A stretch of 60,304 bases of DNA, counting the filler, from Catajapyx aquilonaris (lineage: Eukaryota), in the NCBI GenBank assembly GCA_000934665.2. It is 3 parts of 3 records of this genome, joined end to end, with 100 filler letters (N's around TTAATTAATTAA, not from the genome) between each part and the next. Parts side by side here need not be neighbours in the genome. Positions count along the whole stretch, not along the records: positions 1 to 20,062 come from JYFJ02006341.1; 2 more parts are not named here. One strand, written 5' to 3'. Numbering within the stretch: the first letter of the stretch is position 1; every line of letters begins with the position of its first letter. Of the stretch, positions 1 through 60,304 are shown piece by piece. The notes beneath the pieces are model-generated. The model saw nothing but the letters and a program-made list of their open reading frames with translations, did not search any database and was not told the DNA's origin. A program made the translations under genes and the position numbers.

Positions 1-1489
1 CTCTTTCATTTGGTGTATAACACGTTCATGTGCGGTTGATAGGTACGGAGCTATATGCATTTGTAATTATACTATTCATTTGTAATCACCCTGTATATTG
101 TCACCTATGCATACAGGGATCTGGGTGCAGCTGGTTTAACTGACTACTAGGGTAAACAATTCACATCTTATTCACCTACCACCACATGAATTGGGGTCTT
201 GGGCAGTGGATCACCCTGCATCATAATCGTGCTACGAGTATCATCGGTTGTGATGCCAAAACGACTTTTATCAGTTTACTTTTTGGATCAATCTACTGTA
301 TATATTATGCCGCAGATTAGGCGTTATTAGTACCATAAGATTCATCAACTGCAAGTAATCAATGGGACAAGAATTCTTAAATTCGGAAACATTCCCATCC
401 ATATGAGGTACTGGTCTTGACAGGAGGCTATACTAAATGATTCACATCAAAAGAATCAGATTCTCTGTGATTTTCATCAGTGCATTATTTTGTGGTCCAA
501 TGAACCCGGAAGTGCAGAGGTCACTTGGAAGGATCCATCAAAAATCACATGCATTCGATTTGGCTGAAGTCCCTCTAGATGCGTCACTACAAACCTGGGG
601 CCGTCAGTGTCCAAAGTGGAACACCATGTATGTGGGCAAAAATTACGCACTGATAGTGCTGTAACAGGCATTTGGGTGTGTCTACAATGCGTCCTCAAGT
701 TTGGCAGAGTTGCACACTTTTTCACAGCAACCGTTACTGTAATTTACATGTTTGCATTTTGAATCCAGAGTGCGTAAGTTATAGCGACACGGTCAGCACT
801 CGAAGGTTAAGCATACTTTACATGTGACCCTAATCTGCAATTAACTAATAAAATGCTGCAATTATCTTACTTAGACATTTTAATTTCTGGTAGGGTCTGT
901 GCTCGGTGACCAAAAGTTTACTTATGCGAAAGTGTCAACGTTGTCAATGTCACAATAATTACAAATCGGAAGACATAGATGTGCTGGGGAGATGGGAGAA
1001 GCTTAGACCAAACTGATCATAAAGTCAGAACAAACTAAAATGATGTAGCGATATCTAGTGCAAGTCCGTTGCGGCATGCAGCATGTGTGAACGCAAAGTG
1101 CAAGCCCGTTAACACCGTAGGTTCTCATCATGACGCGCAGCTCCAAGGAAACATGACAGAAGGTAAATCTCCAGATAAGGTCATCGGCCGGCCCTTGCCG
1201 CACCCAAAAAACGCAAAAAAAATTGGAATATTTTTTCGCAATAAAATGTACACAAAAGTTTCGTCCTGATTGGCCCAAGGCAGGGTCAGCATCTAAGCTG
1301 TACGGTACCTGCGCTGGCGCACATTCCCACTCCCAACAGTCCACGACGATTGACTCTTCTTCTTCCTCCACCTCTCTTTCCGGCCAGCCATTTGGGTTGG
1401 AGCAGCAGAACGGTGAGCTACCAAAGTAGAGGAGTGTTCATCTGGCCGTGGTCAGTCTAGTGGGCATCGGACTCGAGGCTGGCAGAAGG

Positions 1490-4400
1490 ATGACCACTCT
1501 TCGTTTTGGGCTTATTCTGGCCATTGTCGTTGCTGTCTTGCTACCATGCACCTTAGCTGCGGACTCATGGTTCAAGTAAGTGTATCCATTCGATATATCA
1601 GACAATCCGGTACATCGTCATTGACGTTTCAGGATGCCGTCACCCTTCACCGTCGTTTGCAAGAATGGAACTTGCGTCAAAAAGGAAAGGACGGATTCAA
1701 CTGTGATTCAAAGTCTGGCCATGTGCAAACTTAGATGCGGAAGATATCGGGTCCTATGGCCACAACCTACAGGCGAAGTTGAACTTAGCCGTACCGTAGT
1801 TGCATTCAAACCTCAAAATTTTAAGATCACGCACCTAAACGCACCCACCCAGCGCGTCAAAGACTTGCTCAACCAAGCGTTCAAGATATTTCAGGGTTAC
1901 TTGTACAAGGTAAGACATGGAATGTCATGGCCCGGAAACTCTTCAGGTGTTTCATAATTGGTGCGTGACCTACCGCTGCGTTTCTCGTGCATGATTATAG
2001 CACCGCTAATATTTTAAATAGAACACTGATTCTGCATCTTGGATTTTGAGGGTCAAGTGCACATCAGAACATTTTAAATTCATTTTTCAAAGTGCTAATT
2101 ATGACAGCTAGAAAATTCCGAGAGGATGTGAAAATGCGTGTAAATTGCGTGCCAACACCTCTTTAGGCCATTCGGCCATACATTTTACTTACTGCGAAAT
2201 GTAACTTTGAGCTTTGCTAAAACAATGCACACTTCTGCTGGCAGATGCATCCGGAAAATATGGAGGGCCGTCGTACTGCCTTCGAACGTGAATTTGACAA
2301 TCAAGTGGAAAGCACCAGTATTCTTCTTGGGATTGACGTAGAAGAACCAGATGACCGTATCACACTGGACACTTTAGAGGGATATCGTCTCGAAATGGAA
2401 ACTCAGGTATATTCTCGTAATATTCTTACTGCCCTCATTATTTTACTATTCCCATCCTGAAATGGAGATAACACGCTATTATGAAAGATGACGAATTTTT
2501 TTACACGTTACGCTTCACGCCAGCTTGTGAATATAGCGCTAAGTTCTAGCCAGAAGGTAAGAAATCGTGGGAGATAAAATGGGAAAACAGTAGTTTTACT
2601 AGCCTGTAAAAATGCACCATTTGCCTTACCTTATATAAAGCCTAAAAGAGCTGCCGAAAGGGATAATATGAAAACTGAGCTAATTTGTAAACTAATGAAA
2701 ACATAATTTGATGAAACTGTTTTTCCCACGACATTAATTGTAAGACAGATTGCGTCAGTGATGTACTGTAATGCATTATTCGTCCGCAATTCACACTTCT
2801 GGGAATATACCTGCTCATCCGTGCATTTTCTGTAAGTAATACTGTTACTTCATTGTGTAACTTATCTGCTTTATAAAAGATCAACTTGGATATCTGAGAT
2901 CGAAGAAGGGTCAACAGACTGTGTACCAGAAATCGCTCTTATAGCTCAGCGGAAGAGCAACAGCTCAACTCAAGCTGAAAACATAAAATGTCATACGAAT
3001 AGGTTACATTTAGCACTCTGACACTGAGCTTGAGCTGGAGGTCCCGGGTTCGACTCCCGGTGAGGGCAATCTTGGTACCTGTCGAACACAGATAATGTGA
3101 GACAACTGGAAGTCTGGACATTAGCACTATTCCACAACTGAGGTCCGAATTCGATATTCGGATAGGATTTTCTTATGTGGTAGAGTATTGATAGGCGATT
3201 CTCTCTCTTTCCTTCATCAAGCGTAACACCCTTGGCCATTTTCCTCCCTATTTCCTTCCCTCATACCGCATTCTTGGCTTTAATAAATCAAACCAACTAT
3301 TTGAGATGTGGGAGAGACGAAGGGTGTCTGCCTGTTTGATTTTCCAGGGAAACACCGTACGGGTGGAGCTTCGAGCAGACACATTCTTCGGCGCTCGACA
3401 CGGCCTAGAGACCCTTAGCCAGCTGATTGCATATGACGAACAAAAGGAAATTCTGCAAATTGTGTCATCAGGAATTATCAGCGATCGTCCAGCCTTTCCC
3501 TACCGCGGTGTAATGCTGGATACATCTCGCAACTTCTTCCCCATCAAAAGCATCAAACGTCTGGTGGACTCCATGTCATACAACAAGCTCAACACCCTCC
3601 ATTGGCATCTTACAGACTCGCATAGCTTTCCCTTCTACAGTCAACGTGTCCCACAGATGACCCTGTACGGCGCATACACACCAAGGAAGATCTACTTCCC
3701 TGAACAGATCCGAGCACTGGTGGAGTACTCCAGGATACGCGGAGTCAGGATCATACCAGAACTGAGCACTCCTGGTCACACTGGTAATGGTTGGCAATGG
3801 GGTAGCCGTCAAGAGGGCCATGAAGAGATGGCATTGTGTGTCAACGAGGAGCCATGGCGAGAACTGTGCAGCGAGCCTCCCTGTGGTCAGCTCAACCCTT
3901 ACAGCGACAAGGTGTACGAAATCCTAGGAAAGCTATACCGAGATTTCCTGGACGTATTCGAGACACACGCTTTCCACATGGGTGGCCACGATGTCAGCTT
4001 CACTTGCTGGAACAACAGCAAATCAGTCAGGAGGTCCATCGAGGAGCTTGGAAGAAATGCCAGCGTACCAGAGTTCATGCAAATGTGGGTAAGATTCCAA
4101 ACCCGTGCTTATGGAGAGCTTGTGCGTGCCAATCGTGGTCGAGACATTGTGCCAATCCTCTGGAGCAGCAGGCTCATGATCCAAAGGGGTGTTGAGAACA
4201 TATTGGACCCGGAGCGGTATGTGGTACAGATCGGATCGGCCCTTAACGATCGACGCATTGCTAGCATCCTGGACAGAGGATACAAGGTGATCTTCTCTAT
4301 ACCAGAAGCTTGGAGTTTTGATTGCGGATTTGGCGGGGACAGTCCTCGTACTTGTCGACAGTTTCAACCTTGGCAGCGCATGTATGAACACAATCCGCTC

Positions 4401-4796
4401 AAGTAAGTATTTTTAACAGTCTCCATCTTGACCCAGTTGTGACTTTATAATTTGAATCGCAGGTTGGTCCAGACTTTGAACGTGACTGAACCAGTCGAGT
4501 TTCAGTCCACGCAGCTACTAGGAGGAGAAGGTTTGATGTGGTCTGACGTGGTTGATGAGATGGGTCTGGAGCCTAAAGTGTGGCCTAGGGCTGCAGCCAT
4601 TGCAGAAAGGCTGTGGTCCAACCCTGGGAGCAGCTGGAAGGATGCTGAACATCGCTTCTTGCATCACCGTCAAAGGATGGTGGAAAGGGACATAAGGGCT
4701 GATTCGGTCCAACCTGAGTGGTGTTATCAGAACCAAGGACATTGCAGCATGACCACCTCTGATGCTATGGCTGCTGCTGCCGCTAACCATCCTTAA
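1490..4796 (+). CDS. GH20 beta-N-acetylhexosaminidase-like protein (Hexo1/NAG type), predicted catalytically impaired paralog; exons 1490-1575, 1633-1909, 2245-2406, 3348-4402, 4463-4796
   Basis: Signal peptide MTTLRFGLILAIVVAVLL; Cys-rich N-terminus ending LWPQPTG; GH20 motifs FFGARHGLETLSQL, RGVMLDTSRNF, NKLNTLHWHLTDSHSFP, EPPCGQLNP, WPRAAAIAERLWSNP. All GT-AG junctions keep frame. The catalytic motif reads HMGGHDV instead of HMGGDEV. Confidence 0.93.
2935..3068 (+). ncRNA. tRNA-like element with ~60-nt insert in the anticodon arm, in intron 3 of GH20 paralog 1 (tRNA-derived repeat or atypical tRNA gene)
   Basis: Acceptor stem GCTCTTA/TGAGGGC plus A; D arm GCTC-AGCGGAA-GAGC; T arm CCGGG-TTCGACT-CCCGG; A and B boxes intact; anticodon region expanded. 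Confidence 0.55.
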
Positions 4797-7700
4797 ATAT
4801 GCTCCCGTGGTCATTTTGCTTGAATACAAATTCCTCCCAGGTTACCTCACTCGACATCAAGTTTTTTAAAAAAATCAGCATGTATGGTGTAAGAAACATA
4901 TGGTTGACATAATTGTACATACTATTTTTCTCCTGTTTGTTAATGAAGCGCGTCAATGTGAAATGAGATCATATGTCTGGTGACCCACATCACATTTTGT
5001 TCTCAGTGTCAAGGCTTCTTGCAAGACACTTCGTGATATCCGCATTCACTACATTGCATTGCATGGGTGGTATGAAACTCTTAAATAGTCAGTTACAGTT
5101 ATAATTATACCTATGTTATTGCTACTTGGTTCTGCGTGAATGGTTAATTTATTTACAGGTTGTCTGTTCCAGACTTCGACATACTTGCGTTTTCACTAAT
5201 TTATGTTTATTTATTTGTGATTTTTTCGCATAAGATGCCAATGTGAAATGTTTTATCAGTTGCTGTTGTTTAAATAAATAGTTCTACCAAAGCTATACTA
5301 TGAACCTTTTAACTACTGTTAGCACTGAATAATTTTTACCATTTTTATATTAGAAAAAAAATATGTTTGCACCTTTGCAGTGTACACTGAGGAGGGTATG
5401 GGATAGGGGGGGGGGGGGGGNGGGGGGTGAAAGAGGAGGTGGTGGAGAAGGGACCACGTATTGCAGCTTTTAACCTTCACCAACTGGTTTGTCAAGCGCA
5501 ACAATGCCTCACACGTCTCAAACAAGTGCACGAGAAGGAGCGAAATCAAATCAACCTCCGGTTTTATAGGTCAACATTATGCTAAATCACCCTAACATTT
5601 TTCCCAGAGGAAGCTCCTTTGAAGAAAGGAAAGAAGAAAAAAAGTGAAAATGGAACCTTATTATGATATTTACAGGCACAATGGCAGAGAAAGGAATCCG
5701 TAAACCTGGAAATAAAGCAAAAATAAGAAGAGTAATATAAAAAAATGAGGGCGGACGGATGTTACGTTGAGATATTTCCGCCACTTTAGGGTAGGAGTGA
5801 AAGCTAAAGGTTACATAATCGTGCGAAGTTTTGCGGCTTTCAGCTCCGTAATTGGAAAATTAGTTAGACCTTCTGATAAGAGCTCGGACAGCTAAATGCG
5901 ATACAGGTGCAAACACCAGCACGATAATTAGGACACTCTTTCTCACTTTTCGCGTGTCACTAACGAGGTCTGAATTTGCTCCGCACTTCAGTGGCACAGC
6001 TTACGTAAGATTCAGGATGAAATTCGGCATGTCTATTAGATATTATTCCTTTCACTCTAAGCAAGGGCAGTTATTTTAGGACACACACACAAAAAAATGT
6101 TCTTCACATTGCACCATTTGCCATATAACTTTCACAGTTGTCTTCTGTCAGTTATGTACCAATATGCTTTATGCACTTTTGGCGAATGCACCTCGACCAA
6201 TCGGGAACCTCCCAAAGTAATCTGACGGTCGTATTGTGTAGGCGTACAGTACAGTATGTTGTAGGCGCCTCAGAACCGTTCGGAGCCTGAACAGTGTAGG
6301 TAGAAGACCTGGACTTCTTAGGCATGTTGTCACGCAGGTGACTTTTTTCCTTCATTCTTCTTAGAAGAGGAGGTGGAAACATATACATACGTACACTAAG
6401 AGAAAGCAGTGTGACCAGCAGCTGCAAGCAGATTACACCAGTTTCGTGCTTCCTCTTCTGTTTGTGTATTGTTTTCGTGCCGGATTTGAATATGTGAGTA
6501 TATGAATATTGTTGACTAATGTATGTTCAAAATAGCTGTACTTTGTGTGTAATCAAAGGCATGAGAGCACCATTTTGCGATTATCAGTTGCACCTATCAC
6601 TACATTTTGTCAGCATTTTTATCGTATTTAGTCTTATCCTTGCAGATAGGCAGCAGAGAGGGGTCTAACCGGACGTCGACCTTCTCTAATCAGGTATTCA
6701 GTCGGTCGTGTGTCTTTGGATGAGCTGGTTGTTGTCGTCCAATCCTCCACTGCCATCAGTTAAAGGTCAGTCTAGAAGGACACTGCTGCATGTAAATGGT
6801 TGTGGCAATGTCATTGAATAGGGAATACTAGATATTTCTAGAGAATCGTTCATATGGATAGACTTGAATCAGGGCTTATTGTATTGTCATGAGCCGGCCG
6901 GTATGATGACATTTACAGAGTTCCGGGAAAAAAACGTTGACATCTGCCGGGTATGTCTACTCGTGTCATACTGTACAATGCTCTTACTGTGGATACAGAG
7001 TTCTTGTTCCGCACAAAAGTGAGTTTTATGACCAGTTTTTGCTGTCATTCCGGAGATCTATATGGGAAATATGCATAATCTAAAAACTCCCACGTGAGCA
7101 TAGATTTACACTAGAGAAGCATGATGATAACGTTTTATTATGGAAAATAGATTTCAACATTGGTTTGTTGGTGAATTTTAAAGATACATGAGTCAGAATG
7201 TGAGTGACCTTGGATGAGGTTACCAGCCAGTTCAGACGATCTTTTGTTCCAGAGGAGTGTCCAATGCCACACCTTGAAGGAGCTATTATCATTATAATCA
7301 GTACCTGTCTGCTGCTAACACAGTAGGGCTCATTACCATACTCGTTCAGTATTAAATTGACTCTGAAAAGTCTGCTACATTTTTTACTGAATATTTTTAT
7401 TTGTAAGTTATTGCTGTTTATAGGCTGCCTGTTACAACATGGATACTCTTACAAAGTTGTATTCTATCTGATATAATTCCTTCATATGCGTTATGACACT
7501 GAAAATAACAGAGGATTTTATACAATAGCTAAGTGGCCTGTGAATAAACCCGTTACTTTATAGGTTGGCTTAGTCATAAACCTTTTGTCAACTATTCTAC
7601 TGGTATCACTTACTTGACCGAGATTTCTGAAGATATGTGTTTTTCCATTAGCTTATCCGATTAGCTAAACAGATACCAGCAGTCAGTTTAACAAACATTT

Positions 7701-8331
7701 GATAACTTTTAAAAAATCTAGTCTTGAAGTGCGGAATATCTATCTGAAGCTACAGATTAACAATGAACATGGCTAAACCAACTTGTTACGGCTTATCATT
7801 CTGTATGGCAAAAGGCTACATTCTAGCCTCTGCGCTGTTTCAAGTGTCACCTTTACGGACAACGTAGATGCCATAAGATAAGCCAACCTTGATAATGGCC
7901 CTGCGAGAGAGTTTAAAAAATAAGTGAATGTTGTAGGCTACAAGTGTCTCAGATAGGAATTAGAGGTCAAGGTCACTGCTGCATTCCACCTGCACTATCC
8001 TAGGTTTGATTCTCACCATAGGAGATCTGATAGGAAGGATATACTCTAACAACCGTGGATCTGACCAACTGTTACATACATGCATATTATTAAGGTTAGA
8101 CCACACTCTGAAAATGTTAATCAGGCTCAAAAATAATGATGTTGTCGATGTCAGTAGAATATAATGAGGAAGTTACGTGTGTTGTCTCAGTATTGAAATG
8201 GAATAGGCCATTCAGATTTCCCTATGGCACTTCAAGGAACTTGAAAACAGTTGGGAGAGTCACATAAACACACATGATTGCGTGTGACGTCCACATTTAA
8301 TAAAATTGGTCTTTCTCTTTGCATAGGGACA

Positions 8332-11235
8332 ATGCTGAAGGACATTCTCGGTGGTGTCCTCTTGGTGTGCTTCCTGTTTCAGCACCACTCCCAAGCTCTT
8401 CAATGGCACAGGTAAGCAGTTTTTGTTTTTTGTGTCTGTGTATTTTTTTGCCCATTAAGGAAACAGAATAGGTCGACCCTTCTGGACTTATTCCATAACG
8501 GAGTTACGTGGCAAAGGCCATGTGCATATTTTAATAATCTGCCGGCTTGATCCGTTAGTCCTGACCTGGAGTGATTATGCAAATCCGAGAGTTTTAATGG
8601 TCAGAAAAAGTTATGGCTTCTAGGCATATTTTGATTGCTTCAGTCCAGTCAAGCCAGACGACAGAAGTGATGGAATAATAGTTTTAAAATAATAAACATA
8701 TGCACTACTGTGCAAGCACAATAAAATTAATAACGTCACACTTCGGATTTTTTGATACCAATGACTCAATGAGAGAGAGAGAGAGAGAGAGAGAGAACAT
8801 ATAATAATTATTATGCATATGAATACAAGTAGGCTCCGTTTTACGACGGGGCTAGGTTCCAGAAAAACAGGGTAGTAAAATGAAAAGCCGTAGAACGAGG
8901 TCTACCTGTAGACAACGCATCGCTAAAAATAAAAGGAGCACTAACATTAAGATAATATTGTGTGTTTGGACCACGGTTTGGACGTGGTTTGGACACATGA
9001 TTTTCAGCGATGTGTATTGTATCGAATTTTTTGATATTGTAAATTTTCATTTCTGACGTAATTTTTAAAAGGTTGTGATGTGAAACATCGTAAAATGGAG
9101 CGTCGTAAAACATACTGTAGTCAGGGTCTACATGTCTTGTCATGCAGGTGTTTCTGTTGACATTCCGCAGCATGCTTAATGATTTTTTTCATGACAAAAG
9201 CACTAGTAAAATACTTTCAGATACAATAATTATTACGTTCATAAGCTGTACAGCAATATTTGAGCTGCCTTTTAATCTACCTCACCTATGTGCAGATATC
9301 CATCGCCATGGACATGGGTATGCCAGAATGAAACCTGCGTGAAAACGGAACGGGGCGAATCTTTGGAATACATCTCCTTGAACACCTGCAAGATGACCTG
9401 CGGACAATACGGTGCCCTCTGGCCATTCCCCTCTGGCCGGGTGTCCATTGGCAGCAAGGTGCGTTCCTTCAAGCCTGAGAACTTGGACTTCAACACCATG
9501 TCCGCTCCGTCCGAAAAGGTCCGTGAGATGCTTCTGGAAGCCACCAAGATATTTAAATCGGAACTTAACATGATGCATCCAGAATACGCCAATTCCAAGA
9601 ACGGTCCTTTCAACCGCAAGCGTTACGACAAAGCAGTGGAGAACACCACAGTGGCAGTGGCAATCAGCGTGTCATGGCCCGATGAGGACCTGAAGCTCAA
9701 TACTGAAGAAAGCTACACGCTGGCTATCATGGAATCGGGAGATGAGGTCAGTAACGTAGTAGCCTGAGATTGACATTTCTTACGTGCATATACCATTGTT
9801 TTCACAGGTTTCAGTGGTAATATTGGCCAACACGTTCTTCGGTGCCCGACATGGCCTGGAGTCCTTGAGCCAGCTGATTGATTACGACGAGCAACATGAC
9901 AGCCTTCAAATAGTGTCGGAGGTGACACTGACAGACAGGCCTGCGTTTCCATACCGTGCCGTCACCCTCGACACTGGCCGAAATTACGTTTCCCTTGACG
10001 CCATCCGCCGTACCATCGACGCCATGTCGTACAACAAGCTCAACACTTTCCACTGGCACATGACCGACACCCACAGTTTTCCCCTGTACAGCGTTCGACA
10101 GCCCCAACTCACCCTTTACGGAGCATACACCCCGAACAAGGTGTACCTCCCAGAGCAGATCAAGGATCTGGTTGAATATGCCCGTGTTCGAGGAATTCGC
10201 ATCGTTCCTGAATTCGATGCCCCGGCTCACGTCGGCAACGGTTGGCAATGGGGTCCAAAAGACGGGAAGGGTAACATGGTAGTATGTCTCAACCAGGAGC
10301 CATGGGCAAGTTACTGTGTAGAACCACCGTGCGGACAGCTCAATCCTACCAACGACAAAATCTATGACGTGTTAGGAGACGTCTACAAAGATATGTTCGA
10401 CGTGTTCCAGAGTGACGTGTTCCACATGGGAGGTGATGAGGTTAATTTCAACTGCTGGAACACCACCAAAGAAATCATCGATTACATGGACTCGAACAAC
10501 ATTCCTCGAGATGAACAAGGTTTCCTGGCTCTCTGGAACGGATTTCAAACAAAGGCTTACGAGAAGGTATGCATCATGTGAGGTGCAGATCCATTCAAGA
10601 CCATCCGCACCTATACTCATTACACTCTCATATTGACATTTCAGGTGAAAGAAGCTAACAAAGGGGAAGACCTACCCATCCTGCTGTGGACTAGCCATCT
10701 GACCAACAAAAACTACAGCGTCAAATACCTGGATCCCATGCGCCATATCGTACAAATATGGACATTAGGGATTGATACCATGATTGCCGACCTGGTCGAG
10801 AATGGCTTCCGGATCATTTTCTCAAACTACGACGCCTGGTACCTAGACTGTGGGTTCGGAGCCTGGGTCGGAGAAGGTAACAACTGGTGCAGCCCTTACA
10901 AAGGATGGCAACTCGGCTATGACAATAATCCTATGAGTCTTCTGGCAGCCTTCAAAAGGCCAGGGTTGGTTCAGAAGGCTATTGACGAAGGGTTAGTTCT
11001 TGGAGGGTCAGCTGCCATGTGGACCGAACAAGTAGACGAGGCTGCTCTGGATGCCAAAATCTGGCCCAGGTCAGCTGCTATGGCGGAAAGGCTTTGGTCC
11101 AACCCGCAGACATCGTGGAGAGCGGCAGAATTCAGGATGGTGCATCACAGGGAGAGGCTCAAGCAGAGAGGAATTTTTGCTGATGCCCTTCAGCCCGAAT
11201 GGTGTCACCAGAATGAGGGTCACTGCTACGCTTAA
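8332..11235 (+). CDS. Chitooligosaccharidolytic beta-N-acetylglucosaminidase (GH20, Hexo1/NAG1-like); exons 8332-8411, 9296-9746, 9808-10566, 10645-11235
   Basis: Signal peptide; intact HMGGDEV (DE at 10435-10440), PEFDAPAH, CVEPPCG, QIW, WYLDCG, NNWCSPYKGWQ, MWTEQ, WPRSAAMAERLWSNP; splice junctions in frame. Confidence 0.96.
8770..8795. repeat. (GA)n microsatellite
   Basis: Direct observation. Confidence 0.9.
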
Positions 11236-11860
11236 GATGCCATAATGTCCATTTTGCCAGAATTTCACGGCGGCTTTTTTAACTTTCAGCGTGTCTCGCA
11301 ATAATAAACAGTCATCTGAATTCCTTTACTTTTACTGGCGATGACCAACCTGTGTCATAGCCGGCCATGTGGCGGGCGCTGACCCGTCGGTCAATCATAA
11401 GTCAGTTTGCAGTTGCATGTGCACTACTATGTGCATGTGGTTGTCCAAATGTTAGTTATTTCCGTATAGTACTTAATAATATAGGCATATGATTGCCGTG
11501 CCACAATAAAAGGGGTGTCAGCATTTTGCTTTTTTTTGTTGTTTGTAAAATACACATTATTCAGCAGTAACTTAAATGTAGTGACCTCTCTCTAGAAATC
11601 TTAATACCACTATATGGATTTCTTACCTACTTGACAGGATGGATGAATAGATCGAGGCATAAATTACAGGTCCTTTATTAAAGTCACCCTTCCGCCCTAG
11701 AGCGAAACTTAGGTAGGACAAACACAGGTGCTGTGTGCAACTGGCAATAATGGTCAGAAATTTTGGGTGATAAAATATACAATTTCTCGAATGTACCAAA
11801 GGCTCTAGCAAAATCAGGATTGCGTCATTTTATTGCGGATAGAAACAGCAAAATAATATA

Positions 11861-13505
11861 TTAAGCAAGAAGAGTGTTGCATCCAGTGGCCATTTGTTGG
11901 TACGACAATCTAAATCCGATTTCATCAGCAGCTACTGTCACGACGTTGTCAGATCGAAACTGCACTACGATCGGTCCTTTTCCTCGAGCTGAAAAAATAA
12001 GCACAGGTCTACTTGTAGAACAGCAATATTCTACAGTGTTTTAAGATGCTTACATATTACGTAGGACATCAAAGCGGTACCAGTCCCCTCCATATTAGGC
12101 AGCATGTTGCCACATAATTTACTCCTGGTCGCGTCCATCGGATTCATGCTCCCTGACTCAGGAATGACTACGTAGTCGGTTGTACAGTCCTGTCAACAAG
12201 AATGAACTGTAGTTGTACACCACACACTATGTACTGTACAAGACAAACCTGCTGGGGGGTAGTAGTCCCAGTTCCAACTCGAAATGACATGTTATCCAGG
12301 GCGGTAAACTGCGTTCTGCAAGTGTCCAATGCTGGTCTGATACAAATTGCGTAATTTAAATTTCTCAGGTACATTCCTGTACCCCCGTTGAAGTTGAAAG
12401 ATTGGATAGTACCCGCCCTGTCCGTGAAGAACTGCAAACATCCCGTCGGAGCTGTGCATTAAATTTTTTAAATTATTCCAATGCCTTGAATAAAATTGTT
12501 CACCCTGTACAGTACCTGCCATCTCGCTGTTGCATGGAATTTGAGTCATTTTTATTCGCCAACTATGAGCCATGTCGCTGGTGGTATCAAACATAAGGCT
12601 CAGTGAATCCGTGCCCTGAGATGTATCCACCGGGATGTAAACTGCAAACAAATGACATATGAACTTGCGCAAAGATAATCAGTACAAATGAATCTTACGG
12701 TGTTGGCCAGAGTTGTTTCCACACAAACTCTGAAATCCCAGCACACTAGAAAATGGTGAACGAATAAAGAATCGGTCCCTCTGGCAAGTTCCAATGTTAG
12801 GTCCCGTTGTTTCCGGACTGGCCAGGTTGAATTGCAGTAAGTCCAACCGGACTTGGCATATACTACGATCGGATACTTCCAGCTTCATGTCGCACGCACC
12901 GCTGTTGGTGCTGGCTTGCGGATATCCAGGATTGACGAAATAGGCCACTCTCTGAGAAGTGCTGGCTCGACAGCTTAGCTCCACTGACAAGTGAAGCTTA
13001 TATCAATATATTGCATGATTATGAATAATACGAGTAATTCTTACGACAACAATGCGCCTGTGTCCATCACAAAAATTTGGACAAGGCTTGCTGACTACTG
13101 ACATATGTTGATAAGATTGAGCCAGTGATAGTGTGACATGAAGACGTCGATTCCATTACTAACAAATAGTATAAGAATGAACAAGCTTACCCAGACAGCA
13201 AACTCCGAATCCCTGGGCACAAGTCCCAACAGCCCTTCCTCGAACGGCCGTACATTCCCTGGCAGTATAACATATTCCTTCGTCGTTACCAGCGTTGCAA
13301 GAGGTGGTTCCGAATTGAAATCGAAGAAGCGCCAAAACTGGCATAACACATCCGATTAATGGCTTGTTAATGACCAACCAGAGATCTGCAACTCACATTT
13401 CTCTTTCCTGCTCAGATTGTTGGCTTTGTCGATGACGTCGGTGGTCCTTCCCGCGGCCATGGTGGCGAAGAAGAGTAACACAACCACATATCGACAACTG
13501 GCCAT
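11861..13505 (-). CDS. Secreted arthropod CUB-domain protein (Cys-rich N-terminal module plus two CUB-like domains); exons 13505-13397, 13337-13191, 12983-12699, 12641-12516, 12451-12249, 12189-12054, 11988-11861
   Basis: Signal peptide; GICYTARECT..GTCAQGFGVCC; YFVNPGYP; ICQVRLDL; LCGNNSGQHLY; WRIKMTQIPC; APTGCLQFF; YAICIR; CTTDYVVIP; GFRLSYQQ. Junctions are phase-consistent. TATA-like element near 13600-13607 and AATAAA near 11828-11833 on the minus strand. Confidence 0.92.
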
Positions 13506-14067
13506 CTGGTAAGACTAAGAGACAGGAGGAGGAGGTAACGCACAGGTGGGTGACGAAGGTCTTCTGGGTCCATCGGGCCCTTCCGCCTGATGTTACCTCT
13601 TTATATACTCGCTGGTATATTTATAGATTCAATTAGCGGTATTTGGCTGGACGAGGCTTGTTGTGGAATAAAGCGTAGAGAAATAAATTAGATTTGCTTT
13701 GCTGAGGATTCGGCTTCTTCCTGGTAGTGTGTCCTCCTCCACCCACTTTCAAATCCTGGATCTGGGCCTTTGCCATACAAGAGTCTCGGGGACAACTACT
13801 CAGCTCATGCAAATTAGGATGAAGTTTTTTGGATGGGTGGGGGCGGAACGGATCTGTATGGCCAGGCCTACTAACCTCTATTTGCCACGTATTTCAATTG
13901 GTTATTGTGTGGTACCGTATTTTCAGCCTTTCTTCTAGCATTATGTTATTATTTATTTAAAAACTTGAGACGACTGTGCATATAACCCAGCGCTGATAGG
14001 TCTCTCTCTATACAATTATGTCAGAAGTAGTGCCATTATTATTATTATATTATGATTATTGTTATTG

Positions 14068-14175
<108 letters not shown>

Positions 14176-15668
14176 AGGCAATTTAATGCAACATTAGGAT
14201 AAACCATACATCATATTACTGTAATTGATAGTAAAGTAATTTGGATTTTTTTAAAAAATAATTATGCTGTAGGGAGAGTAGCCTATTGGCCATCCCTCAC
14301 TTTGCAACCTGGTCAGCAAAAGTTCCTCCTGTTTTGTTTCCTCATTGTTTTGTTGCCAAAAAAAAAGCTCCGTTATGGACATTTGCCTATAGGCCTACTC
14401 ATAGATTGGCTCTCACTCTTAATAAAGGATTCAATGTCACAATTGAGTCAAACACTTCTTTCATTCGGTACGTCTGGTCGCGATTCATTACATGTGGCCT
14501 ACTCTCGACCCTTCGGCTGGGAAAATAATGAGAAAATTTTTCATACCCGCCAACGTGAACTTCGACTTTGGTCTTAGGGAGACTGAAAATGCATCAATAT
14601 CCCATCCTAAGGCCCTGCCTGTACTTCGAGTTATAGAAATTCGAGTTAGGGAATAGTTTGTTTTCTATTATTTTACATTGTGACCAACCAAGCTCATCAA
14701 TTTCTTCGACTTAGGAAAGTTCGACTTATATTAGTTTTACTGTACTTTTCATTGTGTTTTCAAAGCATAGTACAGTACACGATGGTGATTAACTTCCACA
14801 TTTAATTCACCTAGGGTAATCTCTTGACCTGCTTTAAAATCATCATTTTGGTTATGAGATTAATTACTACATGATGCAGAAAATAAGATTTGATCTAGTT
14901 ACCATTGGTGGTGCAAGTATAAGATATATTTCGTATAAAGGTACATAAGGGCCATAAGGGCATATCACCTGTGAAACAGGATTAACAGACATATGGTATA
15001 CTCTACAGTCTACAGGATATTCCAGTATTGTTTATCTTGTGCTAAGCAGCTTTCTTCAGCCACCTCCAGTTCTCCTAGTTGTGAATGGCTTATTCCAGAA
15101 AAATAATGTTACGCTGCTTCTGACAGGTACTACCAGAGCCTGGTACTACCTCCTATTCATGTCTAGGATCAGTTAAAATCTTCCATGTTACTTAAGATTA
15201 CTTGTGACTTTACCTGGCATGAAACATGTCAACCCTCCAATTATTATTATTCGCTAATCGTTTTTTGGCGTTTTTTCAGTTCACGCGGATAGAGGACATG
15301 ATCTCAAAGGAACCCAAGTGGAGATTTTCAGGGTCTCAAGCTGCTACCTTCAACCTCGGACCTCCCCCAATTATTATTATTCAAGCCTTCGCTGAATTTG
15401 TTTTTGGACATCAGCATGTTTCAGATGTATAAAGTTGTAGCATTAATCCCCCCAATATTACAGTATCATTATTATCAGCACAGCAGACCTACCTGAACCA
15501 AACTTGTTTTGCCCCTGTCATAAAATAATAACATAATGTAATGAATATATTACCGTATTACCGTAAGGTAAGGTAAAGTTGCATATATTGTTGTTGTCAG
15601 GTGAAATGCATTTCAGGTTGACCAAATACTTGTATAATCATCACTTGTCACATAATGCCTTGAGGAAG

Positions 15669-16045
15669 GGGAGGCATGGTGGCCGAGTTGGTAACAACTC
15701 GGCTAGCTGAGCAGAAGGTCCCGAGTTCGATCCCCGTCTGGGAGTTCCCTTTCGCCTGCATCAGGAGGGTCTCTGACCAGTGCCATGGAGGCGTCTGGCA
15801 ACCTAAACTCCAGGGAGACTGCACATGACCCCTTTACAGACATTGGACTTGCACCTGTCTCTCCTCCCCAAAAATCCCTATCCCTACCTCATGTCCTGTC
15901 TTCCCTGCATGGTGATTGAAGAAAAAATTACAGAAAATTGGAGTGAAAAATGGTGGGGTTTTGGTGGCGTGCCACCCCCCTGTGAGGGCCCACGGCCCTA
16001 TCACGGGGTATTAAAAATAAAAATAAAAATAAAATAAATAAATAA
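15669..16045 (+). mobile_element. tRNA-derived SINE, family A
   Basis: A box TGGCCGAGTTGG, B box GTTCGATCC; A-rich tail; TSD ATAATGCCTTGA; homologous copies at 31929, 38587 and 40116. Confidence 0.85.
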
Positions 16046-16419
16046 ATAATGCCTTGAAGAAGTAATTAATCGAGTTTCAAGTTGAAAGGATCTACAGTTC
16101 TTCCAAATTACCCACATCACATACACTTGTAGTGTTGGATGATGATGCTGGAAATTGATGAATGTCAAATGAATGCTCTTTCCATATTACTCTCAACATG
16201 TGTATTATGCATTTTAATAAGGAAGACAATCAATGCCAATTACATAATTATGGTCATTGGGTAAAACAATTCAAAGATGACTGAATAATAAAATCTGATT
16301 TTTGTAAGGTCCAAACAACACCTTTGTTGCCCCTTTTCTTGTAAAGCTTAGTAATGACAACAATGCTGATGTCATTTGGACCTTTAGAAAATCAGGGTGC
16401 AAGAGGAAACTAGGCCAAG

Positions 16420-17700
16420 TTATCACAGCTCTGACACCAGTAAAAAATCATGGCTGTCATAAATTGCACAGTAAAGTATTTATTTACAATGTTATGCTTG
16501 CAATATTGCTGCAAGCTTTGTATATACAGTACACCAAAGGTGATGTAAAAGTAAAAAGGAACAAAACCACAAGCTCTGGGGCACAAAATGGTGATAATAT
16601 TGGCACAAAATTGGAGATCTCTATGTGAGGCAAAAAATCTTTGGATCTCTTGAACCCATGTTTTGTACACCATTCTCATTAAAAAATTCCCCTGAACATT
16701 AGTCAGCCTCACATAAGTCAAAACTACATCTGCTTTGAGTGACGACTCACCCTGAGAGGTGCAAGAAAATGTGCAGCTTTAGTGCTTCTATTGAACAAAA
16801 CAATCCATGTAATAAAATAACTAAAGAAAGCGACCTTGGAACTGAAGAATTGCATCTTCATTTCCAAAGTGTGACCTCTGAGCAAGAACATGGATGAAAG
16901 TCACATCGGTTGGAAAAAGACCTAACAACATTAATACATCAGCAGCACAGCAGAATTTTTGCACTAGTATCCCTTGTCCAGTCACTTCTATTTAATAACT
17001 TGACTTTCTCTGCACAAATAATTACTCCCCCTTCCTTTCAAATGAGATTAGGCAATATAAGTGACTGTCAGTTACTATGTTCTTCTTGAGAGGTACACCT
17101 ATTGCAATGCTTTGGCTTGACATATAGAATAATGACGTAGCTAGCTTATTACTGAAGGCCTTCTTAGGAGGTAACACTGGCACTCCTGCTGATCACACGA
17201 TATAAACCAGCTGATGCTTGTGGCTGCTGGTAGGGATTCATGCTTCTCATTGCCTGATTTATGTCAAGAGACCAGCATGTCATTCCAATGCTACTTTTCA
17301 ATAAGGCCTTCAACTGCAAAGCCTTCTCCTGCTTCATACAGGGTGGTCCTCTGCCCAATTTGATGGTCCAAAATGGGAGCAATGGGGTCGAGTTGATGGA
17401 TTACTCATCCCTGGTCCACATGTGAACTTCAGTCCCAACTCCGCATAAGGATTGAGGCTTCCTTTACATTTTTGTATAATCTTTTGCAGCTTAACAATGC
17501 TGAATATGGAAAGTGGGTGCTTTCCATACCATTTATTTAAACAATTCCATAACAATCAAACAATTTTCAACCATTCTGCATAATCACTGAATAGTGTTTA
17601 CATTGCTAGCCTGGGTCAATAACCCATCAACTCTCCCCATCCCACTTGTTGAGACCATCAACTTGGGCTGAGTACGACCACGTTCTTACATGTTCTTAAT
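16420..17700 (-). mobile_element. Heavily decayed reverse-transcriptase fragment, possibly Penelope-like
   Basis: Ordered degenerate motifs AELGLKF..P, IICAEKS (cf. ADKG), ILQFQGRF, LTYVRL (cf. RYVDD), FFASHRDLQF; many stops and frameshifts. Confidence 0.35.
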
Positions 17701-17928
17701 TTTCATGTTGGCATATAAGCATCCGCTGCAAGAGTCAAAAATGTGCATATATATTGCAATTTTCTGTGAAGTGACAATTGAACTACAAGTCCCTTCAACA
17801 CGAACCCCTTTTCAAGCATTAAGCTGTTTGTTTCAGTCTTCACAAATGCAAATCCAAGAGAGCAACATTGTTGCCTTGCGGCTGGAACCATGGCAGCACC
17901 AAGACTGACAAGAGAACGACCAAGGTTG

Positions 17929-18251
17929 GTCGCCTCCGATTTGGTTGAAACTCGTTTGAGGGGTCACTCATGTGCGATCAACACAGTGGTGAAAGTCCTA
18001 GATGCCACTGTCCAGCCATTTCTGAGATATGAGCACAAAAAAAATCCGAATTTTGGCTGCACATACAGGTGTCGGGCGGGAAGGGACAAGTGCAAGGCCC
18101 GGCAAGGCCCCTACATGCGCGACCAAAATTCGGATGTTTCTGTCGCTCATATCTTGGAAACGGAAGGACAGTGGCATCTAGGACTTTCACCACTGTGTCT
18201 ATCGCACATGAGTGACCCCCTAAAGCGAGTTTCAACCAAATCAGAGGCAAC
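17929..18251. mobile_element. Palindromic MITE
   Basis: Arms of roughly 130 bp: GCCTCCGATTTGGTTGAAACTCG...GTCACTCATGTGCGAT and ATCGCACATGAGTGAC...CGAGTTTCAACCAAATCAGAGGC. Confidence 0.8.
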
Positions 18252-20062
18252 TGACTGGCCGTTCCCTTGTGAGTATTTAAGACCTGAATGATATTGCACT
18301 AGTTCCAAACCCATAGGAAGGGAAAAATTTATGCCTGTAAATGCATGGCACCCATCATTACTGAATAAGCAATATTTAGGGCTAGCTTATTCAGGATTAG
18401 GTTTCACTTACGGTCCAATATTTTTGCAGACACTGTATCTTTGGTCTAACATGTGAGTAATCACTACCTGTGGAACATTCCTCACTCGCAGCACAAGACA
18501 TATGTCACAGGTGATATGTACTAAAGAAAAAGTTCCACAACAATATTAGGCTGACATTTTTAAACTCGGCTCCACAGACCAAGCTATACAACTGGAGTGA
18601 TCATATCCTATCAGCAGAAATACCTGCTCAACTTATTGCTATTGACAACTACAATATTTAAAAAGAACTAGTACATATCAAACAGAACAAACAAAATTGC
18701 ATCAAATTAGTGACATACTGCTGCATAAGAAAACCACATGGTTTGTTATACACATGTAAAGTTCATCATTCAAGATAGCCCTACTTAATAATTATTAAGT
18801 GAATGTCTGCCACAATATCTTACGGGCAGAAGTGCTGACCTTTTAAAAAGGTTGCATAATTATTATCACATAGAACAATGGTTCCACATTTCTAATGTTG
18901 ATGGCAAGAAAGTACCCATTGGGCACAAGTTCTACCGTCATAAGCATGACTTAACACCACCTATGAGGCACGCAGGAACCATCCTAAGGCTGGCCCCTGT
19001 AACTAGGCAACAATCTGGACATGCTTAGGTAAAGTGGGCTTTACACAGGCACTTCGACTCTCCCCGAGTCTGAAGGACAGGAACCCTTTTTCAGATAGAA
19101 ATCGGCTCTCTGACATCCTCCCCAGTCCCCACCACCCCCATTTCCCCCTCAGGTGGTGAGAAGGTGCGGGGGACAGGTTTTGGTGGAGGTGTTGATGGTG
19201 GTGTGATGGGCAGGGGGTTGGGGAGTCTGATGGGAAGATGCTATGAGCCATTCAGAGCCCCTTTCATTCTGAAGGTCCCTTCACACAGTCACTTCGACGG
19301 TATCCCCTGCTCACTCTCTGATCTCTGACTAACCTAGATCAAAGCTGGCCTCCTTGGCTTCAACATCGCATCCGACACAAAATGCCATTTATACAGAGGA
19401 TTTGATGGTTGAATCCATGTCAGATAACCGAAAATTGGACTCTGTAAAGCCCACTTAATGTATTGGAGGAGTTGGCAAGCTCAGGCCCTCTGAACAAGTT
19501 GTTTCCTCTACTGATGTTAATGTTGACTTAGGGACCAGAGCCATACAATATTCCTCTGAAAAATTTTTAAACTGGCAATGGGCACTTAATTCAACACATC
19601 ATCTGGGGGCAATGAAACTGGCCACTAAATCATCAACTACATTATGCTCTCCAAGGGAGCCAATCAGAGAAATGCTGGCAGACTTAGCATTGGTGCTGGC
19701 ACCAGGATGGTTGGAGGCTTTTTTTACAAATTTATTTATTCGACCCCATGATAGGGTGGAGCCCTTGGATGGTTGGAGGCTTCGACATTCACTTTTATTT
19801 CTCTCTTTTCAAGCTACACTGTACTCCCAGTTATCCGTGCTAATGAATGCACAGGTGTTGCCAGATAATTGGAAAACACAGGTAATCCAAAAATGGTCCT
19901 AAATAGGCTACTGTAAAAATGAGCTATTCACAAGTTTTTAAATGTACTACTGTACTACGACCAGCCAAAAAGATTGTCGCACTGTATCCGCGACTTGTTG
20001 TTTATTCCCGGTGCTGCCAGGTTACAGGTGTTTATTTGGCGATATTCCGGAATCCACACAGC

Positions 20063-20162
20063 NNNNNNNNNNNNNNNNNNNNNNNNNNNNNNNNNNNNNN
20101 NNNNNNTTAATTAATTAANNNNNNNNNNNNNNNNNNNNNNNNNNNNNNNNNNNNNNNNNNNN
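20063..20162. other. Artificial spacer (44N-TTAATTAATTAA-44N)
   Basis: Exactly 100 nt; the core has stops in all six frames; identical to the spacer at 40183-40282. Confidence 0.95.
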
Positions 20163-20254
20163 CCATGAAAACATGTTGCATACTCTGGAGTAAATCCATC
20201 GGTTTTGCTGCCTTTCCCCCTGTTGGGTTGGTATGTTGTACCTAACCAAGCTTT

Positions 20255-20447
20255 GAACCTCTCCGAACCCGATCCGGAACACGCTCCGAACCCCGCTCCT
20301 GAACCCGGTTCAACTCCGAACCCGTTCGCTCCGAACCAGCTCCGACCTTCACTCCACTCTTCTCCCGAACCCGACTCTACTGCTCCGGATCGGGTTCGCT
20401 GTTATCGGGTTCACGGAGCAAGGGTTCGGTTCGGTTCACAACCCTGC
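20255..20447. mobile_element. End of a hAT-like MITE with CCGAAC subterminal repeats
   Basis: Many CCGAAC(C) copies ending GGTTCGGTTCGGTTCACAACCCTG. Confidence 0.55.
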
Positions 20448-21099
20448 ACAAGAGAGTTCAGGATCTAAGGAAAGAGTATGTTCAAGTGATTGTTTTAACC
20501 TACAGGCATGTATTCAGCAATTCTAGCAGTATGTCAAGTGAGCTCCTGATTTACATATCAAGCCAGTTAATATCTGAACCTATTCAGATCAAGTGATGGT
20601 CTCGAAAGAGAACTGGAATAAGTCGTGGAATTTTAGTCCCACTGATAGCCATTGGTAACTTAGCAGTACCAGTGTTGGCCATGGCACTGATAAGTTAGCA
20701 GTAACTATCAGTGGCATGAAAATTCCACCCTTCACACACACACACCTCCTTAACATGGGGTGTATGCTAAGGGTTGCTTCAAGACCAGGATAAAGTGGCC
20801 AAAAGTATTAGAACCCGATAATACACCCAGGTACTCCTTATAGGTACCTTACTCTTTGGTACTCCTTGCATTTTGGTACTCCTTGGTACTCCTTGCATTT
20901 TGGGACTTCAGTGTACACTTTACAGTCGAGTGGATAACCCCTTGGTCAATTAAGTGATCCATGGGCATTTTTTTTAGTTTCCTGGAAAACTGGTGTCGCT
21001 TGACATATGGGACACTTGACATATGGGATTATACCGAGAAACGCTTCAATTTCCCTTTAGGCAGATTAATATGTATATCGTTGTACCAACAGATATGAT

Positions 21100-21506
21100 T
21101 AAAGTGTATAATAATATGGTCCATACAGGCAGCCACAGTTAGGCCTAACAGCCGCTTGGGTATCTGAGAAAAAACAGGTTTTCTCACACCATTTTAACAA
21201 GTTGCGTTTTGCCATAATTGAAGTAAAAAATTTTAAGCATATTATTCACCAATGGGCGACACGGTGGCCGAGTGGTTAGCGCCGCAGCCTTCCACCTCTA
21301 AGGTCCCGAGTTCGATCTCCGGGTCGGACGGAGGATACTTATGTGGATAGAGTTTCGATGGGTTCTCTCCGTGTTCGCGTGGGTTTTCTCTGGGTTCTCC
21401 CGTTTCCTCCCACTATCAAAATCCATCACATTACAGGCAAATGATTAAAGTCGGGTATTCAAAAGATGATCCCCTAAGAGGCCCAAGGGGCCTATCACGG
21501 GGTATC

Positions 21507-21593
<87 letters not shown>

Positions 21594-21830
21594 CCAATGA
21601 GATTGGCCTGTAATTATAAGGGTCATTACGGTCCCCATTTTTAAATATCAGAACTACCATTGCTCGAGCCCAATTCTCAGGTATAGTGGCTGCAGTTAAA
21701 CATCTATTAAAGAAAGGTTAACAGAGAATCAAAAACACCCAGGGAACTTATTTTTAAGAAGGTGTTTGATATTAAGTCTGGGCCAGCAGCAATATTACTT
21801 TTAAACTAAGTTATTTGTTCATTGGTTTGG
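21100..21830 (-). mobile_element. LINE RT fragment interrupted by a SINE
   Basis: PENWARAMVVLIFKNGDRNDPYNYRPISLVN, continuing after the SINE as KFFTSIMAK..LLKWCE..DTQAA.RP. Confidence 0.75.
21254..21588 (+). mobile_element. tRNA-derived SINE with V-domain-like core and (TAT)n tail
   Basis: tRNA head; core GTTCTCTCCGTGTTCGCGTGGGTTTTCTCTGGGTTCTCCCGTTTCCTCCCAC resembles the V-SINE domain; TSD ATTCACCAATG on both sides. Confidence 0.8.
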
Positions 21831-23381
21831 AACTACTGCACTACTACTCATTATTCCAAATAATTTTATTCGATTATATGGTACCAGTACTGCAGCTTAT
21901 ATTCTAACAATTTAGCAAACCCATTCCCTATCCTATTTCCCTTGCAACTGGTGTTAGAATGCTTTTCTGGCATGCTAAGATGCCTTTCATGTTTACGAGT
22001 AAGCTTTGTATGATCCCCAGGTCTCTACTTTCCCTGCATAGTCACAGCATTATGGCCATATGTACGCATTTGCGCATGATTCACCTTGGCATTTGCCCTC
22101 ATTTCCGTTAGCAGTTTCAGCAATCCAACAGGGTGTCGGGTGTCCAGATAACTAGGTATGGAGGAGGAAGAGGCTTATCACACCAATGATGTCATGTCTG
22201 AGTTGAGCGTCAGTACAGGGACATCCACTTGAATAGGTTCACCTAATTTGAGTGTGTTATGTCAAGGTAAGGCCTAAGATTTTTTAAAAAAATTCCTCAC
22301 CAGCCATAAGTTAGTGTCTTCAGAGAAAATATGATTTTTAAACTGCATTATCGACAGAGTCATGTGCGTGGATTACCCTTGGGCAATGTGATCCATATCA
22401 TACGTCTCTGATGTAATCCTTGTTTCCAACCATGTAGCCCCTCGTTTGCGTATCTCTGACACTGCAATCTCTTGCAGCTCTTGCAACAGCCCAGCAACAG
22501 CCCTAGTTCAGACTGATATTTCCTTATCCGTACCTACCTGACTGGAAGTTCCTTTGTTGCACTCGTGAAATTGACGTAGGCCTAATTTTTTAATGCAACA
22601 CTCTGCAAACTTGTTTTGAAAGGTGATGAGTGTCATTTTGTGTATTTCAAATGGAGTGCTAGTTCATCCAGAATCATCCTGCATGGCTACTATCACAATG
22701 AGGTCTTGGCAACTCTTTGAAAGTATTATTGCGTGTTTTGTGCATTATAACGTTCCTTCATAAAAGTGAGTACTGGTATGGTACTGATTATATTTTTAAG
22801 TTACAGTAAGAATGCGTTTTGGGAGGGAGGCTCACTGTTAATGGATGGGGCAATGCGTTACGTAACGATCCAAACGATAGTTACTTAACATTTTGCCCTG
22901 CCCATTTTCATTCAAAGATGTTTCATGCAACAGAATTTTGATCCAGGGCATACCTTTTTGTCCAAAGCAGTACTACTTTGTTGAAACATTTTTGTCTGAA
23001 GGCCAAAGGCCCAGTTACTGCACTAATAATAGTAGTAGGTCATGGAGAGAGGATTTATGAGTAGGCCAACTTATTGTGGATTGTTGTCGAGAATAAGCAT
23101 AACAATGGAAAGATTTACTTCTCCATGCATGTGATGCAACTCAGCCATTTGTCTCTGGGCAAAGTAATTTGACTTGCTTTGAACAAAAAGGCGAAAAAAA
23201 ATGAATGAAGACAGCATGCCTTTGGATGCATAAGACAAGATGACCTAGTTATTAATCTTGATGTTAATTTTCTTGATCCATTTTTGCAAGTCAAAATGGA
23301 GAATGAAATGAAATGAATGAATTGAAATGAGAACACAGCAGTGGTCTCAGAGAACTGCTGAGAAAAGCTTCGGTGTGTGCC

Positions 23382-23545
23382 GGGGGCATGGTGGTCTAGT
23401 GGCTATGCTACTGGCCAGCCAAGCGGAAGGTCCGGGGTTCGAATCCCACCCCCGTCACCTCCTCTTGGTCGGGTGCTTTTCACCCGGCATGTCCAAGCAT
23501 GTCTAGTATTTAAGAGGGTCTGAAATGACTAGAAACTATTCAATG
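23382..23545 (+). mobile_element. tRNA-derived SINE, family B (partial)
   Basis: GGTGGTCTAGTGG...GGTTCGAATCC head; homologous to 33381-33670. Confidence 0.7.
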
Positions 23546-26433
23546 ATGAGCTGATGACTAATTTTTGCACTTTGGGTTTCCTTGCTTCAGGGAATACGTC
23601 AGTACTGTTCATGGGAGATGGGTTGATGGAAGTAAAATTGAAATAGTGCACTCATTGAGCAAGCAGGAACAGATGTAGACTAGATCTCAGCATATCGAAT
23701 GTCCCCCATTTTTGCATGTGAGTCATTCTCTGGTATTTGTGTGCCATTGCTTAAAATTTAAATCACCAGCTACTAATATCAGGATGTGCTGTGTACCCAT
23801 CCTTCATTTCAAAAGGGGATCTGGCCGGAAAAAATGGATTCTGTTATTCACATTTGATGCCAATTGTTCCAATGGAGAGGTTGCCACTGCATCTTGCCGT
23901 CAGGAATGGATGCAGGAGGTGAGAGACTTTTCAGCCCAAGTTCAGACTGCTGTGTAACCAATTTTACAAGTCTGATGCACTTCTTGCACAGTTGCAAAGG
24001 AATTGGTGAAAAGGGTGTCACAGGAGGCATACATTACTAGGTGCATTAGTAGTTTTCCTGAAATGGCAACAAACGATGTGTTTTCTTGCCTGCCAGTTCT
24101 GGTGAGTGCATGTCACATTTGGAACATTATTTTTTCATTTATTGCTGTTTGCACCATGGTTTGCACTGAATTCTGACTACTTGCCACCTAATTTAATCAC
24201 TTGTGTTTAGAATTCATGACATCAATCCTTCAAGTGACTTGAAAACTGAACAATTTTTAGGGTCGACCATTTGTATTATTACAGTCTGCAGTGCAATAGA
24301 ACTCTTCATAATATGAATGCGACAAGAATATTGTAATATTCCCATGAAGCCCTGAATTGATATTTAACCGCCATGAGTACCGATTCAGCCTGGGTAGTCT
24401 TTACTTACAACCAGTTTCGAGAATGTCTGATGCTGATATTCAGCTGGACAGAATATACCGTACTTCTTTCCACAACTTGTTTCCAGAAGAACGTGGCTTC
24501 CAACTCATGGAGGCAAAGATTATTATCATCATGCCCTCTTTAATACCTAATACAATGTAAGTAGTTGTGATGCTGTATTTAGGAAGGAATGACCAAAAAA
24601 AAAACGTTTGTCTGTCTCTATCCCTCCCCTGAATATTTTTGATCAGTGTTCCAACCCATGCATATGGCAGCTAATTTTTTTTTCAGGTGTGCGATATCAA
24701 GCCTTGCATTTTTATTTGCTGGGGGCAACCCATTTTAGGACCTCAGAATGACCCTTGTTGCCTGGCATTCCTCCTGTGGTGGAGCAAAATACAAAGCTTC
24801 ACATTTTTTGAACTGCTGGGTTGTGATAATGGAACACTGCAAGTCGAACTGTATTCAACTGCACGCAACTTATGATGTAATGTTTCACTTTGCAATGAGT
24901 GAAATCCTGATGGTTTGCTGCTTGTACGGGCAGTTCATGATGCAAGACCAACTGGTGGCAGATTTTATACGATTTAGACCTGGATGTGGTCATTTTGACG
25001 ACGACATTCTTGACGCTTATGGCTAGTTGTACAGTATATAATTATGTGGAGGAGTTTCAGACCAGTTAAAATTTTAAACAGACCCTTATGCTACTAGAGG
25101 ACATGAAGCTTCACTACTTATGGTCATATTCTCTGGGTCTTCCGTGAACTTATATTGTTCAGTACCATGGTGAGAAAAATAATTCTCTGTAATAGCTTGT
25201 GTGATTTCTTCCTGGCATTCTCGTTATAAAAACCAAGGCATCAGGGTTAAGAGTTACTCTTTTGTTTTTATGGCGATTCCCTGCGAGGCTGTGGTGCTGG
25301 GCTGTCATCCGCACTCACCTGTCACAAGTAGTATTGGGGTCCTGATCAACAGGTGATGCACTGCAGGAAGAGTATACCTCTACCGAATATGCTCAAGAAC
25401 TTTCTGATGTTTGGCAACGTTGACTTGACTATTTTCTGAAAGGGCCCAAGCTGGGTTAAGAACTAGAATGGCACTTTTTCACTTGTGGTTTATGAATCCC
25501 CAGTAGTTAGCTGTCTTATTGAGATCGCAATGGCCTGATAATGAATCATCGCACGTACGAGTTGATTCCATCCCATTCAAACAGCCGAGCAATGCTGGGA
25601 CTACATCAAGGGCGCAGTCATAATCAACTTGAACATCTACAAAGATTCGAAGCTCCTGGAGAATCAACACTGAATAGCAAGTGACAAAAGCACAACAATA
25701 AGCTGCCTTATACCTTTTGGGACAGCATCAATTCCAAAAGAGACATGATGGGAGGAGTTATTTTGTTCATCAAAAGAAGTGACAGTATGGATGCATATTG
25801 GTAATGAGTTAGCTGGATGCCACTTTTCTATGGAAACAAATTGTGGAAAGAAATAGATTATCTCCAGCTGAAGATCAGCAGTTAGACCTGATTGAAACTG
25901 GTTGTAAGTAAAGATGACCAGGCTGAATCTGTATTCATGAAGGTTAAATATCACAGCAGCGCTTCATGCAAAGACTACAATATTCTTGTCCCATGCATAA
26001 TTATTATAGAGTTCTAATGCACTGCAGACTGTAATAAGACAAATATTTATGGTCGACCCTAAAAAATTGTCCAGTTTTAAATTCATTAGGAGACTTGATG
26101 TAATGAATTGAGGAGCTTGATGGAAGAACCAGGTGGCTCCATATTGCCAAGTTTTGAGAAAACGGCAAGAACGTTTCTAAAAAATTCATAATTCACACCA
26201 GAATTGAAAAAATTAATACAGAGGAACTACTCACAATGACTCTTAAAATGGCATTAAGTAGTAAGCAAGTAACCAAATAAATATTAAGTAAATTAATGTT
26301 AAAATCCGTGAAGCTACGGGTGCGCGGGCAAAAATATACATGCTATATTAAAAACGGTGATTTCAACGGGTAGTAGGGTGTGCGCATGGAAGAAGCCGGG
26401 ATTGGGTCCGAAGGGCCAGCGACGATCCGTTTG

Positions 26434-26640
26434 CGAGATGTCGACCTTTGACATAGACGATGTCCATCCCTGAAAGTGTGGGTACCTCCGTGCATGCTTC
26501 ATTGCTGGTTGCCAGAGTCAGGCAGTTGAGCTACTGTTTTGGGGGAGCGCGCCTGACTCCAGCAACCAGCAATGGATGCATGTACGGGGGTATCCACAGT
26601 TGCAAGGATGGACATCATCGATGTCAAAGGTCGACATCTC
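26434..26640. mobile_element. Palindromic MITE core
   Basis: GAGATGTCGACCTTTGACAT...ATGTCAAAGGTCGACATCTC with internal paired arms. Confidence 0.7.
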
Positions 26641-26883
26641 ACTATGTCTCAAGGAAGGCTCGGAGCTGCATGATTCGTAGACCAAACTATGGACAGTTTT
26701 TTTCTTCATAGGATGCCATGATTAACTCGTTTTTGATGAAAAGTGGAGCTACCTGGTTCTTTCACCAGGCTCCTCAATTTTAAACACAAGTTATTACATA
26801 GGTGACTAGTAGTAAGAGTCCAGTCCAAACTGAAATTGAAAAAATGATTTTCTAAATGTGACATGCACTCACCAGTACTTAGT

Positions 26884-27858
26884 AAGGGAGATCGGGGTTG
26901 GTTATAACCCTTTTTAGTCTGGATTTTTAAATTCAGTTACGTATGCATTTAGGCAAAGGTTTATGACATGGTGGAAAGAAGGCTACATTCCTCTATATAA
27001 AATTAAAATTATAAAATCTTAAGATTAAAAATTAATAGATTTACGAATATTTTTCCAAGGCAAGGCCGAGTGTTACAACCGACCCCATCATAGGGGCTGT
27101 TGTAACAGAGGGTGGGGTCGATTGTAACACTAATTATGTCTTAAGGGGAAAATGTATGTAATATGGAAGAACAATTTACACCCACTCATCTTCTCAATAA
27201 TTGTCTTATAGCCTATTTGATCCACTTGGAGTACTATTTATCTCTCGATACGCTGGAATTTATTCATCACAATAGTATTGCAAGAGAATATATTTTTTAT
27301 TCATATAAATTTTCGACAAACTGGCTAGTAGAGGCTTTATTGCACAAAATAATAACTATTTCTATTCTGAATATCCTGTTAGATATGTGCGTGAGATGTG
27401 TAGCTGTAACATCATTCTGTACACAGACTTGACCTTTCTCCTATGATTTTACCATGTACAACTGACCCCAAGGAAGCTGTTACAACCGTCCCCATTGTGT
27501 GTTGACTTGTAGATATGCTTACTACTTTTTAACTGTGACTATGATTAGGTCATCCATACCGTCAGTGTGACCCCACTAAAGGAACCTTTCTCATGATACC
27601 AATGTCAATTAAATGTCATCTCTGCCCTTCATATAATCACTTGATTACTGTCACTTACAAAAGTTGGGAACACACCTTGATTTTGGTTTTTTGCATATAA
27701 ATGAACAAAAAAACAAAAAGGATAAGTCTAAGTTTTGCCTGGCTTTGAGGCCATAGTGAAACACGTGCTGTGTGAGTTTCAGCTTCAGGGCTTTCCAAAG
27801 GTATCTATTATTGGCTATGTTACAACCGTACCCTGTACAACCGACTCAGATCTCCTTA
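26884..27858. mobile_element. Non-autonomous DNA transposon inserted in the duplicated arm
   Basis: TIRs AAGGGAGATCGGGGTTGGTT and ACAACCGACTCAGATCTCCTT; internal TACAACC repeats; absent from the paired arm near 24100. Confidence 0.7.
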
Positions 27859-30036
27859 CTGGCAGGCAAAACACAACACATCGTTAGTTACCATTTCAGG
27901 AAAACTGTTAATGGACCTAGTAATGTATGCTTCCTGTGTCACCCTTTTCACCAATTCCTTTGCAACTGTGCAAGAAGTGCATCAGACTTGTAAAATTGGT
28001 TACATAGAAGTCTGAATTGGGCTGAAAAATCTCTCGCTCCTGTATCCATTCCTGATGGCATGATGCAGTGGCAACCACCCTTTCCTGCCCACAGTTTCAT
28101 TAGATTCACAGCCTGCCTCCATCAGCACCCAATACTTGTCACATGTGAGTGAGGCTGACAGCCTGGCATCTGCCTTGCAAGGACTCACCTTAAAAACAAA
28201 GAGTTAATCTGAACCCAAATGCCTTGTTTCGATCCCAAGGAAAGTGGCTTCCAACTCACTCATTACTAATAACATGCATCCCTACTGTCACTTCCTCTGA
28301 TGAACAAAATAACTCCTACCATCATGTCTTTTTTGGAATTGATGCTGTCCCAAAAGGTACAAGGCAGCTTATTGTTGTGCTTTTGTCACTTGCTATTCAG
28401 TGTTGATTTTCCAGGAGCTTCGAATCTTTGTAGATGTTCAAGTAGATTATGACTGAGCCATTGATGTAGTCCCAGCATTGCTCGGCTTTGTGAATGGGAT
28501 GGAATCAACTCATACGTGCGATGATTCATTATCAGGCCATTACCATCTCAATAAGACAGCTAACTACTGGGGATTCATAAACCACAAGTGAAACAGTGCC
28601 ATTCTAGTACGTATGTTCTTAACCCAGCTTGGGCCCTTTCAGAAAATAGTCAAGTCAATGTTGCCAAACATCAGAAAGTTCTTGAGCATATTCGGTAGAG
28701 GTAGACACTTTCTGCAGAGCATGTACTGTTGATCAGGACCCCAATACTTGTGACAGGTGAGTGCGGATGACAGCCCAGCACCACAGCCTCACAGGGAATC
28801 GCCATAAAAACAAAGAGTAACTCTTAACCCTGATGCCTTGGTTTTTATAACAAGAATGCCAGGAAGAAATCACACAAGCTATTATAGAGAATTATTTTTC
28901 TCAGCATAGTACTGAACCATATAAGTTCACGGAAGACCCGGAGAATATGACCATGAGTAGTGAAGCATAATGTCTTCTAGTAGCATGAGCCATCATAAGG
29001 GTCAGTTTAAAATTTTAACGGATCTGAAACTCCTCCACATATATACTGTAGCCTACAACTAGCCATAAGCGTCAAGAATGTCGTCGTCAAAATGACCACA
29101 TCCAGGTTCAAATCGTATAAAATCTGCCACCAGGTGCATCATGAACTGCCCTTACAAGCAGCAAACCATCAGTATTTCACTCATTGCAAAGTGAAACATT
29201 AACAGCATAAGTTGCCTGCAGTTGAATACAGTTCCACTTGCAGTGTTCCATTATCGCAACCCAGCAGTTCAAAAAATGTGAAGCTTTGTATTTGTTCTAC
29301 AACAGGAGGAATGCCAGGCAACAAGGGTCATTATTCTGAGGTTCTTCTAAAAGGAATTAATGGAAGCCAAATGGGTTGCCCTTAGCAAAGAAAAATGTAA
29401 GGCGTCAATCACACACCTGAAAAAATTAGCTGCCATGTCCATGGGTTGGAACAGAAGTTGTGGGACATAATTTTTATTTGGAACACCGCCTTCATTTCTA
29501 ACGACACAAACTCTCTGCAGTTATCGCAATGGCTTGGCATCTGTAGATTCAACCAACCGCAGCGCCACTGATCGAAAATATTCAGAAAAAAATCAGAAAG
29601 TTCCTAAAGGCAAGATTATACAATTTTCCTTACACTGAGAATTGCGCTGAATCTATGCTAATGAAGTGATGTTTAGTGATACCTGCCGTAAATGTTGCTG
29701 GCATGTTTGTACTGTTTCATGTAGTTAGACCTATTATGGTTGGAACTGTACTGAACATGTGCAGACTTTTTTTCTCAGTTTCTTCTGGAACAGTAGGCCT
29801 ACATTATAACAATTATTTACATCGTATTAGGGATTATACTGTATGTACAGTACTCTAGAAATGATTTAAGGATGTGCGCAGGCTATGTGCAAATACTATT
29901 ACATTTTATGCAAGGCTTCAGCATCCGAGGATTCTGACAATCCTGAGGGGACCTGGAAACAATCCCCCAAGGATGTTTCAGCTCCCTACGAATACTGTCA
30001 TTCAGCTCAGCTCGTCAAGTAGATTCAGGTGGCATA

Positions 30037-30393
30037 CAGTGGAGCATTGATTATCCGAACACCGATCAACCGAACCATCGCATCAGTTAACCGAACATTT
30101 TTGGGTTGGCAAAAAAAACGAGCGTCGGCTCTCAAGCAAAAAAAATTGGCCTTTTTCCCCCTTAAACTGTAGGACTACTTCATGTAAGGACAGTAAGGTA
30201 TATGTACAGTATTTTTAAGACGTGCCTGTGACAGAAAATATACAGTTTTGTGGTTAATATCACTGTTTCTTATTTTCATACTGCTCCTATGACACCGGTA
30301 CAATTTTTTTTCCGTAAATGATTGGTTATCAGAACAATCAGTTATCCTAACACCCCATGGGAAGACTCTGTTCGGATAATCTATGCTCCACTG
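30037..30393. mobile_element. pogo/Tigger-like MITE
   Basis: TA-CAGTGGAGCATTGATTATCCGAAC...GTTCGGATAATCTATGCTCCACTG-TA. Confidence 0.85.
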
Positions 30394-30928
30394 TATATAG
30401 AAATCTTGAAATTTAGGGAAGGGCTAAAGTGCACCCTTACCTACAGGTTCGGTACAGTACACACATCCTAATAATTATTAATAACCTTTGATTGAAATTA
30501 TTTTAAATAATGGCACTCAAATGATAGATAATGATTCACCTGCAAAAAATGGAGCACATTAACTGTATCGTGAGAGGTAGTCTACATCTGCTCCTGCTTG
30601 CACAATGAGCCACACTATTTTTTTTCTTTTTGACATGCTTCTATCAACCCATCTCCCATTAACGATACTCGTGTATTCCCTGAAACAAATAAAGACAAAA
30701 TAGCAAAAATTTGGCATCAAACTCCTGCCAGTGTAAGCTGCCAGTAAGACAGTAACACCATTTACAGTGAGCCTGCATACTTCCTTAAACTAAAAAATGT
30801 CAGCATTGTAGTAGGCTACTCACTTTTATGAGGGCAAGTTTTAATTCATGTCATGCAATAATAACTTGCACAAAGTAGCCAAGAATTCAGTGTTGTAATA
30901 GCCATGCAGGATGAGTATGGATGAACTA

Positions 30929-31427
30929 TAATAATAATAATGCAACAACAACAACAACATCACGACATTTCCCTATGAGGGGTAGTCAGTGATGACGGGA
31001 GACGCAAGCTAACCCAACATATGAACTAATAAAACATGAGAATAAACCTAAAAACGATCCGTCCCACCCCTGCCCACCTCAGACATATTTACCTATTTAC
31101 CCATTAATTAACCTATGCCATTTACACCTATCCAAGCAAACAACCCTAGCCTCGTCAGCCACGTCCATGGTCCTATTGACACAAGAACGTCTCGACTTAA
31201 CACTAGCAACACCCTTAAGACACTGACCCACCTGGTCCAACCATGTCTTCCTAGGCCTACCCTTGCCCCTCTTACCAACTACTCCACCCAAATAAACCTT
31301 CTTCACAATCTCCTCCTCCTTCATCCTCTCCACATGGCCAAACCACCTTAGAGTAGACCTACACACTACCTTATCTTTAACAGTCTCCTTAACATTACAC
31401 CTCTGCAAAATCTCCTCATTAAATATA

Positions 31428-31489
<62 letters not shown>

Positions 31490-31818
31490 GTCCAGGGTAG
31501 TGCTTGACCTCATCTGAGGTATGCAGCACGGACCTCTATTTTATTATGTCAAGTACATTGGAACCTTTATACGTAACGCCCCGGCCCACGGGCAGGATGA
31601 CAGGAGGGGATGTGCAAGGTCTAGTGCAATGTCTTATCTGTGGACATTTTTAGTGAACTCCCCCGGGTGGTTTAGTCTGTGGAAATACCACACGAGACGA
31701 AGCCAGAGGTGACCCTGAACTCTGCACGAGATGAAGGGGGTGTCCCCGGGTTGGGATCGAACCGGGGACCTTAACATCCGTGGGCGCATACGTTACCTCA
31801 GCACCACTCCGCCTCCCC
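30929..31818 (-). mobile_element. Chimeric retro-insertion: full tRNA-SINE (31818 to ~31425) followed by an RTE-type LINE 3' end (~31425 to 30929)
   Basis: One 17-bp TSD TGAGTATGGATGAACTA (30912-30928 and 31819-31835); RTE ORF tail LRWFGHVERM..KVY.G.V.GKRGKGRPRKTWLDQV. Confidence 0.82.
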
Positions 31819-31928
31819 TGAGTATGGATGAACTAGCACCTTAGCTGGTAGCACTCCTTTCTTTGAAAGATTCAAAATGACACTCCCCTTTCGAAACAAG
31901 TTTGCAATGTGTTGCATTATAAAATTAG

Positions 31929-32263
31929 GGGGAGGTGTGGTGGCCGAGATGGTAACGTCTCGGCTTGCTGAGGGAAAGGCCCCAGGTTCGATCCCCGCCT
32001 GGAGAACTTTCCCTTCAGGAGGGTCTCTGACCGGCACCAAGGAGGTGTCTGGCAACCTAACCTCCTGGGGAACAGCACATGACCCATTAGCTACGACATT
32101 GCACCTTGCACCCATGTTCCCTCCCCAAAAATCCCTATCCTTTCCCCTTGTCCCTGTTTCCTTGCACCGGAGAATGAAGTGAAAATATATACAGAAAACT
32201 GATGGTGGTATGCCACCCGTAAGGGTCATCACGGGGTAAAATAATAATAATTAATTAATAAAA
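31929..32263 (+). mobile_element. tRNA-derived SINE, family A
   Basis: Homologous to the 15669 copy; TSD TTATAAAATTAGG. Confidence 0.88.
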
Positions 32264-33059
32264 TTATAAAATTAGGCCCACATTTCACGGGTGCAACAAA
32301 GGAACTTCCAGTCAGGTAGGTAGCAATGGCGCAACATACTGCTGGAAAATATCAGACCAAAGGCTCAGAATTTAGAATTTAGAATTTAGAATTGAATGTA
32401 ATTATTATGGTGCACTGAGATGAAATGAGTTTTTGAAATTAGAATATTTGAAGCCTGGGTTAAGTGAGAATGAGGCCATTGATGGATGAACATTGTTTGT
32501 GTAGAAAAAAAAGGAAATTGGGATGAGCAATAATGGGGAAGAGTCTTTATGGCCAGGGGAGTTATGTTGGGAATCGATCGAAAAATGCAAGAACTGATAA
32601 TTCTCACTTGCACTGTGCTCTCGTTGCATCGAAAAAAATTAATTTGGGAGAACTTGAGTTCTGCCTTTTTGCGAGAAATGTGTGCGGCGTTAAAGGTGAT
32701 AATGAAACGAAGTTCATGGAAGAAAGTAATTTGGTGTTATGTGGCATAGCCTACCTTTTTTGGCTGGGTTTTATTCTAAAGATTTAATCATTGCGTTTTG
32801 TTCAATGAGATTTATTAATGGGTTTAGTTTCTTTTTGATTGTCTTTTCTATTGGTCTTACTGTCTGTTATTTTCTTTCCATTTAGTGAGGATCATAATGA
32901 GTAATGGAAATTATGCTTTACATGCATGAATGCATGATGTTTTCATGAAGACATGCCATGATAAATGTTCAGAACCAAGTTCCTGAAGAAAAGGGCATGT
33001 GTCAAGGACAGAAAATAATGGGAGATTCTGATATTTTTGGAAATTATGATTATAATAAT

Positions 33060-33347
33060 TATAATATTTAATAATTCATACCCCGTTATCAGCCTATCGG
33101 CTCTTTAGGGGGGAAGTTTTGTTTTGCCCGGAACTCTTTGCTTTCATTTTACTGCCCTTTTTGGGATAGGATAGGGACGGGAGGAAGCGGCTGTGGCCTA
33201 TTAATTACGGAAACAACTCCGGAATTTTCCTGGAAGGACCGTGGGAAACCACAGAAAACCACGGTCAGAGTTGCCGGCCCCGGGATTTGATCCCAGGACC
33301 TCCCGATTAGCAGTCGGACACCATATCCCCTACTCCAAACTGCTTCG
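33060..33347 (-). mobile_element. tRNA-derived SINE, family D
   Basis: Homologous to 50460-50630; TSD GGAAATTATGATTAT. Confidence 0.8.
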
Positions 33348-33380
33348 GTGGAAATTATGATTATTGAATTATTGGTACAT

Positions 33381-33670
33381 AGGGGGGCGTGGTGGTGTAG
33401 TGTCTATGCTAGGCTATTGGCCAGCCAAGCGGGAAGTCTGAGATTCAAATCCCGTCCCTGTCACCTTTGCTTGGTAGCACCTTTTTCTGCTTTTCACCGG
33501 ACATGTCCGGGCAGACTTGCACTCCCTTCTCTGCCCAGGTCCAAGAGAAAAGGTCTGCTATTTAAGAGGGTCCGAAATGACTGGAAGCTTTCTATCTAAG
33601 ATCTTTATTTTTGTTGGGAACCTCCCCTCCCCCAAGAGGGCCCTGCCTTAACACGAGGTTAAAAAAATAT
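33381..33670 (+). mobile_element. tRNA-derived SINE, family B
   Basis: Homologous to the 23382 copy; TSD TATTGGTAC; stem-loop tail. Confidence 0.78.
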
Positions 33671-36600
33671 TGGTACGTAAGTTTTTTTCCGATCTCTCTT
33701 TTTTTTAAAGCTGAGTTCACAACCTAAAACATCTTGGTTCACTATCTTGTCTATTTAGTAGTTACATGTATTTACTATAATTGTAGCGATTTTTTCATGC
33801 ATGTTTTTATTCACTATTTTGTAGGCCTATTTGATATTTTTCAACTTCAAATTTGACCTGGGAGAATGTTTCTGTTAATTTGGATTGTTTTATTATGTAG
33901 TATAGCCTACTTGAATGTGACTTGGGATATGAACTTTCCATAACCGTCAATTGAATCTTTAATGTTACATCGTTTAGATTATTAATTGTTGGTTCCGTAT
34001 ACAAAGAACAAAATAGAGGTGAAGGCCAAAATTTATATTCTTGTAATTAGGAAAATTTGAGGAGCCAACTGTGCAGTTGCTTGGCGTGATACAACATGCG
34101 TGTTGTAAGTTTTTTTGTATTACATGGTGATAGTAATATAACGACCTCATGCAAACACTGTGCACATCTCCAAGTGATTGTTGCTTGTATCATATTTGAA
34201 TTTGTGAACTAATTCAGGATTTTGTGACGAGAAAAAGCGTCTTACTTAAATACATATGACTTGTCTCATGCGGCATAGCACATCTTCATTGAAAATTTAT
34301 TTTACAATATATTGGAGCACCAATTAGTTTGATTGGTTGTACGAGGGCAGACAAGGTGCATAATAATTATCCCATGTTTATAGCCTATCATGTAGAAGAA
34401 GATTTTAAACTTCCCTGGATTACTTTTTTTAAATATATAATTTTATTTGTATTACCCCATTCGAGGGCAGGAGCACTTCAAGAATGACTTGTTCACATTT
34501 GATGATTTTGTATTCTCATTCTAATGTATTCTAAATAAGTACGGAAAACCTAATGGGGGTCCATCTGAGCATAGGTAACTGGAATATTACTCACCTTATC
34601 AGCCATTTAGCCAGCTTTTTTCTTGGACAACTCTTTGTAACCTTTCCCTATTATGAATCTTGCCAACAGATTCCAGCATCTCTATGGTTACTGCCATTAT
34701 TGGCATAACAGACGGGTGGAAGAGCATTTAAAAAAATGATTTACAACTTTACTGAGGTGTTTCTATTATATATAATTTTATATTGGATTTTGCCTGGCCG
34801 GATGCGAATGATAAATTTTCCATAATTTTTGGAACAATGTACCGCGAATTTTTATGAAGGGGTGATAGGAGTTATTTTGAGTATGCATGGAGAATATTGG
34901 CTATAATAGTTGGGAATTCTCTTTGTTTCCGGCATTTGTGTAAATTAATAATATTGTTGAACCATGCACATCTCCAATCTAATTTAAAGTTGCAATCATT
35001 TGTGTCTACGGTGTCGAGCCATGGGAGGACAACGTTGCCATGAGTTGTCCCGTATGCACAAATGGCGAATCTAGTTTTGTTGATTTGTTAAAAACTGAAT
35101 ATTGTTTGACATCATACTTTTTGGAACTATACTGCATTTTCACTTCTATTTTTGCTACCACGCTTAGTGCAATTTGCTGTTGTTAATTTCATTTACAGTA
35201 TTTGGATGATTGACCAGGTGATTGACTATGAGAATCCATGTTGTTCGCCCTGCCCCAATATTTTATGGGGTAACCCTTATCCACTTCATTTTTTTGTTTG
35301 TGCATGTGTGTGCGTTGCCTGTTCCTGTGTACTTTGATGTCTTGGTGTGAACTATTTTGGACACTCAATTTTTTTAAGATGACAACCATTTGATTGTCCT
35401 CCTGTGTGACTCATTGCCCAAATGAACTTCATGTGGTCCTTAGTTGGCATAGTGCCCACCGGCCTGTAGTGGCTGATAGTGATTGTTTGGGTGCATCTAC
35501 GTGTGTGAACTTCACTATGTGGACAGGCCTCAGTCGGCGGTCTGAACTTTGCCCTTGGGTTGTCCGTGATCCAGGTGGGTCACCATCTTTGAGCGGCCCG
35601 GGGGAGTGTCACATACATCACCCTTAGTCAGGGCATGGGGTGGAAGCCACACATGAATTATACATACTTGTGTATGGTATACATGAGTTAGACTGATGGG
35701 CAGACAAACAGGAGGAGAAGAAACAAGCCAGAGGAAGGAGAAACAAGAGAGGCAGGCTGCCGGATTGGTCTGGAGCTGGAGTGAGGACCAGAAGGATGAC
35801 CATAGGAGAGTGATGGGAAGTCCTGGGCATCAGAGTGGACAGGGCAGGAAGCGCATATAATTATGTAGGCCTATCACTTAGAATTAGGAATTAAATGAGA
35901 AAATCCAATAAAGTGAGTAGTTATTTGGGGGGAGATCCCTATGAGAACTGGAGATCCCTTACCTCATATTAAGCCTTTAGGAGGCGATGGATGGATGGGA
36001 GTAATTAAACGGTAACCATATATGCTGGAACGTGACGGTAAGATAGTTGTGCACATTATTTTTATTTTACTGCATGGCAAGTTGCAACACACTGTTGATT
36101 GACACGATGAACTGTGGAACCACAGGCAGGATCTCTCTCCCATCATGCTCCAACATGCCATGTATGCTCTGGTGAGCTAAAAACTCGATTGCAACATAAC
36201 AATGTGGTAGTGCATGCAACTACTCCAACAACCAAATGATGAGGGGCACCTTATTCTCCAGGCCATCTTGTGTCCCTTAAAGGTATGCAGCAGCCCAATT
36301 TCTAGTTGTTATTTCTCACAGTCATACTGTTAATCTCTGGGCTTCCGTAGTCGGGAATTAATTGCACAATCACTTGTAAGATGTCCTTATAAAAAGAGGG
36401 GAAGGCCTTGGTCAATGGAAGTCCCTAATTGGCTAATGTATGACAGATGGAAGCGGGAGGAATGACTTGAACAGACAACCACCAGAACTGACGAGAATCT
36501 TACAGAACGGCGACAAAAAGGTGTAAATAGCGGGCACTAATATACCATAATAATGGCATATAGGTTCCAACGCCCGAAACATGCAATGTTACTTTAGGTT

Positions 36601-37662
36601 GTATCATAAATATATTAACTATATTAATATATTAACTACTATTTTTGAAGTCCTTTTGTTATAAAACGAATATAGATATTTTGGTTATCTCCCTACATAA
36701 TGAAAGTATACCAAATCTAGAAGTCCGATCTTTACTTATATCCTATATTAGAAAGTACACTTTTGAAAGCAAAATGAAGGACACTAATGTGTCCAAGAAA
36801 ATGGCTGACTATTAACAATGATCTGTCCTACAAGTAAATATTTTTGTTTCTGTAAAGCTATCCATTAACCCTTGTACTGTTGACTCCAGATGTAACAGCC
36901 TCCAAGGGGTTATTCACTTACATTTTTTGCATACATGGACTACCCCTCGGACTACCCACGAAGGTGTACACAGACTACCCTTAGTGAATAACCCCTCGAC
37001 AGCCTCCGCTATAAGAGACTGGGTTATTCTCCTCGATCCCCGCGTATTGCTTGCAATACACATGTTTCCAATTTAATTTACGGCGCATTATCAAAGGCAG
37101 CTCCCGGAAAAAGTGATTACATCCATATTAAACTTGACCAATCCTTCAAATACTCAGCATTGATAACAGAAATATTACTATACTTGCAATTGCATACTTG
37201 TCCACATAAATGATAAATAAAAATCATCCCAATTATGCAACAAAATGCGGTAAATCAGGCATTTTATTTTCATTCCTACTTCATCATTAATAATTTCATG
37301 TTGGGCACTTGACTAGGAGTTCAAGTAGCAGAACGGTATGCATATACATGCAAGATTCACAGGCAATTAGCCTGTAAACATATGCCACAGCGGGGACTGG
37401 AATATAAGATGTCAACAGAATGATGTACAAATAAGCATCTTCTCGTGATATCAAATACTGAGGTTCAATAAATTATTCTGCCTCAACAAACAATGATTTG
37501 TTTCAGGAAATTTTTTATTGAAGTTTGTTATGATTGTAGTGAGAAGTTTGCGGACCTTGAGTATCTTCCTCATAGCCTGTAGAGCAATCTTCTACACTTT
37601 ACCCCTGTACCCCAAGTATGTAACTTGCAGACTGCAGTACTGTAGTTGTTGCAGGTGAAAAA

Positions 37663-38435
37663 TTACTTTTGGCATGAATTGCATTGGCCGTAATAATTGC
37701 GATCCACTACTTCGTCCGCAATGGCCATCCTGACTCGCATGTAGAACCACAGCAAGCATCCGGACAGCACTCCGACGGATGGACCCACCAGACCGCCAAT
37801 GCCCTCTCCCAGGATGTGGGTTCCGACGAAGTAGCCAATGCAGGTGAGGGACACCAGGAGCATCAGGTAGCACATCTGGACGCACACTTTCTTCCCAGTG
37901 CAGGGCAGGAATCCAACTTTGTGCAAAGCTCGGACTGGGACGTCCGGGTCATGGATGCAGATCCGAGCTCTTTGCGTGATGAACGGCCTGGAGGCTGGAG
38001 GCTCGGCCTGTTGGGTTCCAGCGTTGTCCTGGAAAGCTACAAAAATGTCGTAACCGATAAGTATATGCACTTAACAAGAAATTAATTGCAGCCCCAGTGA
38101 GTAATGAACATTGCACTCACACTTTGTCTTTAGCAGGGCCATCTCGGTTGGGTTTGACTTCTTGATCAGCATCCCAGCGTTTTGGGTGGAGCTCATCTTC
38201 AGCTTTGCGTTCTGACCAGGCTTGACGGACTGCTCCATTGAGATGTGTTTCGCCGAAACTTGCAAGTAAGCAGGAATTGTTTGCGCCTGATTGTACCACT
38301 ACGTCCTGACTGCGTGCTGATAGCACAAGTCTGGAGAGACAATTGACCTTAACGCCTGGGAAAGAATTTGTCTGGCGGGTGAGCTCATCAGATGTGGCTG
38401 GTTCGGATGATAAAAATCCAGTGGCTTCTACTTTT
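37663..38435 (-). CDS. 3' part of an unidentified membrane protein gene (exons ~38435-38123 and 38028-37663) with two C-terminal TM helices
   Basis: Open frame of ~105 codons joined in phase 0 (AAA|GTGTGA ... TTTCCAG|GAC) to a 121-codon terminal exon containing VCVQMCYLMLLVSLTCIGYFVG and GIGGLVGPSVGVLSGCLLWFYM; 5' boundary unclear. Confidence 0.6.
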
Positions 38436-38505
38436 TACAACAGGACTGAGTCAAGTCTAATTTTTTCCCTTATTCAGGTTACATCCTTCAATCCTCTGCC
38501 ATGTA

Positions 38506-38975
38506 CAGGGTGATCCAAAAGTTCTGGACACATAGGTAATAACATTGTTGGTTGACGTTCTGGTCAACCAACAATATGATATTATTGGGGAGGTGTGGTG
38601 GCCGTGATGGTAACGTCACGGCTTGCTGAGTGAAAGACCCCAGGTTCAATCCCCGCCTGGGGAACTTTCCTTTCACCTGCGTCGGGAGGGTCTCTGACCT
38701 GCACCAAGGAGGTGTCTGGCAACCTAACCTCCTGGGGGACAGCACATGACCCATGTTGTAGACAATGCACTTGCACCCCATGTTCCCTCCCCAAAAAATC
38801 CCTACCCCTACCCTACATCCTTGACTCCTTGCACCGGTGACTGAAGAAAAATGACAGAGAAAACTGATGGTGGTGTGCCACCCCCCAAATAGGCCATTGA
38901 TGCCTGGCACGGGGTAAATTAAAAAATATATATATATATTATTACCTATGTGTCCAGAACTTTTGGGTCACCCTG
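38506..38975. mobile_element. Tc1/mariner MITE with a nested family-A SINE (38587 to ~38935)
   Basis: TA-CAGGGTGATCCAAAAGTTCTGGACACATAGGTAATA...TATTACCTATGTGTCCAGAACTTTTGGGTCACCCTG-TA. Confidence 0.88.
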
Positions 38976-39435
38976 TACTACAATGTGTCGATAATGTTAT
39001 GCTATTTTTGCAGAATTTTTCCAGCTGTTACAGTGTACAACTTCGTGGATAGCGCAAACATTGTTCAAGGCCTCTTCCACTGAAAACGCTAGTCGCATGG
39101 TGCAATTCTTGGTAATGACACACATGCGGATACCAAAGATGTGGGTGATGTGTTGTTCGTTCCAGCTGACATCTCTCAGTGGTACTGGAGTAGCATGCTT
39201 CACATTACTTGATAGCTCATGTCTCTTAATTACACTGGCAATGAGCAATGAGAATGAGAATGTCTTGGTCTACACCAAGAACATAGTGTTTTAGTTATAT
39301 CATGTCTACTGGAGAGATGCCATGACCGCTTCAAGTTGATCATTATTAAAGTGAAGTCAAGGTTTTAGGATTTGTAAATGAATTATGATGATATGAGAGA
39401 TTAGATGCTTCTAAGATTTTAAAATATACCGTATA

Positions 39436-40100
39436 TGAGGGGGTGAAAATCAAAAACCGACAGCTCCAAAAACCAAAAAAAATGAGTTAGCGCCGGAAAT
39501 GCATTCCTCATGCCATGGAGTACATAATACCTGAATATGGTATTTAAAACCCTACAACAAAGCCGTCAAATTCAGGGGTGAAAAGCGACCTCCGTAACAA
39601 AAACCGCCAGCTCCATCCCCACTCCCAGAAAATCACAGATCAAAAACCGCCAGCTCCCACGAAACTAAAGCTGACATGGGAGACAGTACATACTGCGAAG
39701 CTCGTACGGATAACGACGGTGCGAATGAGATGCGCATTTAACAGAACACCTTGCGTAATGTAATGGAACGTTGGTATGTAAGCGTGGAATAAACTTAAAC
39801 ATTTACACGCCAGATAAACCTGTGTTTCATGTTTCCCTCACTCAATTTTGCATCAAAAAGCGCCAACTCCAGCCTGTTGCAAATCAAAAACCAGCCAGTG
39901 GCGGAATGGACGGTCCACAGCTCCTTGGGTAATGGCGGATGATTTCATAATAACTTACCAATGGTTGAGTTGCTAGTAAAGGAATCTATAGCCGCTACAT
40001 TCAGGTGTCTACGTTGACATACGGCGAAACTGTAGGTTTTTCTCGTTTTTCTCCGTTACGTTTATGACGGAGCTGTCAGTTTTTTATTTTCACCCCCTCA
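39436..40100. mobile_element. mariner-like MITE
   Basis: TA-TGAGGGGGTGAAAATCAAAAACCGACAGCTCC...GGAGCTGTCAGTTTTTTATTTTCACCCCCTCA-TA. Confidence 0.82.
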
Positions 40101-40115
40101 TATGATGACTATCTT

Positions 40116-40182
40116 GGGAGGTGTGGTGGCCGAGATGGTAATGTCTCTGCTTGCTGAGTGAAAGGTCCAGGTTCAATCCCCG
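40116..40182 (+). mobile_element. Family-A SINE head cut by the segment end
   Basis: GGGAGGTGTGGTGGCCGAGATGG...GGTTCAATCCCCG. Confidence 0.8.
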
Positions 40183-40282
40183 NNNNNNNNNNNNNNNNNN
40201 NNNNNNNNNNNNNNNNNNNNNNNNNNTTAATTAATTAANNNNNNNNNNNNNNNNNNNNNNNNNNNNNNNNNNNNNNNNNNNN
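40183..40282. other. Artificial spacer (44N-TTAATTAATTAA-44N)
   Basis: Identical to 20063-20162. Confidence 0.95.
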
Positions 40283-40502
40283 TTGATGCAACAGAGTGAT
40301 GGAATGTATGTTTACAGGCCTGGGCTAGCTAGTTATGAACAAAAATCCCAAATCCCAGACCAAGGCTAGTTCCCCATTGTAAGGATAAACAGAGGGGATC
40401 TGAAGTGATGAAAAGCATTCAATAAAATGCTAAGTGTCTATCCACAAGAAATCAGTATGCAACTAGAATTCACCTAAACTGCAGCAATGCTACAAAATAA
40501 TA

Positions 40503-41523
40503 GGTGTGTTCAAATGAAACAAAGTGAGGAAATATATCTCTGGAGTTATTTTTCTCAGCTGAGTGCTAGTGGTATCTCTTGTGAGTAGGCACTTGCATGG
40601 CTAATTTTCATGCAGAGTAGTTAGTAGTCAGTATGGCTTTAGTGGGCAGGAGAGCATTTTGTGTGTCTCCCAGGGCTATGGATTCGTCCAAACATATGCA
40701 TGGCTTGCCATCATCCTTTTTCCTCATCAAGGAAGGAACTGCACCAGTGGACTGGACATTGTCCACTGGATGCAGAAGGTGCATGGAAATGTCTGTTTCG
40801 ACCACAAGACTCTTCAAAAGGTGCAGGGAATTTCTGTTCAGATATGTGTGGGTGGAGGACCTTTTGAGATAACATTTCCTTAGGGCCATTTTCTCGAACA
40901 GTGGTTCAAATGTAAACCCGGTTCAAAGCCGATTTAACCCTTGACAACAGGCTAACAACAATCAAATCAGGGGTTAAACTGGCTTTGAACCCGGTTTACA
41001 TTTGAACCACTGTTTGAGAAAACGGCCCTTAGTGGTTTTCTGCACCAATCTGTCCACCATTGTGTTTTGGTTGAAGCAGGCAGTCCCACACGCCCTTGGC
41101 ATCCAATGGACAATGTCCACTGGTGAAGTTCCTTTCTTGGTGAGGAAAAAGGATGATAGCGAACTGTGCCTGCTTGGACTAAAGGCCATTTCGCAAAAAA
41201 ATGTAGCGCGGCAAACGGCGCGACTTGCGGCAAATTTTTATTTATATTTATTGTTGCCAACAATTGGCAACAATAAATATAAATAAAAAATTTGCCGCAA
41301 GTCGCGCCGTTTGCCGCGCGACATTTTTTTGTGAAATGGCCTTAATCCATACCCCAGGGAGACGTGCGTAAAATGCTCTCCTGTCCACTAAATGCATACT
41401 GACTACTAACTACTCTGCATGAAAATTAGCCATGCAAGTGCCTACTCAGAGATACCACTAGCACTCAGCTGATACAAATATCTCCTGAAATATTGCCTCA
41501 CTTTATGTTTCATTTGAACACCC
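40503..41523. mobile_element. Large palindromic element containing two PIF/Harbinger (Tourist)-type MITEs (40883-41028, TSD TTA; 41183-41342, TSD TAA)
   Basis: Outer arms GTGTTCAAATGAAAC...GGAGAGCATTTT and AAAATGCTCTCC...CATTTGAACAC; inner elements GGGCC..GGCCC and AGGCC..GGCCT with 3-bp TWA duplications. Confidence 0.85.
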
Positions 41524-41529
41524 CATATA

Positions 41530-42262
41530 CAGGGTGGGGCAAAAGTCATGGGCAGATAAAAACGACCCAGCATGGGGTAAGTAACGAATGATTATATATT
41601 TTTTAAATTACACTACACAGAGAAAGATATGCCATTTACGGATCAAGGTCCAAAAAAGTCACTTCTTGAAAACAACACCGAATAGATGTCCACCTTTGCG
41701 GGCATCACATTCCTCCAAGCGCCTGACGAAACCCTTCATAAAGCTCTCCAGCATGTCCAGGGGAATGTTTCTCACAGCGTGTCTTATCTGATCCTTAAGA
41801 TCAGCCAATGACTGAGGACGTGTGGCGACCACCAAACTCTTCAGGTACCCCCACAAGAAGAAGTAGGGGGTGGTCAAATCCGGCGACCGCGCGACCATGG
41901 AATGTCCCCAAATCTTGAAATGACCCACCCACAGGAAACACTTGACTTTTAATTTCTTTGGTGTTCACCACACATCCTCAGTCATTGGCTGATCTTATGG
42001 ATCAGATAAGACATGCAGTGAGAAACATTCCCCTGACATGCTGGGGCGCGTTATGAAGGGTTTCGTCAGGTGCTTGGAGGAATGTGTTGCCTGCAAAGGT
42101 GGACGTCTATCCGGTGTTGTTTTCAAGAAGTGACTTTTTTGGACCGGGATCCATAAATGGCATATCTTTCTCTGTGTAGTGTAATTTTGTTGAAATATAA
42201 TCAGTCTTTACTTACACCATGCTGCGTCGTTTTTATCCGCCCATGACTTTTGCCCCACCCTG
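41530..42262. mobile_element. Tc1/mariner fold-back derivative whose arms carry the transposase C-terminus
   Basis: TIR CAGGGTGGGGCAAAAGTCATGGGC; arms of ~290 bp; ARSPDLTTPYFFLWGYLKSLV..LKDQIRHA..RLEEC..KGGHL. Confidence 0.88.
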
Positions 42263-42486
42263 GTACATTCTAATATTCAGTATCTGTAAGCTTCCCTTCT
42301 TAGTTCTTTCTCTAGTAAAACTCCTCTATTGCCTCTATTATGAAAGCAAGTCACGTGATGCAGAAGGTAACAATATCAAAACTTTTTTCTAAACGGATGG
42401 CCAGACTACTACACCAATTTGACCAAAACTCACCGTTATCCTTGAGGGTGGATGTCCAGAAGCTCTTTTGATGCCACACCTAACCA

Positions 42487-42557
42487 CTGGGGTTGCTTTG
42501 CAGATGCACTGCACTCCATTCAACTGCACCGTGCAATGCAACTACAATGCACCCCAG
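42487..42557 (-). ncRNA. mir-33: pre-miR-33 (5p at 42552-42532)
   Basis: GTGCATTGTAGTTGCATTGCA on the minus strand matches miR-33a-5p as I recall it. It pairs with GTGCAGTGCATCTGCAAAGCA; basal stem CTGGGG/CCCCAG. It lies sense within an SREBP intron. Confidence 0.96.
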
Positions 42558-42612
42558 GAGCCGGAACAAACAAACCCTGCAAACAAGAAGCCGATCCAGA
42601 TATTGTACCCAC

Positions 42613-45600
42613 CTGTATCAAAGTTGCATTTGCCAAGTTTCCTCCATGTCCAACCAGTGCCAAGCTCTCCTGAAGGAGAGATGAAGCATGATGGAGTCGG
42701 TGAAGCACAGTGGCAGGAGGCAAGCCAGCCAGCAGGGCTCTTCTGGACCTGAATGCTGCCAGCAAGGCACGGGGAAGAGGCTCCGACTGGCTGCACTCTT
42801 TCAGCAGTGACGGGAGAGATTCAGCACTACTGTACAGCTTCTCAGCCTGTGAATCCTCTCCTAGAAGCCAGTAAGCTGCCACTCCCACAAGAGATGCCCA
42901 CCACAAGGCAACCTCATCTTTTCCTGTAACAATTAAATTGTGAAATCAGCGTAACATTATGCCTCTATGCATAACAAGAAAATAGCTCTAAATGTCCACT
43001 CTAGTGCTAAATCTGAAAGCACTCTTACGTGTGATTTGAATTGTGGTTGTGTTGACACCAGATGCAAAGTTGTCAGGGACTCCTGCTGTGGACGCACTAT
43101 CCATGAGCAGGTGCACATACGTCAAGGCATCACTGGTCTGCAACTTGCGCATGGGTTCCTCATCACATGCATCACCTGTTCGGCTGCCAGGCATCAGGAG
43201 GGTGAGCACAGCCTTCTCCAAAAGGTGCTCACGGTATACCTGTCAACACACGAGTGGTCATTTTGTTATTATTTGTGCCACATTATTTTAATATAACTCT
43301 CGTCCAAAAATAATTAGATGTTAGCATTTGATGTACCACTAACCTGCATAACATACGATAGAGGGTCGACTCTAGACTCGCTGGAACTGAAGAGAGGTGG
43401 GGAGGAGACAGAAGCTCCCTGATCGAAAACCCATTTGTGTGCCAGGAAGAACCTGTGCCCATAAGGTGCCAGTAACCACTGAAGCCTGGGGGCCTGCAGG
43501 CCAGATCCAAATCCAATACATGCCTTCTTGGCCTGCTTCAGCAGCCCACGATTTGCCCACTGCAGGAAGGATGGATAGCTTTCTTTCACTCTGAGCGCTG
43601 CAGTGACGTAGAGCTCAGCCAGGAAAGCACCTCCTACATGGAAAAATATCCATTGTTTATTTGTTTGCTTTGGTGTTACTTTGCCAATCTATGATTTCCA
43701 CATTTCTGTGTCACAGGTACACGCCATGTTTTTAATTTTTTTCTTAAATACACAAATAATGGCATATTACTCTTACCATCTCTGGTAGCCTCTTCCCCAG
43801 CTATCTCTGCCATATTGAGAGCAGCAGAGGCCAAGTAGGCTCCAAGTGCTTGACTCCTCTCTCCAGCCACTCCAGTAAGGTGCAGCTGATGGAGACGATG
43901 GTAGACCACAGCCACCTCTTTCAGGTGCTGCCTCAGATGCTTCCGGCTCACTCCGTCTGCAACCACTTTTCCAGCCAGCAGCCCAACCCTGCGACCCACC
44001 CACAGGCGGTGGAACACTGAGCGGATAATTTGCCAGGTCAGGCCCGTGGCCCTCTCCCAACTTGACTGGGGCAAAGGCCGACCAACACATTCCAGTGCTG
44101 CTGCAAGATGGTCCCAGGCAGATTGGTAATTATCCTGTAGCAGAAAAAAAGTGTTATTTACACAAGTGAGCTATAAAAAAATTTACTTTTAGTACATCTC
44201 TTTCTAAACCACCCTCATCTAGATTTAAAAATTTTTACCACTACTTTTGTAAATGTATGTGATAGTTTTTGTCACATACTCATAGTTGTTAAGGTAATAC
44301 TAACCTTGGCAAGATCAAAGTCAGCTTGCTTTCGGTACCGCCAGAAGTGCACTGCTGGTCCTGACTTGCTGTCCACCACTGGTTCTCCCCACACAAACAG
44401 CTTCAACATGCACAGCATCACAACTAGTAGATTGACAGCCCACATTCCAGCACTTTGCATCCAACCCCAAACTTCCACCTCTGGAGCTGTCAAAATAACG
44501 ACATTTAATATTCAGCTAGCTGCGAGTTAGCGAGTTTCCTTACCTTGGAATCCAAGTATGGTTCTTCCACCAACATTTCGGGATGTCTCATATGAAGCAG
44601 ATGATGAAGATAATGTTGGTAGAAGAGCGCCAAGAGGATTGAAGGCCAGAATGCCAAACAAAAAGACGCAAAGAACCAGACGAGTATGGTCCAACATTCC
44701 ATAGACAACCTTTGATGAGGAAGGAGCAGGACTGCCAGAAGACTCCATGCTTGAAGGTGACAGTGTCTAGAAAGAAATTGAACTTCATAAGTACAAATGT
44801 TTATCATGTGCACAGATGTCCACAACTTCCATCTGCATTTGTGGAATTTTGCCATACTGTAAAAATTTCGATCAAGTGATGTACAAATTTCTAGGAAGTG
44901 TTTCAACAACTTGTCAATCGGTTTTAAATTACAAGTTCGAGTCCCATTCCTGCAACCCAAACTAGTAATGTCACCCACCTCGTGCTTGAGAAAGTCATCA
45001 TCTGGGCTAGACGGCCTGGGTGAAGCATCGTCAGCCATTGAGGGTGAGGAAGCATCAGACCTGGGTGGTGTGAGATCTCCTCCACTGTGACCAGACATGA
45101 CTTCCACCCTCTGTTCTTGTTGTGGCTGTCCTCCCGTAATGAGATCCTGTAGGTTGGGCTTCTTTCCACCTCCCATCTTCAGTGCCAGGTTCTCCTGCTT
45201 GAGCCGGGCATTGGCCTGCTGCAGGAAATGGATGTATTCGATGGCCTTACGCAACACAGCAGATTTGTTCAGCTTCGAGTCCTGTCCTGCCACCATGCTC
45301 CGCAACTCCACTATCTTGTCATTGATGGAGGTGCGGTAACGACGCTCAATGGCATTGTGGGCACTTCTCTTGCCCTCCCTCATGCGAGGGGGCTCAGATC
45401 CACCACGGATTGCAGTTGCAGTAAAGGGGGATGCAGCAGAAGGGGAGGATGAAGGTGAAGTAGTGAATGAGAGGGAGGCTGGTGAAGCCAAACGGTGGAT
45501 GGGGAGGCGGTCTGTCTCTAGCATCAGAGGTATGCCTGTAGTTAGAATGGTACCTGAACCTGAAAATAACATAAGCAATCATAAAACACTGCTGGAAATG

Positions 45601-47736
45601 TGATTATTGAAAATCATCAAAATTTTCTAACAACTTCAGTAGAAAACTAAAGTGCAACTACTGAATTACCTGTATTGACCAGAGTATGAATTTGCGTTGC
45701 TGTGCCAGCTGTGGCACTGATACAACCAGTCACACTGCCAGTTCCTGTAACAGCCGTCAGTGGTGTAGTTGTTGTGTATGCCACCACAGTAGGTGCTGCT
45801 GCCAAGGCTGTCACTGGAGCCACCTCTGCCTTCAGGGTGGGGGTAACTGGTCCAGTCTGCAGCACCAACTGCTGCACCTGATCTGCTGGTAGTTGGCTCA
45901 GCTTCTCCAGTAGTTGCTTCTTCTGGTCCTGCAACTGCTGCTGGAGCTGAAACTGGATCTGTGAACCTTGGATAACTTGCTGAAGCAGTTGTTGTTGTTG
46001 CTGCTGTTGCTGTTGCGGCTGAGGTTGCGGCTGTACTTTTTGCAGTGGCCTTGGCTGCTGCTGACGAACCTGGATTTGTGGGCTAATCTGCACCATTGCT
46101 GGTCGTATTGTTGCAGGTTTCATCAGCATTGCTTTCAGCTCAGGTTGGGGATGCACCAGCTTCTGCGCGGGTGTCTCCTGGACATCCATGGGTTGGCTGC
46201 ATCGCTTTGGAGCCGTACGAATTGGGCTAGTTTGAGTGAAACTTTGCACCTGAACAGGTGCTTGTGGGAGATGCGCTGGACTGTGAGTTGCAGGGCTTGA
46301 AGGAAGGGATGCTTGTAGTTGCTGTTGTTGTGGTGGTGGCATCCCCATAAAGTCAATGTTGACATCCTCAGGATTAAGTAGAGTCTCATCTATGCATGAG
46401 AGTAGCGCCTCATCTGTCAGCAGGCTGCTGGCTTTGTTGAAAATGTCGTAATTTTGGAACATGTCTACAAATAGAGATTGGCTGGGTTATAATCAATCAA
46501 TTACAATGTGTTACGAATATCGTTTCATAATAATACTGCCTGCCAATTTCAGTCACTGTGTCATCAGGATTTATTACCATTGCATTTTAAACTGCAGGTG
46601 CAAGCTTTCGCTTGAAATAATTAATAATTATTGCATTGATGGTAAGGGCATTATGTGATGCGAGTTCATGGCACACAATTCATGTTGTCACCAATTATTA
46701 AGGGCCATGTTATAACTTGTCCTCTGGCCTTGAAACAAAAATAAATGGTTTAAGGGCACAGCCATCATCACTACAATAGGCAGTAACTTCTTAGAAAGAG
46801 AGCACTCCCCTCCTAACCTTCAGGGCACTGAGAAAGCCTGCCGGTTACAATTCATTATACAGTGAAATCGGCCTGTAATGGCCCCTAGATAAGGTGGAAA
46901 CTTGTCCGTCATTAAACATTTGTTTGGCCCTGGGCCACGCTTATCGATGCCTTTCTTTATACATAAAGGTAATTCGTCAGTGCAGATAATTTTAGCAGAA
47001 CTGAGTGACCCAGCTATGACTGCATGCATAATTTGTAAGTATTTCTGGCAGCATTGTTGTATTGTTATTGATCCAGCTACAAATCATTTACAAGGAGCAA
47101 TATTCTATGTCCAACGTACCACATTGGGATATCCCTAAAGGTTACAGTGCCTGCATTCACATTCTCCTATTACAACAGGCATAGTCATGTTAGATGCCAG
47201 TATGATTAAGCAGTCCATGTGAGATCCCACCTCAGGCACTATACAGTCATGCTTCATTGCAGTGTTCATATCTCATCATTGCCTAATTGCACATCCCATG
47301 TATGAAATTTTTTGAACCATGCACTAGTGACACTGTAGTAAACAATGTGACATGCTGCTGTTGGTGTGACAGCTGCTTGAAATACATCAGCCAATGACTT
47401 TTCAGTACTCCTAATGGCACCACCTCATTTCCTTCATTACTGAGCAAGTGCATTTTCCATAAGTGCACACTGCATACACCACCGCACACTGCAAACATCT
47501 GTGAAACAAGTAAATGGTGGTAGTACGCATGGTACGCTACACCTGACACCTCCACACAGTTGGCACCTGACCTTTTCCCTGAACATGACCTGTCCGTAGC
47601 CCCAATCCCTGCCCATACCATCGATATCGTCGATGTGGTTCATGCTGTAATCCGTCTGCATTCCGTCTCCTCCTGCAGCACCTTGGGAGGGGTCCGCCGT
47701 GCCGTCCGCCGTCGACCAGCCCCTGTCGTCCGCCAT
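42613..47736 (-). CDS. SREBP: Sterol regulatory element-binding protein, 3'-partial; exons 47736-47619, 46464-45670, 45559-44979, 44766-44544, 44486-44305, 44134-43777, 43633-43344, 43239-43029, 42923-42613
   Basis: N-terminal DDIDDMFQ; bHLH-Zip [24 protein letters not shown] with the SREBP-specific Tyr; DHTR-TM1-NP; S1P site RTIL; TM2; [30 protein letters not shown]. All junctions in frame. Final exons not found before the spacer. Confidence 0.97.
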
Positions 47737-47914
47737 CTTTGGACCGCCGTACCCGGTACGACACCCCTGCACCAACACACACGACTGTCCTCCTCCTCTC
47801 GAAAGTTGTGTTCCTTTTTTTCTCCCCCGCCTTCCCTTCTATCTTCTCTCCTTTTCGACTTGTCTCTTTCACCCTCGCCTGCCGCCTACCCCGTGTCCCA
47901 TCAGCCCATCGGAT

Positions 47915-48365
47915 CCGCCAACCAATCGCAGGAGAGGGAGTGGATCGGGTGATTTTACGTCACTAGACCCTCTGCGCCACACCTCCCCTTTCAGCCCTCC
48001 CTTCCCACCATCTACCCCACACACTACGTACGACGGACGGTCGAACACCTCATCCGATCTGCCGATGGGGTTGGCCGCCTCAGGACCTCCCGCTTCCTCA
48101 ATTCGGTCGAAATATGCGAAATTTCGGCACCAGTTTGCGTCAGCCTCGCTGCTTCTTTTTATACACCTCTGACTGTGACGTAATCATACGCTGGACTGTG
48201 ATTGGCTGATCAGGTCATGTGACCGGAATAGCCAATCACGATGCTGTTCGTCACGTGGCTCGGTAGCTATAATATTGGTCGCTGCGAAGAGTCACTCTGT
48301 GCCATTGGCTCCTGGGACGGTACCGTATATAGGCAGGCCACGCTAACTTGCCATTGACGTCAGCG
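47915..48365 (-). promoter_or_regulatory. Putative SREBP promoter
   Basis: TATAAAAA on minus (48156-48163); several CCAAT boxes (47922, 48201, 48232, 48274, 48304); CACGTG (48252); GTCATGTGAC (~48214); TGACGTCA (48355); SRE-like ATCACCCGAT on minus (~47944-47953); CpG-rich. Confidence 0.65.
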
Positions 48366-48624
48366 TTTCTCTTACCAACTCTCATGCCGAACGCACACCC
48401 TGGAATTTCCCTATTTTCAAGTGTCCATTGAGATATCCTCATGCCACAATTGGGAGTAAACAGTGTTCTTTTTGTTGACATTGTTTACTCATATGTTGTT
48501 GTGTGAGGGCATCTCCCGTGGCATCCCCATGGAAAGTGGGGTTCCAGGGGTTCGTTCGGCAGATTTCGGTTGTCTAGGAGAATATATTGGTAAACAAAAC
48601 GATGATGCCAATGGCCTTCCTATA

Positions 48625-49193
48625 CAGGGTGTTTATTGTAACTCTGCAAAGACTTGCAGGAGTAAGAGAGGGGACCAAGACAAGTATTTTTTGACATAGG
48701 AACCCGTGTCCGGAAACGCCATCTAGAGGGGGTTCATAGACAAGGAACTGGTGCGCTCAGACGCGTCACGTGAGAGGCGCTAGCCGAGCGGACTGTTTTG
48801 TTGGCAGATGGAGCTCGGATAGTAACCAACAATGCGATGTGCCATAACGTGGCAACAACAGAGTCATCTAGCAACTAAACTCGGCACTAAACTCCGCCTC
48901 CTAGGAGACGCGCGGAGAGTAAACAGCGCAACGGTTCTGTTGTTGACAGGTTATGGCGTATCGCGTTGTTGTTTTCTTACAACGACGCGATACGCCATAA
49001 CCTGGCAACATCTATCAACAAAACAGTCAGCTCGCCTAGCGCCTCTCGTGTGACGCGTCTGAGCGCACCCATTCCTTGTCTATGAACCCCCTCTAGATGG
49101 CGTTTCCTGACATGGGTTCCTATGTCAAAAATACTTGTCTTGGTCCCCTCTATTACCCCTGAAAGTCTTTGCAGAGTTACAATAAACACCCTG
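48625..49193. mobile_element. Tc1/mariner-type palindromic MITE, probably with a nested second palindrome (~48728-49092)
   Basis: TA-CAGGGTGTTTATTGTAACTCTGCAAAGAC...GTCTTTGCAGAGTTACAATAAACACCCTG-TA; inner GGGGGTTCATAGAC...GTCTATGAACCCCC flanked by TCTAGA. Confidence 0.85.
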
Positions 49194-49482
49194 TATATTT
49201 ACATTTTTAAGTCAACTTATATAAAAATTAAATTAAATTTTTAATTGGAAAATTCTGAACCGTGGCTGCTGTATTTATCAGCTAGATGGTTTCTTGCTGG
49301 AATGTGTCGTAAAAGCTTTGTACTGTGTGTGCAGTTACGTCAATCATAAATCAGCTAGGTGGTAGGGAGTAGTTTGGAGCCTGCATATTTTTTTCTTCTT
49401 CTTCAAACGGTTTGTTTATTGCTAGTCTGTGCTCAGCCCCTCCTGACATCACTCCTGCCCCTGCCCCTGTGAGCTTAGTTGC

Positions 49483-51715
49483 TCACCCCCACCCATCTGG
49501 ATTTTCTGATTTTGGTGATGCTGTAGCTCCAAGTGGAGGGGGATCAGCTTTTTCTTGCTGGGCTTGCAGAATTACATTCATAAGTTGTGTTTTCAAACGG
49601 AATTTTTTGTTTTCTGGCACTTTCTTGATTTCAGGAATCAGTGACATCATGAACAGTGTGTCAGGGTCACTTGCTGGGAATAACTGCTCTTTTCCTTGCT
49701 GTGCTACTTTTAGTTTGTGAACCTCTACCGATTCGTCGTGTTCGTCTTTCTTTTTGCGAGGACGTTTTGCCAGCCGTGGGGGACCAGGAGGGTTTTCTTC
49801 AATCAGCACTTGGGCAAATTGTTCAACACTCGCACTTTCTTCTTCCATGTTTGAGTCTGTTGAGCCGCATACTGATTCCAAAAAGCTAAGCTGCTCAAAG
49901 TAGATATACTGTCGTTTTCTACCCGAAGCAGTAAATCGTCCACTTTTCTCGCATTTCTGTTTGAGAAGTTCCCTACGGTAGCAGTCTCGTAGGCTTTTCC
50001 ATCGTCGGTGGAGCTGCTTACCTGCAGGAAAAAAAAACTATTTGTAATTTCACTTTATATGGTACCGGTATAACTATTTTAGGGGATGAATTTATTCTTA
50101 TGGTATACTTTTCTACAGGTATACAATCCTTCCCTAAAGTTTAGGACCACCCCATTCAGAGTTTTTAAAATTATTTCTCAAGCTTACACTTTTTTATTTG
50201 CTACTCCGTGCTGGAGCCATTGGCTCCCTTATGGGAGTGGAATACCACCATTTTTCTTCCGAATTTTCGTTCGCATTTTTCTCTCCGGTGCAGGGATCAG
50301 GATAGGGATTTGTGAGGAGGGGACACTGGTGCAAGTGCGTTGTCTTTATGTTGGGGGTCGTGTGCAGTCCCTCAGCGGGTCAGGTTGCAAGACAACCCCC
50401 AGGGTGCGGGTCCGAAACCTACCACCGACACCGCACCTCCCCTTGGATGAGTCAAGGATAGGAAAGGAAGGGGGCGGCGGTGGCCTATTATTTACGGAAG
50501 CGACCCCGGAATTTTCTTGGGAGGGCCGTGGGAAACCACAGAAAACCACGGTCAGGATCGCCGGCCACGGGACTCAAACCCAGGACCTCCCGATTAGCAG
50601 TCGGACGCCTTATCCACTCCAACCTGCTTCGGTATTCTCAACCTTTCAGTACGAATGGTTTTAACGAAGAGGTGCCTTCATGTTTGTGGCAGAATAAAGG
50701 ATTCAGACAATCGGCGTTTATACTGCGCCGGTATGGGGGGATATTCCTGAGTGTCAACAAAAAATATCTACAACTACAGGCTAACCAGGGCACGCAGGTA
50801 CATCGAATGTACGTAAATTCGGCATTCTTCCCAATAAAATGTAGGATTTTCCACAGACTGGGCTTTAGAGTCTAGACTCTATAGCCTCTAGACAGAGAAT
50901 TATTGTCTAGAATTCTAGATCATCAAAACATGCTGCCTTATACACAACTTTGTGCATGATTGTGATGGTGTCAAATTTGAAGACAGTTGAATATATTGTT
51001 AAAAGGTTCAATTACATGGAGCACTGCCCCAAGGAGGAAGGGTGACAAAAAAACAGGGGAAAGTCTGCACTAAAATACCTTTTCAGCCCTCATCAGGGCA
51101 AACTTCCTTGGCAAATGCAAAATATTGCTTAGCAAGTAAATTAAGGCTAGTGAGCTGTGTCTCTCTTGCCCCCCCCCCCCCCNNNNNNNNNNNCCCCCCC
51201 CCCTCCCACCCCCATGCAAATATTTAACATTAAACGAATTCAATGTTAAACAATGGAGAAAATGTTTATAAAAATGTTTGCACATATAGTTTGTCATGTT
51301 CAGTTGTCTTATCTGAAAAGCCGTACTGCTGTACTGATACAACAAATACACTAATATAAGAATATATCATTGGGGAAATTTTCAAAAATCTGATCAAAGA
51401 TTGCCAATTTTGAAATACTTAGAAATAAGCTCAAAAAACTACGTCAGTACAATGGAAAAGACAATGAACCTATATAGTACTGAAGTACTTACCAAGAAGG
51501 TTCTTTTCCAGACCATCTCTTCCCTCGAAATCAGTGTCGAATATGGCGCAGATCTCATTCCAAGCCCGTTCCGTGGCCACATTGTCCTTGTACTCGGCAG
51601 CTGATGAGTCCCAAATAGAGGGACGGGCCTCGATTTCGGTTATAAAATCTTCCACATCAATTTCTTCTACTAATCGCACTATCCACTGTGGGAAACCGCC
51701 CTTTCCTCGGGCCAT
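49483..51715 (-). CDS. MADF-BESS transcription factor; exons 51715-51493 and 50021-49483
   Basis: MADF: FITEIEARPSIWD....YKD.....AWNEI | ..RWKSLRDCYRRE..QYIYFEQLSFL. BESS: DPDTLFMMSLIPEIKKVPENKKFRLKTQLMNVI. Phase-1 junction in frame. Confidence 0.92.
50195..50630 (-). mobile_element. Composite SINE (family-D head, family-A-like body and tail) in the MADF-BESS intron
   Basis: 50460-50630 matches the 33060-33347 element; 50240-50345 matches the family-A body; stem-loop tail near 50200-50240. Confidence 0.75.
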
Positions 51716-52383
51716 GGTGAACTATATAGCGTGTACTGATGGGCCTGTGGCGGGCGTCAGTGGCCTCCCGTGGCTGCGTCTCCGTGTGCCGCTACCTAGT
51801 GGCCTGCGGCCTGGAGGCGCCACTATCGCTCGTGCCTGCCACAGTCCGACAGTCGCCTACGCCCACCAGTGATGCCAGATCGTGGAATCGTATTATGGTA
51901 GGCTACTGTACTTTGCCTGCTCCTACCAACGCCTACTAGTGTGGCCGTGGCCTGCTCTCTATCCTTTGCACAGTATTTCCAAAAGTGGCCAGTGGCTGTG
52001 GCGCGCGTCCGCCTTCATCGATTTTTTAAATGGTGGCCCGGCCAAACTATGTGTTTATTGCTGATCATAAATATATGCTATTATGTGTATTATATCGTAA
52101 TAAATTTAATACATTTTTCACTTAAGATTTGTTAAGAGGGGTTTGTCCCCAACAAAACCGTTCCTATTTACGCCACTGTTCCCATGATGTACACAGTAGG
52201 CCTATATAGCTGTACGTTGCAAGATGCTACATAATATTTTTGAGGTTTAAAACGTAAACTAAAAATAAATTTCGATTCTGAAATCGTGTTGTCTCATTAT
52301 ATTTGTAGGACCTGTTACAGAAATTAATAAATTATCCCACGAGTACGTGGCTGCTTATTGAAGTCACAGCAGACTCATAGTAT

Positions 52384-52518
52384 CATCAGTTGAAAAAGAA
52401 CTGTCCCAGTCATCCTGACGTGTGGGCTGGCCGCTCGACACACACCATGTAAGTTACATGGTGTGTGTCGAGCAGCACACACATCAGGATGACTGGGACA
52501 ATTCTTTTTCAACTGATG
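52384..52518. repeat. Near-perfect palindrome (MITE-like) between the divergent MADF and Myb genes
   Basis: CATCAGTTGAAAAAGAACTGTCCCAGTCATCCTGA...TCAGGATGACTGGGACAATTCTTTTTCAACTGATG. Confidence 0.85.
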
Positions 52519-52613
52519 GTACCAGCATATACATATGTAGCTATACAACATGAGCGAGAAGGGTTGAATGGTGCTGCTGAATGGCTCCGTTAATCTTAAA
52601 TGCAACATATGCA

Positions 52614-52645
52614 TGTTGTTGTTGTTGTAGTTGTTGTTGTTGTAG

Positions 52646-52677
<32 letters not shown>
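52614..52677. repeat. (GTT)n microsatellite
   Basis: Direct observation. Confidence 0.9.
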
Positions 52678-52848
52678 CAGTCTCGCCTGTATAAGTGATA
52701 TAAGTAACTACAATGTGTGGCGTCCAATATTTTTCTGGTCTTTGGATTTGACCCTCAAAAAACAGATAAGGGGCGTTGAGACTGCGCGCGCACTCTCTCT
52801 TTGCTAAGAGGCGAGTCGTTAAAAGGCTTTTTAGCGGTGCAGTGAAAC

Positions 52849-53099
52849 ATGGCGTCCCGCGGTGGGCCTGGAAACTTCAAGAATCAATTCCGTTCGCTGA
52901 GAGGTCGGTCCAAGAACTGGAGCGAGTACGAGACCGAGATGCTGCTGTGGATCTGGGCCAACAGAGCTCCAACTCCCAAGACCCGAAGGATGAGTGCCCA
53001 TTTCTACAAGGAGATCTCGTCCGAACTCAGTTCATACGGATTCCCCCGATCGCAATCGGAAGTCTACTACCGGCTCAACAACATCTCGCACGAGTACAG
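52849..53099 (+). CDS. First coding exon of a Myb/SANT-like (trihelix) DNA-binding protein
   Basis: WSEYETEMLLWIW...FYKEISSEL..YGFPRSQSEVYYRLNNISHEYR; ATG context AAACATGGCG; probable donor AG|GTCAGA; downstream exons not identified. Confidence 0.8.
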
Positions 53100-54183
53100 G
53101 TCAGAGCTTTATTTCCAGCACCGGGTCGTCATTCCCGCTCAAAATGAGCGCGCGCTATTCGAGCCGGGGAAGTCATTGTTGGTTGGTTTTTTGATATAAA
53201 GGTCGCCGGAAGTATGCACGATTAAAAATTATTCTGAACTACATGAATATGAGCACATTTACATATAAATGCGAATTATTTTACAGTACCATATGATCGG
53301 TTGTCATGAAGTTGACAACAGGGAAGACTCCCTCCCAGGTTGACTAACCCTGCCACCTACCGGTAGAACATCGGCAACATCCAACGACTGCGGGTAGTTG
53401 TTGTCGTCTCGTGAGTGTACAGTGCGCGTGTAATTCCGAGTAATTGCAAGTACTGGTGCGTACCACGCTACCGCACATGGTTTTACCGTGTACCGCAGTG
53501 CACGTGCATTGTTCCCTCCCAATTTAGAGTGGCCCGGAGTGGCCCTTCGGACGACTTCATTGGCTTGGCTCGTTGGCTTGGTTCCTATCCGATAGTATCG
53601 TGCACCCTGCTGAGGTGGGGCACTAGAGATTTGCATACTTTTGTGGGTACGCGTACCAAATTTTGGCCAAAATTATGCTCCGAAAAATGCCACGGAATGG
53701 CCACAGTACTCGCCGTAATCGTAAACGTGTTGCATACTTTCATTGACGTGTTTCAGGATATGGCGTTTTTGTACGTTGAAGCATGGCACTTGCAGAGAGT
53801 CATCGAAATGACAAACAACCGCTGTGATTTGGGCATCCCAAAAGCTGCCCAAAAGTGGCAGATATGAGCATTATTATTTTCCTGAGTCTTCATATGTTGT
53901 TTATTCTTTATTAATTGTAATTCTATCCAATCAAGTCGAGATAGGCAGCTGTAGGTAGCATCTTGCCTGACAAACTTGTAGGGGAATGTCGCTATAAACT
54001 AAAGTCCACCCTCTAAGTTTTAACTTTAGTTTATTCAAGATATAGTAAATTTACTTTTTTAAATGCCTGGTATTTCTGACAGCAAGCGAAATTATTGGAA
54101 AGTTATTATCACAGCAGACTGGCAGTACTTTTGCATACTTACAAGTTAGTTTTTGCCAATTTGCATGACCTACAAGGGGCACG

Positions 54184-54710
54184 TTTGAAAAGTAGTGAGC
54201 CTACCTGTGAAGGAGTTGACCCAGGTGAATGGAACCTTAGCATTTCTATACGAAGTCCCCCTGGAGTGTGATGCACTTCTCCCAGCAGTGGTCCAGCTTT
54301 ACATCCCTTCGTGAAAGAAGGATTTGTCTTGCTCATCACACCATTCACAGACAATGTTTATTATGGCTGCTTCACTGTTGAAATCCTGTTCTTTCAGTTG
54401 TCGCTTGAGTGTTGGCAACAGGTGATAGTTGGATTATGGCAAATTGGTGGGTGGCATCATCTGACTATAACATGTTCTCAGTCTCAATACTCTCAAACGA
54501 CACCTGAGAGAACAGTGTTTAACAGTGACACAGCCATCATGGACATTGTCCATCAATGGTGCGATGATCAAGACAAAAAAAAAAATGCCAAGGGACGCAA
54601 AACTGGAGCACTGCTGGGAGAAGTGCATAACAATCCAGGGGGCAGAGAAGTGCTAAAGTGCCATTCATCTGGGACAACTCCTTCACAGGTAGGTTGACTA
54701 CTTTTCAAAC
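54184..54710. repeat. Inverted repeat element (MITE-like, arms ~110 bp)
   Basis: TTTGAAAAGTAG..CCTACCTGTGAAGGAGTTG and CAACTCCTTCACAGGTAGG..CTACTTTTCAAA. Confidence 0.75.
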
Positions 54711-54792
54711 ACCCCTCTTTATACCGTGAGGAAATAAAGATTTTTGCGTGGATTTCTGTCGTGGTGCACCTATGAACTGAATGCCCAAGTTG

Positions 54793-54895
54793 ATTATAGG
54801 CATTTTGCTGTGATTAGTTTTAGAAAACTTACATGCAGGAACCTGTTGACTGCATATAAGTTTTCTAAAACTAATCACAGCAAAATGCCTATAAT
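54793..54895. repeat. Short hairpin with a 39-bp perfect stem
   Basis: ATTATAGGCATTTTGCTGTGATTAGTTTTAGAAAACTTA followed by its exact reverse complement. Confidence 0.9.
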
Positions 54896-56248
54896 TGGTC
54901 ACAATGTATCATGTACGGAGATTTAAAAATTAAGCCTTATCCCCTCACCACCTACATCTCCAACCTGTTGTTGAACTGCCAAAACCATCATAGAAAATGT
55001 CACAATGCATGAGTTGTGCTGCTTTTCGTATTTTAATATGTTAGTTATGTCCATCTCTATAAAAGAGTAATTGCCCTATTACATGGTAGTGATTTTGCAT
55101 GTTGGGCTTCAAAGATCAAGTAAGACTCCATGATTCCAAAAATGTGGTCAGTTTTGGAATCTGATGTCGCGTAAGTGAATGCCGTTAGTTCAAAGTCGTA
55201 ACCCGCTACGGTATTTTCGCGCCTCCACTGCTGCCTGTGGAGCTCCCGGTAACTTGGGATGCCGAGATGCCCGAGATTGCCTTAGCCGCGGAGCCCATTT
55301 TTGAACTATAGGAAACAGTTGGATTTTGAACTATGAAAGGGGAGGTTACTATACATACAGTACAGTGCTAGTGATCCAGGCAAATGGCAGACAAGTGTGG
55401 CTGTGTTTTGCACTGGTCACATGTTTATTCTCGAGTACTGGTTTATGCACAAGCCAGGAAGCAACCTGTGTGCCAGATTCAGACAGATATTTTGACCTAT
55501 GGACGGCGTCGAAAAACAACTTACATGTCCGGTACTGTATTCCTTCCTTGCAGAATGAAACTGGTCCTTTTTCTCCCCTGTTCCTGCGGAATCCAATCAG
55601 TTGCGTATCATTATACAAATGTTATGTGTGATTGATGTAATTACTTGAATACTAGGGAAGGATTCTGGGTCTAATCTGTGCATAGAGTGACATAATCTGC
55701 CCGTAGTTTAAGACTGCGTGCGATTGCAGGTGTATATTTATTGTTCTTAATATTTTGTACCGGTGTATATGCATTGTTTTGCGTCACCAAATACCCTTCA
55801 AAATAAATTTTGACCCTAATGTTTTACTTAAATGAAGTTCATTTACCCGAACGTAACAAGCTGGATAAGTTGATTGATGTATGAATGTTCGCCTCAACTT
55901 TCACATTCTGAATAGTCAACAGGAAAAATAATAATACCCTGCCTCTGTATGACACAATGCAATTGACAATGATGCCTAACTACCCTCATCGTCAACTTCC
56001 GATCGTCTTTGGTCCTACACTACATTGGGATTGGGAGGACAACAGTCTCACACTGACTTTCCTTGTCTCCACATCTAACTCTTCCTGCGTTTCCACCTCC
56101 CTCACCCTCACTATATAGTCTTCCTGTTGGTGTTACTTGTGTTATTTGTGTGCATTCTTAGTGAACCAACTTGTGTGCACTCCCGGAAATTAACCAGCAT
56201 TGTGGCACACAAATCTGGGCGCCATATCCTGTGTTCCACACATCGGAA

Positions 56249-56543
56249 ATGCCGGAGTGCGCTGTGGCCACTTGCAAAAATCACGACAAAGCAACCAAAG
56301 GAAAAGACATACGGTACTTTACATTTCCCAAGGACCAAAAAATGAGAAGTGCCTGGATAACGCTTATGAAGAGAAATGACTATTTTAATCCAGGCGTAGC
56401 ACGAGTGTGTTCCATCCATTTCTCCGAATCTGATTACGAGCGTAATCTAAGCATGGAGCTTATGGGTGTGCAGCTTTTCCGCCATCGTCGAGCTCTGAAG
56501 AAGGATGCTATACCTAGCCTTAACATGCCTGGAACACATGAAG
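56249..56543 (+). CDS. THAP-domain first coding exon
   Basis: MPECAVATC...YFTFPKD....W...MKR......RVCSIHF..SDY...LKKDAIPSL (C2CH, P, W, F, AVP-like box); donor G|GTGAGC. Confidence 0.88.
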
Positions 56544-56718
56544 GTGAGCAATACGTACACTTGAGTCAATAATCTTTTGCATTGGTGACCATGGGTGTAT
56601 AGCCAGGGAGATTCTCAGTCTCTCCCTCCCCTGCCATCCAGCAAGGATCCCTTCCATCAGGATCTCTCTTTTATTTCCTCCGTCCGGCAAGATTTTTAGT
56701 GTCAGTAGTGCACAATAA

Positions 56719-57170
56719 TATCAGAATAAAAAGTGAAACTCAGGTTTGATGTGTAGATTCGGGTTAGGCAAAAATCGGCATTTCAAATTCTAAATTTTAC
56801 AAATAATTTCACTCTTATGATCACGACAGGAAGAGCAAATAAAAAATGTGAGTTTCTTTGAAAGTATGTTATTAATGTAATGATATTCAGTTGCCCCAAA
56901 TCATAACCCCCTACATAGTATAGATGTATGGGAGACCGTAGCATAGTGGTCCACTTTTGAACATTTGAATTTTTATAAGAGCGTTTTATACGTATACACA
57001 GTACATACCCAATATCTTTCGGCATGGTGGGGTACTCTTTGGTAATATAAGTGACTAATATATTCACAGGTAGTACTATCCTATCCCTTTGGCTTAAATA
57101 AATTTTAGAAACTGCGCTATGCAAAATCCGAACCTATACACAAAACTGAGTTGAACTTTTTATTCTGATA
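56719..57170. mobile_element. MITE
   Basis: TATCAGAATAAAAAGTGAAACTCAG...CTGAGTTGAACTTTTTATTCTGATA. Confidence 0.7.
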
Positions 57171-57216
57171 CATTTGAATCCGAATATAACAGCCTTGGTT
57201 ATTTATAACTACTTTA

Positions 57217-58161
57217 CAGTCCGGATTTTTAGGCTAATGACTTTGTGAAGAGATCGTTTCATAAGTTCAGGATGTGGAAAATGTAGGTTTTATAGTGCCT
57301 AAAATTGCCTATTTCGTGGTTTTGGGAACTGTTTTGCCCCTTCTGCCATCAGTGCGACTTTTCATGCCTACTTGGCCTTTTTTGTGGTAGTTTTAAAACT
57401 TTTTGAAGCAATTTCTGGACTTTTTGGGCCTATTACGGACCTATTTTTTCAGAGGCAGCATGTTTGGTTTTTTTTTGCGGAGTATTTTTTGTGCCCCTGA
57501 AAGAGTGAAAGGTCCAAAATCGTTCAGAAGTAATACGAATCATGTTTCCGTGATGCGTATGCCAAATCTTTCAAAATCTTCCTCTGATTTATTCCAAACA
57601 GGAAAATGTAGAAAAATATTTGGCAACATATTGTGCAAGTGGAAACTGTCCATATGCGGTAATAGAGTCCAGAGCAAGTGACACACTGATACTTGCTTGT
57701 ACTTTGTGGCTTTTGCCAAATTTTCGTGATTTCCTGTCCATTGATCCTTGTTATTCGGTTTTTGCTATGGTTTGTGACCTTATATTTGGAGGGGTGTGGT
57801 GGAAAAATACGATAACCCACATTTTTGTCATTTTTGACCTAAACACATAGCAACTATGTAAAAGACATGACAAACAGTTTGGTAAACTCCAAGTTCATGT
57901 ATCATGCGCGATACGGCCACACGGACTATAGATCAAAACCCGCATTAATGCAAACTCAAATTCGCTCTCCTGGAAAATTACCCCTTTGTGGGTTATCGTG
58001 TTTTTCCACCACACCCCTCATTTATACTGTAGACCTATAAAATTATTCTGGCTTTTTAAATTTTATGTAAACCATCCTCCCGAAAAAGCAACAATTTTGT
58101 GCCCATTTGAGGGTTTTTTCGTGCCTATTTCGGGGTTTTTTCGTGCCTAAGAATCCGGACT
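57217..58161. mobile_element. hAT-like MITE with a nested mariner-like MITE (~57789-58020)
   Basis: AGTCCGGATTTTTAGGC and GCCTAAGAATCCGGACT; inner GAGGGGTGTGGTGGAAAAATACGATAACCCACA and TGTGGGTTATCGTGTTTTTCCACCACACCCCTC. Confidence 0.72.
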
Positions 58162-58395
58162 CGTGGTTTCCAACCTGTGGGTCGCGGTGGGTCGCAAGCC
58201 TTTGTTCAACTTTTTTTTATTTGCAATTTCTGTGTAAATTGAACAATTTTTGCGGCCACACAGAGTGTATAATTATGTTTTCTGGAAATGGGTCAGTTGT
58301 AGAAGGTGCCCCGGGGGGGGGGGGNGGGGGGGGGTCGCACATTTATGGAAACATGTTTAGGGGGTCGAAGTTGGTTAAAGGTTGGAAACCACTGC
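58162..58395. mobile_element. hAT/Charlie-like MITE
   Basis: GTGGTTTCCAACCT...AGGTTGGAAACCAC termini with GGGTCGC subterminal motifs. Confidence 0.75.
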
Positions 58396-60304
58396 TATAG
58401 TTATAACGGACTTTAGGTTACAACATAGGCCCACTCGAAAGGCTGGTCCCGGCACACTTACGTAAGGCCCTGTGTATTTTTACTCCTGATATAACAAACT
58501 CATTTTCACCTCACTTAGGGTATAACAGACTATTTTTTTACTCCTCGCGCTCGGTGGGAAAATAAGCTTTTTCTGGTAAAAATATGCGAAAAGGAGACGG
58601 CAGAAGAACATTTCGTTTTTGTTTTTTTTTGGTCCTGCAACAAAACTGGAAAATATTCATTAATTTACAATAAGTATGAAATTGCATTAAATTAGTGACT
58701 CTTTATCCATGGCTATTTGCGACCACACACTGTAGATTATTGATACTTTAACTTATACCTTCAGTAACGCTCATGTGCCACAATATTTAGCGCTGTGGGC
58801 TGCCTGGCACTATTATAGTCATCATGGTTCCCATTCTTATTGATTGCGTTTACGATTTAGATAGCTGGAGCACTAATTTTTTATGCTGACGAAGCTAAAG
58901 ACTCTATATCCTTTCATTCCTTTGTAGCATGCCATGCAAATGATTGGATTCCGCAGAAATTGAGAAAAGAAAAAGACCAGTTTCATTCTGCAAGGAAGGA
59001 ATACCGAACATGTAAGTTGTTTTTCGACGCCGTCCGCAGGCCAAAATATCCGTCCGAAAATTCCGCGATGGGTACGGTTACAATGAGCGTACTACGGAGT
59101 TCNNNNNNGAGTTCCCCCCCCCCCCCCCACGTGGGACCTGTGTGCGTCGGATGCACGGTTCGCCAGATAAAAAAATCGAATGTGGGCTGATGCACCCAAA
59201 CGACGTGCATTTGGGCATGCCACTGGTCCGGAAAGGGGACGACATGTTGCCTTTGCCAACAAAACGGACCGGGTATTTGAAATCAGGGAGTCTTGCTTGA
59301 TTTTTGGAGCCCAACATGCAAAATCACTGAACCCTTCGTTCCATCTTCCATCTTCAAAGGTAAGAATGGTGTACTGTATTAGCATAAATATCATGTGTCT
59401 CATGCTTCATGCTTACTCCCACCACCCGCTGCCCACCCCCCTTTCAACTGGAAGATGTTGGTGGTCAGCTGGTGGGTATATAGAGAGGGGGTGGTGAGGT
59501 AGGGTAGAGGGTGGAGGCTGTCAAAATCACATGCGGGTCGTGAATATGCAACATAGAAGATAATTTCCCCGTCTGGACATTCTTTCATGCTCTATCCCAG
59601 TCTGTCGTGATGAATACCACACCATGCAGAATAGAAATATTGCAATTTTGCGTAAATTTTCAGCAAGATGGGGAACACGAACTGGATATAGACAGATCAT
59701 GTAGTTTAGTGCAGTGGTTCTGGTTCATGCCATAAACTACAAGAAAGTTTTGGTTGTGCATTTTGCCTGATGTCAGTACTTGCTTTTAGTCAAACATGGC
59801 CGCCAGAAAGGCAACATACAAGAAGAGGAGCAAGAAGCAATGGGCGAGGACAATTGCCCGAATAGGGTAAGTTCAATAAATTATCCTCATAGCCTATACT
59901 TGAATTGATTTAAATTTATGGAACAAGTGGGCATTAACTTGAATTTGCAGTTATTTTCACTGCTTAACCCTGAACGTCCAACATAATAATTATACAGTAC
60001 TTGGAGTACTTGGCGCGGGGTCTTTATGGTCAGGTCCATAAATCATTATTTACCAGTGGAATCATTATTTACTGGGAAATTGCAAGAGTTCTAAAAATTC
60101 TGGTGTGCTATTCACCATGACAGACTGGGATAGAGCACGAAAGAATGTCCAGACGGGAAATTATCTTGCATGTTGCGTATTACCAAGGTACGAGGAGTGA
60201 TCAAAATGTAAGGTCTCCAAGGCTGTAACCTTTATTCTGTATGAACACAAATGACGAAACTTACAGGGTACATGAGGACAATGGACATCTACTTTTCTAC
60301 ATAG

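Follow-up and report, generated by a model that had tools for sequence, protein, structure and literature searches.

A GH20 hexosaminidase-like gene from Catajapyx aquilonaris with a replaced catalytic pair, and its relatives in springtails and crustaceans

We analyzed a window of 60,304 nucleotides (three parts of the Catajapyx aquilonaris genome, joined with filler) and examined a gene of the GH20 type at positions 1490-4796 (+ strand), which we will call G1. The catalytic Asp-Glu pair of GH20 hexosaminidases is replaced by His-Asp in G1, and several other active-site residues have changed as well. We think it probable that G1 encodes a functional, secreted, non-hydrolytic protein with the GH20 fold. 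Comparative data from sequences favor the maintenance of such a protein over the decay of the gene.

Gene structure of G1 and its neighbor

G1 has five exons, which together make up 1914 nt, or 637 codons plus a TAA stop codon. Exon 1 (1490..1575) contains the start codon and a signal peptide, and the junction after it, with a GTAAGT donor, is in phase 2. We judged the signal peptide (Met1-Ala23, 1490-1558) by eye: it has a basic n-region, the core LILAIVVAVLL, and a boundary between TLA and AD. Exon 2 (1633..1909) encodes a Cys-rich N-terminus and then the beginning of a probable GH20b-type domain, and exon 3 (2245..2406) encodes the middle of this N-terminal domain. The end of the N-terminal domain and the bulk of the GH20 barrel are in exon 4 (3348..4402, 351 amino acids). 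Exon 5 (4463..4796) encodes the final barrel strand (with MWSDV) and a C-terminal helix with a pair of cysteines, followed by the TAA. All four introns are GT...AG introns with pyrimidine-rich acceptors, and there are no internal stop codons. The mature protein has 12 cysteines, all of which align with the 12 cysteines of the neighboring gene product (G2). The G+C content of the coding sequence is 50.4% (53.8% at third codon positions), versus 39.9% for the introns. AATAAA at 5273..5278 (+ strand), which is the sole hexamer resembling a poly(A) signal within 800 nt past the stop codon, is a candidate polyadenylation signal. A preliminary description of this DNA had called the reading frame, the signal peptide, the splice sites, and the cysteine scaffold intact, and the five-exon model agrees. 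Beyond the gene, there is an N inside a poly-G run at about 5421. ARAGORN did not find a tRNA in positions 1-12000, although Rfam scores a tRNA-like element.

G2 (8332-11235, + strand) encodes 626 amino acids, including exon 1, and has a canonical GH20 active site. Its probable first exon (8332..8411), with a signal peptide, was recognized by its reading frame, a GTAAGC donor, and a junction similar to the ones in G1 and in the springtail proteins; like that of G1, this junction is in phase 2. The other exons (9296-9746, 9808-10566, and 10645-11235, + strand) bring in the motifs PEFDAPAH, CVEPP, HMGGDEV, VQIWT, DAWYLDCG, GAWVGEGNNWC, and MWTEQ. G1 and G2 lie next to each other on one strand and are 48.6% identical, and their intron positions differ.

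Active-site residues of G1

The motif HMGGDEV reads HMGGHDV in G1 (3975-3995, + strand). In the phmmer alignment to OfHex1, the codons CAC GAT (3987..3992) encode His389-Asp390 in place of the catalytic pair; that is, the Asp that orients the acetamido group is His, and the Glu that serves as the general acid/base is Asp. Other motifs on this strand have also changed. PEFDAPAH is PELSTPGH (3756..3779), with its His retained and its Asp replaced by Ser; CVEPP is CSEPP (3867..3881), with Ser for the Val of the +1 site and with the Glu retained; VQIWT is VQIGS (4224..4238), with Gly for a pocket Trp; and MWTEQ is MWSDV (4536..4550), with the stacking Trp retained and Asp for the Glu that binds O4. 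In the stretch 4305..4355, EAWSFDCG (4305-4328) has Ser for a pocket Tyr and is followed by the loop GGDSPRTC (4332-4355), which is three residues shorter than the loop of G2, lacks the +1 Trp, and is modeled with low confidence. The preliminary description listed these substitutions, and every one of them is present, with His-Asp at 3987-3992.

We take three aromatic residues, the Trp of ILW, the Trp of QIW, and the Tyr of WY, to form the acetamido pocket. G1 retains just the first of these. At the positions of Glu368, Trp448, Tyr475, and Trp490 of OfHex1 (448 and 475 being the numbers that we assume for these residues), G1 has Asp, Gly, Ser, and Thr, and the strand with the remaining pocket Trp reads PILWSS. 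As for the +1 subsite of chitinolytic enzymes of the OfHex1/NAG1 type, Val327 is replaced by Ser, Glu328 is kept, and Trp490 is absent from the loop. The other residues that G1 keeps are Arg220, Asp249, His303, Asp477, and the stacking Trp524 (OfHex1 numbering). The numbers D367, E368, V327, W490, and E526, which the preliminary description gave, are found in PMC3531433, as are E328, W524, H303, and D249. According to the same paper, the W490A mutation of OfHex1 raises the Ki of a chitooligosaccharide mimic by 2277-fold. A Vibrio GH20 enzyme is reported to lose its activity when Ala, Asn, or Gln is put in place of the residues of the Asp-Glu pair (PMC4752478).

The preliminary description also proposed that the losses are focused on functional residues and that the fold is preserved. 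Across 180 canonical relatives, which were picked to match G2 at 14 active-site positions, we identified 111 columns that are at least 95% conserved. G1 differs at 8 of the 14 active-site columns, a list that was partly guided by the preliminary description's own, and at 10 of the 97 other columns, several of which adjoin site residues (one-sided Fisher test, p = 1.7e-4); it retains the other 87. When the site was narrowed to 11 residues that we presume to form the -1 subsite, 5 of 11 had changed, versus 13 of 100 others (p = 0.016). These results bear out the proposed focus.

The fold does appear to be preserved. Exon 4 matches PF00728 with 222 bits (E = 1.9e-65; the cutoff is 22.3 bits), and exon 5 matches it with 39.1 bits (7.7e-10). 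When exons were scanned singly, the matches to PF14845 scored 21.7 and 17.2 bits (17.2 for exon 2), with a cutoff of 27; full-length relatives whose alignment runs from one end to the other carry this domain. A phmmer comparison of exon 4 to the OfHex1 chains covered 347 of 351 residues, with an E value of about 1e-92. This alignment, which the preliminary description had suggested, places the His-Asp of G1 opposite Asp-Glu, and its Gly, its Ser, and its shortened loop are opposite QVW, LYFDCG, and the NNWC loop. An AlphaFold2 model of exon 4 only, which leaves out the strand and the helix from exon 5, had a pLDDT of 86.9 and a pTM of 0.84, and its best matches in Foldseek were OfHex1 entries (TM score of 0.83 for 3nsm). 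Together, the domain matches and the model indicate that G1 retains the GH20 barrel.

A clade without the catalytic glutamate

The 47 database proteins that group with G1 come from springtails, decapods, krill, and mantis shrimps, and we refer to this pancrustacean clade as the "HMGGDD" type. Glu368, Trp448, Tyr475, and Trp490 are each absent from all 47 of them. Asp367, Asp249, and Glu328 are each retained in 47 of 47, and Arg220 is retained in 46. At the second position of the pair, 6 of the 47 have Gly, Leu, or Ser. The replacement residues are conserved within subclades (PIIHSS or PMIYSS, DQWRLDC or DxWNFEGP, and LWSYE), and the Pro that opens the P-I-x-x-S-S strand, which is a hallmark of the clade, is present in G1 (PILWSS). 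Set beside these 47 proteins, G1 alone has lost Asp367. Among the 423 database proteins that cover the catalytic pair (out of 445 that we fetched), none has His at the first position.

We built trees with the quick search of IQ-TREE and with SH-aLRT values as the only branch support. In a mixture-model tree with 35 rows, the 10 rows without Asp-Glu were monophyletic with a support of 99, or 95 if the motif columns were removed. In a larger tree (77 rows, LG+G4), the support was 88 for the 12 rows without Asp-Glu and 92 for these and P0258 together (13 rows). A profile search also told the two groups apart: clade members scored 826-1152 bits, and canonical proteins scored 799 at most. According to the tallies and the trees, this clade lost the Glu, two aromatic residues of the pocket, and the Trp of the +1 site before the springtail and malacostracan lineages diverged. 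To judge from its residues, G1 is the most eroded member of the clade. The fractions of clade-invariant positions that are kept are similar: 106 of 124 in G1, 114 of 139 in P0003 (the springtail family described below), and 113 of 133 in P0027.

To our knowledge, the GH20 hexosaminidases of arthropods have been treated as uniformly active in chitin turnover and in the trimming of N-glycans. The preliminary description knew of no well-described equivalent of G1 among them. Equivalents do exist, since the Asp-Glu pair is absent from 66 of the 423 proteins; but as for their being described, a search of the open-access literature found no paper on arthropod GH20 proteins without the catalytic Glu. 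In the databases, the proteins without Asp-Glu bear the annotation [quoted passage not shown] and a review of crustacean chitin genes describes the HxGGDE motif as conserved (PMC8002005). The group without the Glu in crustaceans and springtails is old and apparently undescribed.

Constraint in springtails and in the G1 lineage

The closest relatives of G1 are a springtail family (the P0003 cluster: Folsomia candida XP_021954759.1, Orchesella cincta ODM91114.1, and proteins from O. dallaii and Allacma fusca), which is its sister group in the trees. They are 57-59% identical to G1 over their full length and 71% identical to residues 30-95. We found nothing identical to G1 and nothing closer than this family in the protein collections, and a metagenome scan for close orthologs of G1 yielded one locus only (L001, 44% identity). 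The springtail proteins are strongly conserved: they are 92-93% identical across genera of different orders, and 92-99% identical overall, whereas the canonical paralog from the same genera is 59% identical and a third paralog is 72% identical. As counted by lineage-specific changes, the G1 lineage (64 changes) is not accelerated relative to this strongly constrained sister lineage (56 changes; p = 0.47).

The balance is different at highly conserved columns: G1 has 8 lineage-specific changes and P0003 has 2 at the most conserved ones, or 11 and 6 in a further count. Also, Glu526 and the Asp of PELD are lost in G1 and kept in its springtail sisters. These losses, that of Asp367, and the 8 versus 2 changes could reflect relaxed constraint in the G1 lineage.

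Proposed function and alternatives

The intact gene model suggests that G1 is a live gene whose product would be secreted, N-glycosylatable, and disulfide bonded, with the two-domain layout of GH20 proteins. With its catalytic pair and its pocket altered, this product should be incapable of the substrate-assisted hydrolysis of GH20 enzymes, and it may act by binding instead of by cleavage. The pocket is likely wider and more polar, and GlcNAc and chitooligosaccharides would no longer be recognized in the canonical way. The product could bind a ligand or act as a scaffold in the extracellular or moulting space, or it could be a partner of an active GH20 protein.

More broadly, we suggest, at somewhat under even confidence, that G1 and its 47 relatives are secreted, non-hydrolytic "hexosaminidase-like proteins" that are derived from GH20 enzymes. 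On this proposal, they were born by a tandem duplication of a chitinolytic NAG gene in early pancrustaceans, have persisted for hundreds of millions of years (and, in springtails, under constraint far beyond that on the enzyme), and have a pocket that was remodeled for a ligand other than terminal GlcNAc. They would be the counterpart of the chitinase-like proteins of GH18.

The preliminary description had inferred a selected non-catalytic role or binding to GlcNAc or chitin. The first part gains support from the losses that are common to the 47-member clade and from the unaccelerated rate of the G1 lineage. The second part does not hold up as well: canonical binding of GlcNAc or chitin is doubtful because the residues for binding are lost too, and we marked down G1 as a canonical chitin or GlcNAc lectin for this reason.

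One specific form of the non-catalytic reading, and compatible with it, is that G1 is a subunit that pairs with an active GH20 protein such as G2 and modulates its stability, localization, or specificity. Animal GH20 enzymes are dimeric, and a dimer can be built from two paralogs, such as the alpha and beta subunits of human HexA. (Dimerization is discussed in PMC2492878.) G1 and G2 are side by side on one strand, and in each of three springtails, the nearest relative of G1 and a canonical GH20 gene are on contigs of equal size (38,845, 40,888, and 11,037,654), so a conserved gene pair is suggested. The springtail genes probably do adjoin, with the shared contig being deduced solely from these equal sizes. 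However, linkage can last without functional coupling, and G1 and G2 have an identity of just 48.6% and differ in the positions of their introns. We consider the pairing unlikely.

Alternatively, G1, and perhaps the whole clade, might still be enzymatic, with Asp-Asp (or His-Asp in G1) working on a different substrate, such as a non-acetylated or charged sugar, or through a different mechanism, such as transglycosylation. Pairs of these kinds can serve catalysis in other folds, with Asp-Asp in the O-GlcNAcases of GH84 and an Asp-His dyad in the GH3 enzyme NagZ. The invariance of Asp367 in the relatives and the conserved remodeling of the site within subclades leave room for a new activity, and the pattern suggests that the site is under selection. 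Asp249, Glu328, and (with one exception) Arg220 persist as well, and the springtail family is conserved over its entire length. However, the Gly, Leu, or Ser at the second position in 6 of the 47 relatives implies that a carboxylate there is dispensable, and G1 itself lacks the otherwise invariant Asp367. Furthermore, substrate-assisted catalysis has lost its footing, since G1 no longer has the residues for positioning the acetamido nucleophile. We judge continued catalysis to be improbable.

We give a similarly low weight to the idea that G1 comes from a long-functional clade but is recently dead or dying and has not yet acquired a stop codon or a frameshift. The losses particular to G1 and its excess of changes at highly conserved columns would fit with decay, as would its identity of just 57-59% to a family whose other members are 92-99% conserved and the absence of a matching transcript-derived protein from the protein collections. 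But all 637 codons and four introns are intact, all 12 cysteines and 87 of the 97 invariant positions outside the site are retained, G1 has evolved at the same overall rate as its sister lineage, and the coding sequence is still distinct in composition from the introns. By our rough estimate, a neutral reading frame would be expected to have been broken along a terminal branch this long (about 0.4 changes per site).

Finally, errors in sequencing or assembly of a normal hexosaminidase gene are almost certainly not the explanation. The N at about 5421, outside the gene, could speak for such errors. Against them, at least 8 separate site positions and a three-codon loop deletion differ, and five of the changes (Glu to Asp, Val to Ser, and the losses of Trp448, Tyr475, and Trp490) are also seen in independent relatives from the databases.

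If the clade truly lacks the catalytic Glu and the aromatic residues that bind GlcNAc, then counts of "NAG" genes in crustaceans and springtails overstate their enzymatic capacity. The clade would also be a new class of secreted proteins with a glycosidase fold, perhaps with roles in moulting, the cuticle, immunity, or reproduction. The springtail member would be a strong candidate for knock-down (given 92-93% identity between genera of different orders, versus 59% for the canonical protein); Folsomia candida is a laboratory species. G1, as the extreme of the series, is a natural experiment on which residues remain important.

Comparison with known systems

OfHex1, which is a pesticide target, is the best solved match to G1. 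The two proteins appear to have a common two-domain layout, they share a cysteine pattern, and both have Arg220, Asp249, His303, Glu328, Trp524, and Asp477. They differ in that Asp367-Glu368 is His-Asp in G1, Val327 is Ser, Glu526 is Asp, the Trp of QVW is Gly, the Tyr of LYFDCG is Ser, and the loop with Trp490 is shortened and has no Trp.

The springtail family resembles G1 in having Asp for Glu368, CSEPP, and a closely similar Cys-rich N-terminus and in lacking the pocket Trp, the pocket Tyr, and Trp490. In contrast to G1, it retains Asp367, Glu526, and the Asp of PELD, and it carries a 17-residue insert after GWQ.

The malacostracan "beta-N-acetylglucosaminidase-like" proteins (from Oratosquilla, Homarus, Panulirus, Penaeus, Palaemon, Macrobrachium, Scylla, Petrolisthes, Halocaridina, and Meganyctiphanes) belong to the same clade as G1. 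They have HMGGDD for HMGGDE and lack the pocket Trp and Tyr and the +1 Trp. However, they are just 42-45% identical to G1 (approximately), they are longer (about 690-780 amino acids), and their replacements differ: His or Tyr for the Trp of ILW, Lys for Val327, and Tyr or Phe for Glu526.

The chitinase-like proteins of GH18, such as the IDGFs of insects and YKL-40 of mammals, keep the aromatic residues that bind sugars, and they bind chitooligosaccharides. In concept, they match our reading of G1 as a secreted protein with a glycoside hydrolase fold that lost its catalytic acid and was retained by selection, and so the analogy to IDGFs in the preliminary description stands for the catalytic acid. 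The analogy is only partial, because G1 has also lost the acetamido and +1 residues that correspond to those by which the GH18 lectins hold sugars, and the two groups belong to different fold families.

Structure of G1 and its neighbor

G1, the GH20 hexosaminidase-like gene, is a complete gene at 1490-4796 on the plus strand, with 1,914 nucleotides (637 codons plus TAA) in exons at 1490-1575, 1633-1909, 2245-2406, 3348-4402, and 4463-4796 (all +). All four introns are GT...AG with pyrimidine-rich acceptors, and the reading frame contains no internal stop. By eye, the N terminus of the product (Met1-Ala23) resembles a signal peptide; the product also contains four N-x-S/T sequons, along with 12 cysteines past the signal peptide. 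An AATAAA lies 3' of G1 at 5273, and a poly-G stretch at 5401-5427 is interrupted by an N at ~5421. Intron 3 of G1 contains a tRNA-like element (2935-3068, +; Rfam RF00005, 43.9 bits, E = 7.5e-8). At 134 nt, this element must have a large internal insertion, and it is absent from the ARAGORN calls; its probable identity is a pseudogene or a repeat of tRNA origin.

A second GH20 gene, the canonical G2, follows G1 in the same orientation, 3.5 kb downstream (exons at 9296-9746, 9808-10566, and 10645-11235, +). An ORF at 8332-8411 (+), with a GTAAGC donor and a G1-like junction, is the probable signal-peptide exon of G2, judging from its sequence; with this putative exon counted, G2 encodes 626 amino acids. 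There is also an (AG)n microsatellite upstream of G2 (8766-8797). Both genes have a phase-2 intron after the signal peptide. The positions of the phase-0 intron that precedes the catalytic domain differ by three codons, and each gene carries introns that are absent from the other. Because of these offset and unshared introns, and because the two proteins are just 48.6% identical, the duplication is old. A tblastn search of the window revealed no GH20 copy beyond these two.

Substitutions in the active site

Exon 4 of G1 aligns to the GH20 catalytic domain of Pfam with E = 1.9e-65, and its best matches among solved structures are chains of OfHex1, the chitinolytic hexosaminidase of Ostrinia (E about 1e-92), whose residue numbers are used here. 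The preliminary description listed a series of active-site substitutions, and every one of them was found in place in alignments to OfHex1, G2, and database relatives: HMGGDEV is HMGGHDV in G1 (with the His-Asp at 3987-3992, +), PEFDAPAH is PELSTPGH, CVEPP is CSEPP, QIW is QIG, AWYLDCG is AWSFDCG, MWTEQ is MWSDV, and the GAWVGEGNNWC loop is GGDSPRTC, which is three residues shorter. Arg220, Asp249, His303, Glu328, the Trp of ILW, Trp524, and Asp477 are unchanged.

Passages on OfHex1 (PMC3531433) place His303, Asp367, and Glu368 in the catalytic cluster, with a hydrogen-bond network of Asp249-His303-Glu368; Trp524 stacks on the -1 sugar, Glu526 binds its C4-OH, and the +1 site consists of Val327, Glu328, and Trp490. 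In both sequence and fold, G1 belongs to GH20; it lacks the defining features of an active hexosaminidase and those of a chitinolytic +1 site. For Trp448 and Tyr475, the numbers and roles used here are presumed.

It had also been claimed that the losses fall on functional residues while the GH20 fold is preserved, and this held up. Across 180 canonical relatives, 111 alignment columns reach an invariance of at least 95%. Of these, G1 is changed at 8 of 14 in the site, compared with 10 of the 97 others (Fisher p = 1.7e-4), where the site list was partly steered by the finding itself and the 180 relatives were chosen to match G2 at the 14 positions. Several of the 10 other changes adjoin site residues. 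With a stricter list of 11 residues of the -1 subsite, 5 were changed, versus 13 of 100 other columns (p = 0.016). An AlphaFold2 model of exon 4 (from a 46-sequence alignment) had a mean pLDDT of 86.9 and a pTM of 0.84, with low confidence solely near the shortened loop, and its best superposition was on OfHex1 (TM 0.83).

A clade without the catalytic Glu

We collected 445 database proteins from three word-indexed searches and one exhaustive HMMER search (13,677 matches at E <= 0.001, of which the best 150 were used). In the first 387 proteins, the catalytic pair was Asp-Glu in 339 and another pair in 27, and 21 did not cover the motif; in the further 58, these residues were Asp-Glu in 18, another pair in 39, and gapped in one. 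None of the 445 proteins listed has His at the first position of the pair.

The trees were quick searches with support from SH-aLRT only. In a 77-row tree, G1 grouped with a springtail family (SH-aLRT of 99), and together they nest in a clade composed solely of proteins without Asp-Glu. Support for this non-Asp-Glu group of 12 rows was 88 in the 77-row tree (LG+G4), or 92 once P0258 was added; support for the clade was 99 in a 35-row mixture-model tree and still 95 with eight motif segments deleted. When we built a profile from 12 clade members, clade proteins scored 826-1152 bits versus 799 bits or less for canonical proteins, among the best 150 of the 13,677 matches. The profile added members from Panulirus, Homarus, Petrolisthes, Scylla, Penaeus (four species), Palaemon, Macrobrachium, Halocaridina, Meganyctiphanes, and Oratosquilla.

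None of the 47 clade members has Glu at the acid/base position (41 Asp, 3 Gly, 2 Leu, and 1 Ser), and none has Trp at the position of Trp448, Tyr at Tyr475, or Trp at Trp490. Asp367, Asp249, and Glu328 are present in all 47, and Arg220 in 46. The most economical explanation of these sequences is that dismantling of the canonical site preceded the springtail/malacostracan split and that the gene has been retained since. Many of the members are ORFs of 650-780 amino acids on contigs of 2.3-3.0 kb, which suggests that they derive from mRNA. In Oratosquilla, Palaemon, Macrobrachium, and Halocaridina, two Glu-less proteins are reported on contigs of the same size; same-size contigs for such pairs of relatives hint at conserved tandem arrays.

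A second set of decapod GH20 paralogues (P0053, P0069, P0071, P0074, P0098, P0102, P0447, and P0460) has the degenerate catalytic pairs SK, SE, QE, TQ, EE, and SQ. This separate group, which includes proteins of Cherax, Procambarus, Palaemon, Macrobrachium, and Eriocheir, is nested within the canonical decapod clade, where the six of the eight in the 77-row tree fall, apart from the clade of G1; P0447 and P0460 are outside the trees.

The springtail relatives of G1 are represented by P0003, whose 90%-identity cluster comprises full-length proteins from Orchesella cincta, O. dallaii, Folsomia candida, and Allacma fusca. Cluster members P0389, P0395, P0396, P0397, and P0399 have HMGGDD for HMGGDE and a 17-residue insert. 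These genera span two orders. Across Orchesella, Folsomia, and Allacma, the Glu-less protein shows 92-93% identity (99.2% for the Orchesella pair), versus 59% for the canonical GH20 in these genera (85.3% between the Orchesella congeners) and 72% for a third paralogue, so the Glu-less protein is the most conserved springtail GH20. From these comparisons, it looks unusually constrained. In three springtails, the Glu-less and canonical proteins are reported on contigs of the same size (38,845; 40,888; and 11,037,654), which suggests the same tandem pair as G1 and G2.

G1 is 57-59% identical to the springtail family; no closer relative was found among the matches listed from protein collections, nor was any relative of the C. 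aquilonaris GH20 genes above 59% identity among the matches listed. Unlike the rest of the clade, G1 has His in place of Asp367, and unlike its springtail sisters, it lacks Glu526, the Asp of PELD, and the 17-residue insert, and its +1 loop is shorter. In the Cys-rich N terminus (residues 30-95), G1 and P0003 are 71% identical, versus 42-49% in canonical comparisons.

Other features of the window

Long ORFs at 44505-46486 (-) include a helix-loop-helix domain (PF00010, E = 3.8e-17) and, upstream of it, a Gln-rich ORF; by eye, they resemble an SREBP-type bHLH-zipper transcription factor. ORFs with MADF and BESS, Myb/SANT-like (PF13837), and THAP domains are at 49483-50037 (-), 52846-53199 (+), and 56165-56572 (+); these domain types typify DNA-binding genes that have been domesticated or that derive from mobile elements. 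Another ORF (31097-31540, -) has a long poly-Tyr tract adjoining a "...RWFGHVERM..." segment, which had no Pfam match and which we take to be similar to retroelement tails.

Possible roles of G1

G1 lacks the residues for substrate-assisted catalysis as well as the binding residues for the acetamido group and the +1 sugar. In a bacterial GH20, replacing the Asp-Glu pair with Ala, Asn, or Gln abolished activity, according to the abstract of PMC4752478, and in OfHex1, W490A raised the Ki of TMG-chitotriomycin 2277-fold, according to passages of PMC3531433. We infer that G1 is probably a secreted protein that works via binding. Its pocket would be enlarged and more polar, with the Trp that stacks on the sugar kept, as well as the contacts by Arg, Asp, and Glu, and terminal GlcNAc in the canonical pose is an unlikely ligand. 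G1 might dimerize, as a non-catalytic partner, with an active GH20 (G2, for example), which is compatible with a role in binding, or it might instead have a new catalytic activity. That G1 is a recently dead gene would fit its greater number of changes at the most conserved columns (8 versus 2 and 11 versus 6 for P0003), but lineage-specific changes were similar in G1 and P0003 (64 versus 56 with a canonical-consensus outgroup, p = 0.47; 63 versus 50 with G2 as the outgroup, p = 0.22), and G1 kept 106 of 124 clade-invariant positions, comparable to 114 of 139 for P0003 and 113 of 133 for P0027 from Folsomia.

Passages of a review of crustacean chitin genes call the HxGGDE motif conserved and mention no exceptions (PMC8002005), and a term search of a GH20 phylogeny paper found no passage on inactive members (PMC2492878). 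More broadly, full-text searches of the main texts of openly accessible papers, motif strings included, found no description of arthropod GH20 proteins without the Glu. The GH20 family and the pseudoenzyme concept are already known; the Glu-less clade appears to be in the databases under enzyme names, unrecognized. In concept, G1 is like the GH18 chitinase-like proteins. However, those proteins keep their binding residues, and G1 has lost the equivalent ones.
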